DNA of 64,000 nt from an uncultured delta proteobacterium. GTDB taxonomy: Bacteria > Desulfobacterota > Binatia > DP-6. A program made the translations under genes and the position numbers. The notes beneath the pieces were generated by a model. The model saw nothing but the letters and a program-made list of their open reading frames with translations. It was not told the origin of the DNA and did no database searches. Positions 1 through 64,000 of this stretch are shown here, in pieces (positions within the stretch are counted from its first letter, which is position 1; each line of letters starts with the position of its first letter). The stretch covers positions 160,001 through 224,000 of the forward strand of contig CAWFFN010000009.1 in the NCBI GenBank assembly GCA_963815115.1, written 5' to 3'.

Positions 1-704
1 GCGTGATCGCGCATGACGAGCTTGTAGCGACCGCCAAACCAGGGGACGATCTCCCGCACGTGGCGCAGGTTCACGAGGCTCGCCTTGTGGACCCGGAAGA
101 ACGACTCCGGGTCGAGGCGCTCCTCGAGATCGCGCAGCGTGTAGTTCGTCATGTGGGCGCGCTCGCCGGTGTGGGCGTAGACCAGCCGGTGCTCGACCCC
201 GAACCAGCGCACGTCCTCGACGGGGAGCAAGAGGATGCGCTTCCCGCTGTAGGCGGAGATGCGCGTGGCGTACGTCTTCCGGCTCTGCTCGAGCCGCTGC
301 AGAACCGCCTCGACGTCCAACCCCGGACCGCCCGTCGACAGGCGCGCGCGTACGCGACCGACCGCCTCCTCGACCCGGGCGCGGGCGAAGGGCTTCAGCA
401 GGTAGTCGAGGGCATGCACCTCGAAGGCGCGGATGGCGTACTCGTCGAAGGCGGTCGCGAAGACGATCTGCGGAGCGGGACCGCGCAGCGCCCGCAGCAC
501 CTCGAACCCGTCCATGCCGGGCATCTGCACGTCGAGGAAGACGAGGTCGGGCCGCTGCTCCTCGATCATCCGGACCGCTTCGACGCCGTCCTGGGCCTCT
601 CCCACCAGCTCCACGCCACCGAGCCGCGCGAGGAACGTTCTCAACCGATCGCGTGCGAGCTTCTCGTCGTCGACGACGAGCGTCCGGATGCCGCTGCTCG
701 TCAA
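1..704 (-). CDS. LytTR-family response regulator (3' end runs off window)
   Basis: Not in the ORF track; hand translation gives receiver motifs (TLVVDDEKLAR, VFLDVQMPGMDG, ATAFDEYA, DYLLKP) and a LytTR domain (TLRDLEERLDPESFFRVHKASLVN). TTG start overlaps the kinase TGA (TTGA at 701-704). Confidence 0.9.
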   Translation of the reverse strand, partial: MTSSGIRTLVVDDEKLARDRLRTFLARLGGVELVGEAQDGVEAVRMIEEQRPDLVFLDVQMPGMDGFEVLRALRGPAPQIVFATAFDEYAIRAFEVHALDYLLKPFARARVEEAVGRVRARLSTGGPGLDVEAVLQRLEQSRKTYATRISAYSGKRILLLPVEDVRWFGVEHRLVYAHTGERAHMTNYTLRDLEERLDPESFFRVHKASLVNLRHVREIVPWFGGRYKLVMRDH

Positions 705-1825
705 GCGGCCTCCTGCACCGGGAGCCGCAAGCGTACGACGGTGCCGCGTCCAGGGCTGCTCCGGATCTCGGGCAGGTGATCGGTGCCATAGAGGCGCTCG
801 AGCCGCGCCCGCAAGTTGCGCAGGCCGACGCCGCGCGCATAGACCTCCGCGAGCACCGGCTCCGCCATGCCGAGGCCGTCGTCGCCGACCGTCAGCGTGA
901 GGATATCGCCGTCCACTCGCGCGTCGATCGACACCGTGCCGACGCCGAGCTTGCGCGACAGCCCGTGCTTGACGGCGTTCTCCACCAGCGGCTGCAGGAT
1001 GAGGTTCGGGATGAGCTGGCGCAGGCTGCGCGGATCGACGCGGGTCTCCACGCGCAGGCGCTCGTCGAAGCGGGCGCGCTCGATGTCGAGATAGGCGCGC
1101 GTCATCTGGAGCTCCTCGGCGAGCGGCACGAACTCCTGCTCGGAGCGGTGGAGGATGTAGCGGAAGATCTCGGCGAGGCGCTCGACACAGGCCTCGGCCT
1201 TCTCGGGGTCGGCGTGGATGAGCTGGGCGATCGAGTTGAGGCTGTTGAAGAGGAAGTGCGGATTGATCTGCGCCCGCAGGGCGGCCAGCTGCGCGGTGGC
1301 GGCGAGCTCGCTGAGCTCCCGCTCGCGCGTCTGCAACGCCTGCACGTGGCGCCAGACCAGGTGGTAGCCGATCAGCGCCATCAGCCCCACCGGCACGATG
1401 GGAAGGAGCGCGTACAGACGCACGATGCCCTGGCGCATGGCGGGGGTGATCGTGAGGTGGACGTCGTCGCCGGTCGGCGTGCCGAACAATCCGATGCCGC
1501 TCCGACCGTGCCAGGTGGTCGCCCACACGACGACCGCGGACACGACGGCGAAGACGAGCGCCGCCACCACCGCCTGCCGCACCAGCTGACTGGCGAAGGA
1601 GCGGCCCCCGAGAGCCGGGAACACCCAGCGCCAGAGCGCATAGGTGACGCCTCCGAACACCGTGCTGGCCAGAGTGAAGACGATGGGTGCCGTCCACGAT
1701 TGCCAGAGAACCAGGTGCACCAGCCCGAGGTGCAGGCCGGTCGCGGCGCCCGTCCCGAGGACGAGCAGCACCATCCGGTTGCGACGGGTCGACTGCGGCA
1801 TGAGTAGGTCTGGCCGCGGAGGCAT
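701..1825 (-). CDS. LytS-type membrane sensor histidine kinase
   Basis: N-terminal TM helices, QLAALRAQINPHFLFNSLNSI H-box, LQPLVENAVKHG, DDGLG, GVGLRN. Start taken at MPPRPDLL within ORF 701..2431. Confidence 0.9.
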   Translation of the reverse strand: MPPRPDLLMPQSTRRNRMVLLVLGTGAATGLHLGLVHLVLWQSWTAPIVFTLASTVFGGVTYALWRWVFPALGGRSFASQLVRQAVVAALVFAVVSAVVVWATTWHGRSGIGLFGTPTGDDVHLTITPAMRQGIVRLYALLPIVPVGLMALIGYHLVWRHVQALQTRERELSELAATAQLAALRAQINPHFLFNSLNSIAQLIHADPEKAEACVERLAEIFRYILHRSEQEFVPLAEELQMTRAYLDIERARFDERLRVETRVDPRSLRQLIPNLILQPLVENAVKHGLSRKLGVGTVSIDARVDGDILTLTVGDDGLGMAEPVLAEVYARGVGLRNLRARLERLYGTDHLPEIRSSPGRGTVVRLRLPVQEAA

Positions 1826-1968
1826 CGGCGCGAAGCATAGCCCAGGCCCCCGCCCCCGCCTACACTGCCCCGCGTCGAAGCCCGGGGCGAGCGCGCCGGG
1901 GCGAACGGTCGGATAGGGGCGCCGAGGGGACCGCGCAGCCGTCCGGAGCGCCGCGCCCGGGTCGCCGC

Positions 1969-2730
1969 TCAGGTGGCGGCGACGCGCCCCGGAGGCTCCG
2001 CCGGCTCCCCGAGCTCGCGCTGGAAGAGCTCGTGGGTCTGTTCGGTGAGGTTCTCGACGGACGTTCCCGCGAAGCGCTCGTAGGGGATCTCCTGCAGCAC
2101 CCGGACGCGGATCGCATGTCGTCCTTGCAGCACGAATCCGCGCTTGGGAAGCGCATGCGACGTCCCTTCCACGAGGATGGGGAGGAGCGGCACGCGGGCG
2201 CCCAGCGCGAGCGTGAAGGCGCCGTGCTTGAAGGGCTTGAGCCGCCCATCGGCCGAACGAGTGCCCTCCGGGAAGATCATGACCGAGCTGCCTTCTTCGA
2301 GCGCACGCTCGGCGTCCCGCATCATCCGGGCGATGCTGTCGGGATTGCCGCGCCGGAGCCGGATGTAGCGATTCAGCGTCATGTTCCAGCCGATGCACGG
2401 GATACGAAAGAGCTCCGCTTTCGACACCCACTTGAAGTGCACGAAGAGACGGAAGAGGACGAGGATGTCGAGCAGCGACTGGTGGTTCGACACCATCACG
2501 TAGGTGACCCCGCGGCGCACGTGCTCGCGGCCGGCGATCGACACCCGCCAGGCCGGGTTGAGCCAGGTGTAGAGCGAGGCCCAGAAGCAGGTGAAGCGAT
2601 GCTGCGCGACCAGACGCCGGTCGAAGAGGACGGTCACGACCCAGAGGAGCAGGGCGATCGGGAACAGCAGCAGCGAGCTGACGACGATGAAGGCCCAGAA
2701 GAGGGCCGAGAGCACGCGCCGCAGGAACAC
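1969..2730 (-). CDS. plsC: 1-acyl-sn-glycerol-3-phosphate acyltransferase (PlsC family)
   Basis: NHQSLLD (HX4D) and FPEGTRS motifs, FKHGAF. GTG start at VFLRRVL. Confidence 0.85.
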   Translation of the reverse strand: MFLRRVLSALFWAFIVVSSLLLFPIALLLWVVTVLFDRRLVAQHRFTCFWASLYTWLNPAWRVSIAGREHVRRGVTYVMVSNHQSLLDILVLFRLFVHFKWVSKAELFRIPCIGWNMTLNRYIRLRRGNPDSIARMMRDAERALEEGSSVMIFPEGTRSADGRLKPFKHGAFTLALGARVPLLPILVEGTSHALPKRGFVLQGRHAIRVRVLQEIPYERFAGTSVENLTEQTHELFQRELGEPAEPPGRVAAT

Positions 2731-2797
2731 CGCGCGCCCTCTACCACTCCGCCGTGATCGCGTCGAGGTTGCTCGGCCGCCGCGACGCGCCGGGGCT

Positions 2798-3217
2798 CTA
2801 CGCCGCGGCCGGGCGAAAGACCGGCAGGCTGACCTCGGGCGACACGTCCTCGAAGGCCACCTCGACCGGCATGCCGATCTCGATCGCGCCCGGCTCGCGA
2901 TCGACGAGGCTCGAGAGCATGCGCGTGCCTTCCTCCAGCTCGACCACGACGACGGCGTAGGGCGCACGGGCCGCGAACCAGGGATGGTTCGCCTGGTGCA
3001 TGACCGCGATGCTGAAGACCCGGCCGCGGCCGCTCACGCGCTGCCACTCGACCCGGCGCGACAGGCAGCGGCTGCACACCTCGCGCGCGGGAAAGCGAAA
3101 CGCGCCGCAATCGACACAGCGCTGGGCGACCAGCTCGTGGCGGTGCGCCGCTTCCCAGAAGGGCGCCATCTCCGGCGTGATCGCCGGGATCGGCCGAGTG
3201 ACGGCCGGCTCGCTCAC
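2798..3217 (-). CDS. Zn-ribbon/OB-fold protein (DUF35, ChsH2-C-like)
   Basis: PFWEAA..QRCVDCG..FPAREVCSRC, PYAVVVVELEEG, IGMPVEVAF. GTG overlaps the thiolase stop. Confidence 0.9.
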   Translation of the reverse strand: MSEPAVTRPIPAITPEMAPFWEAAHRHELVAQRCVDCGAFRFPAREVCSRCLSRRVEWQRVSGRGRVFSIAVMHQANHPWFAARAPYAVVVVELEEGTRMLSSLVDREPGAIEIGMPVEVAFEDVSPEVSLPVFRPAAA

Positions 3218-4389
3218 GACGCCAGCCTCGACAGGACCAGCGTCGCGTGCGTCGAGAGGACCCCGCCGTTGCCCGATACCAGCGCGACGTCGTGCCGCAC
3301 CGCCTGCCGTGCGCCACCCTCGCCGCGCAGCTGCACCACCGCCTCCGAGATCGGGGTCATGCCCCACATGTAGAAGCTGGAGAGCTGCCCGCCGCCGGTG
3401 TTCAGCGCGAGCGTGCCTCCCGGGCCGGTATGATGCTCGGCGGCGAACGCGCCGCCCTCGCCCTTCTTGCAGAAGCCGTAGTCCTCGAGGGTCACCAGCA
3501 CGGTGAAGGTGTAGCAGTCGTAGAGCTCGACCACGTCGACGTCACGCAGCCCGATGCCGGCCATCGCGAAGGCCGGCTCCTTGGCCAGCACCGCGCCCGA
3601 GGTGAGGGTGTCGGCCGGGTCGCCCCCCAGGTGACCCTGGCCCATGCCCCAGACGTAGACCGGCGGCTTGCGCAACGAGCGGGCGCGCTCCGCGCTGGTG
3701 ACGATCACCGCGAGGCCGCCGTTCGAGACCAGGCAGCAGTCCATGATGTGGAAGGGCTCCACGATCCAGCGCGAGGCGCGGTAGTCGTCCAGGGTGAGCG
3801 GCCGGTCGTGCATCTGGGCGTCGGGGTTCAGGTTGGCCCAGCGGCGCTGCGCGACGGCGACGGCACCGAGCTGATCCTGGGTCGTGCCGTAGACGTGCAT
3901 GTGGCGGCGTGCGACCAGCGCATACATGGCGTTCACGCCGAAGAAGCCGTAGGCAGCCTCCCAGCCGCGCGCGAAGCCGTAGGCTGCGCCGCTCGAGGTG
4001 CGCGCGCCCTGCGGCGAGGGCGGCTTGAGCGGCGCGTCCGAGAACACGCACGCGACGGTGCTGCACAGGCCGGCGGCGATGGCCTGCGCCGCATGCTGGA
4101 TCATGGCGCATGCGGTGGCGCCGCCCAGGTTCATGGTGGCGGTGAGACGAAGATCGCGCAGGCCGAGCGCCTGGTTCAGCTGGAACGAGCCCATGCCCTG
4201 GTCGTTCCAGGTGAGGCCGGGGTTGAGCAGGAGGCCGTCCAGATCGCTGCGCGCGAGGCCGGCGTCGTCGAGGGCGAGACGCACGGCGTCGACGGCGAAC
4301 CCGATCGCGTTGGTGCCGTAGACCCTGCCTTGCGGCGTGATCCCGAGGCCGGCGATCGCGGCCGCTCCCCGCAGCGGATGCGTGCTCAC
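3214..4389 (-). CDS. Thiolase-fold protein, SCP-x/Ltp2-like
   Basis: AIAGLG, DCCLVSNGG, ELYDCYT, NTGGGQLS, EAVVQLRGEGG; coupled to the DUF35 gene. Confidence 0.88.
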   Translation of the reverse strand: MSTHPLRGAAAIAGLGITPQGRVYGTNAIGFAVDAVRLALDDAGLARSDLDGLLLNPGLTWNDQGMGSFQLNQALGLRDLRLTATMNLGGATACAMIQHAAQAIAAGLCSTVACVFSDAPLKPPSPQGARTSSGAAYGFARGWEAAYGFFGVNAMYALVARRHMHVYGTTQDQLGAVAVAQRRWANLNPDAQMHDRPLTLDDYRASRWIVEPFHIMDCCLVSNGGLAVIVTSAERARSLRKPPVYVWGMGQGHLGGDPADTLTSGAVLAKEPAFAMAGIGLRDVDVVELYDCYTFTVLVTLEDYGFCKKGEGGAFAAEHHTGPGGTLALNTGGGQLSSFYMWGMTPISEAVVQLRGEGGARQAVRHDVALVSGNGGVLSTHATLVLSRLAS

Positions 4390-4429
4390 CTAGTCACCGA
4401 CGGTCGTCCAGCCCTGCCGCCTAGACCGG

Positions 4430-4690
4430 TCAGCGCAGCAGGACGCGGAAGTGGCGCCGCAGCAGCATCGCCTGGTCCTGGACCGACGGGCTGCGCCGCG
4501 CGGTCATCAGGACCTCGAAGAGCTCTCGATCGCCCGCTTCCTTGTCCGCCGTCTCGTCGCGCAACGCGTCGAGGATCTCGTGGATGACTCGCGGAATCTC
4601 GCGCTGGGGGATCACCAGGTCCCCCCGGCCGAGCGTACCGGTCCAGTTGGAGGCGTAGGGACGCAGCACGTTCAAGATGCGTTCGGTCAT
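4430..4690 (-). CDS. Small hypothetical protein (86 aa)
   Basis: MTERILNVLRPY... with normal high-GC codon usage, filling the gap; no recognisable motif. Confidence 0.55.
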   Translation of the reverse strand: MTERILNVLRPYASNWTGTLGRGDLVIPQREIPRVIHEILDALRDETADKEAGDRELFEVLMTARRSPSVQDQAMLLRRHFRVLLR

Positions 4691-4824
4691 CGAGCGATCA
4701 CCGCGCATGCGATCCACCAGCGCGATTAAACCACGACGTGCGCTGGACGCAAGGAGCGGGTGCGGAGCGCCTCCTACCGCCGTCGTCTTGACAGCAGCGC
4801 GCGGGCGCTCGTACACGCCTCGAG

Positions 4825-6990
4825 GTGCGATCGGGCGCTTCCTCGGACAGAGCTGAGCCGGTGCTCCGGATCGCGGTGGCGGCGCTCGCCGGCATCCTGC
4901 TGGCGCCGCATCCCGCCGCTGGGGTGCAGCCGGCGAAGACGCGCGTTCAGGTCTCGCCCCGCATCGTGCGGCTGGTCGCGGGGCCGGTCGTGGCCGAGGT
5001 ACGCCGCTCGCCGCTCCGGCTGCGGCTGCTGGCGGGTGGGAAGACGCTCGTGCGCGAGCCGAGCGACGGGGGACTCTTCTACGAGCGCAACGGCACGGCG
5101 CACGGCCTCGGCGCCGTACGCGACGCGCGCCGGGTCGGCGACGGCGTGCAGCTCGACGTCGAGACCGACGAGGGCGGCAGCGCGACGGTCACCGTGCGCT
5201 TCCTCACCCGGCGGACTCTCGAGGTCGAGCTGGTGCCGCCCGACCCGGCGAGCGTGAACGCCGTCGGCGAGCGCCTGCGATCACCCGCCAACGAGCGCAT
5301 ATACGGCCTGACCGAGCGGCTGCGCGACTCGCCGGTGATCCAGGCGGGCGTGCTCGATTTCTCCCGCGACGACATCGCTCCGCCCGAGGTCGGCTCCCTC
5401 GATCGCCGCGGCGAGACCGTGGAGATGCGCATCATCCCCACGTTCTCGATCTACGCGCCGTTCTACCAGTCGTCGCTCGGCTACGGGCTGGCCGTCGGGG
5501 GGACCACCTTCGGGCTGTTCGATCTGGCGAAGCGCGATCCGCAGACGGTGCGCTTTCGCTTCGAGACGGCCAGCGCGCCGGAGTCCAGGCGGCTCGTGTT
5601 CCGGCTCTTCGCCGGTCCCGAGTACGCCACCATCCTCGACGAGTACACCAACCTGGTCGGCCGGCCCATCGTGCCACCGGACTGGGCGTTCCTGCACTGG
5701 CGCTGGCGCGGCGAGCTGCGCACCGGCGCGCCCGCGCTGCTCGACGGCGTGCCGGTGAACGCCGACCTGGCCGACGACGTGCTGATGTACGAGCAGCTCG
5801 GCATCCCGGCGGGCGTCTATCACTTCGATCGTCCCGTCCTGGTCGGCAACTTCGGCTTCGCGCGCTGGGAGTGGGACACCGCCCGCCTGCCCAACCCCGA
5901 CGCGATGCTGGCGTCGCTCGCGCGGCGTGGCTACCACACGACGATCTGGAGCGGAGCGTGGATGTGTGGCAGCACGCCCGGCGACGACGGCCTGGAGGCG
6001 CAGGCACTCGGCTACCTGGCTCCCGGCCCCGTCGGGCCACCCAACTGTGCCGACGCCGGTGGCACGAGCTTCATCATGGATGTGACCAATCCCGCCGCGC
6101 AGGCCTGGTGGCGCGACAAGGTGGCGGAGTTCGTGCGCCGCTACGGCATCCAGGGCATCAAGCTCGATCGTGGCGAGGAGCACATCCCGTCCGAGGCGAG
6201 CGACATCTGGGCCGACGGCCGGACCGGGCGCGAGGTGCGGAACGACTATCCGACGCTCCAGGCGCGCATCCACCACGACGCCCTCGCCAGCGTTTTCGGC
6301 GACGACTTCGTGCTCATCTCGCGGCCCGCGTACACCGGGACGCAGCACTGGTCGATCTTCTGGGGCGGAGACATCCCGGGCAGCGAGGCGTTCGGCTTCG
6401 GATCGGGGACCGACCTCGGCCTGCGCAGCGCCATCATCAGCCAGCAGCGCTCGGCCTTCCTGGGCGTCCCGATCTGGGGCTCGGACACGGGCGGCTACTA
6501 CCAGTTCAAGGATCGCGAGGTCTTCGCCCGCTGGATCGAGTTCAGCGCCTTCTCCGGCATCATGGAGATCGGCGGCACAGGAACGCACGCGCCCTGGGAC
6601 ATGCCGACCGAGCCCGGCTACGACACCGAGCTGATCGACATCTATCGCCGCTACACCACGCTGCGCGCCACGCTCCAGCCCTACATCGTGGCGGCGGCGC
6701 GTGAAGCTGCCACCGGCATGCCCGTCGTGCGGCCCATGCCGCTCGCCGACCGGCGCGACCGGAAGCTCGGCGATCTGTGGGACCAATATCTCTTCGGACC
6801 CGACCTGCTGGTCGCGCCGGTGTGGAAGACGGGCGAGCGCCAGCGCACCGTCTACCTGCCGCGCGGGAAGTGGCGGAACTACTGGGACCGCTCGAGGGCG
6901 CTGAAGGGGCGTCGCACCGTGACGGTGAGCGTTCCGCTCGACATGATCGCGGTGTTCGTCCGTGACGGCGCGGCGGTTCCGGGTCCGTAG
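4825..6990 (+). CDS. Secreted glycoside hydrolase family 31 (alpha-glucosidase/xylosidase-like)
   Basis: Signal-like N-terminus, KLDRGE nucleophile, WGGD acid/base, GSDTGGY, QYLFGPDLLVAPV, VYLPRGKW. Start may be GTG 4861. Confidence 0.88.
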   Translation: MRSGASSDRAEPVLRIAVAALAGILLAPHPAAGVQPAKTRVQVSPRIVRLVAGPVVAEVRRSPLRLRLLAGGKTLVREPSDGGLFYERNGTAHGLGAVRDARRVGDGVQLDVETDEGGSATVTVRFLTRRTLEVELVPPDPASVNAVGERLRSPANERIYGLTERLRDSPVIQAGVLDFSRDDIAPPEVGSLDRRGETVEMRIIPTFSIYAPFYQSSLGYGLAVGGTTFGLFDLAKRDPQTVRFRFETASAPESRRLVFRLFAGPEYATILDEYTNLVGRPIVPPDWAFLHWRWRGELRTGAPALLDGVPVNADLADDVLMYEQLGIPAGVYHFDRPVLVGNFGFARWEWDTARLPNPDAMLASLARRGYHTTIWSGAWMCGSTPGDDGLEAQALGYLAPGPVGPPNCADAGGTSFIMDVTNPAAQAWWRDKVAEFVRRYGIQGIKLDRGEEHIPSEASDIWADGRTGREVRNDYPTLQARIHHDALASVFGDDFVLISRPAYTGTQHWSIFWGGDIPGSEAFGFGSGTDLGLRSAIISQQRSAFLGVPIWGSDTGGYYQFKDREVFARWIEFSAFSGIMEIGGTGTHAPWDMPTEPGYDTELIDIYRRYTTLRATLQPYIVAAAREAATGMPVVRPMPLADRRDRKLGDLWDQYLFGPDLLVAPVWKTGERQRTVYLPRGKWRNYWDRSRALKGRRTVTVSVPLDMIAVFVRDGAAVPGP

Positions 6991-6995
6991 CGCCG

Positions 6996-7478
6996 CTAAC
7001 GCCGCCCGTCGAGGAGGGACTCGAGACATGCGGCGCTCTCTTCCTCGAGCTCCGCACAGCGCAGGAACTCCTCTCGCGTCGTCTCACTCTCCGCATGCTG
7101 GGCGAAGTATCTCCAGGTGGCTGCGCCCGCCCGCTCACCCCGCGCCTGGATGGTGAACTGCTCTTCGAGGGGACGGTCCGCGAAGATCGACCTGTTGATC
7201 TCCTCCAGATCGGGATTCTGCTCGAGGAGCTCGCGTCGCACCGAGTCTGCCTCGTCGTACAGTGACTCCACCCGCCGGGCGATCTCTTCCTCACGTTCCG
7301 CGCAGGCCAGGAGGTGAGGCGCGCGCGCATCGTCGCGCGTCTCCTTCGCCCAGATACGGTAGCGCTCGGCTGCCATGCGCTCGGCGATGGCGATGAACAG
7401 GGGACGGTGCGCTCGTGGAACTCGCTGGAGAACGCCGCCCAGGAGAGCGGCAAGATCCGGCGGGTCGACGGCGGTCAC
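6996..7478 (-). CDS. Hypothetical helical, Glu-rich protein (possibly ferritin-like)
   Basis: Repeated acidic helices (AEREEEIA, CAELEEESA); RBS-like AAAGGAGG upstream. Confidence 0.6.
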   Translation of the reverse strand: MTAVDPPDLAALLGGVLQRVPRAHRPLFIAIAERMAAERYRIWAKETRDDARAPHLLACAEREEEIARRVESLYDEADSVRRELLEQNPDLEEINRSIFADRPLEEQFTIQARGERAGAATWRYFAQHAESETTREEFLRCAELEEESAACLESLLDGRR

Positions 7479-7526
7479 GGGATACCCTCCTTTCGAGGCG
7501 ACGTCGCGACGATGGTGGGTGGACCC

Positions 7527-8870
7527 TCAGAGCAGCGAGCCGCGCAGGATCACGCTCGCCACCGTGAAGTAGATCACGATGCCGGTGACGTCGACCAGCG
7601 TGGCGACGAACGGCGCCGAGGCGCTGGCCGGGTCGAAGCCGAGTCGGCGCAGCAGCAACGGAAGCATCGAGCCCGCCATGGTGCCGAACATGACGACGCC
7701 GATCAGGCTGCCCGCCACCGTGCAGGCGATCAGGAAGTAGTGCTCGCCGTAGAGGTTGAAGAGGCACTGCCAGCTCAGGATGCGGACGAACCCGAGCGTG
7801 GCGAGGATGAGCCCGAGCGCGAGGCCGGCCATGAACTCGCGCCGGATGACGCGCCACCAGTCGCGCAGCTTGAGCTCGCCCGAGGGCGATCGCGCGCATC
7901 ACCAGCGTGGACGCCTGGGAGCCCGAGTTGCCGCCGCTGCTGATGATGAGCGGGCACGAAGAGGGCCAGGACCACGGCGCGGGCGATCTCCTTCTCGAAG
8001 ACCGCCATGGCGCTGGCGGTGAGCATCTCGCCCAGGAAGAGGACGGACAGCCAGCCGGCCCGCTTCTGCATCATGCGCCCCGAACCCGATGCTCAGATAG
8101 GGCGCGTCGAGGGCCTCCATGCCGCCGAGCTTCTGGATGTCCTCGGTCGCCTCCTCCTGCACGACGTCGACGATGTCGTCGACGGTGACGATGCCCTTCA
8201 CCCGGCCCTCCGCGTCGACCACGGGCATGGCCAGGAAGTTGTGCTCGGCGAACAGCTTGCTCACCGCTTCCTGGTCCATGTCTTCGGGAACCGTGACCAC
8301 CTTCGTGCTCATCACGTCGCGCACGCGCTTCTCGGGCGGCGCGGAGAAGAGATCGCGGAACGACACCACGCCGAGGAGGTGCTGCTCGGCGTCGAGGACG
8401 TAGACGTAGTAGACGGTCTCGCAGGCCGCTCGCGCGTCTGCCGGCGCAGGTAGCTGATCGCCTCGTCGACGCTCATGTCGGGGCGCAGCCGCGCGTAGCG
8501 CGGGTTCATCAGGCCGCCGGCCTCGTCCTCGGCGTAGGCGAGGAGCGCCACCACCTCCTTGCGGGTCGGCTCGTCGAGCAGCGCCAGCAGCGCCGTCGCG
8601 CTCCTCGGCGGCCGCCTCCTGGACCACGTCGGCCGCGTCGTCCGGCGGCAGGAAGCGCATCAACGAGCGGCGGGTGGCGGGAGGCGCGGCCAGCAGCATC
8701 TCGGCCTGGTCGTGCGCGTGCATGCCGAGAAAGAGCGTCTCGGTCTCGGCGTGCGTGAGGAGGGCGAGGCCTTCCAGCCGCTCGTCCGTCGACAGCACCG
8801 GCCAGGCCTCGCGCAGCTCGATTCCGGTGAGCCCGGCCTCGCCCGCTCGCTCCTCGGCGGGAGCCGACAT
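7527..8870 (-). CDS. mgtE: Magnesium transporter MgtE (about 5 frameshifts, probably sequencing errors)
   Basis: Fragments across frames: [84 protein letters not shown] upstream. Confidence 0.88.
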
Positions 8871-9069
8871 GACGCGCTGAACCTCCTCCTGCCCCCGGGG
8901 CCGGGGCGGACGGAGCCGCGTCCGTGCCAGGGGCGATCTACGCGATGTGAGGACGGCTTTGGCCGTCGCTTCCCATATCTCTCAAAGTTCCTAGCGCAAG
9001 TCCCCAGTCGCGTCCAGCCATGCGTCCCCGTTTGAACGCCCCGGCGGCCGGCGCTATTGCTTGCGGCAT

Positions 9070-9897
9070 ATGGCCACGATGATCACCTCCGAGTGCATCA
9101 ACTGCGGCGCCTGCGAGCCCGAGTGCCCGAACACCGCGATCTACCAGGGCGCCGTGGAATGGCAGGCACCGGACGGCGCGATGCACCCGGCGCTGTCGAG
9201 CGAGATCTTCTACATCGTGCCGGAGAAGTGCACCGAGTGCGTCGGATTCCACGATCACGAGGCGTGCGCGGCGGTCTGCCCGGTGGATTGCTGCGTCCCC
9301 AACCCGGACATCCCCGAGACCCACGAGGTGCTGCTGGCGCGCGCCCGCGAGCTCCACCCGGAGGAGACGATTCCCGACGATGCCCCGTCGCGCTTCACGA
9401 AGAGCGGCGCGGAAGCCGCTCTGCCGCCGCGGGCCCTCCGGCCGCTCCCGCTGCCGCGCCTCAGCCAAAGCCGGCGCCCGCGCCCGTCGCTCCTGCTGCG
9501 GGGGCGCCCGCCACCGAGGAGCTCCGCTCGGGTCTGGCCATTCCGCCGCCCGAGGAGTGGGAGGTGCCGATCCACTGCTTCCGCTGCCAGGGCGAGTACG
9601 CGGTTCCCTTCGTCAGCTATCGTGCGGGGACGGTGTTCCGCTGCCCGCACTGCCTCGGGTCCTTCGTCCCCACGCTGAGCATGGTGAGCGCCGTGGCGGA
9701 TACGCTGGAACGCTTCCACCAGGGCTGGAGCGAGGCCTTCCAGCGTTTTCACGACAAGAGGCAGCGCGAGCTGGCGCAGTTCGAGGAGCGGCAGCGCCAG
9801 GAGCTGGCGCGCTTCGAGCAGCAGCTGCACGACCGTCGCGACCCGCGAGAAGGCCGCCGGGGCACCCACCAAGCGCCGCGCCTTCTTCTCGTTCTGA
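9070..9897 (+). CDS. YfhL-type 2[4Fe-4S] ferredoxin with Pro/Ala linker, Zn-ribbon and coiled-coil C-terminus (2 apparent frameshifts)
   Basis: CINCGACEPECPN and CTECVG..CAAVCPVDCC. The next frame gives a PAAAP linker, CFRC..CPHC and an E/Q/R helix; a third frame ends KRRAFFSF* at 9897. Confidence 0.72.
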
Positions 9898-9921
9898 CGG
9901 GTCGCACGAGCGCCGGCGGCG

Positions 9922-11823
9922 GTGCGGCAGCGGCTTCACGAGTATCTGCTCGAGCGACCGGACGGGGCGACGCCGGGCGAGCTGCTCGCGCTGGTGTTCT
10001 CCGGGCAGGGCCGGGACCCCGAGTTCGGCACGCGGTTCCTCGACGTGCTGCTCGGGGCGGACCAGCGCTTCTCCTTCGACCCCGCGGCCCGCCGCTGGCA
10101 TGCCCGCGCCAACGACTCCTTCGCCCGCCTGATCGCCGGGCAGGCGTTCGTCGTCGTCGACCTCGAGACCACCGGCGGCGGGCCCGGCGGGCGGTGCCAT
10201 CACCGAGATCGGCGCGGTGCGCGTCGTCGGCGGCAGGCTCGACGAGACGTTCACCACGCTGGTCAATCCCGGGCCGCCCGATCCAGCCCTTCGTCATCGG
10301 CCCTCACCGGCATCACCGACGCCATGGTCGCGGACGCGCCGCGCATCGCCGAGGTGCTGCCGCGCTTCCTCGACTTCGCCGGCGACGCCGTGCTGGTCGC
10401 GCACAACGCCGGCTTCGACGTCGGCCATCTCGACGCCGCGCACCGGGCGCTCACGGGGCGACGGGCTCGGGCACCCGACGCTGTGCACGCTACGCCTCGC
10501 GCGCCGGCTGCTGCCGGAGCTCCGACGGCGCTCGCTCGACTCCGTGGCCGGCCGCGCTCGGCATCGCCTGCTACGATCGCCATCGCGGCCTGGGCGACGC
10601 CCGCATCGCCGCCGAGATCCTGTGCGTCTTCCTCGAGCGCGCGGCGGAGCGCGGGGTGGTCAGGCTGGGCGAGCTGCTCGCGCTCCAGCACGCGCGCCAG
10701 CGACGGCCGGCCGTTCGTCGTGCACGTGCCGCGGGAGCGTCTCGCCGCGGTGCCGTCGACGCCGGGCGTCTACCACCTGCTCGGCGAGGACGGCCGCCTG
10801 CTCTACGTCGGCAAGGCGCGGCGGCTCCGCGAGCGGCTCGGCAACTGGTTCACCAACGCGCGCGGCCACGGTCCGCGCGCGCTGGAGATGATCCGCCAGG
10901 TCTACGACGTCCGCGTCGTCGAGACGGGCTCGGAGCTCGCCGCGTCGCTGCTCGAGATGCGACAGATCCGCGAGCTGCGGCCGCCGTACAATCGCCAGGG
11001 GCGGCAGCTGCCGCGCGTCGCCTTCCTGCGTCTCACCACCCGCGAGCCCTACCCGCGTCTCGCGGTCACTCGCCGCCTGGGCACCGACCGCGCGATCTAC
11101 CTCGGTCCCTTCGTCAGCGCCGGAGCAGCCGAGCGTGCCGAGGCGGTGCTGGCGCGCGTCTTCGGGCTGCGGACCTGCTCCGGACGCCTCCACCCGTCGC
11201 CGGAGGCGACGCCCTGTCTGCTCGGCCAGGTGGGCACCTGCCCGTCGCCCTGCGCCGCACGCATCGCCGAGGCCGACTACCGGCAGCAGGTCGATGCCTG
11301 CCTCGCGTTCGTCGACGGGCGCGACGACTGCCCGGTCGAGCGCCTGACGCTCCGTCGCGACGAGGCGGCCGCGGCGCTGCGCTTCGAAGCGGCGGCGCGC
11401 TGCCAGCGCGATCTCCTCCTGCTCGACGATCTCCGCCGGCGTCGCCAGGGGTTGCGATGGATCGTGGCGCGGCAGAACTTCGTCGTTCTGCTGCCGACCG
11501 CGACGGGTGACGGCGCCCAGCTCTATGCCGCACTGGGCGGCCGGCTGGCGCTGGAGATGCCGGTACGGGCGAGCGCGGACCTGGTGGCGGCGGTCGAGCT
11601 GATGCGCGAACGCTTCGCGCGCTACCAGGACGCACCGCTGGAGCGAGGCGACGTCGCCGCCAGCACCATCCTCGCGGCGTGGCTTCGCGATCGGGGGCAC
11701 GAGGGACTCATCCTCCTGCTCGACGGTCCCGAGACGCTCGCCGAGCGCCTGGACGACCTGACGGTGACCCTGACCGACCTGTGCCAGCGAGGCCCGCTCC
11801 CGCAGATCGAGGGGCTCGCCTGA
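9922..11823 (+). CDS. DEDDh (DnaQ-like) exonuclease fused to UvrC-like GIY-YIG endonuclease and UVR domain (frameshifted)
   Basis: [24 protein letters not shown] (alternate frame), [19 protein letters not shown], Cys cluster, [11 protein letters not shown]. Confidence 0.85.
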
Positions 11824-11867
11824 CCGTCGGCGCGGCGGGCCGTGGTCGACACCGAGCAGTGCCGCCG

Positions 11868-13058
11868 CTAGTGCGGCGACTCGGCGGCGTTCGCTGCCAG
11901 CACCGGCTCGGGTCCCTCGACCGGAACCATGCGGCCGTCCGCCAGCACCCGCAGGCGCTGCCCGCTCCAGTCGACGTCGCGTCCGAGCCAGGAGGCGCAC
12001 CAGACGCCCGAGTAGGCGAGATCCTTCAGCGGCACCAGCCAGAGATGGCGGACCGTGTCCGTGTCGCGGAGCATGCCGGCGATCGCCCGCAGACCGAGCA
12101 GCCGGCAGAGAAGCGCCGTCGCGAGCGCGAGCCAGCCGATCGCAGCGCCTCCGGTCGCGAGCACCGCGAGCACTCCCCACAGCGTCGTCTGGATGATGAT
12201 GGTGGCGAACCAGCCGACGGGCTGACAGACACGGTAGGTGCGCGCCCAGCGCAGGTGGTGGCGCCAGACGTCCCGCATGGTCTGCGAGTCGGGCACCGTT
12301 TCCACCACGTAGGGCAGCAGGCGCAGCCCCCAGCCGGCCTCCGCGACGCGGCGCCCGAGCACGTAGTCGTCGGCGAGGTGGGCGCGCATCTCCTCGAAGC
12401 CGCCGATGGCGTCGAGCGCCTCGCGCCTGAACGCGATGGACGCGCCGTAGGCATACCTGAAGCGCTGCACCCACTGCGCCATCAGCACCATGGGGAGGAA
12501 GTCGGTGTTGATGAGGAGCGATTCGACGATGGCGGGAATGCCGCCCGCGGCGCGGCCCCGGTAGAGGCAGGTGGTGAGGCCGACCGCCGGGTCGGCGAGG
12601 GGGGCGACCAGCCGGTGCAGGTAGTCGGCTCGCACCCGGATGTCGGCGTCGCTCAGCACGAGCACGTCGTGCTTGGCGTGGCGCATCATGTGGACCAGGT
12701 TGGCGACCTTGCGGTTGGCGCCCTCCTCGTGGCCGATCGCGAGCGCGATGTCGATGTGCGGGAAGCGCCGCACGAGTCCGCGCACCACCTCGACGGCCGG
12801 GTCACGCGCGTCCTCGACCCCGAAGACGATCTGGTACGCGGGGTAGCCCTGGCGGCAGAAGCTCTCGAGGTTGGCGTCGAGCTCGATTCCGGGACCCTTG
12901 AGCGGCTTCAGCACCGTCACCGGCGGACACGGGGCGGCCGAGCTTCGCGCGCCAGGCCGCGACCGCCGGAGGAAGCGCCACGCGGCCACCAGCTGGACCA
13001 GCTGATAGACGCTCGCCACGCCCGAGCAGGCGAGGACGACGAGGATCAGGGGATGCAT
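11868..13058 (-). CDS. hpnI: Hopanoid-associated glycosyltransferase HpnI (ceramide glucosyltransferase-like)
   Basis: VTVLKPLKG, GANRKVANL, SDADI, LADDYVLG, RWART; directly downstream of hpnJ. Confidence 0.85.
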   Translation of the reverse strand: MHPLILVVLACSGVASVYQLVQLVAAWRFLRRSRPGARSSAAPCPPVTVLKPLKGPGIELDANLESFCRQGYPAYQIVFGVEDARDPAVEVVRGLVRRFPHIDIALAIGHEEGANRKVANLVHMMRHAKHDVLVLSDADIRVRADYLHRLVAPLADPAVGLTTCLYRGRAAGGIPAIVESLLINTDFLPMVLMAQWVQRFRYAYGASIAFRREALDAIGGFEEMRAHLADDYVLGRRVAEAGWGLRLLPYVVETVPDSQTMRDVWRHHLRWARTYRVCQPVGWFATIIIQTTLWGVLAVLATGGAAIGWLALATALLCRLLGLRAIAGMLRDTDTVRHLWLVPLKDLAYSGVWCASWLGRDVDWSGQRLRVLADGRMVPVEGPEPVLAANAAESPH

Positions 13059-13060
13059 GC

Positions 13061-14506
13061 TCACGCCCGAGCCGCCTCCCCGCTCCGTGCCATCTGGCGG
13101 CGCTTCCACATCGCACCGAGGAACTGCCGTCCCTCGGACAGGAGCCGCTTCCGCTCCTCGCGGTCGCGCGCCATCTTCTTGAGCGACTTCCAGATGTAGC
13201 GCCGGCTGAAGTAGTAGCGCCGGTAGAACGTCTCCACCGCGCGGAAGATCTCGTCCGCCGAGACCTCGGGGTAGCTCACGGTGCACTTCTGGTAGCCCAT
13301 GTCGTCGACCAGGCTGTCGACCGTGAGGTAGCCGTTGTCGCGCACCCAGTCGTACATCGCCGTGCCGGGATAGGGCGACGCGAGAGACACCTGGAGGGTC
13401 TCGGGCCGCATCTCCTGCGCGAAGCGAATCGTCTCCTCGATGCTCTCGTGCGTCTCCCCGGGCAGGCCGAGGATGAACGTGCCGTGGATCAGCACGCCGA
13501 CGTCGTGGCAGTCGCGCGTGAAGCGGCGAGCCCGGTCGACGCTCACGCCCTTCTTGATGTTGCGCAGGATCTGCTCGTTGCCCGACTCGTAGCCGACCAC
13601 GAACAGCCGCAGCCCGTTGTCCTTCAGGACGCCCAACGTGTCGCGATCGACGTTCGCACGCGAGTTGGTGGACCACGTGAGCCCCAGCTTGCCGAGCCCG
13701 CGCGCGATCTCCACGGCGCGCTTGGGATCGGCCGTGAAGGTGTCGTCGTCGAAGAAGAGCTCCTTCATCTCGGGGAAGAGCCGCTTCACCCGGGAGCACT
13801 CCTCGAGGACGTTGTCGACGTTGCGCGTGCGATAGCTGTGACCGGTGGTCACCTGCGGCCAGAGACAGAAGGTGCAGCGCGCGGGGCAGCCGCGGCCCGT
13901 GTAGAGCGAGACGTAGGGATACTGGCAGTAGGGGCTGTTGTACTTCTTGTAGTCGAGATCGCGGGCGTAGACGTCGGTGGCGAACGGCAGCGAGTCGAGG
14001 TGCTCGGTCGCGAGCGGCGGCGCCTCGTCGTTGTGCACGTAGATGCCGTCGCGGAGGAAGCTCACGCCGTGGACGTCCGCGAGCGGGCGCCCCTCGGCGA
14101 CCGCCACCACGGCCAGGTCGAACTCCTTGCGCGCGACGTAGTCGATGACGCCGGCGTGACGCAGGGACTCCTCGGGTCGCGCCGTCACGTGTCCGCCGAC
14201 GAAGCCGATCATGGTGTCCGGCTTGGCGGACTTGAGCACCTCGGCGGTGCGCACGTCGGCACGGAACGACGGCGTGCTGGTGTGGATGACGACGTGATCG
14301 TAGTCACGTGCCACCTGCACCACGTCCTCGACCGTCAGGTGCTCGGGCGGAGCGTCGAGCAGCCGGGCGCCGGGCAGCATGCCCGCGGGGTAGGCCAGCC
14401 AGGTCGGGTACCAGAAGGACCAGACCTCGCGCTTCGCCTGGTAGCGCGAGCCGGCTCCTCCGTCGAAGTCGTCATACGAAGGCGGATTCAGCAGCAGCGT
14501 GCGCAT
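13061..14506 (-). CDS. hpnJ: Hopanoid biosynthesis radical SAM protein HpnJ
   Basis: Diagnostic N-terminus LNPPSYDDFDGGAGSRYQAKREVWSFWYPTWLA; CPARCTFC radical SAM motif; GHSYRTR. GG-rich RBS upstream. Confidence 0.92.
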   Translation of the reverse strand: MRTLLLNPPSYDDFDGGAGSRYQAKREVWSFWYPTWLAYPAGMLPGARLLDAPPEHLTVEDVVQVARDYDHVVIHTSTPSFRADVRTAEVLKSAKPDTMIGFVGGHVTARPEESLRHAGVIDYVARKEFDLAVVAVAEGRPLADVHGVSFLRDGIYVHNDEAPPLATEHLDSLPFATDVYARDLDYKKYNSPYCQYPYVSLYTGRGCPARCTFCLWPQVTTGHSYRTRNVDNVLEECSRVKRLFPEMKELFFDDDTFTADPKRAVEIARGLGKLGLTWSTNSRANVDRDTLGVLKDNGLRLFVVGYESGNEQILRNIKKGVSVDRARRFTRDCHDVGVLIHGTFILGLPGETHESIEETIRFAQEMRPETLQVSLASPYPGTAMYDWVRDNGYLTVDSLVDDMGYQKCTVSYPEVSADEIFRAVETFYRRYYFSRRYIWKSLKKMARDREERKRLLSEGRQFLGAMWKRRQMARSGEAARA

Positions 14507-14723
14507 CCCCTTTTTTCCTCTCCTCACTGACCCGATTGAGGCACGCGGTGCGGGCACTTCCGGGCACCTTGCCCGGGCTATCGATCATCCTGACCGAACG
14601 GTAAGCGACGTGCTTAGCGAACCCGACACGGAGGCGCAAGGGAGACGTCACGGTGACGTTGTCTCGCTGACTCAAACGTTGGCTTGCACCGGCGCCTCGG
14701 CCGTCGCATAACCGGCTCGTCGC

Positions 14724-16364
14724 ATGCGAGCGGGTCTGTTGGGGCTTTTCGGGCGGCCGGAGGTCGTGCTCGCGGCGGGAGCCCACGACGCGCTGTCGGC
14801 CAAGCTCGCCGAGGAAGCCGGCTTCGACGCTGTCTGGGCGAGCGGATTCGGCATCTCCGCCGTCCAGGCGCTCCCCGATGCCAACATCTTGACCCTCACG
14901 GAGACGCTGGAGGCGGTCCGGCGCATCTGCGACGCGGTGTCGGTGCCGGTCATCGCGGACTGCGACAACGGGTACGGCAACGCCATCAACGTGATGCGCA
15001 CGGCGAGCGAGTTCGAGCGCGCCGGCGCGGCCGGCATCTGCATCGAGGACAACGAGTTCCCCAAGCGCTGCAGCTTCTACGCCGGCGTGCGCCGCGACCT
15101 CGTGCCGGCCGAGGAGCACGCGCGCAAGGTCGAGGCCGCCTGCTCGGCCCGACACCGGCCGGACTTCGCCGTCATCGCCCGCACCGAAGCCCTGATCGCC
15201 GGCCTCGGTCTCGAGGAGGCGCTGCGCCGCGCGCGCGCCTATGCGGAGGCCGGCGCCGACGCCGTCCTCGTGCACTCGAAGGAGGCCGACTTCGGCGAGC
15301 TCCGCCGCTTCGGCGAGCTGTGGACGCTCGGCGTCCCGCTCGTGGCCGTGCCGACCACCTATCCGGGCGTCGGAACCGACGAGCTCGCGGCGGCGGGCTT
15401 TCGCATGGCCATCTTCGCCAACCAGGCGCTGCGGGCCGCGATCGTCGCCATGCGCGACGTGTTGCGCACGCTGCGCGCGACGGGTCGGGCGGCCAGCATC
15501 GACGACCGCATCGTGCCGCTGGACGAGGTCTACCGCCTGGTGGGCGTGCCGGAGCTCAAGGCGAACGAGCAGCGGTTCCTGTTTGCCGGCGCAGAGGCCC
15601 CGCGCGCCATCATCCTCGCCGCCGGGTTCGAGCCCCAGCTTCTCCCGCTCACCCAGGACCGCCCGAAGACGATGCTCGACGTGAAGGGGAAGACGATCCT
15701 GGAGCGGCAGGTCGAGGCGCTCGGGCGGGTCGGCATCCGCGACGTGGTGGTGGTGCGCGGCTACAAGAAGGAGCAGGTCGCGGCGCCCGGGGTACGCTTC
15801 GTCGACAACGATCGCTACGCCGAGACCGGAGAGCTGCACTCCCTGCTGAGCGCGGGGAGCGACCTGGAAGGCCCCTGCGTCGTCCTCTACGGCGACATCA
15901 TCTTCGAGCCTCCGGTGCTGGAGAAGCTGGTACGCACGCGGGCCGACCTTGCCGTCGTGGTCGACCGGGCGTTCGTCGACACCCTGCATGCGGGCCTCCC
16001 GCTTCCGCCGGGGCCGCTCGACCTGGTGGTCACCGAGACGCCGCCCAACGGCCGCCGCTTCGTGGCGCCCGAGGGCGGCAGCCGCGTGCTGCGCATCGGA
16101 CCCGAGGTCACCCCCGAGGAGGCGCACGGCGAGTTCATCGGGCTCGCCATGCTGTCGGCCGCGGGCGTGCGGCTGCTGCGCGAGGTCCACGCCGAGCTCG
16201 CGTCGAGCCGCGCCGAAGGTCTGGATCGGAGCAGCATCACCCACATCCTGCAGGCGCTCATCGATCGCGGCCACCCGGTCGTGGCGGTCGACATTCACAA
16301 GGGATGGATGGAGATCGACAGCTTCGAGGACTACCGGCGGGCATGGGCCGAGGTGACGCGCTGA
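14724..16364 (+). CDS. pepM: PEP mutase-family enzyme fused to C-terminal NTP (cytidylyl) transferase
   Basis: GAHDALSA, WASGFGISA, DCDNGYGN, IEDNEFPKRCSF, ARTEALI, VPTTY, IFANQ; then IILAAG..PKTML..YGDI..WMEIDS. Phosphonate gene context supports the call. Confidence 0.78.
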   Translation: MRAGLLGLFGRPEVVLAAGAHDALSAKLAEEAGFDAVWASGFGISAVQALPDANILTLTETLEAVRRICDAVSVPVIADCDNGYGNAINVMRTASEFERAGAAGICIEDNEFPKRCSFYAGVRRDLVPAEEHARKVEAACSARHRPDFAVIARTEALIAGLGLEEALRRARAYAEAGADAVLVHSKEADFGELRRFGELWTLGVPLVAVPTTYPGVGTDELAAAGFRMAIFANQALRAAIVAMRDVLRTLRATGRAASIDDRIVPLDEVYRLVGVPELKANEQRFLFAGAEAPRAIILAAGFEPQLLPLTQDRPKTMLDVKGKTILERQVEALGRVGIRDVVVVRGYKKEQVAAPGVRFVDNDRYAETGELHSLLSAGSDLEGPCVVLYGDIIFEPPVLEKLVRTRADLAVVVDRAFVDTLHAGLPLPPGPLDLVVTETPPNGRRFVAPEGGSRVLRIGPEVTPEEAHGEFIGLAMLSAAGVRLLREVHAELASSRAEGLDRSSITHILQALIDRGHPVVAVDIHKGWMEIDSFEDYRRAWAEVTR

Positions 16365-16864
16365 GCGCGCCGCTGCCCGCGGTCCCCTTCGTCGATCGTC
16401 TCTTTGCCGCCGGCTTCGACTTCTTCACCGGTGTGCCCTGCTCCCTCGTCGCGCCCGTGATCGCCGAGCTCGAACGGCGCGGGAGCTACCTGGGCGACAC
16501 GCGCGAGGACGCGGCGCTCGGCGTCGCCGCCGGCGCGTACCTCGCCGGCCGGCTTCCCGTGGTGATCATGCAGAACTCGGGTCTCGGGGTGTCGCTCAAC
16601 GCACTCGGGTCGCTGCATCTGCTCTACGAGCTCCCGGTGCTGCTGCTCGTCACCTGGCGGGGCTTCGAGGGCCGGGACGCTCCCGAGCACCTGGTCATGG
16701 GCGGGGTGCTGACCGGCGTGCTCGATCTCTTCGAGATCCCCCATCGCGCTCCGGATGCGTCCACGCTGCTCGCCGACGTCGACTGGGCGGCGGCCACGCT
16801 CCGGGCGACCCGCAAGCCCGCGGCGCTCATCGTGAAGCCGGGGCTCTTCGCCGAGCACCACTGA
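16361..16864 (+). CDS. Phosphonopyruvate/sulfopyruvate decarboxylase alpha subunit (ComD-like)
   Basis: FFTGVPCSL, REDAALGVAAG, MQNSGLG, TWRG..DAPEH. The only plausible start is CTG in the CTGA overlap with the pepM stop. Confidence 0.85.
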   Translation: MSAPLPAVPFVDRLFAAGFDFFTGVPCSLVAPVIAELERRGSYLGDTREDAALGVAAGAYLAGRLPVVIMQNSGLGVSLNALGSLHLLYELPVLLLVTWRGFEGRDAPEHLVMGGVLTGVLDLFEIPHRAPDASTLLADVDWAAATLRATRKPAALIVKPGLFAEHH

Positions 16865-16865
16865 C

Positions 16866-17432
16866 ATGACGCTGCGCGACGCTCTCGACCGCATCGCCCC
16901 CCGCCTGCGCGGTGAGGTCTGCGTGCACGCGAACGGACATCTCTCACGCGCGGCGTTCGGCGTGCGCGACGCCGACACCAGCTTCTACATGATCGGGTCG
17001 ATGGGGCTCGCCTCGTCGATCGGGCTCGGCATCGCGCTCTGCCGGCCGGACCGCCGCGTGATCGTCTTCGACGGCGACGGGAACGTCCTCATGAACCTCG
17101 GCACCCTGGCGACGATTGCCGTCGCGGCGCCACGGAACCTCCTCCATCTCTGCTTCGACAACTCCGCGCACGCCTCGACCGGAGGCCAGCCGACCATCTC
17201 GAATCGGGTCGCGCTGGACGCGCTGGCGCGCGCCGCCGGCTATCGCTGGACGGGCCGCGTGGAGTCGCCCGAAGCGCTCGAGGCGGTGCTGCCCGAGTTC
17301 CTTGGCCGATCCGGACCGGCTTTCCTCCTGGTACGCATCGTCCTCGGTCCGCCGGGAGCGCCGGGTCCGCGCATTCCCTGGACGCCAGTGGAGATGACGG
17401 CCCGGCTGCGTCGCGCGCTCGGGTCCGCGTGA
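16866..17432 (+). CDS. Phosphonopyruvate/sulfopyruvate decarboxylase beta subunit (TPP-binding, ComE-like)
   Basis: FYMIGSMGLASSIGLG, DGDGNVLMNLG, DNSAHASTGGQ. Confidence 0.88.
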   Translation: MTLRDALDRIAPRLRGEVCVHANGHLSRAAFGVRDADTSFYMIGSMGLASSIGLGIALCRPDRRVIVFDGDGNVLMNLGTLATIAVAAPRNLLHLCFDNSAHASTGGQPTISNRVALDALARAAGYRWTGRVESPEALEAVLPEFLGRSGPAFLLVRIVLGPPGAPGPRIPWTPVEMTARLRRALGSA

Positions 17433-17441
17433 GCCGGAAGC

Positions 17442-18743
17442 GTGGTCGAGGCGCTGCGGTCGAACGAACGGACGCGACCACTCGACCTCGAGGCGTGCCT
17501 GCGAGCGACCGCCGCGGGTGCCCTCGCCGGTCTGGTGGGCGGGAGCTATCGTTCCATTCTCGACGGCGTCGATCCGTGGCGACAGGACCTGATCGCTCGA
17601 CTCGGCGGCACGGTCTTCGGATGGCTGGCGCTGGCCGCCGTCTTCGCGCTCGGCGCGGGACTGGCCGCCTGGCTCACGGTGCGCTTCGTGCCCGAGGCCG
17701 CAGGCAGCGGCATCCCACACGTCGAGGAGACGCTGGTGCGGGGTGGACGGCTGCGCTGGAAGCGGCTGCTCCCGATCAAGTTCGTCGCCGGCGCCCTGGC
17801 GCTCGGAGCCGGACTGTCGCTCGGACGCGAAGGCCCCACCGTCCACCTCGGCGCGGCACTGGCCTCGGCGCTGGAGGGCCGGCTCGGAACGACTGCCCGT
17901 CGCGCGCTGCTGGCCGCGGGGGCTGCCGCGGGTTTGACGGCTGCCTTCAGCGCGCCGATCGCCGGTGCGGTCTTCGTGCTCGAGGAGCTTCGCGTCGCCC
18001 CGAACCTGCTCATGATTTCGACCGGTCTGCCGGCGGTGCTCGCGTCGTACCTCGTGACCACGGCGATGCTCGGGTCGCAGCCGATGTTCGCCCTCCCGCC
18101 GGTAGGGGCCCCGTCCCCCTGGGTGCTGCCGCTGTTCGCTGCGCTCGGGATCGGCGCCGGCATCCTGGGCGTGGTCTTCAATCGCGGCCTGCTCGGCGCC
18201 CTGGCGGCGTTCGGGTCGATGCGCCGCGTGCCACGGCCGCTCCGTGCCGCCGCCGTCGGCGTCTTGGCGGCGCTCGTCGCCTGCTGGGTGCCGGCCGCGA
18301 TCGGCAGCGGTGAGCCGACCGCCCAGATCTTGATCCAGGGTCCTCCTTCGCCGCTGGCGAGCCTCGTGCTCCTGCTCGCGGTCAAGCTCGTCCTCACCCT
18401 GGCGAGCTACGGCTGCGGCGTGCCGGGCGGCATCTTCGCCCCGCAGCTCGTTCTCGGAGCGACGCTCGGCGCCATCGTGCATGCGCTGGCCCCCGGCCTG
18501 GGCGGCGGCGCGCTCGGTCCCGTGCTCGCGACGGCCGGAATGGTCGGCGTCTTCAGCGCCTCGGTGCGCGCGCCCCTCACCGGGCTCGTGCTCGTGGTCG
18601 AGCTGACGCACCGGGGCCAGCTGCTGCTGCCGCAGGCGATCACGGCGATCGTCGCCTATCTCCTCGCGGCCGGCCTGCGCGACCGCCCGATCTACGAAGC
18701 GCTGCGCGAGCGGGACGCCGGGCGCGCGAGCGCGGCCATTTGA
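17442..18743 (+). CDS. ClC-family H+/Cl- antiporter without CBS domains
   Basis: GSGIP, GREGP (gating Glu), VLEEL, GGIFAP, PIYEAL. Confidence 0.9.
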   Translation: MVEALRSNERTRPLDLEACLRATAAGALAGLVGGSYRSILDGVDPWRQDLIARLGGTVFGWLALAAVFALGAGLAAWLTVRFVPEAAGSGIPHVEETLVRGGRLRWKRLLPIKFVAGALALGAGLSLGREGPTVHLGAALASALEGRLGTTARRALLAAGAAAGLTAAFSAPIAGAVFVLEELRVAPNLLMISTGLPAVLASYLVTTAMLGSQPMFALPPVGAPSPWVLPLFAALGIGAGILGVVFNRGLLGALAAFGSMRRVPRPLRAAAVGVLAALVACWVPAAIGSGEPTAQILIQGPPSPLASLVLLLAVKLVLTLASYGCGVPGGIFAPQLVLGATLGAIVHALAPGLGGGALGPVLATAGMVGVFSASVRAPLTGLVLVVELTHRGQLLLPQAITAIVAYLLAAGLRDRPIYEALRERDAGRASAAI

Positions 18744-18788
18744 CGGCACCAGCCGGATCGGAGACAAGGCTGCGCCGGAGGACCCGCC

Positions 18789-19349
18789 GTGAAGCCCGAC
18801 GAGTGCATCCTCTTCAGCGGCGCCGCCCAAGGCGCCGAGGCCGCCTTCGGCGAGTGCGCAGAGCGCTATGGAATCGAGGAGGTGAACTTCACCTTCGAGG
18901 CGCACAGCGACGCTCGCACGCGTGGCATCCGCGTGCTCACCAGCGCGGAGCTCAAGCACGGCGACGTCAGCCTCGCCTACGTGAGCCGCCTGATGAACCG
19001 GCGCTATCCCGACACGCCGCTCTTCCGGAAAGTGCTGCAGAGCATCTGGCACCAGGTGAACAACGGTCAGGACATCTTCCTGGTCGGGAAGATCCAGCCC
19101 GACGGTACGGTCGTGGGTGGCACCGGCGTGAGCGCGGAGTACGCCAAGTTCTTCAACAAGCGCCTCCACGTCTTCGACCAGGATCGCGACGCCTGGTCAC
19201 GCTGGAGCGGCGACGTCTGGGAATCCGCCGCAGAGCCCGTGATCACGCACCCGTTCTTCACCGGCACGGGGACGCGGTTCCTGCGCGACAACGGGCGTGG
19301 CGCGATCGACGGCCTCTTCGCGCGCACGTTCGGCGCGCCGAAGCGCTAG
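18789..19349 (+). CDS. Conserved hypothetical protein, possibly SLOG-superfamily nucleotide-binding fold
   Basis: LFSGAAQGAEAAF, GGTG, HVFDQ, TGTGTR. GGAGGA RBS upstream. Confidence 0.6.
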   Translation: MKPDECILFSGAAQGAEAAFGECAERYGIEEVNFTFEAHSDARTRGIRVLTSAELKHGDVSLAYVSRLMNRRYPDTPLFRKVLQSIWHQVNNGQDIFLVGKIQPDGTVVGGTGVSAEYAKFFNKRLHVFDQDRDAWSRWSGDVWESAAEPVITHPFFTGTGTRFLRDNGRGAIDGLFARTFGAPKR

Positions 19350-19645
19350 ACGCCCCGGGGCGTCGTGCACCACGCTGCGCCGGACCGGCCGACGTAGCCC
19401 CCAGACCCGGACCTCCACCTCTCTTCGCCTTCCGACAGGGCGGCGTCACAGCCTCCGACGCGCATCGGGCCGCGCCGCACGGGGTGCCGGACGACCCGGA
19501 CCCGCGGTGCTCGCGGGGGCGAACTAGGCTGCGAACGCGTTCATCCTGGACGAAGGGGTTGACACGGAGGGTCGAAGGATGGGCGCAAACCCGGCGACGA
19601 GGTACACGGTTCGAGGGCATGACGGGGCTCCGCGGTTCATCCGGG

Positions 19646-20863
19646 ATGAAAACTGCAGTCGAGATGCGTCCCGCCCGCGTCGGGCCGGCCGCCGATCAGT
19701 CCGGTCGAGGTGCTCTCCCCGCGGGTCAGCGGCCCGGACGCAGATACTTCCCGGAGCTCGAGTCGCTGCGCGGGATGGCCGTGTCGCAGGTCTTCGCCAT
19801 GCACGCGGTCGGATGGGTATTCGGGGGTCTGGCCGGCACGAGCGCGCTGTTCCCGGCACTCGTGAAGAGCGATCGGCTCGGGGTCGACCTCTTCTTCGTG
19901 CTGAGTGCGTTCCTCCTCTCCCTGCCCTTCCTGGAAGACGCCGCCGGCGGCCCTCGCGTCCGCGTGCGAGGGTACTTCGGACGCCGCGCGTTGCGGATAC
20001 TACCCGCCTACTATGTCGCGACGGTCATCGGCACCGTCCTGTTGGCGAAGCAGCCCCGCGATCTGCTCCGAGGGCTTCCCTACCTGGTCTTTTTGAACCC
20101 GTTCGCCACCCCGCTCCGGCCGTACAGCGACGTGTGGTGGAGTCTCGCGACCGAGGTCCAGTTCTACGCCGTGCTCCCGCTCCTTGCTGTGCTCGGCCGC
20201 TCGACCGCCGGGCGCCGGCTCGGGGTCGCGGCCCTGCTCGTCTGGATGGCCAGCTATCTCGCCTTCCTGAGCGGTGTGCTCGTCCCTCGCAGCGCCGCAG
20301 GCCTCTTGACCTTCGAAGCATCCCTCTTCGGCCGCGCGCCGCTCTTCCTTGCCGGCATCGCCGCCGCAGCAGTGTACCGGGCGCACGGCGCGAGCATCCG
20401 CGAGCGGCTCGAGCGCGCTCGTTTCATGCGCAAGGGCGGGAGCGACCTCCTTCTCGTGCTGGTGATCCTGGGAATCGCAGCCTTCTCCCGCTGGCAGGAG
20501 ACGCTCGGCCCCGCACTTCTTCTGTCGCCCCGCTACCAGTACCGCGACCTCGTGACCGCGGCCCTGGTCGTCGCGCTGCTCTTGCTTCTCGTGCTCGCGC
20601 CGCTGCGGTCGAAGGCGCTGTTCGTCAACCCGATCTTCGGGGGACTCGGTATCATCTCGTATTCCGTCTACCTGATACACCTCCCACTCATGATCTTCCT
20701 GATCGGCTATCGCCCCTTCGCGAGCATCATCAGGAACGTTCCGGATGTTCGCCTCCAGCCGTTCGTGGTGTTCATCGCGATCGCCACCGCGTGCGTCGCC
20801 GTCTCGACCCTGACCTATTGGGTCATCGAGCGGCCCTTTCTGCTGCGGAAGAGCAGGCTCTGA
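19646..20863 (+). CDS. Acyltransferase-3 (OafA/YrhL-like) membrane O-acyltransferase
   Basis: ELESLRGMA, GVDLFFVLSAFLL, RRALRILPAY, WSLATEVQFY, GIISYSVYLIH, YWVIERP. Confidence 0.88.
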   Translation: MKTAVEMRPARVGPAADQSGRGALPAGQRPGRRYFPELESLRGMAVSQVFAMHAVGWVFGGLAGTSALFPALVKSDRLGVDLFFVLSAFLLSLPFLEDAAGGPRVRVRGYFGRRALRILPAYYVATVIGTVLLAKQPRDLLRGLPYLVFLNPFATPLRPYSDVWWSLATEVQFYAVLPLLAVLGRSTAGRRLGVAALLVWMASYLAFLSGVLVPRSAAGLLTFEASLFGRAPLFLAGIAAAAVYRAHGASIRERLERARFMRKGGSDLLLVLVILGIAAFSRWQETLGPALLLSPRYQYRDLVTAALVVALLLLLVLAPLRSKALFVNPIFGGLGIISYSVYLIHLPLMIFLIGYRPFASIIRNVPDVRLQPFVVFIAIATACVAVSTLTYWVIERPFLLRKSRL

Positions 20864-20990
20864 CCCCGCCGCCCGGGATGGTCTGAGGGTCCATCCGGAT
20901 CATCACCACGACAGCATGCGGCTCACTCGCGGTGATTTCGCGAACGGACCGCCGTGCTACAAGACGAACGGGAGAACGGTCCAGGCCACC

Positions 20991-21630
20991 ATGAGCGTTC
21001 AGCCGTACAGGATCGACATACCGGAATCCGTTCTCGATGACTTGCAGGGCAGGCTCGCGAGAGTTCGCCTCGCAAAGGGGATTGACGGCGGCGGCTGGGA
21101 CTACGGAACGAGCCCGTCATACCTCCGGGAGCTGTGCGACTATTGGCAACGGGACTTCGACTGGAGGAAACAGGAACGCTTCCTGAACAGCTTCCGCCAC
21201 TTCCGCGCTGACGTCGATGGTGTTGGACTTCATTTCATCCACGAGAAAGGCAAGGGTGAGCATCCCATCCCCTCTTGCTGGTGCATGGTTGGCCCGACTC
21301 CTTCGCGCGTTTTCTGAAGGTCATCCCCATGCTGACGGACCCGGTGGCGCAATGCGGACTTGCAGCCGTCATTCGACGTCGTCGTGCCGAGCCTACCGGG
21401 CTTCGGCTTTTCGGATCGACCGCACGAGGCCGGTCTGACCTTCAGCTTCGGTGATCTCCTCCACGGACTCATGGTCGACCTGGGCTATCAGCGCTTTGCC
21501 GTCCAGGGTGGCGACTGGGGCGGCACGGTGTGGCGGACATTTCGCGGCCCTGGAGGAACCCGGGCTCTTCGTCGAGGAGCTTCGTGCGACGTTTCGCCCG
21601 CTGTGGTCGGAGGCCGGCGAGCAAGCCTAG
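20991..21630 (+). pseudogene. Epoxide hydrolase remnant (frameshifts plus large internal deletion)
   Basis: EHN domain (PYRIDIPESVLDDL, WDYGT, FDWRKQE), HGWPDSF, VVPSLPGFGFS, QGGDWGG, then immediately the C-terminal GGHFAALEEP motif. AT-richer codons than neighbours. Confidence 0.8.
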
Positions 21631-21669
21631 CGCGAGAGGGTGACGGCGGTCCCACCGGCACCCACGCCC

Positions 21670-22341
21670 TCAGCCGGCTTCGCCAGTCGGGTGGACAGGG
21701 TACGGCCAGGCAGTCGCTGGGGGCGCCAGCCCGGGTGCAAGCTCCGGCGCGGGTTCGGGCGCGCCGGGTGCGAGCCGCAGCGGCATCACTCCCGCCCAGA
21801 CCGGCCACGTCATGTCCTCCTCGTCGTCGATCGGCCCGCCGGTCCGTACCTTCGCGACCGCCTCACGGAGCGGCAGCTCCAGCACCAGCGTCGCCTTGAG
21901 CTCCTGCTCGTTCGGCGACCGCACGCTGGCCCATCGCCCCGGATACAGGCGCTCGGTGAAGGCCTCGAGTGCCGTGAGCTTGCGGTCCCGCTCCGTGATC
22001 TCGGTCGCGCGGCCAAACAGCACCACCGAGCGGTAGTTGATCGAATGGTGGAACGCTGACCGCGCCAGCACCAGGCCGTCGATCAGCGCGACGCTGATGC
22101 AGAGTTCGGCGCCGCCCGTCGCTGCCAGGAGGGTGCGGCTCTTGCTCGAGCCGTGGAACACGACGGCATCGCCCACACGCGCATAGGCGGTGGGAATGAC
22201 GATGGGCCGGCCGCTCTCGACGAAGCCCACGTGGCAGACGAGCCCGGCGTCGAGGATGGCGTGGACGGTCTCGGCATCGTACGAGGCGCGCGCCGGCAGG
22301 CGGCGAACTCGCGTGCGGTCGGTCTGGGCGAAGGCGCTCAT
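21670..22341 (-). CDS. Pyridoxamine 5'-phosphate oxidase-like flavin-binding protein
   Basis: RTRVRRLPARASYD, CHVGF, DGLVLARSAFHHSINYRSV, AKVRTGGP. Confidence 0.88.
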   Translation of the reverse strand: MSAFAQTDRTRVRRLPARASYDAETVHAILDAGLVCHVGFVESGRPIVIPTAYARVGDAVVFHGSSKSRTLLAATGGAELCISVALIDGLVLARSAFHHSINYRSVVLFGRATEITERDRKLTALEAFTERLYPGRWASVRSPNEQELKATLVLELPLREAVAKVRTGGPIDDEEDMTWPVWAGVMPLRLAPGAPEPAPELAPGLAPPATAWPYPVHPTGEAG

Positions 22342-22361
22342 GCATGCGAGAGTCACACATC

Positions 22362-22408
22362 ATTGGACCCATGAACAGGGCCATTATTGAACAATTCATG
22401 GAGCCAAT
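22362..22408. promoter_or_regulatory. Putative MocR/GabR operator (inverted repeat)
   Basis: ATTGGACCCATGAA (22362-22375) and TTCATGGAGCCAAT (22395-22408) are 12/14 inverted, in an AT-rich divergent intergenic region next to the MocR gene. Confidence 0.6.
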
Positions 22409-22510
22409 TTCTGAGCCGGAACGCGCCGGGACACCCCCGGATGCGCAGCGAGAGGGGCACAGCTCCTCGCGACATTGCATCGCGCGGGCCTTGCGCCCTA
22501 AGCAGCGGGC

Positions 22511-24013
22511 ATGCCTCGCCCGAGCGCAGTTCTCGGCACGCTCTCCCTCGAGCGCACCGGCGCCGTCGCGCTCCAGCGCCAGCTCTACGGTGCGCTGCGC
22601 GAGGCGATCCTCACGGGCCGCCTCCCGCCGGGCACCCGCCTGCCCTCGAGCCGCACCCTCGCCGGCGATCTGGGCGCTGCCCGCAACACCGTCGTCGGAG
22701 CCTTCGAGCAACTCGCGGCCGAGGGCTACGTCGAGGCGCGGGTCGGCGACGGTACCCGGGTGGCGGCGGTGTTGCCGGAGACCCTCCTGCACGCCGGCCG
22801 GGCGCACGTCCCGCAGGCCGCCCGCCCGAGCGCCCCGGACCTGTCGCGGCGCGGGCGGGCGATCGTCGCTGCGCGCCGCCCGCTGCCGGACGCGAGCCGG
22901 CGCGCATTCCAGCCGGGACTTCCCGCGCTCGAGGAGTTCCCGAGCGAAACGTGGGCGCGCCTGGTCGCCCGTCGCTCCCGGGCACCGGTCCGGGGCAGCC
23001 TGGGCTACGGTCATCCCGCAGGCCTGCCCCTGCTGCGGCAGGCGATCGCCGCCTACGCCGGCGGCGCACGCGGCGTGATCTGCGATGCGGAGCAGGTGAT
23101 CGTCGTCGCGGGCGCCCAGGCGGGGCTCGATCTCGCGTGCCGCCTCCTCCTCGACGCCGGCGACGCCGCGTGGATGGAGGAGCCCGGCTACCTCGGCGCG
23201 CGCGGGGCGCTCCTGGGAGCGGGAGCGCAACCGGTCCCCGTCGCGGTCGACGCCGAGGGCATCGACGTGGAGGCGGGACGGCGCGCGGGCCGCCCGGCAC
23301 GTCTCGTCTACGTGACACCGTCCCATCAGTTCCCGCTCGGCGTGACCATGACCCTCGCCCGCCGGCTCGCACTGCTGGCCTGGGCGGCGGAGGCGGGCGC
23401 GTGGGTTCTCGAGGACGACTACGACAGCGAGTATCGCTACGCCGGCCGGCCGATCGCCGCCATGCAGGGACTCGATCCCGCCGGACGCGTCGTGTACGCG
23501 GGCACGTTCAGCAAGACCATGTTCCCGGCGCTGCGTGCGGGCTACCTGATCGTTCCGCCTGCGCTGGTCGACGCCTTCGGCGCGGCGGTGCGCGTGACCG
23601 GCCACCAGGTGCCGGCAGCGGAGCAGGCGGCGCTCGCCGACTTCATCACCGAGGGGCATTTCGCGTCCCACGTGCGGCGCATGCGCGCTCTGTACGCTGC
23701 ACGGCGCGAGCACCTGGTGGCAGCGTTGCAGCGGAGGTTGCCGGCGCTCCTCGAGGTCGTCCCCTCGGAGGGCGGCATGCAGCTGGCGGCGACCCTGGCG
23801 CCCGGCGTGGACGACGTGGCCGCCTCGCGGGCGGCGGATGCGGCCGGCATCGTCGCGCCCCCGCTCTCGATGTATCACCTCGGCCCACGTCGGCTCCGCG
23901 GGCTGCATCTGGGCTATGCGAGCGTGCGCGAGCGCGAGGTCACTTCGGCGGTGGAGCGCCTCGCGCGCGCGCTCGAGTCGGTCGCCCCGAGGCGCAGCCG
24001 GCGCGTTCCGTGA
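22511..24013 (+). CDS. MocR/GabR-family regulator (GntR HTH + PLP aminotransferase domain)
   Basis: RLPSSRTLA..RNTVVGAFEQLAAEGY, YVTPSHQFPLG, EDDYDSEYRY, GTFSK. Confidence 0.93.
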   Translation: MPRPSAVLGTLSLERTGAVALQRQLYGALREAILTGRLPPGTRLPSSRTLAGDLGAARNTVVGAFEQLAAEGYVEARVGDGTRVAAVLPETLLHAGRAHVPQAARPSAPDLSRRGRAIVAARRPLPDASRRAFQPGLPALEEFPSETWARLVARRSRAPVRGSLGYGHPAGLPLLRQAIAAYAGGARGVICDAEQVIVVAGAQAGLDLACRLLLDAGDAAWMEEPGYLGARGALLGAGAQPVPVAVDAEGIDVEAGRRAGRPARLVYVTPSHQFPLGVTMTLARRLALLAWAAEAGAWVLEDDYDSEYRYAGRPIAAMQGLDPAGRVVYAGTFSKTMFPALRAGYLIVPPALVDAFGAAVRVTGHQVPAAEQAALADFITEGHFASHVRRMRALYAARREHLVAALQRRLPALLEVVPSEGGMQLAATLAPGVDDVAASRAADAAGIVAPPLSMYHLGPRRLRGLHLGYASVREREVTSAVERLARALESVAPRRSRRVP

Positions 24014-24169
24014 GCAGGGCAAGCCGATACGCCGTGCCCGTTGCCGCGCCGAGCCTGGTGGCTCCGGCAGTTCCCGGACGCGGGGATCGGCTGGCCACCC
24101 TGCCCGTTCCTCACGGGCGCCACCGGTGATGAGCGGTGGCGTGCCGTCGCGGCGGGTGCTACCCCCGCG

Positions 24170-25240
24170 ATGCTTGATCGCATGATCCTGCTCAATCCGG
24201 GTCCCGTGAACGTCTCGCCGCGCGTCACCGCCGCGCTCGGTCGCGGCGATCTGTGCCACCGCGAGCCGGAGTGCGCCGCGCTCCTGGAGCGCATCCGCGG
24301 CCGGCTCCTCGAAGCGTTTGCGCCGCGCGCCGGCTTCACGGCCGTGCTGATCACCGGCTCGGGAACTGCCGCCGTCGAGGCCGCGGTGACCAGCGTGTGC
24401 TCGGAGCGGGGCCGCCTGGCGGTCGTGTGCAACGGCATCTACGGCGAGCGCATCGTGGCCATGGCGGCGGCGGCGCGCATTCCGGTGACGCGATTGGAGG
24501 GTGCCTGGACCGCTCCGCCGGATCTGGCCGCGGTCGAGGCGGCGCTCCGCGCGCCGGACGTCGAGGCGGTCGCGGTCGTGCACCACGAGACCACGACCGG
24601 TCTGATCAACCCGGTCGCGGAGATCGCGCGGCGGGCGCGTGCGCTCGGCAAGCTCGTGCTGGTCGACGCGGTCAGCGGACTCGGCGGCGAGCCGCTCGAC
24701 GTCGCCGGGATCGACCTGGTCGTGGGCACCGGCGGCAAGTGCATCCAGGCGTTTCCCGGCATGGGATTCGTGCTGGTGCGGCGGGACGTGCTGGACCGGC
24801 TCGCCGCCTACCCACGCCGTTCGGTCTACCTGTCGCTGGCCACCTACACCGCGAGCGCCATGCCGTTCACTCCGGCGGTGCAGGTCGCGTACGCGCTCGA
24901 CGAGGCGCTCGCCGAGCTGCTCGAGGAGACCGTCGCGGGCCGCATCGCGCGCTACGCCGGCGCGGCGGCGCTCCTGCGCGACGGGTTCGGGCGCCTCGGG
25001 CTCGAGCTCGTCCTCCCGCCCGATCTGCGCTCCAACACCATCACGTCGCTCCGCTTTCCGCCGGGTCGGAGCTACCCCGAGCTGCACGACGCGCTCAAGG
25101 CGCGCGGGTACGTGATCTACGAGGGACAGGGATGGTTCGCGAAGGAGGCGTTCCGGGTGGCGAACATGGGGGTGCTCGGGCGCGCGGACCTCGAGGGCTT
25201 CCTGGTCGCGCTCGGCGACGCGCTCGGAGCCGCCCGATGA
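24170..25240 (+). CDS. 2-aminoethylphosphonate transaminase (class V, PhnW/AepZ-like)
   Basis: LLNPGPV, DLCHRE, GSGTAAVEA, NGIYGER, HHETTTGLINP, SVYLSL, PFTPAV, YVIYEGQG. Confidence 0.87.
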   Translation: MLDRMILLNPGPVNVSPRVTAALGRGDLCHREPECAALLERIRGRLLEAFAPRAGFTAVLITGSGTAAVEAAVTSVCSERGRLAVVCNGIYGERIVAMAAAARIPVTRLEGAWTAPPDLAAVEAALRAPDVEAVAVVHHETTTGLINPVAEIARRARALGKLVLVDAVSGLGGEPLDVAGIDLVVGTGGKCIQAFPGMGFVLVRRDVLDRLAAYPRRSVYLSLATYTASAMPFTPAVQVAYALDEALAELLEETVAGRIARYAGAAALLRDGFGRLGLELVLPPDLRSNTITSLRFPPGRSYPELHDALKARGYVIYEGQGWFAKEAFRVANMGVLGRADLEGFLVALGDALGAAR

Positions 25241-25971
25241 CCGCGATCGTCCTCGCCGCCGGGGTCGGAAAGCGCCTGCTGAACGCCTCCGGTGGCCGCC
25301 CCAAGTGCCTCATCGAGATCGGCGGCAAGAGCCTGCTGCGCCGGCTGCTGGAGAGCCTCGCGGCCGCCGGGGTGCGCGAGGCGGTGGTGGTGGCGGGCTT
25401 CGGGGACGCGGAGGTGCGCGCCGCGCTCGCCCCTCCGGTCGACGGCATCGCCGTCCGCTGCCTCACCAACCCGCGTTTCCGGGAAGGCGCGATCCTCTCC
25501 CTGTGGACGGCGCGCGACGCCCTCGACGGCGGCGTGCTGATCATGGACGCCGACGTGCTCTGCCCGAGCGCGATGCTGGCGCGGCTCGTGACGTCGCAGC
25601 ACGCGAACTGCTTCCTGCTCGATGCGAGCCAGGAGAACACCGGCGAGGAGCAGATGCTGCTGGTGCAGGACGGCCGCGTCCGCAACATCGTACGCGGCGG
25701 CGCCCCGGGGTACGACCTGATGGGCGAATCGATCGGCTTCCTGAAGCTCGGCGCGGACGCCGCCCGATGTCTGCGCGAGCTGCTGGCCGCTCGGGTGGAG
25801 ACCGGGGACACGAGCATCGAGCACGAGGAGGTGTATCCGGCGCTCCTGGAACGCGTCGACGTCGGATTCGAGCGGGTGGACGGCATGCCGTGGATCGAGA
25901 TCGACTTCCCGGAGGACGTGGCGAGAGCGGAGCGGGAGGTCCTCCCCCGGATCGAGGGACACGCGCGGTGA
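25237..25971 (+). CDS. LicC/PntC-family (phosphonyl/phosphocholine) cytidylyltransferase
   Basis: IVLAAGVGKRL..PKCL, MDADV, GESIGF, WIEIDFPED. ATGA-coupled to the transaminase. Confidence 0.87.
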   Translation: MTAIVLAAGVGKRLLNASGGRPKCLIEIGGKSLLRRLLESLAAAGVREAVVVAGFGDAEVRAALAPPVDGIAVRCLTNPRFREGAILSLWTARDALDGGVLIMDADVLCPSAMLARLVTSQHANCFLLDASQENTGEEQMLLVQDGRVRNIVRGGAPGYDLMGESIGFLKLGADAARCLRELLAARVETGDTSIEHEEVYPALLERVDVGFERVDGMPWIEIDFPEDVARAEREVLPRIEGHAR

Positions 25972-26672
25972 CGGAAGGCGGGGGCGCTGCCGTCCCCGTC
26001 GGCAATCCGCGCGACGGCTACTTCGACCGGCTGGTGTCCCGCCGGCTGTCGCCCGCCGTGACGCGCCTGCTGCTCCCGACCGCCCTCACCCCGAACGCGG
26101 TCACCATCGCGAGCACTGCCATCGGGGTCGTGGGCGGTCTGCTGGTGGGCAGCGAGGGGAGCGCCGGCATCGTCGCGGGGATCCTGTGCCTCCTCGTCTC
26201 GGGGGTCCTCGACTGCTGCGACGGCGAGCTGGCGCGGCTCCGCGGGACCAGCTCCCGTATGGGGCACGCACTCGACGTCCTCGGGGACACGCTGGTGGCC
26301 GTCGCGTTGCTCGCGGGCATCGCGCTGCATCTGGCGCGTGCCGGCAGCTTCCCCGGCTGGCCGGCGCTCGTCGCGCTCCTCCTCGGCGTCGCCGGCGCCT
26401 TCGCCGTCATCACGTGGAGCGAGGCAAGGGCAGCGCGCCGGCGCCAGGTCGCGTGCTGGGAGAACGGCGTCCTCGACGGCGTCCTCGGTCCGCTGACGAC
26501 GCGCGACTGGTACGTGTTTCCCGTCGCCTTCGCGCTGGCGGGCCGGCTCGGCTGGCTGGTCCCGGCGGCTGCGGTGGGCGCCCACGTCTTCTGGCTGGTG
26601 ACGCTGGTGCTCCTGCTGCGCGTGCTCCGAGCCGCTCAGCTCCACGGAAGCGCGGCTCGCGTCCGCCAGTAG
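25968..26672 (+). CDS. CDP-alcohol phosphotransferase
   Basis: TPNAVT and DCCDGELAR..SSRMGHALDVLGD signature; multiple TM helices; GTGA-coupled. Confidence 0.88.
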   Translation: MTEGGGAAVPVGNPRDGYFDRLVSRRLSPAVTRLLLPTALTPNAVTIASTAIGVVGGLLVGSEGSAGIVAGILCLLVSGVLDCCDGELARLRGTSSRMGHALDVLGDTLVAVALLAGIALHLARAGSFPGWPALVALLLGVAGAFAVITWSEARAARRRQVACWENGVLDGVLGPLTTRDWYVFPVAFALAGRLGWLVPAAAVGAHVFWLVTLVLLLRVLRAAQLHGSAARVRQ

Positions 26673-27631
26673 CGCTCCGGCGGCTCGGCGAGCGCGGCGA
26701 GCGCATGGCGCGCGTCGCCGAGGGGCGGTGCGGAGACCGCCGCGACGTGCGACACGAGCTGTCCGGTCGTCGCCGCTCCCGAGAGCACCATGTCGACGAA
26801 CGGGTGCGCGAGCGCGAAGGCGATGGCCAGCCGGTCGACGGGCAGCCCGCCGGCTGCCGCGCGCAGGCGTGCCAGCAGCTCCACATCCTCGGGACGATCG
26901 TTCAGGTCGGTCAGCCGGCCATTCGCGTGGACCTCCTTGACGGTGACGCCCAGCCCGGCGTCATGCGCCGCGGTCAGCCCGGGTGCGAGCGACGGCTCGA
27001 GGACGTTGAAGGTCGCCTGCACCGTGTCGAAGACGCGCTCCCCGTCGACGCGAGCCTCGAGGGCAAGATCGAGCGCGCGCGCAGACGTCGGGCCGCTGAG
27101 GGTGAGGCCGATGGCGCGAAACCCGCCGCTGCGCCTCGCCTCGACCAGCGCGCGCAGCAGGATCTCGTCGGTGAGGCAGCCCGACTCCACGGTGGCGCTG
27201 TGGATCTGGTAGAGATCGAGCCAGTCGCCGAGAAGGGCGCGGCTCTCCGCGAGCTGGCTCCGGAAGCGGGGTGACGACAGCTCCTTCTCCTCGTGCACGG
27301 GCGCATCGACCGACCAGCCCGCCGTGTAGCGATACCCCCACTTGCTGCCCACGGTCAGCTCCGGTCGCGTCACCGCCCGGGCGAGGAGCCAGCGCGACAG
27401 GAACTCCTCGGCGCTTCCGTAGCTGCGCGCGGCGTCGACGTAGCGTACGCCCGCCGCGCGGGCGGCGTCGAGCAGCTCGGCGGTGCGCGCGAAGAGGACA
27501 TCCGGACCGCGCGCCGCGCCCAGGTCGCGCGCACGTCCCAGCGTGATGTAGCCGGGCCGGCCGACGGCGGCGAGCCCGAGGCCGAGCCGCGAGACCTCCA
27601 GCCCGCTGCGGCCGAGCACGCGGCGCTCCAT
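26636..27631 (-). CDS. Aldo/keto reductase
   Basis: RVLGRSGLEVSRLGLG, DAARSYG, SKWGY, LYQIHSAT. Confidence 0.88.
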   Translation of the reverse strand: MERRVLGRSGLEVSRLGLGLAAVGRPGYITLGRARDLGAARGPDVLFARTAELLDAARAAGVRYVDAARSYGSAEEFLSRWLLARAVTRPELTVGSKWGYRYTAGWSVDAPVHEEKELSSPRFRSQLAESRALLGDWLDLYQIHSATVESGCLTDEILLRALVEARRSGGFRAIGLTLSGPTSARALDLALEARVDGERVFDTVQATFNVLEPSLAPGLTAAHDAGLGVTVKEVHANGRLTDLNDRPEDVELLARLRAAAGGLPVDRLAIAFALAHPFVDMVLSGAATTGQLVSHVAAVSAPPLGDARHALAALAEPPERYWRTRAALPWS

Positions 27632-27652
27632 CGCCCGACGATAGGTCGCGGC

Positions 27653-28762
27653 TCAGGCGCTCTTCAATCCCTGGAGGTCCGCCGTCCGTCGCGCCAGGTA
27701 GAGCAAGCCGATGCCGTCGAAGAAGACCTCGCGCGCCCGCTTGAGGAGCCACAGCGTCAGGGCTTCTGCCTCGGGCATGCCGAGGAACGTGCACAGCCAG
27801 ACGCCGCCCAGCTCCTGGGTGCCGATGCTGCCCGGGATGACGAGCGCGGTCGCGCGGATCGGCTGGGAGAGCGTCTCGATGACGAAGGCGTCGAGCCAGG
27901 ACACGCTTCCGCCCGTCAGCACGACGATGACCACCACCTCGGCGACGCCGATCAGCCAGCCGACGAAGTGGCACGTGGCGGCGAGCAGGAAGGCGCGCGG
28001 CTCCCAGCGATAGAACTCGCGCAGCCGGACGTCGAAGGCGGCGGCCCCGGACTCCAGGCGGGCGACGAACCCCGCGCGGGGCGCGAACCGGCGGAGCGTT
28101 CGCCAGAGGGCGGTCGCCGGGCTGCGTCGCTGCACCCAGACCAGGCCTCCGGTGAAGGCAAGGCAGATCACGATCAGCGCGACGAGCCAGCCCATGGCCA
28201 TCTGCGGGCGCCCGAGACGCAGGAGGAGCGCGGCGATGCCGAGCGCCGTGAACAGACTCTGCGACGCGACCAGCGCGGTCTTCGAGATCACCACGGAGGC
28301 GAAGGCTTCGGCGCCGCTCACCTGCCAGCGGCGCAGGAGGTACGCCTTGATCGGCTCGCCGCCGACGGCGGCCGCGGGCGTGAGGCTGTTCACCGCCTCG
28401 CCGGCCATGCGGCTCAGCGTGAGCGAGGAGAACGGCACCCTCCCCCGCGCCGCCACGGACAGCGTGTAGCGCCAGCCGAACGCATCGGCCAGGGTCACCA
28501 GGGCGTAGGGAACGAGGATGAGCGGTGCGGCCCAGCCGAGCGCGCGTACCCGGTGCCAGACGGGCTCGAGCCCGGCGTGGTGCAGGAGCCAGCCAAGGAC
28601 GGCGAGCCCGGCGGCGGCGGCGAGCACGGTGGTCACGCGGCGACGAATCGGGCTGGCGGTGACGGCGTCCTGCGCGCCGGCGCGAGCCGGGGCCGGCAGG
28701 GCGCGCTTGCGCGACCGCTCAGCGCCCACGTCGGCCGCCAGGATGGTTTCGGGCGATGTCAC
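27653..28762 (-). CDS. Lysylphosphatidylglycerol-synthase-TM (flippase-like, HpnL-like) membrane protein
   Basis: RMAGEAVNSLTP..VGGEPIKAYLL, IPGSIGTQE, KRARE; multiple TM helices. Confidence 0.8.
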   Translation of the reverse strand: MTSPETILAADVGAERSRKRALPAPARAGAQDAVTASPIRRRVTTVLAAAAGLAVLGWLLHHAGLEPVWHRVRALGWAAPLILVPYALVTLADAFGWRYTLSVAARGRVPFSSLTLSRMAGEAVNSLTPAAAVGGEPIKAYLLRRWQVSGAEAFASVVISKTALVASQSLFTALGIAALLLRLGRPQMAMGWLVALIVICLAFTGGLVWVQRRSPATALWRTLRRFAPRAGFVARLESGAAAFDVRLREFYRWEPRAFLLAATCHFVGWLIGVAEVVVIVVLTGGSVSWLDAFVIETLSQPIRATALVIPGSIGTQELGGVWLCTFLGMPEAEALTLWLLKRAREVFFDGIGLLYLARRTADLQGLKSA

Positions 28763-29772
28763 GCACTGCCGCCGCCAGTTGCGCTACGGTCGGCGGCCTC
28801 GAGTGCCTCCACGACGCGCAGCGAGCGCGCGCCGCTGGTGAGAGGCTCGGCTCCGGCCCTGACGCACTCGACGAAGTGCTCCGCCGCCAGCGCCAGGGGT
28901 TCGCTCGCCGCGGGTAGCTCGAGCGCGCGGCCGGCGAATCCGGAGATGGGCACGATCGGGGCCAGCGCGCGTTCGGATGTGGGGCTCAGATCGAGCGCGA
29001 AGTCGTAGAGCGTGAGCCCCCGTTTCTCGAACCGGCCCTCGTACGCCAGCATGCGCTCGCGCCCGACGACGATCACCTTGGCCGTCTTCTCGGGATGGAG
29101 CCAGCTGAGATGGATGTGGGCCGAAACACCCCCGGCGAGCTCGACGTCGCACAGCGCCACGTCGGCGATCCCCGGCTGAAGGTGCGCATGACGGTGCAGG
29201 CGGATCGCCGTCACGGGGCGCGGCACGAGGTAGAAGAGGATCGAGAGGTCGTGCGGCGCGGAGTTCCACCACACGTCCGAGTCGCGGCGGATGCGACCCA
29301 TGCCGAGCCGCTCGAACGTGAGGTGGAGGACGGACCCGAGGGCGTCGGCCTCCACCAGACGCTTCATCTCGCGCACCAGCGGGTCGTAGAGAAAGGTCTC
29401 GTCCACGAACAGCACGCGATCGGTCTTGCGCGCGGCGTCGACGAGCTCGCGCCCGTGGGCGGCCGACAGGGCGAGCGGCTTCTCCACCCAGACGTGCTTG
29501 CCGGCGCGGAGCGCCGCCAGCGCCATGGCGTGATGCCGTGACGGTGGCGTGGCGATCACGATCGCGTCGATCTCGGGACGCCGGACCAGCGACGCGAAGT
29601 CGTCGCTGCACTCGAGGTGCGGATGATCGGCGCGTGCCGCGGCGAGACGTTCAGGATCGAGATCGCACAGGCTCGAAAGCCGCGCGCTGGGGAGACGGCT
29701 GAACGTCCGCAGGAGGTTCTTCCCCCAGTATCCCGCTCCGGCGATGGCGATGTTCGGAGCTCGTGCCTCCAT
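28759..29772 (-). CDS. Gfo/Idh/MocA-family NAD-dependent (sugar) oxidoreductase
   Basis: GAGYWGKNL, IATPP, GKHVWVEKP, APHDLS, SWLHPEK. Confidence 0.9.
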   Translation of the reverse strand: MEARAPNIAIAGAGYWGKNLLRTFSRLPSARLSSLCDLDPERLAAARADHPHLECSDDFASLVRRPEIDAIVIATPPSRHHAMALAALRAGKHVWVEKPLALSAAHGRELVDAARKTDRVLFVDETFLYDPLVREMKRLVEADALGSVLHLTFERLGMGRIRRDSDVWWNSAPHDLSILFYLVPRPVTAIRLHRHAHLQPGIADVALCDVELAGGVSAHIHLSWLHPEKTAKVIVVGRERMLAYEGRFEKRGLTLYDFALDLSPTSERALAPIVPISGFAGRALELPAASEPLALAAEHFVECVRAGAEPLTSGARSLRVVEALEAADRSATGGGSA

Positions 29773-30679
29773 GAAGCATCCTCCTCACGCGGAACACGCC
29801 GTGCTCGCGGGCCTCCAGGAAGCGAACGACGTCGTGGCGGATCGCGAGCGCGATCGCACCGGCGAGCGCCAGGACGAGCCCCGCGACCAGTGACGCGCGC
29901 GCCAGCGCCACGAGGGCGAGCACCCCGAGCACGGCGGCGGCGGCCGCGCAGACGCGGGCCACGTCGCGACCGGGCGGCGGCCGGCGCACGAGCACGGGGA
30001 GCGCGACGAGGTCACGGAACACGACGGCGACGCGGGAGAGCCCGTAGTGCGAGCGTCCCGAGACCCGCGGCCGGTCGCGCGTCTCGATCTCCGCGACGCG
30101 CGTGCCTCGCACGCCGAGGATGGCCGGCAGGAACCGGTTCATGCCGCGCGGCAGCTGGACCCCGGCGACCACGGCACGGCGATAGGCCTTCAGCCCGCAG
30201 CCGCAATCGTAGACCGGCACGCCGGTGGCGAGCACGATCAGGCGATTGGCGACCCAGGAGGGCAGCACGCGGCTCAAGAAGGCCTCCTCGCGCGCCCGCC
30301 GGCGACCGCTGACCACGTCGTACCCCTCGGAGAGCTTCGCGAGCAGCTTCGGGATGTCGGCGGGATCGTTCTGACCGTCGCCGTCGAGCGTGACCACGAC
30401 GTCGCCACGCGCCGCCTCGAAGCCGGCCGACAGCGCGGACGCCTCCCCGAAGTTGCCGTCCAGATCGACCACCCGCAGGTCGGGATCGCGAGCCAGGATC
30501 GTCTCGAGTCGCGCCAGCGTTCCGTCCCGGCTGCCGTCGTTGATGAAGACGAGCTCGTAGGGCAGATCGATTCCCGCCGCCACGCGTGTCAGCTCCTGGT
30601 GGAGCTGTCCGACGTTGCCCTCCTCGTCGTACACCGGCACGACGATCGAGAGTGCCGGCCGGCGGACGGCCGCCCGCAT
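29651..30679 (-). CDS. GT2 polyprenol-phosphate glycosyltransferase (ArnC/DPM1-like)
   Basis: SIVVPVYDE, NDGSRD, LDGDGQNDP, DCGCGLKAY, RFLP, C-terminal TM pair. The tail overlaps the next gene by 122 nt. Confidence 0.87.
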   Translation of the reverse strand: MRAAVRRPALSIVVPVYDEEGNVGQLHQELTRVAAGIDLPYELVFINDGSRDGTLARLETILARDPDLRVVDLDGNFGEASALSAGFEAARGDVVVTLDGDGQNDPADIPKLLAKLSEGYDVVSGRRRAREEAFLSRVLPSWVANRLIVLATGVPVYDCGCGLKAYRRAVVAGVQLPRGMNRFLPAILGVRGTRVAEIETRDRPRVSGRSHYGLSRVAVVFRDLVALPVLVRRPPPGRDVARVCAAAAAVLGVLALVALARASLVAGLVLALAGAIALAIRHDVVRFLEAREHGVFRVRRMLHGGTSSEHRHRRSGILGEEPPADVQPSPQRAAFEPVRSRS

Positions 30680-31818
30680 CAGGCGAAGAAGCGCACGACG
30701 CTCTCCGCGACGTACTCCACCTCGCCGTCGGTGAGGTCGGGGTGGACGGGCAGCGAGAGCATCTCGCGCGCAGCCAGCTCGGCACGTGGCAGATTGGGTC
30801 CTTCGCCGAACGCGTCGCGCCAGGCCGGTTGCCGGTGAATGGGGGCCGGGTAGTGGATGCCGGTCTCGATCTCCAGCGCGCCGAGGCGCTCGCGCAACGC
30901 ATCCCGTTCCGCCGTGCGGATCACGTACTGGTGGAAGACGTGCGTCCGGCGCGGATCAGCGGGCGGAGGCTCCACCAGCTCTCCGAATCGCTCCGTGTAG
31001 TAGGCCGCGATCGCGGCGCGACGCGCGTTGCGCACGTCGAGCGTGCGCAGCTTCACACGCAGCATGGCCGCGTGCAGCTCGTCGAGCCGGCTGTTGCCGC
31101 CGTAGAAGGCGTGCTCGTTCTTCTTGACCTGACCGTGGGCGCCGAGGTGCTTCACGCGAGCGGCGATCTCCTGCCGGTTGGTGCTCACGATGCCCGCGTC
31201 GCCGTAGGCGGCGAGGTTCTTCACCACGCCGAGGCTGAATGCGCCGGCGGCCCCGAAGGTACCGACGCGCTGTCCGTCGAGCGTCGCGCCGTGCGCGTGC
31301 GAGCAGTCCTCGGCGACGATCAGCCCGCGCTCGTTCGCGAGCGACAGCAGCGGCTGCATGTCGACCGGGAAGCCGTGGAGATGCACGACGAGGATGGCGC
31401 GCGTCCGCGGACCGATGCGCGATTCGAGATCGTCGAGATCGGGGCCGAGATCCTGGTGCTGGATATCCACCGGGACCGGTCGGGCGCCCAGGTCGACCAG
31501 CGCTTCCACCGCGGCCATGAACGCGTTGGCCTGGATCAGCACCTCGTCGCCGGCGCCGACGCCGGCAGCGCGCATCCCGAGACGGAGCGCGTCGGTACCT
31601 GAGGCCACGCCCGTGGCATGGGCGGCGCCGAGGAACGCGGCCATCTCGGCTTCGAACGCGCGGACCTCCTCGCCACCGAGCAGCTGCATGCGGTCGAGGA
31701 CGCGCTCGCATGCCGCCAGGAGCTCGCTGCGGATCGTGTGGTACTCGCGGCCGAGGTCGAGCAACCGAACCCGCGTCGCCGGCGCTCGTCGCGGCGCCAC
31801 CCCCACCATCCGATGCAT
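30679..31818 (-). CDS. DegT/DnrJ/EryC1/StrS sugar aminotransferase
   Basis: ASGTDAL, EDCSHAHGA, KNLAAYGDAG, NSRLDELHAA, HYPAP, LSLP. Exact start uncertain. Confidence 0.9.
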   Translation of the reverse strand: MHRMVGVAPRRAPATRVRLLDLGREYHTIRSELLAACERVLDRMQLLGGEEVRAFEAEMAAFLGAAHATGVASGTDALRLGMRAAGVGAGDEVLIQANAFMAAVEALVDLGARPVPVDIQHQDLGPDLDDLESRIGPRTRAILVVHLHGFPVDMQPLLSLANERGLIVAEDCSHAHGATLDGQRVGTFGAAGAFSLGVVKNLAAYGDAGIVSTNRQEIAARVKHLGAHGQVKKNEHAFYGGNSRLDELHAAMLRVKLRTLDVRNARRAAIAAYYTERFGELVEPPPADPRRTHVFHQYVIRTAERDALRERLGALEIETGIHYPAPIHRQPAWRDAFGEGPNLPRAELAAREMLSLPVHPDLTDGEVEYVAESVVRFFA

Positions 31819-31931
31819 CGCGAGAGCCGTCCGCGAACTTTAGCGGGCGTCACCAAGACGCGCAAGGCCGCGCGTTGACTTTTCCACGGCGATCACCAAA
31901 GGCTCGCCCTGTGCTGGAGCGGGGGCAGGCC

Positions 31932-33647
31932 GTGCCGCGAGCGGCGGCTCGCTGGGGACCGGCGTTGCTCGTGGCGCTTCTCTTCGGGGTGCTCGTGTCG
32001 ATTCACCTCGAGCGTCCCGGCTTCTTCGACAACGAGGGCCGATATGCCGAGGTGGCGCGGGAGATGCTCCTGCGTCGCGATCTCGTCACGCCCACGCTGA
32101 ACTTCTCGCTCTTCCTGAACAAGCCGCCGCTGCTCTACTGGCTCGCCGCCGGCGCCTTCTCGCTCGGCGCGGTCGACGAGTGGGCGCGTCTGGTGGCCGT
32201 GCTCGCCGCGGCGCTGTCGATCGTTCTCACGTGTCGGCTCGGTGCGCGCCTGTTCGGCGAACGCACCGGCCTGCTCGCCGCCGGGTTTCTCGCCACCACG
32301 CTGGGCTTCGCGCTCGAAGCGCGCACGCTGCGGCCCGACGGCGTGCTCATTGCCTCGGTGGTGGGCGCGCTGGGCGGCTGGCAGGCCGCCGAGGACGCTC
32401 CCGAGCGACGCCGCACCTGGTGGCTCGCGCTCGGCTACCTCGCCCTCGCGCTCGGGGTGCTCGCGAAGGGCCTCGTTCCCATGGCGCTGGCGGGCGTCCC
32501 GGTCGTCGTCTGCACGCTGCGCGACCACGGATGGAGCGGGCTCCGCCGGCTTCGCCCGCTCCTCGGGCTCGGGATACTCCTGCTGGTCGCCGGGCCGTGG
32601 CACGTGGCCATCGCCCTCGAGCACCCCGGCTTCGCCTGGGACTACCTCGTCAACCAGCACCTGCTGTTCTTCCTGGACAAGAAGCTTCCACGCGACTCCG
32701 TGGGTGATTCGCTGACGGTCTTCTGGGGGATGTTCATCGGCCGCTCGCTTCCCTGGATCGTGCTGCTGCCCTTCACCGTGCGCGAGGCATTCCGCGGGCT
32801 GCGCCGTGGCGCGGACCCGGTGGCGCGCTCGAGCGCCCTCTGCTGGACGTGGGTGGCGGCGGTGATGGTGCCGTTCTCGCTCGCGCCGTCGCGTCTCGAG
32901 CACTACTCGCTGCCGGCGCTCCCCGCGGTCGGGTTGCTCGCGGCGCGCGGCTGGCAGCGGCTGCGCGCGGGAGAGCTCGGCCGCGCGGCGTGGCTCTGGC
33001 TCGGAACGGTCGCGGCCGGGGTGCTCGTGACGAGCGCGTTCGGGGCGGGGTGGGGCCGCGACATACTCGCGGGCGTCTACTGGATCGACCAGGCCCATGG
33101 CTTGATGTCGCTCGTGCTGCCGGCCGCGTTCGTGCTGGGCGTGGGTGGTCTCGCGCTCGCGCTCAGTGTCCATGCAAGGAAGCCGCGCGCGCTGGTTGCC
33201 GCGATCGCCGGCATGACGATACCGATGCTGGCCATCGTGCAGCTCGCGCAGGCGGAGGTGGAGCCCTTCTTCTCCTGGAAGCCGCTGGCGAAGTCCGTCC
33301 TCGCCCGGCTGCCCGATTCGGTCGACGTCGTCCTCGAAGCGCCGGTGGAATATCAGCTGGTGGGGGGGCTCGCCTTCTATACCAAGCGCCGGATCACGCT
33401 GCTCGAGCCGGTGGACTTCACGCCGCCGACGTATCTCGAGCGGCTGCGGGACGGGCTCTTCGTCTCCCGGCCGGAGTTCGCGCGCCGCTGGACGGCGGCG
33501 CAGCCGCTTGCCTTCATCTCGGATCCGCAACGCCGGCGGCCGACTCCCGCCGGTCTCGTCCCCGGGCCGTTCCACATCGTCGATCGTGTCGGTGACCGAT
33601 GGCTGCTGACCAACCATCCCGTGGGCGGCGAGCAGTCGGCGAGCTGA
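31932..33647 (+). CDS. ArnT-like GT-C glycosyltransferase
   Basis: NEGRYAEVAREML, KPPLLYWL, LAKG, HYSLPALP; many TM helices. Start GTG 31932 or 31911. Confidence 0.87.
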   Translation: MPRAAARWGPALLVALLFGVLVSIHLERPGFFDNEGRYAEVAREMLLRRDLVTPTLNFSLFLNKPPLLYWLAAGAFSLGAVDEWARLVAVLAAALSIVLTCRLGARLFGERTGLLAAGFLATTLGFALEARTLRPDGVLIASVVGALGGWQAAEDAPERRRTWWLALGYLALALGVLAKGLVPMALAGVPVVVCTLRDHGWSGLRRLRPLLGLGILLLVAGPWHVAIALEHPGFAWDYLVNQHLLFFLDKKLPRDSVGDSLTVFWGMFIGRSLPWIVLLPFTVREAFRGLRRGADPVARSSALCWTWVAAVMVPFSLAPSRLEHYSLPALPAVGLLAARGWQRLRAGELGRAAWLWLGTVAAGVLVTSAFGAGWGRDILAGVYWIDQAHGLMSLVLPAAFVLGVGGLALALSVHARKPRALVAAIAGMTIPMLAIVQLAQAEVEPFFSWKPLAKSVLARLPDSVDVVLEAPVEYQLVGGLAFYTKRRITLLEPVDFTPPTYLERLRDGLFVSRPEFARRWTAAQPLAFISDPQRRRPTPAGLVPGPFHIVDRVGDRWLLTNHPVGGEQSAS

Positions 33648-34846
33648 TCGCGCTCGCGCTCGCAGTCGTGCTCGGCGGCGCCTCGGCTGCGCGAGGCGAT
33701 ATGAGCTTCGTCCCGGTGCCGGAGATCATCCTCGATCCCAACGAGGGCAACACGTACGGCCTGATGGGCGTCTTCATGTTTCTCGACGAGAACAGCGAGA
33801 TCCAGTACATGCTCGCGCCCGACGTCCGCTACAACGCGACCAAGGGCGTGTTCCCGGTGTTCCGTCTCTTCGGCTACCCGACCTCCACGCGGCGCTACCA
33901 GCTCGTCATCGGCCAGTCGACGACGAAGGACAACGACTACGAGGCCGAGTACTACGATCGCGGCCTGATGGACGGGCACGCCTTCCTGCGTGCCAAGGCC
34001 CTGTACGAGAACGATTCGACCGATCGCTTCTTCGGCTTCGGCAACACCTCGCGGGAGTCGGACGAGGCGAACTACACCGGCAGGACGATCGACGCCTGGG
34101 TCGAGCCGGGCTACTGGCTCGTTCCGAAGATCTACGTCTCCTACCGGATGCGCATCAACCGCTTCAGCGTCTCGCGCGGCCAGGTGAACGGTCTGCCCTT
34201 CCTCACCGCGCCGCGCCTGCTGCGCAATCCCCAGACCAACACGGTCGACCGTGGTCTGCAGCCGGGGCACTACTTCTCGAACCGGCTCGAGTTCGGCTAT
34301 GACACGCGCGACTCGATCGACCTGCCGACGCAGGGTGCCCTGTCGCGCATCTACGTCGACATGGCGGACCGGGCGCTGGGAAGCTCGACGTCGTACACCA
34401 AGTTCGGTTTCGACGCGCGCGGCTACGTGCCGCTGCGCGGCGAGAAGAAGAATCCGATCCTGGCGCTGCGTGCGGGGGCCGACTACGTGACCGGACCGAG
34501 CGACACGCCGTTCTGGGAGCGCAGCTCGGTCGGCGGGCGGCGCACCCTGCGGGGCTACAACGGGGATCGCTTCATCGGCTTCAACCGCAGCATCGGGTCG
34601 GTGGAGCTGCGCACCAACGTGTACCAGCGCCGGCTCTTCGGCGTGAAGACGGAGCTCGAGCTCGCGCCCTTCGTCGACGCCGGCCAGGTGTTCAAGGGCG
34701 TGCGCACCAACCCGGTCGGCGACCTGCACTGGGACTACGGACTCGGCTTCCGCGGCATCGTGCGCCCCCAGATCCTGGCCTTCGTCGACGTGGGCCAGGG
34801 CTCCGAGGGCTTCAAGGTGTTCACCGGGATCGACTACCCGTTTTGA
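33599..34846 (+). CDS. Omp85/BamA-like beta-barrel, apparently lacking POTRA domains
   Basis: Signal peptide, YDTRD..PTQG, GGRRTLRGY..DRF, VELR, FVDAG, YGLGFR, C-terminal YPF. Confidence 0.82.
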   Translation: MAADQPSRGRRAVGELIALALAVVLGGASAARGDMSFVPVPEIILDPNEGNTYGLMGVFMFLDENSEIQYMLAPDVRYNATKGVFPVFRLFGYPTSTRRYQLVIGQSTTKDNDYEAEYYDRGLMDGHAFLRAKALYENDSTDRFFGFGNTSRESDEANYTGRTIDAWVEPGYWLVPKIYVSYRMRINRFSVSRGQVNGLPFLTAPRLLRNPQTNTVDRGLQPGHYFSNRLEFGYDTRDSIDLPTQGALSRIYVDMADRALGSSTSYTKFGFDARGYVPLRGEKKNPILALRAGADYVTGPSDTPFWERSSVGGRRTLRGYNGDRFIGFNRSIGSVELRTNVYQRRLFGVKTELELAPFVDAGQVFKGVRTNPVGDLHWDYGLGFRGIVRPQILAFVDVGQGSEGFKVFTGIDYPF

Positions 34847-36518
34847 CCGGCGAGTCCTGGAGGCGCACGCCCTCGGGCACGAGCAGAAGGTCGAGCGTAC
34901 CGCGGCGGGGCTCCTGCGCCTCGCTCACGGCGATCGGCTCGAGCGGGTGCCCGTTCCCGTCGTGCCACCGCCGCCGCTCGTCCTCCCAGAAGAGGAGGTA
35001 GGCGGGCCCCTGCACGCCGGCCTTCCAGGGCAGCAGTGGACGGGGGGCGTAGAAGCGAAGGCCGGGATCGGTCGGCAAGGCGACGTGCAGCGAGGCGTCC
35101 GGCGGCACGATCTGGTCGACGCGATCCATGAACGGGGCGAGGCTCGCGGCACGGCCCAGGGTGGCGTGCAGGAAGCCGCCGAAGACCACCTGCCAGGCGC
35201 AGGTCACGGCGGCCAGCACCAGAGTCACGCGCCGCCAGTCCGCGCGCCGGCGGGCGCGGGCGACCAGCACGGCGGCGACGAGCGCGACGACTCCCAGCCC
35301 GAGTAGCTCGGGTGCCGCGGCCCGCGCGGCGGCGACGACGGCGACGGTGTTCTGGGCGTCGCGCGGCTTGAGGAGATGGCGCAGCACGGCGACCACGTCG
35401 ACGCCCGAGGCGAGCGCGCCGGCGGCGAGCCCGAGTACCACCAGCGCCGGGGCATAGATGGCCGAGGTCACGCGCAGGAGGTGCGCGAGGCGTCCTGCCG
35501 GTGGCTGCTGCACGCCCAGCGCGAGCAGGACGGCGAGCGCCGGGAAGAGAGGAAGCAGATAGACGCTGCGCTTGGCGGCGGCGATCGAGAAGAACACCAG
35601 CACCACCGCCACCCAGGCCGCGAGCAGCACCACGGCGGGGTTCCGTCGCCGCGCGTCCGCCAGCGGCGCGCCGGCGAGGGGCAGCAGCAACGTCCACGGC
35701 AGCAGTCCGATCATCCCGACCAGCGGCAGGTAGCCGATGCCGTGGGCGTGGCCGGTGCCCGCGTCGGCGGTATCGACGAAGCGTAGCAGGTTCTCCTGCA
35801 CGACGACGTGCAGGAAGGCGCCGCCTTCGCGCGCGAACGCGACGCCATACCACAGCGCCGCCGCGGCACCGCCGGCGACGAGCACCGGCAGCGTCCCGAG
35901 CCGGCGCAGGAAGGACAGGTCGCGCCGAACGGCGATCAGCGTCCCCACGGCGAGCGCGGGCAGGATGACCGCGACGGGGCCCTTCGAGAGCGTGGCGACG
36001 GCCACCCCCGCGGTCGCGATCACCAGGAGCGCGGCACGCGAGCGCCGCTCGTCCGCGAGCGCCACCAGCCACGCGCCCAGGACGACGGTGAGCCCCGCCG
36101 CGAGGGCCATGTCGACGCGCGCGACGGTCGCCGCTCGCGTCCACTCGAAGGTCGTGGCGAGGATCAGTGCCGCGAGCAGCGCAACCTCGCCGCCGAAGCT
36201 CGCCCGCACGGCCGCCCAGGTGGCCAGCACCCCGACCGTGCCGAGGATGGCGGACGGCAGCCGCGCCGCCAATTCCGGTCGATCGGGGAACAGCGCCAGG
36301 GCGCTGGCAGCGATCCAGTAGTAGAGCGGGGGCTTGCGCGCGAGCTCACCTTCCGGCCGGCTCGGCACGAGCCACTCGCCGGTGTGCACCATCTCGCGGG
36401 CGACCAGGGCCTCGCGCGGCTCGCCGCGCGTGTAGAATGGCACGGCGCCGAGGCCCGTGAAGAAGAGCACCAGGCAGACGCCGGCGACGATCAGTGGCGC
36501 TCTCACGGGCGCTCTCAC
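34821..36518 (-). CDS. Second ArnT-like GT-C glycosyltransferase
   Basis: GEPREALVAREM, KPPLYYW, RLPSA, ARVDM, LSKGP, KRSVYLLP. Confidence 0.87.
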   Translation of the reverse strand: MRAPVRAPLIVAGVCLVLFFTGLGAVPFYTRGEPREALVAREMVHTGEWLVPSRPEGELARKPPLYYWIAASALALFPDRPELAARLPSAILGTVGVLATWAAVRASFGGEVALLAALILATTFEWTRAATVARVDMALAAGLTVVLGAWLVALADERRSRAALLVIATAGVAVATLSKGPVAVILPALAVGTLIAVRRDLSFLRRLGTLPVLVAGGAAAALWYGVAFAREGGAFLHVVVQENLLRFVDTADAGTGHAHGIGYLPLVGMIGLLPWTLLLPLAGAPLADARRRNPAVVLLAAWVAVVLVFFSIAAAKRSVYLLPLFPALAVLLALGVQQPPAGRLAHLLRVTSAIYAPALVVLGLAAGALASGVDVVAVLRHLLKPRDAQNTVAVVAAARAAAPELLGLGVVALVAAVLVARARRRADWRRVTLVLAAVTCAWQVVFGGFLHATLGRAASLAPFMDRVDQIVPPDASLHVALPTDPGLRFYAPRPLLPWKAGVQGPAYLLFWEDERRRWHDGNGHPLEPIAVSEAQEPRRGTLDLLLVPEGVRLQDSPVKTGSRSR

Positions 36519-36589
36519 GGCGCCGGCGCCCGCGCGGTCCGCGGGCGATCCTTGTCACTCGGGGGCGCGGCTGTTAGCGTCCCGCGCAC

Positions 36590-37249
36590 ATGGCCGAGCC
36601 GGTCGCCGAGCACTACGACGCGCGCTGGGGCTATCGCAAGCTCGACGCCGAACGCTACGAGCGCCGTCGCTACGGCTCGCTCGGGCGGCGCCTGAACCTC
36701 CGCCTGCTCGAGCGCGCGCTCGCCCGGGCGCTGGCCCGGGTTCCGGCCGGTGGCCTCGTGCTCGATGCGCCCTGCGGCACGGGCATCCTCTCCACCTTCC
36801 TGCGCCGGCGGGGCTACCGGGTCATCGGCGCCGACATCTCGCCGGCGATGCTCGCGGTCGCCCATCGGCGCGCCGACGCGCTGGGGCACGTACGCGCCGA
36901 CCTCGAGCAGGCGCCGTGCCGGCCCCGCAGCGTCGACGCCGTGCTCACCAGCCGCTTCATGATGCATCTGCCGTCCGACACTCGCGTCCGCGTGCTGCGC
37001 GTGCTGGGCGAGCTGGCGCGCGGACCGGTGGTGGCGACGGTCTGCCATCCCTACACGTACAAGAGCTTCCAGCGTGCCCTGCGGCGCGCGCTCGGCGGCA
37101 GTGCGAAGCGCAGCCCGCGGCTGACGCGACGCGAGCTCGAAGACGAGGCCGCCCGCGCCGGGATGCGCATCGAGCGTGTCATCCCGGTGCTCCCGGTACT
37201 GTCCGAGGTATGGGTCGTGGTCCTGAGCACTCTGCCGAGGCCTACCTAG
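36590..37249 (+). CDS. Class I SAM-dependent methyltransferase
   Basis: VLDAPCGTG motif I, GADISPAML, RFMMHL. Confidence 0.85.
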   Translation: MAEPVAEHYDARWGYRKLDAERYERRRYGSLGRRLNLRLLERALARALARVPAGGLVLDAPCGTGILSTFLRRRGYRVIGADISPAMLAVAHRRADALGHVRADLEQAPCRPRSVDAVLTSRFMMHLPSDTRVRVLRVLGELARGPVVATVCHPYTYKSFQRALRRALGGSAKRSPRLTRRELEDEAARAGMRIERVIPVLPVLSEVWVVVLSTLPRPT

Positions 37250-37270
37250 ACCCGGGGGGAGGAGAGGGCA

Positions 37271-38590
37271 ATGGCGAAGATCGAGCGCGTGCATGCCCGT
37301 GAGATCCTCGATTCGCGGGGCTTCCCGACCGTGCAGGGGGTGGTGACGCTGGCGGGCGGCGCGACGGCATCGGCAGCGGTTCCCTCGGGGGCGTCCACGG
37401 GAGAGCGCGAGGCAGTCGAGCTGCGTGACGGCGACGCGAGACGCTACGCCGGCAAGGGCGTGCGCAAGGCCGTGGACAACGTGAACCGCGTGATCGCGCC
37501 GGCGCTGGCGGGGCTGGAGGCGGATCAGAATCTCGTCGACGCCAAGCTGCTCGCGCTCGACGGCACCGACAGCAAGGGCAAGCTCGGCGCCAACGCGCTG
37601 CTCGCGGTGTCGCTGGCCACCGCGCGGGCCGCGGCGGCCGCCGGTGGCGTACCGCTCTACCGTGCGCTCGGAGGCGAGTCGGCCACGCTGCTGCCGACTC
37701 CCCAGATGAACGTCATCAACGGCGGGAGGCACGCCGACAACAACCTCGACTTCCAGGAGTTCATGATCGTTCCCCACGGAGCGCCGTCCTTCCCGGAGGC
37801 GATCCGCCAGGGTGTCGAGGTCTACCACGCGCTGCGCGGCCTGCTCGGCGCGCGCTCCCTCACCACGGCGGTCGGCGACGAGGGCGGCTTCGCGCCCGCG
37901 CTCGAGAGCCACGAGCAGGCGCTCGACCTTCTCGAGGAAGCCATTCGCGCCGCCGGCCTCGAGCCCGGGCGTGACGTCTCGCTCGCGCTCGACTGCGCCG
38001 CGAGCGAGCTCGCCGACGGTGACGGATACGTCTTCGCCAAGGCCGGCGGCCCCCGCCGCTCGGCCGCGGACCTCGTGGCGCTCTACCAGCGCTGGTGCGC
38101 GAGCCACCCGATCGTGTCGATCGAGGACGGCCTCGGCGAGAACGACCGCGCGGGATGGAAGGCGCTCACCGCGGCGCTCGGCAGCCGCGTGCAGCTCGTC
38201 GGCGACGATCTCTTCTGCACCAACGAGAAGCTCCTCGCGCAGGGCATCGCCGACGGCCTCGCCAACGCGATCCTGATCAAGGTGAACCAGATCGGGACGC
38301 TGACCGAGACGCGCGCGACGATGGCGCGTGCCGCGCGCGCCGGCTACCGCAACGTCGTGTCGCACCGCTCGGGCGAGACCGAGGACGCCTTCATCGCCGA
38401 CCTCGCGGTCGCGACCGGCGCCGGGCAGATCAAGACCGGGGCGCCGGCGCGCTCCGAGCGGACCGCCAAGTACAACCGCCTGCTGGTGATCGCCGAGGAG
38501 CTGGGATCGCGGGCGAGATACGAGTCGCCCTACGGAGAACGCCCCGAGACTTCGTCTCGGGGCGAGACGGAGAGGGAGCATGGGGCTTGA
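37271..38590 (+). CDS. eno: Enolase
   Basis: [68 protein letters not shown]. Confidence 0.97.
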
Positions 38591-38640
38591 GTGGACCGTG
38601 CGGGCGGCATGCCGCGGCCGGCGGAGCCGGCGCGGCAGAC
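38534..38640 (+). repeat. Palindromic intergenic repeat, copy 1 (REP/MITE-like)
   Basis: Hairpin CGCCCCGAGAC-TTC-GTCTCGGGGCG (38540-38564) plus TGCCGCGGCCGGCGGAGCCGGCGCGGCA (38610-38637); aligns with 48994-49113. Confidence 0.75.
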
Positions 38641-38702
38641 ATTCCAGAGTGCGAGACGGTAGCTGAACGGGATGGTTGCGGACCGACAGAAGGGTTTGGG
38701 CC

Positions 38703-38799
38703 GGAGACGCTGGGGTGCCACGTTTTGCCGCGCCGGCTTCGCCGGCCGCGGCACGGCGTTCGCCCGATCCACGGAACGCCACACGCTCGCTTCCGCTTG
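38703..38799 (-). repeat. Same repeat family, copy 2, inverted relative to copy 1
   Basis: Reverse complement CAAGCGGAAGCGAGCGTGTGGCGTTC...GCCGTGCCGCGGCCGGCGAAGCCGGCGCGGCAA..CGTGGCA closely matches 49025-49107. Confidence 0.8.
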
Positions 38800-38803
38800 A
38801 ACG

Positions 38804-39697
38804 ATGCATCGCTCGCGCAGCCGGCTGCATCTCGGGATGCCGCACACCATCTCGGGTGCGCTGAGCGAGATCGCGCTGCTCGCCCATCTCCAGGACCTGC
38901 AGTGGACGGAGCTCGGCCGGCTCGCGGGCTGTCCCGCGTCGCGCCAGGTGGACGCCGATGGTCGCGAGGTCTACGCCAGCATCTACTTCGTCGACCTGGA
39001 CGGCCTGCCGGAGGCCGGGCTGCGTGCGTTCCGGCCCGACGACGACCTCGAGGTGCTGAGCACGCTCGGGCGCTTCGGGCAGACCATGCTCGAGGCCGAG
39101 CACGTCCTCGTTCCCGCCGATCTGGTGCCCACTCCGCTGCCGGCGGCGCCGCTCCCCGGCCTCCGCGTGCGGCTGTCCAACGTGCTGGTGGCGCTGGGCG
39201 CGGGTCCCGACGACCTGCGCATCTCGACGCCGGTGAACGCCCGGCTCGACGCCATCCCCGCGCTGCCGACGCAGCCCGAGTCGTACCGCCTGGTCCGCGA
39301 AGCCGAGGTGCGCGGCGCGTTCTTCGAGCCGCCGGCAGGCGTCCGGCCGCTCTGGTCGCCGAGCCACGCCACGACCATCCCCATCAACCCGGACCGCGAC
39401 CTGAACGGCGTCGGGCTGCTCTACTTCGCCAACTACGTCGCGTTCCTCGACGCCGCCGAGCGTGCCGCGCTCGAGCGCTCGGGAACGTTCCCGGCGAGAG
39501 CCCTCGATGGCCGCGTCACGGTGCGGCGACGCATCGGGTTCTACGGCAACGCCCGCGCATCCGATGCGCTGCTCGTCGAGGTCGACGGGTTCCGGCTCGA
39601 CGACGCCCGGCTCCTGGTGAACCATCGCGTGCGTCGGATGAGCGACGGCCGGCTCATCGCGATCGCGAGCGCGGAGAGACGGCTCGCGGGAACCTGA
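38804..39697 (+). CDS. LnmK-like double hot-dog acyltransferase/decarboxylase
   Basis: LGMPH..ALSEIALL..LQW N-terminal motif; RDLNGVGLLYFANYVAFLD and RRIGFYGNA C-terminal motifs. Confidence 0.72.
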   Translation: MHRSRSRLHLGMPHTISGALSEIALLAHLQDLQWTELGRLAGCPASRQVDADGREVYASIYFVDLDGLPEAGLRAFRPDDDLEVLSTLGRFGQTMLEAEHVLVPADLVPTPLPAAPLPGLRVRLSNVLVALGAGPDDLRISTPVNARLDAIPALPTQPESYRLVREAEVRGAFFEPPAGVRPLWSPSHATTIPINPDRDLNGVGLLYFANYVAFLDAAERAALERSGTFPARALDGRVTVRRRIGFYGNARASDALLVEVDGFRLDDARLLVNHRVRRMSDGRLIAIASAERRLAGT

Positions 39698-39699
39698 CG

Positions 39700-39942
39700 T
39701 CAGGCCGGCCCGATGAGCGCGAGCAGGTCACGGATGGTCTCGTGGCGGCCGGCGCGCAGCTCCGTGCCGTCGAACGGCACCCCGAACTGTTCCTCGACGA
39801 ACGCCGCGAACAGCGTGAGACCCATGGAGTCGAGCAGGCCCTCGCTGAGCAGCGGCGTGTCGAGGGTCACGGGGGCCTCGCGCCCCGCGGCGAAGTAGTG
39901 CCTGACGAAATCGAGGAGCAGCGGCGCGCGCGGGTCGTCCAT
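39700..39942 (-). CDS. Acyl carrier protein (DltC-like)
   Basis: 80 aa, acidic, DTPLLSEGLLDSMG phosphopantetheine motif, VEEQFGV. Confidence 0.85.
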   Translation of the reverse strand: MDDPRAPLLLDFVRHYFAAGREAPVTLDTPLLSEGLLDSMGLTLFAAFVEEQFGVPFDGTELRAGRHETIRDLLALIGPA

Positions 39943-39989
39943 GCGTCGCGCCGCACCTAGCACGCGCGCGCCGGCGGGTCGACGCCGAG

Positions 39990-41426
39990 TCAGCCGAGCA
40001 GCGCGTGCAGGAGCGCCGGGAAGCGCGCCACCGCGTCGCCCTGGAAGGACAGGAGGAGCGGCGTCAGCCCGCCGAGCCCCCACATGAGCACGGTGCGGAT
40101 CGCGCGACCGCTCCATCCCGGCGGGGTCGTCCCCGGCCCGGTGCGGGCGAGCGTGCCGTGCAGCAGCACGGCGCCGGCGTTGATCGCCGCCCACAAGGCG
40201 ACCGGCGCGACCTGCTCGAGGCGGAAGTCGGCCGTGAGGAAGGGGACGCCGAGGGCGTGCCAGAGGAAGCTCACGCCGAACGCCGCGAGGATGTTCCGCG
40301 CCAGGTGGCGGCGCCCGCCGAGCGGCCCGTAGACGTGCTGCACGAGCCAGTTCGTGAGGGTGCCCCGCCAGGCCCACCACAGCTCGGAGGGATTCTCGCA
40401 GGTGAGCAGCCCCCGGAAATTGGCCCGCAGCTGGACGCCGAGGAACAGCGCCGCGCCGTCGATCATCGCCCAGCCCCCCATCACCCCGAGCGCCGTGCGG
40501 ATGAAGAAGACGGCCGCGATGGCCCAGGCGAGGACCGGTCGCGGACTCGCCAGCACCGTGTCGACGGAGACGGGGATGCGGAGTCCCACCCACGCCTGCA
40601 CCGCACCCATGGCGATGCGGCGGGCGGCGCGGGCATGGTCGAGGGTGACGGGGCGCACCAGGTTGCGGCGGGAGAACTCCGCGTACACCTCGGGTGCGCC
40701 GAAGATGCCGGCGACGCCGGGATAGAAGGTCATGAACGCGGCATAGTCGCGCATCCGGCGCGGCGACTTCGCAGCCTCGATCACGAAGCTGATGTGGCGA
40801 AGGGCGGCGAACGCGAGCAGCCCCTGGAGCGGCCACGCAGCCCCGACGCTGCCGCGTCGCACCCACAGCGCGTAGCAGTACGCCCCGGCGACGAGTCCAC
40901 CCTGGGCCAGCGCCAGCGCCCACGGGCGCGCGACCAGCGACGTGCGCAGCACGGCGAAGCCGAGGAGGCCGATCGCGGCGACGAGGGCGACGGCCTGCAC
41001 GCCGTAGTACTGGAGGAGGAACGCGATGCTCAGACCGGCGAGGCCGACCTTGCGCCACGCCGGCGGCGCCGCCGCGGCCGCCAGCCCGCCGAGCGCGCAC
41101 AGCGCCAGGTGGTCCCAGCGCGTGAAGATGAGCTCGAGCTGGGTGCTCGGGTGTCGCAGGATCCACAGCAGGAGGCCGAGCGCGGCCACGCCGGCGGCCG
41201 CCGCGATGCCGCCGTCGAGCGCGCGTGCCGGGCGCGACGGTGCCGCCGTCATGCCCGCGAGCACGCGGCAGGCTGCGGCGAGAACGATCCCGAGGACGGC
41301 GAGGCCGCCCAGATCGAGCAGCGAGGCGAGCGCGTCCGCGCTGCCGGCCGGCGCCACCGAGAGCAGGCGCTGCTCGAGCAGCGCGCGGAGCGGCGCAGCG
41401 ATCCGCTGCAGCAGGTCCGGTTGCAT
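39990..41426 (-). CDS. MBOAT-family membrane O-acyltransferase (DltB/AlgI-like)
   Basis: RHISF, AFMTFYP, ANF..NPSELWWAWRGTLTNWL..VYGPLGG, SFLWH (catalytic His); polytopic membrane protein. Confidence 0.8.
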   Translation of the reverse strand: MQPDLLQRIAAPLRALLEQRLLSVAPAGSADALASLLDLGGLAVLGIVLAAACRVLAGMTAAPSRPARALDGGIAAAAGVAALGLLLWILRHPSTQLELIFTRWDHLALCALGGLAAAAAPPAWRKVGLAGLSIAFLLQYYGVQAVALVAAIGLLGFAVLRTSLVARPWALALAQGGLVAGAYCYALWVRRGSVGAAWPLQGLLAFAALRHISFVIEAAKSPRRMRDYAAFMTFYPGVAGIFGAPEVYAEFSRRNLVRPVTLDHARAARRIAMGAVQAWVGLRIPVSVDTVLASPRPVLAWAIAAVFFIRTALGVMGGWAMIDGAALFLGVQLRANFRGLLTCENPSELWWAWRGTLTNWLVQHVYGPLGGRRHLARNILAAFGVSFLWHALGVPFLTADFRLEQVAPVALWAAINAGAVLLHGTLARTGPGTTPPGWSGRAIRTVLMWGLGGLTPLLLSFQGDAVARFPALLHALLG

Positions 41427-41545
41427 GGTGGGGGGTCGAACCGCGGCCGAGGTATGGAGGGCGCGGCCCGGGAGGTCAAGGATGACGCCGGCCGGTGCGC
41501 TCCCAATGCGGGCGCGCCGGCGCTAGAAGCGTCCGGTCGATGCGG

Positions 41546-42361
41546 TCACGCCCAGCGGATGCGCCGGTAGTCGAACTGCCGCTGCTCGAGCCCGGTGAGC
41601 TTCACGATCTCGAAGTACGGTGACAGGTCGAAGTCGCGCGGGGTGATCAAGGCGGACGGCTGACGATGGAAGAGATGCGGATACGGCCTGGGCTGGAGCC
41701 AGTCGCGCCAGCGGGGGCGCTCCGCCAGATCGTCGCCGGGAGTGACGGCGGGCAGGATGGGGAAGCCGACGTTCTGGAACGCGCGCGCGATCAGCGTCGA
41801 GCAGATGACCTCGGTGGTGAGGCCGTCGCCGAACTCGAGCGCGCGGCGGCGCCAGCGGCGCGGGATCAGCGAGACCGGGAAGAAGTATCGCGCCAGGTCG
41901 AGTGCGTTGCGCACGTCGTAGCACGAGCCGATCTGGCCCAGCACCTCGTCGAGGATGCGCCGGGCGTCCTCGGGCCGCAGCCCGCGCGGCCGGCAGACGC
42001 GGAGGTTGAGCTCCTCGTACTTGGCAATCGGCGACGCGACCACGCCCTCCTCCATCAGCGCCTCGACCATCAGGTGACGCGCGTCGTCGCCGAAGCGGAG
42101 CGCGAGCTCGGCGCGTCTCTCGGGATACCGCCGCCAGAGTTCGTCACCGATGTAGAGCGCCACGTGCGACCATGTGCTCTGCGTCAGGTACTTGATGACC
42201 TCGCTCACGCGCTGCTCGCCGTCGACCAGGAGGACGTCGCAGGGCTGCAGCGTTGCCCGCAGGGCGGCCAGGTTGTTCGGCAGCAGGCGATGGTACGTCC
42301 GGCGTTGCCGCGTCAACGCGCGGGTCGCGACTCCCATCAGCTTGCGGCGCAGCCAGCCCAT
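41546..42361 (-). CDS. Permuted papain-like NlpC/P60 (YiiX/YaeF) amidase-family protein
   Basis: LQPCDVLLV, IKYLTQSTWSHVALY (His), ICSTLIA (Cys), PRDFDLSPYFEIVK. Confidence 0.82.
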   Translation of the reverse strand: MGWLRRKLMGVATRALTRQRRTYHRLLPNNLAALRATLQPCDVLLVDGEQRVSEVIKYLTQSTWSHVALYIGDELWRRYPERRAELALRFGDDARHLMVEALMEEGVVASPIAKYEELNLRVCRPRGLRPEDARRILDEVLGQIGSCYDVRNALDLARYFFPVSLIPRRWRRRALEFGDGLTTEVICSTLIARAFQNVGFPILPAVTPGDDLAERPRWRDWLQPRPYPHLFHRQPSALITPRDFDLSPYFEIVKLTGLEQRQFDYRRIRWA

Positions 42362-42363
42362 CG

Positions 42364-43062
42364 ATGAGTACCATTGTAGATCGTCGGCGGAGCTCAGGGG
42401 AGCGAAAATCGCTTGCGCTCCCGCAAGGCGCCCCGGCGTTTCGCCGGCGGCTGCTTGCCTGGTACGGCCGGCACCGGCGAACGTTGCCCTGGCGCGGAAC
42501 ACGGGATCCCTACGCCGTCCTCGTCTCGGAGGTCATGCTTCAGCAGACGCAGGTGTCGCGCGTCATGGGGCACTATCCCCGCTTTCTGCGCCGCTATCCC
42601 ACGGTCGAGGACCTCGCCGCGGCGCCCGCCGAGGCGGTGCACGAGAGCTGGGCCGGGCTCGGCTACTACGCCCGGGCACGCAACCTCCATGCCGCTGCGC
42701 GTCACGTCGTCGGCCACCTCGGCGGGGTGTTTCCCGACGACCCGGCGGTGCTGGCGCGCCTGCCGGGGATTGGCCGCTACACCGCCGGCGCGCTGGCGAG
42801 CATCGCCTTCGGAGCCGACGAGCCCGCCGTCGACACCAACGTCGCCCGGGTGCTGGGGCGCGTCTTTCGCGTGCGCGGCCGGCGCGGCTCCGCGGCACGC
42901 GCGACCGCGCTCTGGCGCCTCGCGGGTCGCATCGTTCCCGCGAAGCGCGCCGGCGACTGGAACCAGGCGCTCATGGACCTCGGCGCGACGATCTGCGTGG
43001 CCCGGCGCCCGCGCTGCCCGGCGTGTCCGGTGGCGACGGTCTGCCGCTCGCGGCCGCGGTGA
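42364..43062 (+). CDS. mutY: A/G-specific adenine glycosylase, short form without C-terminal domain
   Basis: LPWR, SEVMLQQTQV, WAGLGYYARARNLH, LPGIGRYTA (HhH), VDTNVARV, CX6CX2CX5C Fe-S motif. Confidence 0.88.
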   Translation: MSTIVDRRRSSGERKSLALPQGAPAFRRRLLAWYGRHRRTLPWRGTRDPYAVLVSEVMLQQTQVSRVMGHYPRFLRRYPTVEDLAAAPAEAVHESWAGLGYYARARNLHAAARHVVGHLGGVFPDDPAVLARLPGIGRYTAGALASIAFGADEPAVDTNVARVLGRVFRVRGRRGSAARATALWRLAGRIVPAKRAGDWNQALMDLGATICVARRPRCPACPVATVCRSRPR

Positions 43063-43522
43063 GGTCTCCGGGGTCGAGCCGGCGCAGCCAGCGAGTGCGC
43101 TCGAGGCGGTGGAAGCCCTCGCGCGCATAGAGGTGTGCCGCGCGCGCGTGGGTGGCGTCGACCTCGAGGTCGAGCGTGCGCGCCCCCCGTGCCCGCGCCG
43201 CGTCGACGGCGGCGGCGAGCAGCAGCCGTCCGATGCCACGGCCGCGATGCGACGGCGCGATGTACAGCTCCTCGAGCCACATCGCGGGGCCCCCGTGCTC
43301 GAGCGTCCACATGGCCGAGAGCGCGGCGATGCCGACGACCCCGCCGTCCACCAGCGCGACCAGGACGGCCCCGCGCTCGGCGTGCGCCATGAGCCCGTCG
43401 AGCGCGAAGGCGATGGCCGTCTCCGGCGTGTCGATGCGGTGCTCGCGGAGCTGCGCCACGAGCAGCGCGAGCACGGCCTCGCGGTCGGCGGGCCGCGCGA
43501 GCCGGACTTCCGTGGGGCTCAT
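42971..43522 (-). CDS. GNAT N-acetyltransferase
   Basis: LEELYIAPSHRGRGIG, AHLYAREGF. Confidence 0.82.
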   Translation of the reverse strand: MSPTEVRLARPADREAVLALLVAQLREHRIDTPETAIAFALDGLMAHAERGAVLVALVDGGVVGIAALSAMWTLEHGGPAMWLEELYIAPSHRGRGIGRLLLAAAVDAARARGARTLDLEVDATHARAAHLYAREGFHRLERTRWLRRLDPGDLTAAASGRPSPPDTPGSAGAGPRRSSRRGP

Positions 43523-43556
43523 GCCGCCTGGGATGCCACAGACCCGGCGGGGATTC

Positions 43557-44640
43557 CTACAGCAGGCCGGCGTGCACCAGGTACTCGGCGACCAGCACGA
43601 GACCCTTCGCCGCCCCCAGGCGCGTGTTGTGCGCCAGCGCCACGTACTTGAGGCCGTTCGGCAGCGCGGGTTCGGGCCGTAGCCGTCCGACGCTGGCGGC
43701 CATGCCGCCCTCGGCGTCGCGGTCGAGCCTGGGCTGCGGGCGGAACGGGTCGTCGTGCACGATGATGGGCCGGCGCGGCGCGCTCGGCAGGTCGAGGCCG
43801 CCGTAGTCGCCCGCGAAGCTGCGCATGGCGTCCGCGGCCGCGGCCGGATCGCAGGGTCGCTCGGTCTCGACCGCGACGGCGGCGGTGTGCCCGTCGAGCA
43901 CCGCCGCGCGCGTGCAGGTGGCGCCGACCGGCGCGGGGTGCGGCTCGATGCCGCCCTCGACCAGGCGGCCGAGAATCTTCCCGGCCTCCGTCGCGACCTT
44001 CTCCTCCTCCTTCGGGATGTACGGCACGAGGTTGTCGACCATGTCGAGCGCGAGCACGCCGCCCGCACGGCCGGCTCCCGAGATGCCCTGCATGGTGGTG
44101 AGGAGGACGCGCCGCACGCCGAAGGCATCGACGAGGGGCTTGAGCGAGACGACCAGGCCGACGACCGTGCAGTTCGACTGCGGCAGGAGGTATCCGCTCC
44201 AGCCGCGCTGCCGCCGCTGGTGCTCGATGAGCGGCAGGTGCGCTGCCATGTTCACGCCGGGTACGAGGATCGGCACGTCGGGCTCGTAACGATACGCCGA
44301 GGCGCTGCTCAACGTGGGCACCGCGCGCGCGAACCGCGGCTCGAGATCGCGCGCGGCATCGGACTCGACGAGCGAGAACACGACGTCGACCAGACCCGGA
44401 TCGAGCGCTGCCGCCTCCTGCACCTCGAGGTCGAGCATCGCGGCGGCCGGCTCCTCGCGGCACCACCACAGGCGCGCCCCGTTCTTGTCGCGGATGGCGT
44501 CCCGGTAGGGACGTCCCGCGCTGCGCGCCGAAGCCGCCAGTGCCGTCACCTCGAACCACGGATGGTCCGCGAGGGCGACCAGGGCCTGCTGCCCCGCGAT
44601 GCCCGTGGCTCCGACGACGGCGGCGCGTCCGCTTGCGCAT
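43557..44640 (-). CDS. asd: Aspartate-semialdehyde dehydrogenase, archaeal/fungal-like type (1-nt frameshift near start)
   Basis: VVGATGIAGQ, ASARSAG, QSNCT (catalytic Cys), QGISGAG, EEEKV, DGH, PQPRLDRD, HNTRLGAA. Confidence 0.87.
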
Positions 44641-44704
44641 TGGCGGGGAGTATCCTGGCCCGGTCGGACCAGTCAATTGTGACGGTGGCGCCGGTCGCGG
44701 GGCG

Positions 44705-45817
44705 CTACTTGCTCGAGAGGAGCCAGCGCCGGGTGGGCTCGTACACCTCCGACGCGGCCAGGCGTCCCACCAGGAGGTCGAGGTGGCCGTGCAGCGGCAC
44801 GTCGCGGACCGTGGTCTTGTCGCCGCCGAACTGCTTCGCGCCGTCACGCACCTGCGCGATCCAGGCGGGCCCCATGTTGCCCGACGCGAAGGCGAGCACC
44901 GGGAGCTTGTGGCGGGGCGCGCCCCCGGTCGAGCCGGCGGATGCGGCGCCTGGCCACCAGCGGTCCTCGGTGTTGAGCAGCTGCGCCAGCACGCGCACGT
45001 CGCTGACGCCGTTGCGCGCGGCGCTGAGACCGCCCTGCCCTCCGAACGCCGGCGAGGTGTACACGATGTCGGCGAGTGCCGCGCCGGCCGTCGCATAGCC
45101 CCCGATCGGCGACGGGTTGTTCGGGCTCGCGATCACGGCCTTCAGCAGGCGCTCGCGGTCGGCGTACGGCAGCCGGCTGCCGGCGACGTCGATGGCGGCG
45201 CCGCCGCCCTCGGGCGGCCGACCGCCGGAGGGCACGCCGTCGATGATGATCAACCCCGCGATCGGCTGATCGCCCGAGGAGGCGAGTCCGTAGGCGAGCC
45301 CGGCCCCGTAGCTGAACCCGGCGAGATAGAGCGGTGCGGGATCGGCGCCGCGCACGAACGCCGCGGCCCAGTCGGCGTCCTTCAGGAAGACGTCGCGCGA
45401 CCAGGTGGCGAGCGCCGCGAGCTGATCCTGCGACGCGTTGGCCGGGACGTTGTGGGTGCGATAGTCGAGGCTCCAGGCACGAATCCCCGCCTGCGCGAGG
45501 TAGAGGCGCAGGTCGTAGCGCGCGTCGGTGCTGGCCACCTCGCCGTTCATGTGCATGCCCGGGAGGAAGAGGACGACCGGGCCGCCGGCTCCGTTGCAGA
45601 GGGCGAGCCGCCTGAGCCCGATGCGATCGACCAGCCCGCCGGGAGGCCGGATGCACGTGAAGACGTCCTCGCACAGGGTTTCTCCCCGGACCTGGCGCTC
45701 CGAGGACAGCCGCATGCAGGCCGCACCCGAGGTGTCGCGCACCACGCGGGTGCGTCCGCCGCAGGCCGCCGCCGCCAGGACCAGCGCGAGCAGCGCCGTC
45801 GACCGGTACCAGCTCAT
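44705..45817 (-). CDS. Alpha/beta-hydrolase lipoprotein
   Basis: Lipobox-like LAAAAC, FLPG, LDYRTH, GFSYG nucleophile elbow, GHLDL. Confidence 0.78.
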   Translation of the reverse strand: MSWYRSTALLALVLAAAACGGRTRVVRDTSGAACMRLSSERQVRGETLCEDVFTCIRPPGGLVDRIGLRRLALCNGAGGPVVLFLPGMHMNGEVASTDARYDLRLYLAQAGIRAWSLDYRTHNVPANASQDQLAALATWSRDVFLKDADWAAAFVRGADPAPLYLAGFSYGAGLAYGLASSGDQPIAGLIIIDGVPSGGRPPEGGGAAIDVAGSRLPYADRERLLKAVIASPNNPSPIGGYATAGAALADIVYTSPAFGGQGGLSAARNGVSDVRVLAQLLNTEDRWWPGAASAGSTGGAPRHKLPVLAFASGNMGPAWIAQVRDGAKQFGGDKTTVRDVPLHGHLDLLVGRLAASEVYEPTRRWLLSSK

Positions 45818-46692
45818 TGCGCGCGCAGGAACTCGATGAACTTCTCGGCCGCGGGAGAGAAGTGCTTGCCCTGGCGGTGGATGATGCCGATCGGACGCAG
45901 GAGGACCTCGTCGGCGAGCTGCACCACGGCGAGCGTCTTCTGGCGCACCTCCGGCCGCACCGCCGGCTCCGGCAGGAAGGCGAGGCCCTGGCCGATCTCG
46001 ACCAGCCGCTTCATGGTCTCGACGTTGTCCAGCTCCATGACGTACCGTACCTCGGCACCATGGCGGCGCAGCAGGCGATCGGTCTCCTTGCGGGTGGGAA
46101 TGTCGCGCTCGAACCCGACGAACTGCTCGCCCGAGAGCTTGCGGACGGCGACCTGGCGGTGGCGGGCCAGCGGATGGCCGGGCGGGCAGACCAGCACCAG
46201 CCGGTCCTCGCGGAAGGGCAGGACGGTGATCCCCGATCTGCGCGTGGGGTAGGCCACGATGCCGAGGTCGATGTTGCCGCGCGCGGCGTCGTCGTAGATC
46301 TTGCTGGACCGGGAATACTCGAGGCGGAGGTGGACTTGCGGGAAGGCCTTCAGGTAGCGCTTGAGGGGGCCCGACAGCTCGTAGAGGCCGATGGAGTGCA
46401 CCGTCGCCACGCGCACCGTGCCCCCGACCACCCTCGCGGCCGCCTGGAGCTCGCTCTCCATCTCCTGAAAGCGCTGTACGATGTCCTTGCTCGCCTGGTA
46501 GAGGACCTCGCCCGCGGGCGTGAGCTGCACGTTGCCGCGCGTGCGCTCGAGGAGACGGCGGCCGTAACGGTCCTCGAGCATCCGGACCTGTTGGCTCACG
46601 GCCGACTGCGTGACAAAATTCTGCGAAGCGGCAGCGGAGAAGCTCTTGCTCTCCACGACGTCACAGAACACCTTGAGGGTCTCCAGATGCAT
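45814..46692 (-). CDS. LysR-family transcriptional regulator
   Basis: SFSAAA..TQSAVSQQV..LE, LTPAG; substrate-binding domain. Confidence 0.93.
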   Translation of the reverse strand: MHLETLKVFCDVVESKSFSAAASQNFVTQSAVSQQVRMLEDRYGRRLLERTRGNVQLTPAGEVLYQASKDIVQRFQEMESELQAAARVVGGTVRVATVHSIGLYELSGPLKRYLKAFPQVHLRLEYSRSSKIYDDAARGNIDLGIVAYPTRRSGITVLPFREDRLVLVCPPGHPLARHRQVAVRKLSGEQFVGFERDIPTRKETDRLLRRHGAEVRYVMELDNVETMKRLVEIGQGLAFLPEPAVRPEVRQKTLAVVQLADEVLLRPIGIIHRQGKHFSPAAEKFIEFLRAQ

Positions 46693-46775
46693 CCCCTAAT
46701 GAGTCAGCAGCGGAGCGTGAGGCCCTCTCATATGGGCGGCTCGCGGGACTTGCAACCGCGGTCTCCGGAGGCGCG

Positions 46776-47937
46776 ATGAGCGACGACGTAGACTACTACC
46801 GGATCGGCGAGCTGTTCGCGGAAGAGGAGCGCATGACGGCCGCCAGCGTGCGCAACTTCGTCGAGCGGGAGGCGCTCCCGCTGATCGAGGGGGCTCACTC
46901 GCGGGAGGAGTTCCCGCGTCAGCTCATCCCACGCATGGGAGAGCTGGGATTCTTCGGTGCTCACCTGAAGGGATACGGCTGCGCAGGCCTCTCCGCGGTC
47001 GCGTACGGGCTCATCTGCCAGGAGCTCGAAGCGGGCGACTCGGGGCTGCGCTCGATGGCGTCGGTGCAGGGCTCGCTTGCCATGTACTCCATCTGGCGCT
47101 GGGGGAGCGAGGAGCAGAAACGGCGCTGGCTTCCCGAGATGGCCACCGGCCGGCTTGATCGGCTGCTTCGGGCTGACCGAGCCGGACCACGGCTCCGATC
47201 CGGGCGGAATGGAGACCCGCGCTCGCCGGGACGGCTCGCACTGGATCCTCAACGGCACGAAGCGCTGGATCACCAACGGCTCGATCGCCGACGTCTCGAC
47301 CGTGTGGGCGAAGGACGGCGATACCATCCGTGGCTTCCTCGTCGAGCGCGGAACGCCCGGGTTCTCGGCGCACGACATCAAGGGGAAGTTCTCGCTGCGG
47401 GCCTCGATCACCTCGGAGCTGGTGCTGGAGGACGTGCGGGTGCCCGCATCGAGCATGCTTCCGGACGCCGAGGGCCTCGCCGGGCCCTTCTCGTGCCTCA
47501 ACCAGGCGCGCTACGGCATCGTCTGGGGCGCCATCGGCGCCGCGCGCACGTGCTACCTGACGGCGCTGCGCTACGCCCAGGCGCGCACGCAGTTCGGGAG
47601 GCCCCTGGCGAGCTTCCAGCTCGTGCAGGCCAAGCTCGTTCACATGGTCAGCGAGATCACCAAGGCACAGCTCGTCGCCTGGCGGCTCGGATGCCTGAAG
47701 GACGCCGGCCAGGTGCGACCCGAGCAGGTGTCGCTCGCCAAGCGCAACAACGTCGGGCAGGCGCTCGACATCGCCCGCCTGGCCCGCGACGTGCTGGGCG
47801 CCAGCGGCATAGTCAACGAGTACCCGGTGATCCGTCACATGCTGAACCTCGAGACCGTGAACACCTACGAGGGGACCTACGACATGCACACGCTGATCAT
47901 CGGGCGCGACCTGACCGGCCTCGACGCCATCCGGTAG
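46776..47937 (+). CDS. gcdH: Glutaryl-CoA dehydrogenase-like acyl-CoA dehydrogenase (frameshift near 47160)
   Basis: YGLICQELEAGDSGLRS..SVQGSL, GCFGLTEPDHGSDP, KRWITNG, RYGIVWG, TYEGT. Confidence 0.8.
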
Positions 47938-47957
47938 GGCGACGGACCGGCGCGCAC

Positions 47958-48773
47958 GTGGAACTCACCGGCAAGGTTGCCCTGGTCACCGGCGCGGCAC
48001 GCGGGCTCGGGCGCGCCACCGCCGTCGCGCTCGCGCGCGCGGGCTGCGACGTCGCGGTCTCGGACCTCGCGCGCGCCGGCGATGGCGTGACGCCCTATCG
48101 CCTCGCCTCGAACGACGATCTGGAGGCGACGGCGGCGGAGGTCGAGCGCGTCGGGCGACGGAGCGTCGCGCTCCACGCCGACGTCAGCGTCGCCGACGAC
48201 GTCGGCCGCCTCGTGGCCACCGTCGTGGAGCGGCTGGGTGGTCTCGACGTGCTCGTCGCCAACGCGGGCATCATCGCCGCCGCCCCGGTAGCGGCGATGG
48301 ACGAAGCGGCCTGGGACCGCATCTTCGCCGTCAACGTGAAGGGTGTCTTCCTGTGCGCGCGGGCCGCCATTCCCCACCTGGCGCAGCGCGGCGCCGGTCG
48401 GATCGTCAACGTGGCGTCGGTGGCGGGCAAGACGGGCCGTGCCGGGCTCTCCGCCTACTGTGCCTCGAAGGCGGCGGTGATCTCGCTGACCCAGGCGCTC
48501 GCCGAGGAGCTCGGGCCGGTCGGGGTGGCGGTGAACGCGCTCTGTCCCGGGTACATCCAGACGGCGATGTGGACCGAGGTGCTCAACCCGGTGCTGGCCG
48601 GCATGCTGGGCGTGCCGTCCGATCGTGTGTTCCAGGACTTCGTCCAGCGCACCACGTATCTCAAGCGCGAGCAGACCCCGGAGGAGATCGCGGACGCCGC
48701 GGTCTACCTCTGCCGCGCCGAGAACGTGACCGGCATCACCCTCACGATCGCCGGGGGGGGCGAGGTGCACTGA
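47958..48773 (+). CDS. Short-chain dehydrogenase/reductase (mycofactocin-SDR-like insertion)
   Basis: TGAARGLG, ANAGI, YCASK; insertion DGVTPYRLASNDDLEAT after beta2. Confidence 0.87.
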   Translation: MELTGKVALVTGAARGLGRATAVALARAGCDVAVSDLARAGDGVTPYRLASNDDLEATAAEVERVGRRSVALHADVSVADDVGRLVATVVERLGGLDVLVANAGIIAAAPVAAMDEAAWDRIFAVNVKGVFLCARAAIPHLAQRGAGRIVNVASVAGKTGRAGLSAYCASKAAVISLTQALAEELGPVGVAVNALCPGYIQTAMWTEVLNPVLAGMLGVPSDRVFQDFVQRTTYLKREQTPEEIADAAVYLCRAENVTGITLTIAGGGEVH

Positions 48774-48994
48774 TGGCGCTCGCGGCCGTCACGCTTCCCG
48801 TCATCGAGCGCATCTTCGAGGTGCTCGATCGCCTGGGCATCTCGCGCGAGGCCGTCGTGATCCCGCTCAAGCCGGCGAGCCCGGGCGGCATCCGGCGGCT
48901 CCCGAACGGCAAGCTCGAGATCACCGTCGACGCCGACACGCCCCTCGACGCCTGGCTGCCCGACCTCGAGGAGCGCTTGCGGGCGCTCGCCTAG
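48773..48994 (+). CDS. Small hypothetical protein (73 aa)
   Basis: TGATG coupling to the SDR gene; typical codon usage. Confidence 0.7.
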   Translation: MALAAVTLPVIERIFEVLDRLGISREAVVIPLKPASPGGIRRLPNGKLEITVDADTPLDAWLPDLEERLRALA

Positions 48995-49113
48995 GAGAGC
49001 GCCCCGAGACTTCGTCTCGGGTCGCAAGCGGAGGCGAGCGTGTGGCGTTCGGCGAATCGAGCGGACGCCGTGCCGCGGCCGGCAAAGCCGGCGCGGCAAC
49101 CGTGGCATGCCCA
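48994..49113 (+). repeat. Same palindromic repeat family, copy 3
   Basis: Starts right at a CTAG stop; CCCGAGAC-TTC-GTCTCGGG hairpin plus GCCGCGGCCGGCAAAGCCGGCGCGGC. Confidence 0.8.
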
Positions 49114-49191
49114 GGGTTCCGTCCCGATCCGTCTCCTGCGCCGGGGGGTCACGACCCGATCCTGGCACTGGGGCCGGCTGCGCCGAGTCTT

Positions 49192-50232
49192 TCAATCGGG
49201 ACCCGGCTGCACGAAGGCGGCGATGGCGTCGACGACCCCGTCGGCGAGCGGGTACCCCTCGTCGGCATAGGTGGACGCGACCTGGCCCGGAGCGAGGGAG
49301 GCGGGATCGCGTGTCTCCCGTTTGAAGACGTGATTGGCGCCCGCGATCACCTGCCTGGTCTTCGCCCCCGGCTTCGACCCGAGCGCGTCGAAGAGGCGAT
49401 CGCCGTCCGCGCGCGAGACCTGGGCATCGTGTGCGGCGGAGAGCACGAGCGCCCGTCCGTGGTACGCGCGCGCCGGCTCGAGCGGGTCGGCGAGCAGCAG
49501 CTCGCGCACCACCTTCGCCTGCTGCGGACCCGTCGCCTGCATCCATAGCAGGCGAGCTTCGGGCACGCGTGCCATGTCGGGAGGCCGTGCATCGGGCAGC
49601 TTCCGCACCGCCTCCCGGAAGGCGGCGAGCTCGTCCTCCACCACCGCCATGTCGCCGCCTGCCTTCCGATGCAGGTCCCGGATCTGGCCGATCGCAGTCT
49701 CGAGGAGGCTCCGCGACGGTCCGGCCATGCTGATCAACCCGCCGAATCGCGCCGAGTCCTGCCTGGCGACGGCCGCCGAGGTCATGTGCAGGGAGCCCTC
49801 GCTGTGGCCCAGGAGGGACACCGTGCCGCACTCGGGGCGCGCGGCGAGGAAGTCGAAGGCGGCCGAGGCCTCCTCGACGTAGTGGGCGAGGGAGAGGACA
49901 TCGAGGTTGCCCTCGTTCGTCCCCGAGCCCACCTTGTCGAAGCGGAGCGAGCCGATGTTCCGGGCGGCGAGGCTGTCGGCGAGCTGCCTCGCACTGCCGT
50001 TCCGCCCCGGCAACATGGGCGAGAGCCAGTCCCGGTCCGTCGGACCGCTGCCCGCGAAGAACACGATGCAGGGAACGGGCGCGGTCGTTTCGGGGATCAC
50101 GAGGGTCGCCGGCAGGGACCACGGCGCGCCGGAAGCCCGGATGACGACGGGCTCGTTCACGGCCGCGTGCGCCGGCGCCGCTGCGAAGGCGCGGAGGGCG
50201 ACGAGCAGGACGACGGACGACGTGGCGAGCAC
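49192..50232 (-). CDS. Secreted alpha/beta hydrolase
   Basis: Signal peptide (..APAHA), GSGPTDRD, RFDK, GHSEG, GANHVFK. Start uncertain. Confidence 0.82.
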   Translation of the reverse strand: MLATSSVVLLVALRAFAAAPAHAAVNEPVVIRASGAPWSLPATLVIPETTAPVPCIVFFAGSGPTDRDWLSPMLPGRNGSARQLADSLAARNIGSLRFDKVGSGTNEGNLDVLSLAHYVEEASAAFDFLAARPECGTVSLLGHSEGSLHMTSAAVARQDSARFGGLISMAGPSRSLLETAIGQIRDLHRKAGGDMAVVEDELAAFREAVRKLPDARPPDMARVPEARLLWMQATGPQQAKVVRELLLADPLEPARAYHGRALVLSAAHDAQVSRADGDRLFDALGSKPGAKTRQVIAGANHVFKRETRDPASLAPGQVASTYADEGYPLADGVVDAIAAFVQPGPD

Positions 50233-50266
50233 GCCGCGGCGCGTGCTACACGCGTGCGCTGCCGCC

Positions 50267-51205
50267 ATGTCGGTCACCGTTCGCCCGATCCGCGAAGACG
50301 ACCTCGCCGCCGTCGAGCGCGTCTTCCGGCTCGCGTTCGGCACCCACGTCGGCCTCCCGGATCCGCTCACGTTCGCGGGTGATTCCGACTGGACGCGCAC
50401 CCGCTGGCTGGCGACTCCGGAGGCCGCCTTCGTCGCCGAGCGCGATGGCGAGATCGTGGGCTCGAACTTCGCGACGCGCTGGGGAAGCGTGGCCACGTTC
50501 GGCCCGCTCAGCGTCCGGCCCGACTGCTGGGACCAGGGCGTCGCGCAGCGGCTGCTCGCGCCGGTGATGGACCGCTTCGAGGCCTGGGGCATCCGGCATG
50601 CCGGGCTCTATACCTTTGCCCAGAGCCCGAAGCATGTGAACCTGTACGCCAAGTACGGCTTCTGGCCCGGGCCGCTGATGGCCGTCATGGAGAAGGGTCC
50701 GGGAGCGGCGGCCGGCGGCGCGCTCGAGCGCTACTCGACGGTGCCTCTCGTGGAGCGTGCCGAGGTCCTCGCCGCGTGCCGCCGCGTGACCGATGCCGTG
50801 TGCGAGGGGCTCGACCTCGCCAGCGAGATCGCCGCGGTCCATCGTGAGGGCTTCGGAGACACCGTGATCGTGCGAGAGGGCCAGGAGCTCGCGGGATTCG
50901 CGGTCTGTCACGTGGGCCCCGGGACGGAGGCCGGCAGCGGAAGCTGTTACGTGAAGTTCGCCGCCGTCGCCCCCTGCGCGCGCGCGCCGATGCTTCTGGA
51001 GAGGCTCCTCGCCGCGTGTGAGGGTTTTGCGAAGTTCCGAGGCAGCCCGTCACTGGTTGCCGGCGTCAGCATGGGGCGTGCGTCCGCCTACCGCGCTCTC
51101 CGGACGAGCGGCTTTCGCACCATCCTCCAGGGAGTCACCATGCACCGGCCGAGCTCCGCCCCCTACCACGACGCGGATGACTTGGTGCTGGACGACTGGC
51201 GCTGA
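50267..51205 (+). CDS. Tandem GNAT N-acetyltransferase
   Basis: FGPLSVRPDCWDQGVA, LYAKYGF, second GNAT half, ends LDDWR. Confidence 0.82.
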   Translation: MSVTVRPIREDDLAAVERVFRLAFGTHVGLPDPLTFAGDSDWTRTRWLATPEAAFVAERDGEIVGSNFATRWGSVATFGPLSVRPDCWDQGVAQRLLAPVMDRFEAWGIRHAGLYTFAQSPKHVNLYAKYGFWPGPLMAVMEKGPGAAAGGALERYSTVPLVERAEVLAACRRVTDAVCEGLDLASEIAAVHREGFGDTVIVREGQELAGFAVCHVGPGTEAGSGSCYVKFAAVAPCARAPMLLERLLAACEGFAKFRGSPSLVAGVSMGRASAYRALRTSGFRTILQGVTMHRPSSAPYHDADDLVLDDWR

Positions 51206-51353
51206 AACGCTGCCGGTCCGAAGCCCGTCGGTCCGTTCATCGAGCCCTCCGGTCGGATCGGCTGCTTTCCTGTTGCCCCCGGCGTGCCGGCGATGGCAGT
51301 AATGCCGGTCACCTAGACCCCCCGCATCGCCGGGCACGGAGGAGGACGACAGC

Positions 51354-51926
51354 ATGGCCGAGCAGCAGGCACCACCCGAGAACGTGACCCCCGAGCAGTT
51401 CTTCGAGCAGCTCCTGCCCGCGGGTTTCGCGGCCCAGAAGGAGGGCGGCGCCACCGTGCCGCAGGACTTCAGCATGCAGTACAACGTCACCGGCTCCGGC
51501 GGCGGCGACTGGCACGTCGAGATCAAGGACGGGAAGATGACCACGAAGAAGGGCAGCGCCGACGCCGTCCTCACCTTCAAGCTCTCGATCGACGACTTCC
51601 TCGACGCCGTCCTCTCCCGCAACGGCGCGGCGCCGGCGGTGCTGCTGCCGGCGAACCGCCCGGGCCGCCCCGACAACAGCGGGCGTGCCAAGACGCTGAA
51701 GGGGACCATCGCACAGGAGCTGGCGCGCGAGGGCGCCGACCCGTTCAAGCTCGAGATGACCTTCAACGGCGCCGCCACGCCGCGCACGGTGCTCAAGATG
51801 AAGCTGGCCGACTTCGTGGCGATGCAGGAGGGACGGCTGAACGGGCAGGAGGCGTTCATGACCGGCCGGCTGCGCATCGAGGGCGACATGGCCTTCATGA
51901 TGCAGGTGGCCGCGCTCACGGCCTGA
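51354..51926 (+). CDS. Protein with tandem SCP2 (sterol-carrier) domains
   Basis: QYNVTGSGGGDWHV..ADAVLT and LNGQEAFMTGRLRIEGDM; strong GGAGGAGG RBS. Confidence 0.82.
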   Translation: MAEQQAPPENVTPEQFFEQLLPAGFAAQKEGGATVPQDFSMQYNVTGSGGGDWHVEIKDGKMTTKKGSADAVLTFKLSIDDFLDAVLSRNGAAPAVLLPANRPGRPDNSGRAKTLKGTIAQELAREGADPFKLEMTFNGAATPRTVLKMKLADFVAMQEGRLNGQEAFMTGRLRIEGDMAFMMQVAALTA

Positions 51927-51928
51927 TC

Positions 51929-52546
51929 CTGCACGAACGCCTGCTCACCATCGGCGCGGCGCCTCGCGCGCTCGAGGCGCTGCTCGCCGCTCCGTCGACC
52001 GCGCCACTCGGCGCCGCGGTGGTCTGCCATCCGCATCCCGAGTACGGCGGCGAGATGCACACCCCGGTGGTCGAGGCGACCGCGCGGGCGCTGGTGGGCG
52101 CTGGCTGGACGACGCTGCGCTTCAACTTCGGCGGCGTGGGGCGCAGCGGCGGCTCGTACAGCGGCGGCCCGGAAGAGGTCCGCGACGTGGCCACCGCGCT
52201 GCACGCCGTGGCCGACGTCGTCCCGCCCGGTACGCCGCGACTCGTCGCGGGCTACTCCTTCGGAGCCTGGGCCGGCGCCATGGCGGCTCGCGACTTCGAC
52301 GGCCTGCATCGAGTTGTCGCGGTGGCGCCGCCGCTCGCGTTCTTCGACTGGCGCTTCGCCGAGACCCTGCGAGCGCCGCTGGTCGTGGTCGTCGGGGACC
52401 GCGACCAGTACTGTCCGCGAACCCGGCTGGCCGACCTGATGGCGAGCTGTGGCGGTCGTGCCAGGCTCACGACCATCGCCGGCGGCGATCATTTCCTGGC
52501 CGGACGCGAGGACGACGTGGCCGCGGCGGTGCGCGCCGCCCTCTGA
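51929..52546 (+). CDS. Alpha/beta hydrolase (CHPHP family)
   Basis: VCHPHPEYGG, LRFNFGGVG, GYSFG, GDRD, DHF. Coding-like sequence extends upstream of 52019 to CTG 51929. Confidence 0.82.
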   Translation: MHERLLTIGAAPRALEALLAAPSTAPLGAAVVCHPHPEYGGEMHTPVVEATARALVGAGWTTLRFNFGGVGRSGGSYSGGPEEVRDVATALHAVADVVPPGTPRLVAGYSFGAWAGAMAARDFDGLHRVVAVAPPLAFFDWRFAETLRAPLVVVVGDRDQYCPRTRLADLMASCGGRARLTTIAGGDHFLAGREDDVAAAVRAAL

Positions 52547-52565
52547 GAGGCCAGCGCGACCGGCA

Positions 52566-53129
52566 ATGCTCCCCGAGGGCTTCACCTTGGTACCGGGCGT
52601 GTTCGACCCGGCGGTCGGCTCGGCGCACCTCGTCGCCCTCCTGGACGAGCTCGCCTGGGAATCCCAGCAGTTCACGATCTACGGCCGCACCATGCCGATG
52701 CCGCGCCTCATCGCCATGTATGGACCGGCCGGCTACCGCTACTCGGGGGTCGTGCACCCTCCGCGCGCGCTGACGCCGCGCCTCGAGTCGATCGGTCGCT
52801 CCGTCACCGCAGTCACGGGCCGAGCCTTCAACTCCGTGCTCGCCAACCTCTACCGCGACGGCCGCGACTCCGTGGGATGGCACCGCGACAGCGACTACCT
52901 CCACGGCGGCCAGCCGGACATCGCGTCGGTGAGCTTCGGGGCGACACGCACCTTCGAGCTCCGCGATGCCGACGGACGGGAGCGCTGTGCGCTCGAGATC
53001 GAATCCGGGAGCGTGCTCCTCATGACCGGCACGGCCGTCGCGCGCTGGTGGCACCGCGTGCCGAAGACGCGCACGGCCGTCGGGCCGCGCGTGAACCTGA
53101 CGTTCCGCCACATGGTCGCGCACGCGTGA
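52566..53129 (+). CDS. AlkB-family 2OG-Fe(II) dioxygenase
   Basis: PRLIA, FNSVLANLYRDGRDSVGWHRD, IASVSFG, HRVPK, RVNLTFR. Confidence 0.9.
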   Translation: MLPEGFTLVPGVFDPAVGSAHLVALLDELAWESQQFTIYGRTMPMPRLIAMYGPAGYRYSGVVHPPRALTPRLESIGRSVTAVTGRAFNSVLANLYRDGRDSVGWHRDSDYLHGGQPDIASVSFGATRTFELRDADGRERCALEIESGSVLLMTGTAVARWWHRVPKTRTAVGPRVNLTFRHMVAHA

Positions 53130-53227
53130 GCCGGGCGCCGGATCGGCGCGTGCTGATCGTCAGCGGCCCCGGGTCGTAGGCGGTACGAGGACCAGCTCTC
53201 CCAAGGGCGCGCGCGGACGGGCCGTCG

Positions 53228-54481
53228 TCAGCCCGTCACCTCGGCGAGCCGTCGCTCAAGGAACCGGCGCTCCGCCTCCTGGCGGGTGAGGACGAGAGCA
53301 CGCTCGTAGGACGCTCGCGCCTCCTCCGTCCTTCCCAGGCGCCGGCACAGGTCGGCACGCGCCGAATGGGCGAAGCGGTACTCCGCCAGCTCGCCGCGGG
53401 CGAGCAGGGCATCGATGAGGACGAGACCGGCGAGAGGACCGTCACGCATGGCCACGGCCACCGCGCGGTTGAGCTCGACCACCGGCGACGGACCCGTCCG
53501 CAGGAGCACGTCGTACAGGCCGACGATCTGCGCCCAGTCCGTCGCGGCGGCGGCGGGTGCCGCCGCGTGGAGCGCGGCGATGGCCGCCTGCACCGTGTAC
53601 CGTCCGAACCGTCGCGATGCCAGGGCCCGCTCCACCAGCGCCACCCCCTCGGCGATCATTCCCCGATCCCACAGCGCACGATCCTGATCGTCGAGCAGGA
53701 TCAGCTCGCCGGTGGGCGACGTGCGCGCGCCGCGCCGGGATTCGTGCAGCAGCATCAGCGCCAGGAGTCCCATCGTCTCGGGCTCGGGCAGGAGATCGAG
53801 CAGCAGCTTCCCCAGGCGGATGGCCTCGCCGGAGAGATCGGCGCGCGTCAGCGATCCTCCGAGCGACGCGGAGTACCCCTCGTTGAAGACGAGGTAGATC
53901 ACGTGCAGGACGGTGTGCAGGCGGTCCGCGAGCTCGCTGCGCGCCGGTACCTGGTAGGGGATGCGCGCATCGCGGATCTTGGACTTGGCGCGCACGATCC
54001 GCTGCGCCACCGTGGGCGCTCCGGTGAGAAAGGCGCGCGCGATCTCCTCGGTGGTGAGGCCGCAGATCTCCCTCAGCGTCAGCGCCACCTGCGCGTCCGG
54101 CGGCAGGGCGGGATGGCAGCAGGTGAAGATCAGCCGGAGGCGGTCGTCTTCCACGTCGTCGACCTCTCGCGTCGCGGGATCGGCGCCCGCGGCATTGAGG
54201 CGCTCCGCGACGTCGCCGAGCGTGGCGTCGAAGCGAGCGCGGCGCCGGAGGGCGTCGATCGCCTTGAAGCGACCGGTCGAGACCAGCCACGCGCGCGGGT
54301 TGGCGGGGACGCCATCACGCGGCCACTGCTCGACGGCCGCCCTGAACGCATCGTGCAGCGCCTCCTCGGCGAGATCGAAGTCACCGAGCAGCCGGATGAG
54401 CGTGGCGAGGACGCGACGGGAATCCGAACGATAGACGGCGTCGACCTGCCGGCGCGCCAGCTCGACCGTATCCCCGTTCAC
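53228..54481 (-). CDS. ECF sigma factor with C-terminal TPR-like extension (ECF42 type)
   Basis: LIRLLGDFDLAEEAL, DDRLRLIFTCCHPAL, YLVFNEGY, YTVQAAIAALH, TDWAQI, SPVVELNRAVA; downstream of a DGPF gene. Confidence 0.9.
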   Translation of the reverse strand: MNGDTVELARRQVDAVYRSDSRRVLATLIRLLGDFDLAEEALHDAFRAAVEQWPRDGVPANPRAWLVSTGRFKAIDALRRRARFDATLGDVAERLNAAGADPATREVDDVEDDRLRLIFTCCHPALPPDAQVALTLREICGLTTEEIARAFLTGAPTVAQRIVRAKSKIRDARIPYQVPARSELADRLHTVLHVIYLVFNEGYSASLGGSLTRADLSGEAIRLGKLLLDLLPEPETMGLLALMLLHESRRGARTSPTGELILLDDQDRALWDRGMIAEGVALVERALASRRFGRYTVQAAIAALHAAAPAAAATDWAQIVGLYDVLLRTGPSPVVELNRAVAVAMRDGPLAGLVLIDALLARGELAEYRFAHSARADLCRRLGRTEEARASYERALVLTRQEAERRFLERRLAEVTG

Positions 54482-54486
54482 GGCGG

Positions 54487-54837
54487 CTATTTGAGCTCCT
54501 TCACCGGACGAACCTCGATACCTCCCAGACGGGCCGGCGGGATCTTCGAGGCGATCTGGATCGCTTCGTTCAGGTCGCGCGCCTCGATGAGGACGAAGCC
54601 GCCGAGCCGCTCCTTCGTCTCGACGAAGGGACCATCGGTGGTGGAGACCTTCCCGTCCCGGACGCGCAGGCTCGTGGCCGTGTGTGCCGGCTGCAGGGCG
54701 TTGGCGGCGATGAAATGGCCGCCGCGCCGGAGCTCCTCGTCGTACGCGAGCGCCTCGGCGCTCAGCGCTTCGTGCTGGCTCCTGGTCATGGATTCGAGCG
54801 TCGCCTCGTCGACCCAGACCGTACACAGATACTTCAT
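54487..54837 (-). CDS. YciI/DGPF-family protein
   Basis: MKYL, TDGPFVETKERLGGF, IEVRP; GGAGGAGG RBS. Confidence 0.92.
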   Translation of the reverse strand: MKYLCTVWVDEATLESMTRSQHEALSAEALAYDEELRRGGHFIAANALQPAHTATSLRVRDGKVSTTDGPFVETKERLGGFVLIEARDLNEAIQIASKIPPARLGGIEVRPVKELK

Positions 54838-54883
54838 CGCGCCTCCTCCATCTATGGTGCGAGCGGGGTGTAGATACCAGATG

Positions 54884-54910
54884 GTCGTTCGAGCCGCCGA
54901 CATTTCGACG
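54884..54910 (-). promoter_or_regulatory. Putative ECF42-dependent promoter
   Basis: Minus strand reads CGTCGA-N17-CGAC, resembling the ECF42 consensus as I recall it (TGTCGA ... CGA/TC), upstream of the DGPF-sigma operon. Confidence 0.5.
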
Positions 54911-54991
54911 GGGCGCCGCTCGCGCGGGTTGACGCACGTGGTCCCGGGACGTAAGGCCGCGAACAGTGGACGATCCGAGCACGGCACGATC

Positions 54992-57900
54992 GTGACCTGC
55001 CCAGGCTGCGGACGCACGAGCCGACCCGGAGCCCGGTTCTGCAGCGGCTGCGGGACCTCGCTCGCCCCGCGCTGCCCGGCCTGCGACGCCGAGAACGAGG
55101 CCGACGCACGGTTCTGCGACGCCTGCGGCAGCGCCCTCTCGACGGTGGCCGCCCGCGACACCGTCGCCCGCAAGGTCGTCACCATCGTCTTCGCCGATCT
55201 GATCGGATCGACCTCGCTCCACGAGCGCCTCGACCCGGAGTCGGTCAACCGGATCATGGCGCGCTACCATCGCGCCGTCCGCGCTCCGGTCGAGGCCCAC
55301 GGCGGCACCGTGGTGCAGCGGCTCGGCGACGGCGTCATGTGCGCCTTCGGCGTGCCGCGGGTCGCCGAGGACGACGCCATCCGGGCGGTGCATGCCGCGG
55401 TCGCGATGCATCGCGCCTTCCGCGAGCTCGTCGAGGAGGAGCGCGCGGTGCTCGGCGGCGTCGGGCTCCGCGTCGCGGTCAACACCGGCGAGGTGGTGGT
55501 CACGGACGAGTACACCGCCGGGATCGGCGATCCCCTGAACGTCGCGGCGCGCCTGCAGCAGGAAGCTCGCGACGGCGACGTCCTCATCGGCGAGGCGACG
55601 GAGCGCCTGGTCCGCGACCAGGTCACGCTGGCCCGCGTGGGCACCTTCGCGCTCAAGGGGCGCGCCGAGACGGTGACGGCGTATCGCGTGGTCTCGCTGG
55701 ATCGCCCTGCGGGCGCAGCGACCGCCGCCTTCGTCGGCCGCGAGGACGAGCTCCGCCGCATCGCGGACGTCTACGAGGCCGCCGTCGCCGCGCCCGGCGC
55801 ACGGCTCGTCGTGATCCTGGGAGCGCCGGGTCTGGGCAAGTCGCGCCTGCTCGCGGAGCAGGCGCGCCGGCTCGAGTCGCGAGCGGTCGTCCTCACCGCC
55901 CGCTGTGAGGCCGCCGGTGGCCCGACGTTCGCGCCGCTCGCCGATGTCCTGCGGACGGTGCTCGGCGTCGGCGACGGCCCGGCCGATGACGCCATCCGGG
56001 CCGCCGTCACGGCGGTCCTGCCGGGCGACGAATCGCCCCGCATCGCCGACGGCATAGTGGCGCTTCTCGCCGGGCGCCCGGGATCGCCCGAGGAGACATT
56101 CTTCGTCATCCGCCGCCTCCTCGCGGCCGTCGCGGCGGCGCAGCCGGTGGTGCTCGCGATCGACGACCTGCAATGGGCGGAGCCGCTGCTCCTCGATCTG
56201 ACCGAGCACCTCGTGCAGTGGAGCACCAGCGTCCCGCTGCTCGTCCTGGCTGCCGCGCGCCCGGAGCTGCGCGACGTTCGCCCGTCGCTCACCGTGCCCG
56301 GCGGTCTCGTGGCCGACGTGGTGACGCTCGCCGGGCTCGACGCCGGCGCCGCGACGCGTCTCGCCGCGAACGTGATCGGCGCCGACGAGCTGCCCGCCGC
56401 GATCGCGGGTCGGGTCCTGGCGGCCAGCGAAGGCAATCCGCTCTTCGTCGGCGAGCTCGTGCGCATGCTCGTGCACGACGGCGCGCTCCGCCGGGAAGGC
56501 ACCCGCTGGACCATGGGGGTCGAGCTGGCCGACCTCGAGATGCCCCCAACCATCCACGCCCTCCTGGCGGCGCGCATCGAACGCCTCCATCACGACGACC
56601 GCAGCGTGCTCGAACGTGCCGCCGTCGTCGGACGGCAGTTCTCACGCGCCGCGATCGCGCACCTGGTGCCGCGCGAGATCGCGGACCTCGACGCCCGGCT
56701 GGAGTCGCTGCAGCGCAGCGAACTGATCGAGCCCGACGCGGCCTGGCTCTTCGGCGAGCCAGCGCTGCGCTTCCACCACAACCTGATCCGGGACGCCGCC
56801 TACCGTCGCCTGCTCAAGGGCACGCGAGCGGAGCTGCACGGCCGGGTCGCCGACTGGCTCGAGCTGCGCGCCGGTCACGCCGCCGAGCACGACGAGACCA
56901 TCGGGTGGCATCTCGAGCAGGCCCACCAGCACCTGCGCGAGCTCGGGCCGCTCGACGAACACGGCCGCGCGCTGGGCGAGCGCGCCGCGCGGTACCTCGG
57001 TGCGGCGGGCCGTCGGGCGCTTGCCCGTGACGACCTGTCGCTGGCCGCGAGCCTGCTCGGCCGCGCCATCGAGCGGCTCGACGCCGGAGACCCTGCCCGG
57101 GCCGACCTCGCCCTCGACTGGTGCGAGGCGCTGCTGGCCGCCGGCGACGTCGCTCCGGCGGCGAGCGCGATCGGCGAGCTCGCGCGATTCACCGGGAGCT
57201 CGGATCGCCTGGCGGCGTGGCACACGTGCTTCGCCGGACAGCTCGCCATCCTGACGGATCCGCAGACGCTGCGGGCCACGGCGGGAGCGGTAGCCAGCGC
57301 GGCCGACGTGCTCGGCGCGGCGGGGGACGCCGCCGGCGAGGCCAGGGCGCACGCCGTGCACGCGACGGCGCTCGCGCGCCTCGGCGAGTTCGGCGCGTGC
57401 GAGGCCGCGCTCGACCGGGCGCTCGCCGCCGCGCGCAGCGCGCACGATCGCCGGCGCGCGAACGCGATCCTGGCCGGCGCGCCGCAGGCCGCGCTGTGGG
57501 GACCGAGCCCGGTCACGCGTGCGAGCGGGCGCTGCCTCGACGTCGTGCGGGTGCTGCGCATCACGCGGGGCGCGCCGGCGGTCGAGGCCGCGGCGCTGCG
57601 TTGCCAGGCCGTGCTCGAGACGCTGCGCGCGCGTGCCGATGCGGGCCGGAGGATGATCGCGTCGTCACGCCACCTGGTGGAGGAGCTCGGCATCACGCAT
57701 CGGCTGCTCGAAGCCGAGGTGTCCGCCGGGTTGATCGAGCTGCTCGAGGAGGATGCTCCGGCCGCGGAGCGGTCGCTGCGTGCCGCCTACGACGGCCTGC
57801 GCGCCCACGGTCTGGCCATCGATGCGGCGCAGGCCGCGGCCCTGCTCGGCCGGGCGCTCCTGGCCCTCGGCCGCGCCGCCGAGGCGGAGGCCCTGAGCCA

Positions 57901-59923
57901 CGAGAGCGAGCTGCTCGCGGGCGACGACCTGAAGGCCGCCATCGCGTGGCGAGGCGTGCGGGCCGAGGCGCTCGCCCGGCGCGGCGAGCATGCGGCGGCG
58001 ATCGACCTGGCCCGCGCCGCCGTCGAGATCGCCGCCGCCACCGACGCGCTGCTCGATCACGCCGACGCCCGGCATGCGCTCGCGGTCGCCTTGCGGGCGG
58101 CCGCCCGCGACGAGGAGGCGGACGTCGAGGAGGGGCGAGCGATCGAGCTGTGGGAGGCGAAGGGAGCCACGCTGCTCGCGGAGCGTGCCCGCCGTCGCGG
58201 CCGTGCGGGGGTCTCGCGTGCCGCGCCGGTCGCCGACGCTCCGGCCGCCCCGCCGGCCCCGCGATTCGTCAACGCCGTCTGTCGCCTGCAGGCCGAGCTC
58301 GAGCGGCGCTGGCGGGAGCGCGACTGGGACGGGATAGTCGCGACGTTCGGGCCCGCGCCCCACCTCGAGAACCGTCGCTGGCTCGTCCGCATCGACCTCG
58401 GCGGGGACGATTTCTTCGCTAACCTGCGCCTGCTCTTCGCGACGCCGTCGGGCGCATGGCACACCGAGCCGCTCGCGACCCGCGGCGAGCGGCTGGCGCT
58501 CTTCCGGGTGCGGTTCACCGGCGAGATCGGGCCCGGCGGGACGATGGCCGAGGAGCATCTCGCGGTCGTCGAGCACGACGAGTCCGGCCGTCGCGTCTCG
58601 TTCGTCACCTTCGACCCGGGCGAACTCGGCGCCGCCCACGAGGAGCTCGACCGGCGCTTCGCCGCCGGCGAAGGCGCGCCTCATGCCGAATTCCTCGCGC
58701 ACCACGGGGCCTTCCGGCGAGCCGCCGCGGCGCGCGATCGGGACGCCTTGCTGCGCCTGCTGCCCGCGGACTTCACGCTCCTGAGCCATCGCCGCCTCGC
58801 CAACACCGGCGCGCGCATGACGCGCGAGGAGTACGTTGCGAGCCTCGCCGTGATGGACGAGCTCGCCGTCAGCGCGGACATCCGTTTGGACCACATCCTG
58901 CGGCTGTGCGCCACGGCGATCATCGGTGTATCGACCTTCAGCGGCACGGCGCGTGGCGGCGACTTCGAGAATGCGACCGTCTTCGTGGGCAGGCAGGACG
59001 GCCACGTGCTCCACGGCTGGGAGCTCTTCGACCTCGAGCAGCTCGATGCGGCGCGGGCGCGGTACGACGAGCTGGCCGACGAGCGTCCTGCTGCCCGGCG
59101 CTTCGAGAACGCGGCCACGCGTGCGGCGGACCGGCTGCACGAGGTCCGGACGACTCGCGATGCCCACCGGCTCGGGGCGCTCGTGACCCCTGGCTTCCGG
59201 ATCAGCGATCGGCGCAAGGCAGGCGGCCGGGAGCTCGGTCGCGAGGAATCGATCCCCGCCGTCTGCGCCGGCTCGCCGCCCGGCCGGCGCGACACGCTCG
59301 CGACGCGCGGGGACCGCCTCGCGCTGGCGCGTGAGCATCCGGACATCGGTGAAGGCGCCGCTCGGCCCGACGCGACCGGCTGGCTCGAGATCGTCGAGGT
59401 GGACGCTGCCGGCAGGCCGGCGAGGCTGACCCTGTTCGACGAGGAGGACCTCGACGCGGCCAGCGCCGAGCTCGATGAGCGCTACGAGGAAGGCGAGGCC
59501 GCTGCCTACGGGCACGCGGCGATGACCCGTGCGTTCCGCAGCGCCCTCGCCGCACGCGAATGGGACACCCTGGCGACGCTGCTCGCGCCCGACCTGGTCG
59601 TCGAGGACCACCGGCTCCTGGGCTGGGAGACGCTGCATGGCGCAGGGGAATACGTCGAGGCATTGCGGTCGCTCGTGGAGCTGGCGCCCGACGTTCGCCT
59701 TCGGCTCGACCACGTCGTCGGCATGTCCGATCGCGCGGTCATCTATGCTCCCGCGTGGGTCGGTACTCGCGAGGGGGGAGCGTTCGAGGACCCCAGCATG
59801 GTCGTGGCGGAATTCGATGCGCTGCATCGCATCCGTCGCTTCGACCAGTACGGCGCCGACGAGATCGTCGAGGCCCGGGCGCGCTTCGACGGCATCGGCT
59901 CGGGGCCACCGCGCGACGGCTAG
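54992..59923 (+). CDS. Double Zn-ribbon + class III nucleotide cyclase + STAND ATPase + TPR-like + SnoaL-like repeats (1643 aa)
   Basis: CPGC..CSGC..CPAC..CDAC, VFADLIGST, GDGVM, NVAARLQ, GAPGLGKS, IDDLQW, GNPLF, FHHNLIRDAAY; C-terminal repeated ATRG.RLAL units. Confidence 0.88.
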   Translation: MTCPGCGRTSRPGARFCSGCGTSLAPRCPACDAENEADARFCDACGSALSTVAARDTVARKVVTIVFADLIGSTSLHERLDPESVNRIMARYHRAVRAPVEAHGGTVVQRLGDGVMCAFGVPRVAEDDAIRAVHAAVAMHRAFRELVEEERAVLGGVGLRVAVNTGEVVVTDEYTAGIGDPLNVAARLQQEARDGDVLIGEATERLVRDQVTLARVGTFALKGRAETVTAYRVVSLDRPAGAATAAFVGREDELRRIADVYEAAVAAPGARLVVILGAPGLGKSRLLAEQARRLESRAVVLTARCEAAGGPTFAPLADVLRTVLGVGDGPADDAIRAAVTAVLPGDESPRIADGIVALLAGRPGSPEETFFVIRRLLAAVAAAQPVVLAIDDLQWAEPLLLDLTEHLVQWSTSVPLLVLAAARPELRDVRPSLTVPGGLVADVVTLAGLDAGAATRLAANVIGADELPAAIAGRVLAASEGNPLFVGELVRMLVHDGALRREGTRWTMGVELADLEMPPTIHALLAARIERLHHDDRSVLERAAVVGRQFSRAAIAHLVPREIADLDARLESLQRSELIEPDAAWLFGEPALRFHHNLIRDAAYRRLLKGTRAELHGRVADWLELRAGHAAEHDETIGWHLEQAHQHLRELGPLDEHGRALGERAARYLGAAGRRALARDDLSLAASLLGRAIERLDAGDPARADLALDWCEALLAAGDVAPAASAIGELARFTGSSDRLAAWHTCFAGQLAILTDPQTLRATAGAVASAADVLGAAGDAAGEARAHAVHATALARLGEFGACEAALDRALAAARSAHDRRRANAILAGAPQAALWGPSPVTRASGRCLDVVRVLRITRGAPAVEAAALRCQAVLETLRARADAGRRMIASSRHLVEELGITHRLLEAEVSAGLIELLEEDAPAAERSLRAAYDGLRAHGLAIDAAQAAALLGRALLALGRAAEAEALSHESELLAGDDLKAAIAWRGVRAEALARRGEHAAAIDLARAAVEIAAATDALLDHADARHALAVALRAAARDEEADVEEGRAIELWEAKGATLLAERARRRGRAGVSRAAPVADAPAAPPAPRFVNAVCRLQAELERRWRERDWDGIVATFGPAPHLENRRWLVRIDLGGDDFFANLRLLFATPSGAWHTEPLATRGERLALFRVRFTGEIGPGGTMAEEHLAVVEHDESGRRVSFVTFDPGELGAAHEELDRRFAAGEGAPHAEFLAHHGAFRRAAAARDRDALLRLLPADFTLLSHRRLANTGARMTREEYVASLAVMDELAVSADIRLDHILRLCATAIIGVSTFSGTARGGDFENATVFVGRQDGHVLHGWELFDLEQLDAARARYDELADERPAARRFENAATRAADRLHEVRTTRDAHRLGALVTPGFRISDRRKAGGRELGREESIPAVCAGSPPGRRDTLATRGDRLALAREHPDIGEGAARPDATGWLEIVEVDAAGRPARLTLFDEEDLDAASAELDERYEEGEAAAYGHAAMTRAFRSALAAREWDTLATLLAPDLVVEDHRLLGWETLHGAGEYVEALRSLVELAPDVRLRLDHVVGMSDRAVIYAPAWVGTREGGAFEDPSMVVAEFDALHRIRRFDQYGADEIVEARARFDGIGSGPPRDG

Positions 59924-60258
59924 CGCGGGACGCGCGTCCGCGGACGTCGGGTGCGTGTCCGGACCACGTGGCGCCGTCGCGCCGCCGCGGGCGGCGCCGC
60001 TCGCGCCGCCCGGAACCAGCGCAGCCAGCGCGTGGTCACGCCAAGGAGGCGCGCGGTGTCCAGGCGGTAGACTCGCTCCCGGCCCCGCTGCGCGACGCGC
60101 ACCAGACCGGCGTCCTCCAGCACCCGGAGATGCCGCGTCGTCGTCGGCCAGCTGCAGCTGAAGCGGTCGGCGATCTCCCCGGCGGTCATCTCGCCGCCGC
60201 GGAATCGGAGCACCAGCAGGACATGGCGTCGCGACGCGTGCGCCAGCGCGGCGAACAC
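59920..60258 (-). CDS. ArsR/SmtB-family regulator
   Basis: VFAALAHASRR, TAGEIADRF, TRHLRVLEDAGLV, GRERVY. Start uncertain. Confidence 0.87.
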   Translation of the reverse strand: MFAALAHASRRHVLLVLRFRGGEMTAGEIADRFSCSWPTTTRHLRVLEDAGLVRVAQRGRERVYRLDTARLLGVTTRWLRWFRAARAAPPAAARRRHVVRTRTRRPRTRVPR

Positions 60259-60283
60259 GTCGTCGACGTCCGCGAGCTCGCGC

Positions 60284-60628
60284 TCAGCGCCGGAATTCGA
60301 CCGCGATGCGCTCGAAATGGGGAAACTCCATCGTTTCGCACAGCGCGCCCATCGGCTCCCAGATCGCCATCACCTCGGGGCTGCGGTGCGCGACCTCCGC
60401 GCTCGCGGCGCTCTTCCAGTCGAAGATCTCGACCAAGACCCCGGCGGGCGCCGCCCGTCCGGCCCCGGGCTTTCCCGGCAGGCCGCGAAAGACGCGTGGC
60501 GGCTCGTCCGTCACCAGGCCTGCCCGGTGCAGCGTCGGCCAGTGTCGGGCGATCAGACGGAGCATCTCGGGCTCCACGGCCGGCTTGAGATGGTACCGGC
60601 ACATCACGGTCTGCGGTTGGTCCTTCAT
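60284..60628 (-). CDS. Small protein, probably dimeric alpha/beta barrel (ABM-like)
   Basis: YHLKP..HWPTL..VEIFDWKS..AH..PEVMAIW pattern; directly upstream of ArsR in the same orientation. Confidence 0.7.
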   Translation of the reverse strand: MKDQPQTVMCRYHLKPAVEPEMLRLIARHWPTLHRAGLVTDEPPRVFRGLPGKPGAGRAAPAGVLVEIFDWKSAASAEVAHRSPEVMAIWEPMGALCETMEFPHFERIAVEFRR

Positions 60629-60637
60629 GGGCTGACA

Positions 60638-60682
60638 TTTAGCGGATTGGCTAATGGTGTCAAGATTAGCCGCTCGGCTAAA
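60638..60682 (-). promoter_or_regulatory. Sigma70 promoter with tandem ArsR-like operator palindromes
   Basis: TTAGC-N6-GCTAA at 60639-60654 and 60666-60681 flank a minus-strand TTGACA (60658-60663); -10-like TAAATG lies about 7 nt before the ATG at 60628. Confidence 0.68.
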
Positions 60683-60755
60683 CGAGTGGTCCTGAGTTCT
60701 TCCCGCGCATTCCCTCTCCTTGGAAAACGCTCGCCGATGTGTCACGGGCAGGCGC

Positions 60756-62006
60756 ATGGGTGGGGCACGCGCGCTGGTGGCGGGCCTGGTCGTCACGCTG
60801 GTGGTGCTGGCGCTGGCAGTCGTCGTGCGCTCGATCGGACGCGGTCCCGAGCCGACGCGTCCGGGGACGATCGACGCGCTGGCGTCCAGCAGCGACACCT
60901 GCGTCACGTGCCACCGGAAGTCGACCCCCGGCATCGTGGAGCAGTACGGGCACAGCACCATGGCCGCCGCGGGCGTGCGCTGTCAGGACTGCCACGAGGT
61001 GAAGAGCGACTATCCCGGCGCCGTCGCCCACGAGGGCACCCACGTCCTCGCGCAGCCGACGACGGCGATGTGCACGCGGTGCCACCAGAACCAGGTGGCG
61101 CAGTTCGCCCAGAGTCGGCACGGGTTGCCGGCATACGTAGCCTACGCCGGCTCGAAGGATCTGACCGCGGCCCAGCTCGCGGAGTATCGCGCCATCCCGG
61201 AAGGACACTTCGCCCCCGACCAGTCGCGCAACGCGATCGCCGTCATCGAGGGCGAGCGCATCACGCATTTCGCGTGCGCCACCTGCCACGCCATCGGCGC
61301 GCCGGCGGCGGACGGCTCGTCGGGCCAGTGCTGGCGGTGTCACCTGCGGCACGAGTTCAGCCTGGAGCAGGCGCGGAAGCCCGAGACCTGCAACGCCTGC
61401 CACATCGGCCCCGACCACCCGCAGTGGGAGATCTACGTCGAGAGTCCCCACGGGATCGCCTACCACACCGGGGGCGATCGCTGGCACTGGAACGCAAAGC
61501 CGGGGACGCTGACGGTGCGCGACTTCCCGGCGCCGACCTGCGCGACCTGTCACCTGAGCGGCTTCGGCAGCCAGGGGACGACGCACGACGTCGGCGACCG
61601 GCTGACCTGGTACCTCTTCGCGCCGATCAGCGAGCGGCGGCCCGCCTGGGAAGACAACCGCACCCGCATGCAGAGCGTCTGCCGCGCCTGCCACAACCAG
61701 AACTTCGTCCGGGACTTCTACCAGCACGCCGACGAGGCCACCGAGGCGGTGAACGATCTCGTCCGGCAGAGCAACGCGATCATCGACGGGCTCAAGGCCG
61801 ACGGGCTGGTGACGCCGACGCCGTTCGACGAGCCCATCGACTTCGTCGCCTTCGACACCTGGCACCACTACGGGCGCACCGCGAAGTTCGGCGCGTGGAT
61901 GCAGGGGCCGGACTACACGCAATGGCACGGCGCGTACGAGGTCGTGAAGGGCCTGGCGGAGCTGCGTGCCATGGCGGCGGAGAAGCGGGCGCATCGCGGT
62001 GAGTGA
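60756..62006 (+). CDS. Octaheme c-type cytochrome, hydroxylamine oxidoreductase-like family
   Basis: Eight CxxCH motifs (CVTCH, CQDCH, CTRCH, CATCH, CWRCH, CNACH, CATCH, CRACH), CHIGPDHPQWEIY.ES.HG, GPDYTQWHG, N-terminal TM/signal. Confidence 0.85.
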   Translation: MGGARALVAGLVVTLVVLALAVVVRSIGRGPEPTRPGTIDALASSSDTCVTCHRKSTPGIVEQYGHSTMAAAGVRCQDCHEVKSDYPGAVAHEGTHVLAQPTTAMCTRCHQNQVAQFAQSRHGLPAYVAYAGSKDLTAAQLAEYRAIPEGHFAPDQSRNAIAVIEGERITHFACATCHAIGAPAADGSSGQCWRCHLRHEFSLEQARKPETCNACHIGPDHPQWEIYVESPHGIAYHTGGDRWHWNAKPGTLTVRDFPAPTCATCHLSGFGSQGTTHDVGDRLTWYLFAPISERRPAWEDNRTRMQSVCRACHNQNFVRDFYQHADEATEAVNDLVRQSNAIIDGLKADGLVTPTPFDEPIDFVAFDTWHHYGRTAKFGAWMQGPDYTQWHGAYEVVKGLAELRAMAAEKRAHRGE

Positions 62007-62907
62007 GCCGCTCGAGGTGCTGTGGCCGCGCGCCTCGTGGCTGCGGCGGTTGCCCTTCGGGCGCGACCAGGTGATGCTGCTGCTCGCGGCGGTCTCGGTG
62101 GCGCTGTCGGGTCTGGATGCCTGGCTGGTGCACGGCGCCCGCGGTACGGTGCGCGGCGCCGAGTGGATCCCGGTCGTCTTCGGCCCGCTCGCCGGGGCGG
62201 CGCTGCTGATCGCCGGCCTGATCGCGCTCCGCCGGCGTACGCTCGCCTCGCTGCTCGCCACCGCCGTCTTCGCCGCCAGCGTCGTGGTCGGCGTCGCCGG
62301 GGCCTGGTTCCACCTGCAGCGGGCGATCCTGGCGGCGGCGGCACCGGGCCAGCGCGTCCTGCTCGATCTCTTCTTCTGGGCTCCCCCCGTGCTCGGCCCG
62401 CTGGCCTTCGCCTTCATCGGCATCTTCGGCACCAGCGCCGCCTGGGTCGAGACGCCCCCCGGCAGCGGTCAGCTCCTCCTGCCCGGCGACGTCCGCCTCC
62501 GCCTGCCGTATCCGAAGATCAACGCCTACTTCTACATCACCGCGACGGGCATCCTGATCACGCTGGTGTCGTCGGTGCTCGACCACGCCGCCACCGGCTT
62601 CGAGGACGCGTGGCTGTGGCTTCCGACGGCCGGCGGCACGTTCGCGATGGTGGTGGCGACGGTGCTCGGCATGATCGAGCGCCCGACGAGGGCGGATCTG
62701 TGGACCTACGTGGGCGCCATGGTCCTCCTGCTCGCGATCGGCGCCGTCGGCGCGGTACTTCACCTGCTGTTCGATCTCGGTCCGAGCCGACAGCTGGTGC
62801 TGGAACGCTTGCTCCGGGGCGCGCCGCTCATGGCGCCGTTGCTCTTCAGCAACATGGGGCTCGTCGGGCTCGTCGCGCTCCTTCCGGAGCGCGAGTACGC
62901 CGGGTGA
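61999..62907 (+). CDS. Polytopic membrane protein with internal duplication, partner of the octaheme cytochrome
   Basis: About 8 TM helices; two halves each with two His (WLVHG/WFHL; LDHA/VLHL) and PPVLGPLAF / APLMAPLLF; overlaps the cytochrome stop. Confidence 0.78.
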   Translation: MSEPLEVLWPRASWLRRLPFGRDQVMLLLAAVSVALSGLDAWLVHGARGTVRGAEWIPVVFGPLAGAALLIAGLIALRRRTLASLLATAVFAASVVVGVAGAWFHLQRAILAAAAPGQRVLLDLFFWAPPVLGPLAFAFIGIFGTSAAWVETPPGSGQLLLPGDVRLRLPYPKINAYFYITATGILITLVSSVLDHAATGFEDAWLWLPTAGGTFAMVVATVLGMIERPTRADLWTYVGAMVLLLAIGAVGAVLHLLFDLGPSRQLVLERLLRGAPLMAPLLFSNMGLVGLVALLPEREYAG

Positions 62908-63008
62908 GAGGCAGTTCGATGTCCCCGACAGCTTGGCGCAACGACGGTCGATCCCTATCGTACGCCGGCACGTGTCCCCCCGAGGACGCCCCGGGAGAGG
63001 AGGAGGAC

Positions 63009-63598
63009 ATGAGGCTGCTCCCGATGTTCGTGTCTGCCCTGGTGCCGACACTGCTGCTCGCGGCGAGCCCTTCCCTCGACTGCGGCAAGGCGACGGGGAA
63101 GGTGCCTGCGTTGCTGTGCACGGACGACGCCCTGGCGCAGCTGGACCGGAAGATGGCGGAGACCTACGAGCCGGCGCTGCGTTCCATGACCGAGGCCGAT
63201 CGCAACACGGAGCAAGGCTCCCAGCGCCGGTGGATGGGCGAGCGCGACGCGTGTGCCGGCAAGAAGGACAAGGCGGTGCCTGGAGAGCCTCTACGAATCG
63301 CGGATCACCGCCCTGCAGGTCAAGGGTGCCTGGTCACGGCGCCGCCGCCGACGCTGTACGACTGCGGCACGGCGGGCACGGTCACTGCGTATTTCTACAA
63401 CGACACGCAGCTGCCGGCGGCGGTGGTCAACGTGGGCGCATCGATCGGGGACCTCGCCGTCTCCCAGCCGACCGGGAGCGGCGCGAAGTACGGCGGCAGG
63501 AAGCTGACGTTCTGGACAAGGGGGACACGGCCCTGCTCATCCGTGACGGCAAGCCGCAGGTGGAGTGCACCAAGAAGACGACCGCGAGCGGAGATTGA
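63009..63598 (+). CDS. LprI + MliC lysozyme-inhibitor-like exported protein (frameshifted)
   Basis: SPSLDCGKA..LLC.DDALAQLD, QRRW..RDAC, CLESLYESRI (alternate frame), SGAKY..FW.KGDTA; AGGAGG RBS. Confidence 0.75.
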
Positions 63599-63890
63599 AG
63601 CGCCGGTGAGGATGGCGATCGCCTCCATCTACACCCTGGCGGGTGTCGCCTCGGCCGCCGTCGGCTTCGCCGGGATGCTCGGCGTCGCGACGGGAACTCC
63701 GTGAAGGTCCCCCCAGACCGGTCGGGTTCGCCGCGGTCTTCCTCTCCGCGGATGTCGATCTGGAGGCGTCTCGTTCGACGACACCGGTAGAGAGCCCACA
63801 GCCGCGAGCCGTGGGCCGCGAGCGGCGATCGAGCGGTCGGGCACGAGCGACCCGCGAATGCCGGCGCGACGCTCTAGGGAGGACTGATTG

Positions 63891-64000
63891 ATGAGCAGTG
63901 TTCGGGTACTGGTGGGCACGCGGAAGGGGGCGTTCGTCCTCGAGGCGGACGGAGCGCGCGCGCGGTGGAGCGTCAGTGGCCCTCATTTCGGCGGCTGGGA
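63891..64000 (+). CDS. Beta-propeller/sialidase-like (BNR) protein, 5' fragment
   Basis: [28 protein letters not shown]-terminus; GGAGGA RBS. Confidence 0.75.

Follow-up and report, generated by a model that had tools for sequence, protein, structure and literature searches.

The 64,000-nt stretch of DNA that we analysed (the window) carries, at positions 14724–16364 of its forward strand, an ATG-initiated open reading frame for a 546-aa protein in which a PEP-mutase-like domain is fused to an NTP-transferase-like one. Judging by its sequence, this protein is probably a functional PEP mutase, a member of an uncharacterised group that has a cysteine in the active-site lid (Cys-lid group). The Cys-lid form is most likely a large conserved group which, together with the bacteria that carry it, appears to have been overlooked by the usual motif filters.

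The fusion protein and its active-site lid

In Pfam searches, PF13714 (PEP_mutase) matched residues 13–249 of the fusion protein (E 2.4e-56, 191.4 bits, profile positions 9–238 of 240) and PF12804 (NTP_transf_3) matched residues 295–413 (E 1.3e-14). The fusion to an NTP transferase, which had been proposed in the first-pass annotation, is thus found as two domains within a single 546-aa frame. The same annotation had singled out the loop of the enzyme as non-canonical, and the translation confirmed its reading as IEDNEFPKRCSF (residues 107–118; positions 15042–15077, forward strand).

HMMER alignments to solved structures matched this lid with IEDKRFPKVNSF of the PEP mutase 5unc, LEDKLFPKTNSL of the Mytilus PEP mutase 1m1b and MEDKTFPKDTSL of the phosphonopyruvate hydrolase 2dua. 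Compared with the solved PEP mutases, the catalytic loop differs at only two residues: Asn110 stands in place of the lysine of 'EDK' and Cys116 in place of Asn122 (Mytilus PEP mutase numbering), while the serine is kept. This pattern, previously described as K to N and N to C with Ser retained, was exactly what the alignments to 5unc, 1m1b and 2dua revealed. The loop therefore reads EDNEFPKRCS, which is not a perfect match to EDKX5NS, and the gating loop has Cys116 instead of Asn122. The use of the word 'hybrid' for this motif is supported by the genome's own lyase-type paralogue, since its EDQVIPKRCGH aligns Cys to Cys with the lid of the fusion protein. Asn122 is reported to be catalytically important in the Mytilus PEP mutase, and enzymes of the lyase branch use a Cys at this lid position as their general acid/base. 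As phosphonopyruvate hydrolase has Thr there, the position of Asn122 may steer the type of reaction.

The equivalents of D58, D85, D87, E114, K120, S123, R159 and H190, which we take to be the Mg2+ ligands and phosphoryl-binding residues (Mytilus PEP mutase numbering), are all identical in the fusion protein when it is aligned with 5unc, 1m1b and 2dua. A comparison of 23 Cys-lid rows with 81 canonical ones revealed 38 positions conserved to at least 90% in both sets, among them D52, D79, D81, E108, K114, S117, R153 and H184. Only three positions part the two sets, namely F42 (Leu in the canonical rows), N82 (Thr) and C116 (Asn); position 116 is Cys in all 23 Cys-lid rows, and all 81 canonical rows have Asn there. 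With the exception of Asn122, the PEP-mutase-specific residues are kept in the Cys-lid group.

The fusion protein scored 263.1 bits with TIGR02320 (PEP mutase; NCBIfam equivalog cut-off 319.55), 251.8 bits with TIGR02321 (phosphonopyruvate hydrolase; cut-off 374.4) and 195.5 bits with TIGR02317 (prpB; cut-off 354.4), in each case below the cut-off.

Spread of the Cys-lid group

A survey of homologues, one of the checks suggested in the first-pass annotation, showed that the motif is conserved. All but one of 121 close sequences had EDN[ED]FPKRCS (the query and 120 matches with 74–97% identity; the remaining one gave no match in the stretch searched). The broader pattern ED[NSA]x[F]PK[RKQ]CS[FL] was found in all 76 genome loci, which show 48–87% identity and come from about a dozen phyla, in a scan that leaned towards the Cys-lid group because two of the six peptide patterns used for finding these loci are variant-specific stretches. 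As far as can be judged from sequences, the EDN..KRCS variant is not a result of chance or decay.

The window's genome is 100% complete and contains four PF13714 genes: the fusion, one of the lyase type with EDQVIPKRCGH, and two distant ones without the lid. No canonical PEP mutase was found in it or in five other carrier genomes that we checked. None of these five had a TIGR02320 match above the cut-off, and the best match in each was the Cys-lid enzyme (262–302 bits). In a sample of 201 genomes from the window's phylum, nine had a PEP-mutase-like gene, and four of the nine had only the Cys-lid form. All four belong to the window's class, in which the form was present in 4 out of 6 sampled genomes. 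It is also the only PEP mutase candidate in Sorangium cellulosum So ce56, as well as in genomes labelled Planctomycetota, Acidobacteriota, Omnitrophota and Chlamydiota. In the literature searched, we found neither a description of an EDN..CS PEP mutase nor a measured activity for any member of the Cys-lid group.

Phylogeny

Phylogenetic analysis, which had likewise been recommended, placed the Cys-lid rows outside the canonical EDK..NS clade in both the FastTree and the IQ-TREE trees (support 97 and, for the quick IQ-TREE search, 93 SH-aLRT, with a poorly resolved backbone). They do not fall within the clade of characterised PEP mutases, so that no characterised enzymes bracket their function. 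Both trees grouped the hydrolase-like rows (K..TS) within the canonical clade, separately from the Cys-lid rows. In the first unconstrained IQ-TREE search the Cys-lid rows came out split, whereas a tree that kept all 32 of them together, a group named after seeing the tree, was better by 32.8 log-likelihood units (p-AU 0.748). For this reason we call these sequences neither a grade nor a proven clade.

Genes surrounding the fusion

The decarboxylase subunits that had been reported after the fusion gene do follow it directly. The gene of the TPP decarboxylase alpha subunit (16343–16864, forward strand; PF02776) begins with an ATG at 16343 that lies inside the 3' end of the fusion gene, and that of the beta subunit lies at 16866–17432 (forward strand; PF02775). 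Both are Ppd-like. The alpha subunit scored 119.9 bits with TIGR03297 (Ppd) vs 109.3 bits with the sulfopyruvate decarboxylase alpha model, both below their own cut-offs, and the beta subunit 164.4 bits with TIGR03297 vs 160.2 bits with sulfopy_beta, the sulfopyruvate score being below its cut-off. The mutase-like gene of the window thus adjoins genes for a Ppd-like, putatively phosphonopyruvate-consuming enzyme. The pair was found in 40 of the 47 loci with at least 5 kb of upstream and at least 6 kb of downstream sequence, and in 43 of the 58 loci that have the alpha subunit its gene starts at most 200 nt from the fusion gene. A decarboxylase is absent from 7 of the 47 well-flanked loci, including the stand-alone Cys-lid genes of Streptomyces sp. 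SID3343 and Actinomadura chibensis. These two occur in different contexts, neither with a decarboxylase: one adjoins ATP-grasp ligases and a glutamate mutase and the other FAD monooxygenases.

The AEP transaminase that had been noted nearby corresponds to an AEP-transaminase-like gene of a class-V aminotransferase (24014–25240, forward strand; PF00266), homologues of which were found in 35 of the 76 loci and in 22 of the 47 with full flanks. Like the mutase (263.1 vs 319.55), the decarboxylase (119.9 + 164.4 vs 312.5) and the transaminase (307.1 bits with TIGR03301 PhnW-AepZ vs 360.8) fall below the NCBI equivalog cut-offs. Two ORF clusters resembling conserved unknown genes were rejected as shadow ORFs antisense to the genes for the decarboxylase beta subunit and the transaminase.

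The transaminase gene is followed by genes for a stand-alone PntC/LicC-type nucleotidyltransferase (25237–25971, forward strand, reading frame 1; PF12804, E 1.8e-15) and a CDP-alcohol phosphotransferase (25968–26672, forward strand; PF01066). The ATG of the former overlaps the transaminase stop codon and the GTG start of the latter overlaps the stop codon that precedes it, so that the three genes are linked by overlaps of 4 nt each. An ORF starting at 25305 (25305–26672, 455 aa) was discarded as an out-of-frame artefact, the translation of 25305–25990 being Arg/Gly-rich junk. Among the loci, a homologous stand-alone second NTP transferase gene was present in 35, a fusion of an NTP transferase with a CDP-OH transferase in 15, and CDP-OH transferases in 14 and 10. 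On the reverse strand, positions 27653–28783 encode a flippase-like membrane protein (LPG_synthase_TM, HpnL-like; PF03706), which scored 179.1 bits with TIGR03476 (HpnL), below the cut-off of 195.65, and has a homologue in 21 of the 76 loci.

The two NTP-transferase-like sequences of the locus are not equivalent. The stand-alone protein has an intact AAGVGKRL...PK signature, whereas the P-loop of the fused PF12804-type domain (15606–16361, forward strand) reads AAGFEPQL (DNA 15618–15638) in place of GxG(T/S)R. In alignments, this sequence matched AAGLGTRL of LicC (1jyk) and AGGLGSRL of PntC (6pd1), and GxGxR was found in 0 of 73 Cys-lid fusions and 0 of 29 representative fusions. The fused domain is probably not the active cytidylyltransferase and may have a structural or regulatory role; the stand-alone enzyme appears to be the likelier activating one. 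In this respect the first-pass annotation was right about the presence of a fused NTP-transferase domain but needs correction, as that domain lacks the GxG(T/S)R signature and the separate, intact cytidylyltransferase at 25237–25971 had been overlooked.

Other neighbours are less widely distributed. The next gene after the decarboxylase beta subunit encodes a homologue of ClC-type H+/Cl- exchangers (17433–18743, forward strand; PF00654, E 1.5e-86; NF003640 ClcA 328.7 bits, below the cut-off of 350), and that directly upstream of the transaminase a MocR/GntR-type PLP-domain regulator (22502–24013, forward strand; PF00392 and PF00155), which is matched by MocR/PdxR-type models; each was found in only 5 of the 76 loci. 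Divergent from the ppm-like operon, on the reverse strand, is the gene of HpnJ, a hopanoid-associated B12 radical SAM protein (13061–14557; TIGR03471, 707.1 bits, above the cut-off of 577.6), with a homologue in 15 of the 76 loci. Next to it on the same strand is the gene of HpnI, a bacteriohopanetetrol glucosamine glycosyltransferase (11868–13061; TIGR03472, 379.2 bits, above the cut-off of 310), with a homologue in 14 of the 76. In 10 loci from two separate lineages, a squalene-hopene-cyclase-like ORF follows the mutase. Rfam gave no matches in the 64-kb window, and a scan of positions 14400–26900 detected no promoter-like sites and five terminator-like sites vs 3.1 expected.

Comparison with known enzymes and gene clusters

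The fusion protein belongs to the same fold family (PF13714) as canonical PEP mutase (EC 5.4.2.9; 5unc from Streptomyces platensis, 1m1b/1pym from Mytilus edulis), and 5unc is its best solved relative (E 1.6e-80, residues 3–295). It has its metal and phosphoryl ligands in common with canonical PepM/Ppm, and likewise shares the C-terminal PF12804 fusion and the partnership with a decarboxylase of the Ppd type and an AEP transaminase. Unlike canonical PEP mutase, it has the lid EDN..KRCS instead of EDK..xNS and F42 and N82 instead of Leu and Thr, scores below the TIGR02320 cut-off and falls outside the canonical clade in the FastTree and IQ-TREE trees alike. Its second-best solved relative is phosphonopyruvate hydrolase (PalA; 2dua; TIGR02321; E 3.1e-68), and both enzymes depart from the canonical form at Asn122. 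However, the hydrolase combines Thr with EDK, whereas the fusion protein has Cys with EDN and a biosynthetic rather than catabolic context. With the lyase branch (methylisocitrate lyase and others; EDQ..PK[RK]CGH) it has P-K-R-C, Phe42 and Asn82 in common, and its identity to the genome's own lyase-type paralogue is about 41%. Unlike in lyases, its Cys is followed by Ser-Phe and not by Gly-His, and it has His184 where the paralogue has Glu; the lyase combination of K[RK]CGH with Glu is thus absent.

By gene content, the locus is a complete predicted AEP lipid-type pathway. The sections of Li & Horsman (2022, PMC8942020) available to us describe a 'Burkholderiales_CDP-OH' or Group 1 phosphonolipid core, consisting of Ppm(-PntC), Ppd, an AEP transaminase, a second PntC and two phospholipid-type genes, whose product is likewise uncharacterised. 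As far as it is set out in those sections, this set is matched in the window by the Ppm-PntC-like fusion, Ppd, the AEP transaminase, the second PntC, the CDP-OH transferase and the flippase-like protein; the window differs from it in the Cys lid, the splitting of Ppd into two genes and the presence of hpnI and hpnJ alongside. The same sections assign a 2-oxoglutarate/Fe(II) oxygenase to the seven-gene core. No such oxygenase was found within 11868–31839, and the window's only 2OG-FeII_Oxy_2 gene in Pfam searches is at 52440–53129. A split Ppd is reported there for rhizocticin-type clusters, so the split decarboxylase of the window does not point away from phosphonates.

Alternative explanations

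A mutase of the PEP mutase type that acts on a different substrate or carries out an additional chemical step, and whose product is something other than plain phosphonopyruvate, is rather unlikely. In such an enzyme, the thiol of the Cys, with F42 and N82, would adapt the pocket to a PEP analogue, or else serve as a nucleophile or as an acid/base. All three group-separating positions have lyase-like states, Cys116 is on the catalytic lid, three pathway enzymes jointly score below equivalog cut-offs, and the stand-alone SID3343 and A. chibensis members are found in other contexts without a decarboxylase, all of which would suit this idea. Against it, the phosphoryl- and metal-binding residues are unchanged, the downstream enzymes match phosphonate-specific models best, and the gene set is of a known AEP-lipid cluster type, as presented in the available part of PMC8942020. 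An arsenic analogue pathway in particular was rejected. According to the available parts of PMC4943196 and PMC12159101, the bisenarsan/arseno-organic cluster has an EPSP-synthase homologue and a phosphoglycerate-mutase-family enzyme rather than a member of the PEP mutase superfamily, and it is this type of enzyme that the known arsonopyruvate route uses. No genes of that type were among the Pfam-scanned ORFs of the window, and no arsenic genes are nearby.

A hydrolase or lyase is quite improbable, whether it would resemble phosphonopyruvate hydrolase or cleave oxaloacetate or another C–C bond with a lyase-type Cys protonating the pyruvate enolate. The lid Cys aligns with that of the lyase motif PKRCGH, which points in this direction, as do the departure of phosphonopyruvate hydrolase from PEP mutase at the same position (Thr for Asn) and the near equality of the TIGR02321 and TIGR02320 scores (251.8 vs 263.1 bits). 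However, the gene context is anabolic, with a phosphonopyruvate-needing decarboxylase, a cytidylyltransferase, a CDP-alcohol transferase and a flippase, and no other source of phosphonopyruvate was found in any of the six genomes checked. In addition, the Cys lacks its lyase-specific neighbours (Ser117 for Gly, and His184 where the genome's own lyase has Glu), and hydrolase-like rows (K..TS) belong to the canonical clade, apart from the Cys-lid group. Very improbable is a pathway to a sulfonate (sulfopyruvate to sulfoacetaldehyde to a taurine-like product) or another heteroatom analogue instead of a phosphonate. We know of no PEP-mutase-type route to sulfopyruvate. Although the sulfopyruvate scores of the decarboxylase (109.3 + 160.2 bits) almost match those for Ppd (119.9 + 164.4), both subunits are below the sulfopyruvate decarboxylase cut-offs, and split Ppd occurs in accepted phosphonate clusters (available part of PMC8942020), which weakens the sulfopyruvate reading of the split decarboxylase. 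Moreover, the transaminase matches AEP transaminase models best, and the cytidylyltransferase and CDP-alcohol transferase would need a phosph(on)ate group to activate. Just as little probability attaches to a catalytically dead PEP-mutase-like domain with a scaffold role. The loop lacks the diagnostic motif and the NTP-like domain of the fusion is degenerate as well, but across some dozen phyla, and at identities as low as 48%, the variant lid is conserved along with all metal and phosphoryl ligands, and no alternative mutase was found in any of the six genomes.

Proposed function and significance

The preferred reading is a functional PEP mutase at the head of a phosphonolipid pathway. The N-terminal domain would convert PEP to phosphonopyruvate with a gating loop that keeps a lyase-type Cys (K-R-C-S) where the textbook enzyme has Asn (x-N-S), and Cys116 may take over the hydrogen bond that Asn122 makes to the phosphoryl group as it migrates. 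Next, the translationally coupled TPP decarboxylase with its two subunits (16343–17432) would pull the unfavourable equilibrium towards phosphonoacetaldehyde, which the class-V aminotransferase (24014–25240) would turn into 2-aminoethylphosphonate (AEP). From this, the stand-alone PntC-type cytidylyltransferase (25237–25971) is predicted to make CMP-AEP. The CDP-alcohol transferase (25968–26672) would load the phosphonate head group onto a membrane alcohol, and the flippase-like protein (27653–28783) may carry the product across the membrane.

We regard as doubtful a further-reaching proposal, in which the Cys-lid enzyme is the older form of C–P mutase, the Cys takes part in the chemistry and AEP is placed on a polyprenoid lipid such as a hopanoid. 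The enzyme would then have retained its thiol, Phe and Asn from a lyase-like ancestor, with the Cys serving as a proton shuttle or forming a transient thiophosphate rather than being a passive stand-in for Asn122. The idea of such an acceptor comes from the divergently adjacent hpnI and hpnJ, the HpnL-like flippase and the squalene-hopene-cyclase-like ORF of 10 loci; to our knowledge, a phosphono-hopanoid has never been described.

The suggestion of the first-pass annotation that the protein represents a divergent PepM group, whose carriers would be overlooked phosphonate producers, fits everything that we computed: the conserved spread, the active-site residues, the Ppd-like pair and the status of the gene as the sole PepM-like one in the six genomes checked. 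Published phosphonate surveys require a perfect EDKX5NS match and therefore drop Cys-lid enzymes. In the survey of Rice et al. (2019, PMC6697681), 22 fused sequences were discarded, of which some may be of this type. The fusion protein fails both the literal EDKX5NS motif and the TIGR02320 cut-off, so standard pepM screens miss it, as had been anticipated. Estimates of phosphonate producers and natural product mining rest on EDKX5NS or on the TIGR02320 trusted cut-off, and the Cys-lid group fails both. If Cys-lid enzymes are active, phosphonate producers of soil and sediment would be undercounted, and the 'diagnostic' Asn122 would be replaceable in nature, which would offer a ready-made test of its mechanistic role.

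The active-site loop of the fusion protein

The gene at 14724–16364 (+ strand, ATG start, 546 aa) encodes a PEP-mutase-like/NTP-transferase-like fusion, with PF13714 (PEP_mutase) at residues 13–249 (E 2.4e-56) and PF12804 (NTP_transf_3) at residues 295–413 (E 1.3e-14) in the Pfam search. The window (bases 160001–224000 of contig C9, 71.7% G+C) belongs to a 6.9 Mb genome in 12 contigs, with completeness rated 100%. In the translated gene, the active-site loop IEDNEFPKRCSF occupies residues 107–118 (DNA 15042–15077, + strand). The closest solved structures are the PEP mutase 5unc (E 1.6e-80), the phosphonopyruvate hydrolase 2dua (E 3.1e-68) and the Mytilus PEP mutase 1m1b (E 6.4e-61), whose aligned loops read IEDKRFPKVNSF, MEDKTFPKDTSL and LEDKLFPKTNSL, respectively. 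Unlike the solved PEP mutases, the query has Asn for the Lys of 'EDK' and Cys for Asn, with Ser retained. The replaced Asn corresponds to Asn122 of the Mytilus enzyme.

The first-pass annotation had described this loop as a hybrid. Translation, Pfam and alignment to the three structures showed its observation to be correct in every particular, and the label is apt, since a lyase-type paralogue of the same genome (EDQVIPKRCGH) aligns its P-K-R-C exactly with the query.

It had also claimed that standard pepM screens miss such an enzyme, and indeed the query fails the EDKX5NS filter and scores 263.1 bits against the NCBIfam TIGR02320 (PEP_mutase) cut-off of 319.55. Rice et al. 2019 (PMC6697681) filtered 27,716 PF13714 proteins to 1485 with EDKXXXXXNS, and the same perfect-match filter appears in Li & Horsman 2022 (PMC8942020), in a 2025 RSC Chem Biol paper (PMC12723261) and in Acker et al. 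2022 (PMC8931226), the last adding trusted HMM cut-offs and TIGR02320. Among the papers searched, none described an EDN..CS PEP mutase.

Gene neighbourhood in the window

The NTP-transferase fusion, decarboxylase subunits and nearby AEP (2-aminoethylphosphonate) transaminase of the first-pass annotation were all recovered, the last as an AEP-transaminase-like gene. A TPP decarboxylase alpha gene (16343–16864, +) overlaps the end of the fusion gene with its ATG and is followed by the beta gene (16866–17432, +). One base past the beta stop codon begins a homologue of ClC-type H+/Cl- exchangers (17433–18743, +). Two ORFs without family matches (18744–19349 and 19579–20886, +), a MocR-type regulator (22502–24013, +) and a class-V aminotransferase (24014–25240, +) come next. 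The nearest NCBIfam model of the latter is the AEP aminotransferase TIGR03301, at 307.1 bits against a cut-off of 360.8.

The aminotransferase stop codon is overlapped by the ATG of a stand-alone PntC/LicC-type nucleotidyltransferase (25237–25971, +, reading frame 1; 244 residues; PF12804 E 1.8e-15). Its N-terminus, MTAIVLAAGVGKRLL...RPK, carries an intact GxGxR...PK signature. A CDP-alcohol phosphotransferase gene (PF01066, +) starts with GTG at 25968 and overlaps the nucleotidyltransferase stop codon. The nucleotidyltransferase was obscured in the longest-ORF list, being in another frame; a 455-aa ORF at 25305–26672 was rejected as an artefact whose first ~230 residues translate to Arg/Gly-rich junk.

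Downstream, the minus strand carries an aldo/keto reductase, a flippase-like LPG_synthase_TM protein (27653–28783; HpnL model 179.1 against a cut-off of 195.65), a GFO/IDH/MocA oxidoreductase, a family-2 glycosyltransferase and a DegT aminotransferase. Upstream and divergent, within 11868–14557 (−), lie HpnJ (707.1 bits, cut-off 577.6) and HpnI (379.2 bits, cut-off 310). The hpnI and hpnJ genes adjoin the operon divergently, and the HpnL-like flippase sits inside the cluster. About 10 kb past the cluster, at 36578–38590 (+), a methyltransferase gene is directly followed by an enolase gene, with genes for an ArnT/PMT-type glycosyltransferase and an Omp85-family protein in the vicinity.

The fused NTP-like domain

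The fused domain aligns with two solved structures, 1jyk (LicC, E 5.8e-15) and 6pd1 (a PntC-AEPT fusion, E 8.8e-07). Its AAGFEPQL (DNA 15618–15638) aligns opposite AAGLGTRL of LicC and AGGLGSRL of 6pd1, so that the GxG(T/S)R loop is without its second Gly and its Arg; the downstream P-K is retained. Of 73 Cys-lid fusions (loci L005–L080 of relatives), none has GxGxR, as judged by pattern matching in 61 and by visual inspection in 12; the same holds for all 29 fused domains of representative proteins (P0124–P0269), canonical EDK..NS fusions included. The degeneracy is therefore general to Ppm-fused PF12804 domains and no trait of the Cys-lid variant. It fits the usual presence of a second, intact nucleotidyltransferase, here 25237–25971, and the commonest 'Ppm-PntC fusion' may be without active cytidylyltransferase function.

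Distribution of the Cys-lid group

A word-indexed protein search gave 3332 proteins at E ≤ 0.001 among 8000 scored candidates, and the best 120, examined here, are 74–97% identical to the query. In the survey of homologues proposed by the first-pass annotation, the Cys lid was present in 120 of these 121 close sequences, query included (EDNEFPKRCS in 84, EDNDFPKRCS in 36); the remaining one had no match in the stretch searched. A genome scan returned 223 pattern-matching stretches, 159 of which code for relatives, and the best 80 of these represent 76 distinct loci (48–87% identity). All 76 carry ED[NSA]x[F]PK[RKQ]CS[FL], a count that overstates the exclusivity of the Cys lid because two of the six patterns used were specific to the variant.

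By record titles and NCBI ranks, for which MAG labels may be unreliable, these loci belong to Binatota, Planctomycetota, Acidobacteriota, Omnitrophota, Chlamydiota, Thermodesulfobacteriota, Rokuibacteriota, Eiseniibacteriota, Auribacterota and Myxococcota, the last with ten complete Sorangium genomes, of which So ce56 is one. Single MAGs labelled Chloroflexota and Bacillota and the actinomycetes Streptomyces sp. SID3343 and Actinomadura chibensis complete the list.

An unbiased HMMER search of residues 1–290 against 1.84 billion representatives yielded 10741 matches at E ≤ 0.001, of which 1276 had E ≤ 1e-30. The best 150 have K..NS (canonical) lids in 83 cases, N..CS in 25, N..NS in 14, S..CS in 2 and Y..CS in 1; the remainder show rarer combinations or no motif. 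Such a mixture implies that Lys and Asn are less invariant near the query than the filter assumes. Also seen among the 150 were EDN..HS (2), ED[SA]..NS (4), EDQ..NS (2); SS and TS forms also occurred. The Lys of 'EDK' varies even among lids that retain Asn-Ser. On the sequences compared, the Cys lid is a feature of a conserved group and no one-off.

Other mutases in carrier genomes

The window's genome has four PF13714 genes: the fusion gene, a lyase type and two distant ones without the gating loop. In five further carriers (So ce56, the genomes of loci L024 and L073, Streptomyces sp. SID3343 and Actinomadura chibensis) no TIGR02320 match exceeded the cut-off; the best in each was the Cys-lid enzyme (262–302 bits), and the others were EDQ..PKRCGH types at ≤ 121 bits. 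No second mutase besides the Cys-lid enzyme was present in the six genomes checked.

At E ≤ 1e-50, 9 of 201 genomes in a phylum sample (G000 included) matched, five with canonical EDKX5NS, one of them barely under the cut-off at 319.1 bits, and four with the Cys lid. Besides the window's genome, these four comprise a member of its family and two more from its class; another two sampled genomes of the class had no match at that threshold.

Gene neighbourhood across relatives

When the window's proteins were compared with the 76 loci by tblastn, the NTP-like domain was found in 72, decarboxylase alpha in 58, decarboxylase beta in 55, the aminotransferase in 35, the flippase-like protein in 21, HpnJ in 15, and HpnI in 14; ClC, MocR and a CDP-OH transferase of the window's type were each detected in 5. 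When only the 47 loci flanked by ≥ 5 kb upstream and ≥ 6 kb downstream were counted, 40 had the decarboxylase, 45 the NTP-like domain and 22 the aminotransferase. Of the 58 loci with an alpha gene, 43 have its start no more than 200 nt from the fusion gene.

When 4493 ORFs were clustered all against all and then searched with Pfam, further families emerged: a stand-alone PF12804 gene in 35 loci, PF12804 fused to PF01066 in 15, another two PF01066 families in 14 and 10, and a squalene-hopene-cyclase-C/prenyltransferase-like ORF in 10. Two seemingly conserved unknown families proved to be antisense shadows.

The hpnI/hpnJ adjacency (14–15 of 76 loci) is nearly confined to the window's own lineage, plus L044. 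The cyclase-like ORF (~340 aa, weak SQHop_cyclase_C/Prenyltrans matches) stands beside the Cys-lid gene in two separate lineages and is absent from the window. It lies directly downstream of the fusion gene in four Binatia-type loci and occurs in six Planctomycetia/Omnitrophota loci (together L007, L015, L018, L020, L036, L045, L051, L072, L079 and L080; for example, L080 3450–4487 and L018 8837–9865).

Seven well-flanked loci are free of the decarboxylase (L021, L045, L047, L050, L056, L063 and L071), both stand-alone actinomycete genes among them. In Streptomyces sp. SID3343 (L050, 10001–17830), a stand-alone Cys-lid enzyme (IEDNEFPKKCSF) has two ATP-grasp ligases as neighbours, along with both glutamate mutase subunits (S and E), an MFS transporter and a methyltransferase, and no decarboxylase is present. 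Motif filters would skip this locus, which may represent a cluster of phosphonopeptide type. The Actinomadura chibensis gene adjoins an MFS transporter and FAD monooxygenases.

Residues and phylogeny

An alignment of 23 Cys-lid and 81 canonical rows has 38 positions at least 90% conserved in both sets, including D52, D79, D81, E108, D109, K114, S117, R153 and H184. Only three positions discriminate cleanly: F42 versus Leu, N82 versus Thr and C116 versus Asn. The Lys-to-Asn change fell below the thresholds because Ser or Ala also occurs at that position among the Cys-lid rows.

The FastTree phylogeny of 151 rows, rooted on five lyase-type rows, drew on 135 of the 150 representatives, to which the query, 14 locus translations and one paralogue from the query's genome (L004) were added; 15 representatives covering < 236 profile positions and a partial L001 paralogue match were left out. 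Canonical EDK..NS sequences formed one clade (94 rows, support 97) with hydrolase-like K..TS rows nested inside. Cys-lid and other EDN rows fell outside it, the query in a Cys-lid cluster of 23 rows (support 83). A quick IQ-TREE search (LG+C20+F+G4 PMSF; 91 rows, namely all 70 non-canonical and every fourth canonical) placed the canonical/hydrolase clade (SH-aLRT 93) among unresolved EDN lineages. The superfamily phylogeny suggested in the first-pass annotation thus puts the Cys-lid sequences outside the canonical clade in both reconstructions.

Constraining all 32 ..CS rows, a group defined after inspection of the tree, to fall together improved the log-likelihood by 32.8 units over the free search (p-AU 0.748). 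A Cys of single origin, or retained once, would be compatible with the trees and is not rejected; an ancestral state of the Cys would depend on where the root is placed.

Functional interpretation

The simplest account, and in our view a probable one, is that the query functions as a PEP mutase that has kept a Cys of lyase type in its lid. This account is based on residue conservation, on purifying selection on the variant lid, on the tight, repeated coupling to a Ppd-type decarboxylase and on the lack of an alternative mutase in the six genomes checked. Against it count the mechanistic sensitivity of the changed lid residue, the scores of all three core enzymes under NCBIfam cut-offs, and the position of the group outside the clade with every characterised enzyme. 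An altered substrate or altered chemistry we regard as unlikely.

At F42, N82 and C116 alike, the Cys-lid state is the dominant one in the five lyase-type rows. A hydrolase or lyase instead of a mutase seems quite improbable. The query remains under the NCBIfam cut-offs for the TIGR02321 hydrolase (251.8 against 374.4 bits), prpB (195.5 against 354.4) and carboxy-PEP mutase (158 against 420.05). The hydrolase has Thr where the mutase has Asn and the query Cys. We give very little credence to a sulfonate pathway. In NCBIfam, the alpha and beta decarboxylase halves score 119.9 and 164.4 bits with Ppd, slightly above sulfopyruvate decarboxylase (109.3 and 160.2). A catalytically dead PEP-mutase-like domain, for which the altered lid might be read, is scarcely plausible beside the selection on that lid.

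A comparable gene set is the 'Burkholderiales_CDP-OH' family, which Li & Horsman (PMC8942020) equate with the phosphonolipid Group 1 defined by Yu et al. 2013. They give its core as Ppm, Ppd, AEPT, a 2-oxoglutarate oxygenase, two PntCs (one Ppm-fused) and two phospholipid genes, describe its product as never characterised, and report split Ppd in rhizocticin-type clusters. If the query is a PEP mutase, the operon would encode a known kind of membrane-lipid pathway whose chemistry is uncharacterised, in which a Cys-lid PEP mutase would lead to AEP, then to CMP-AEP and finally to a membrane lipid.
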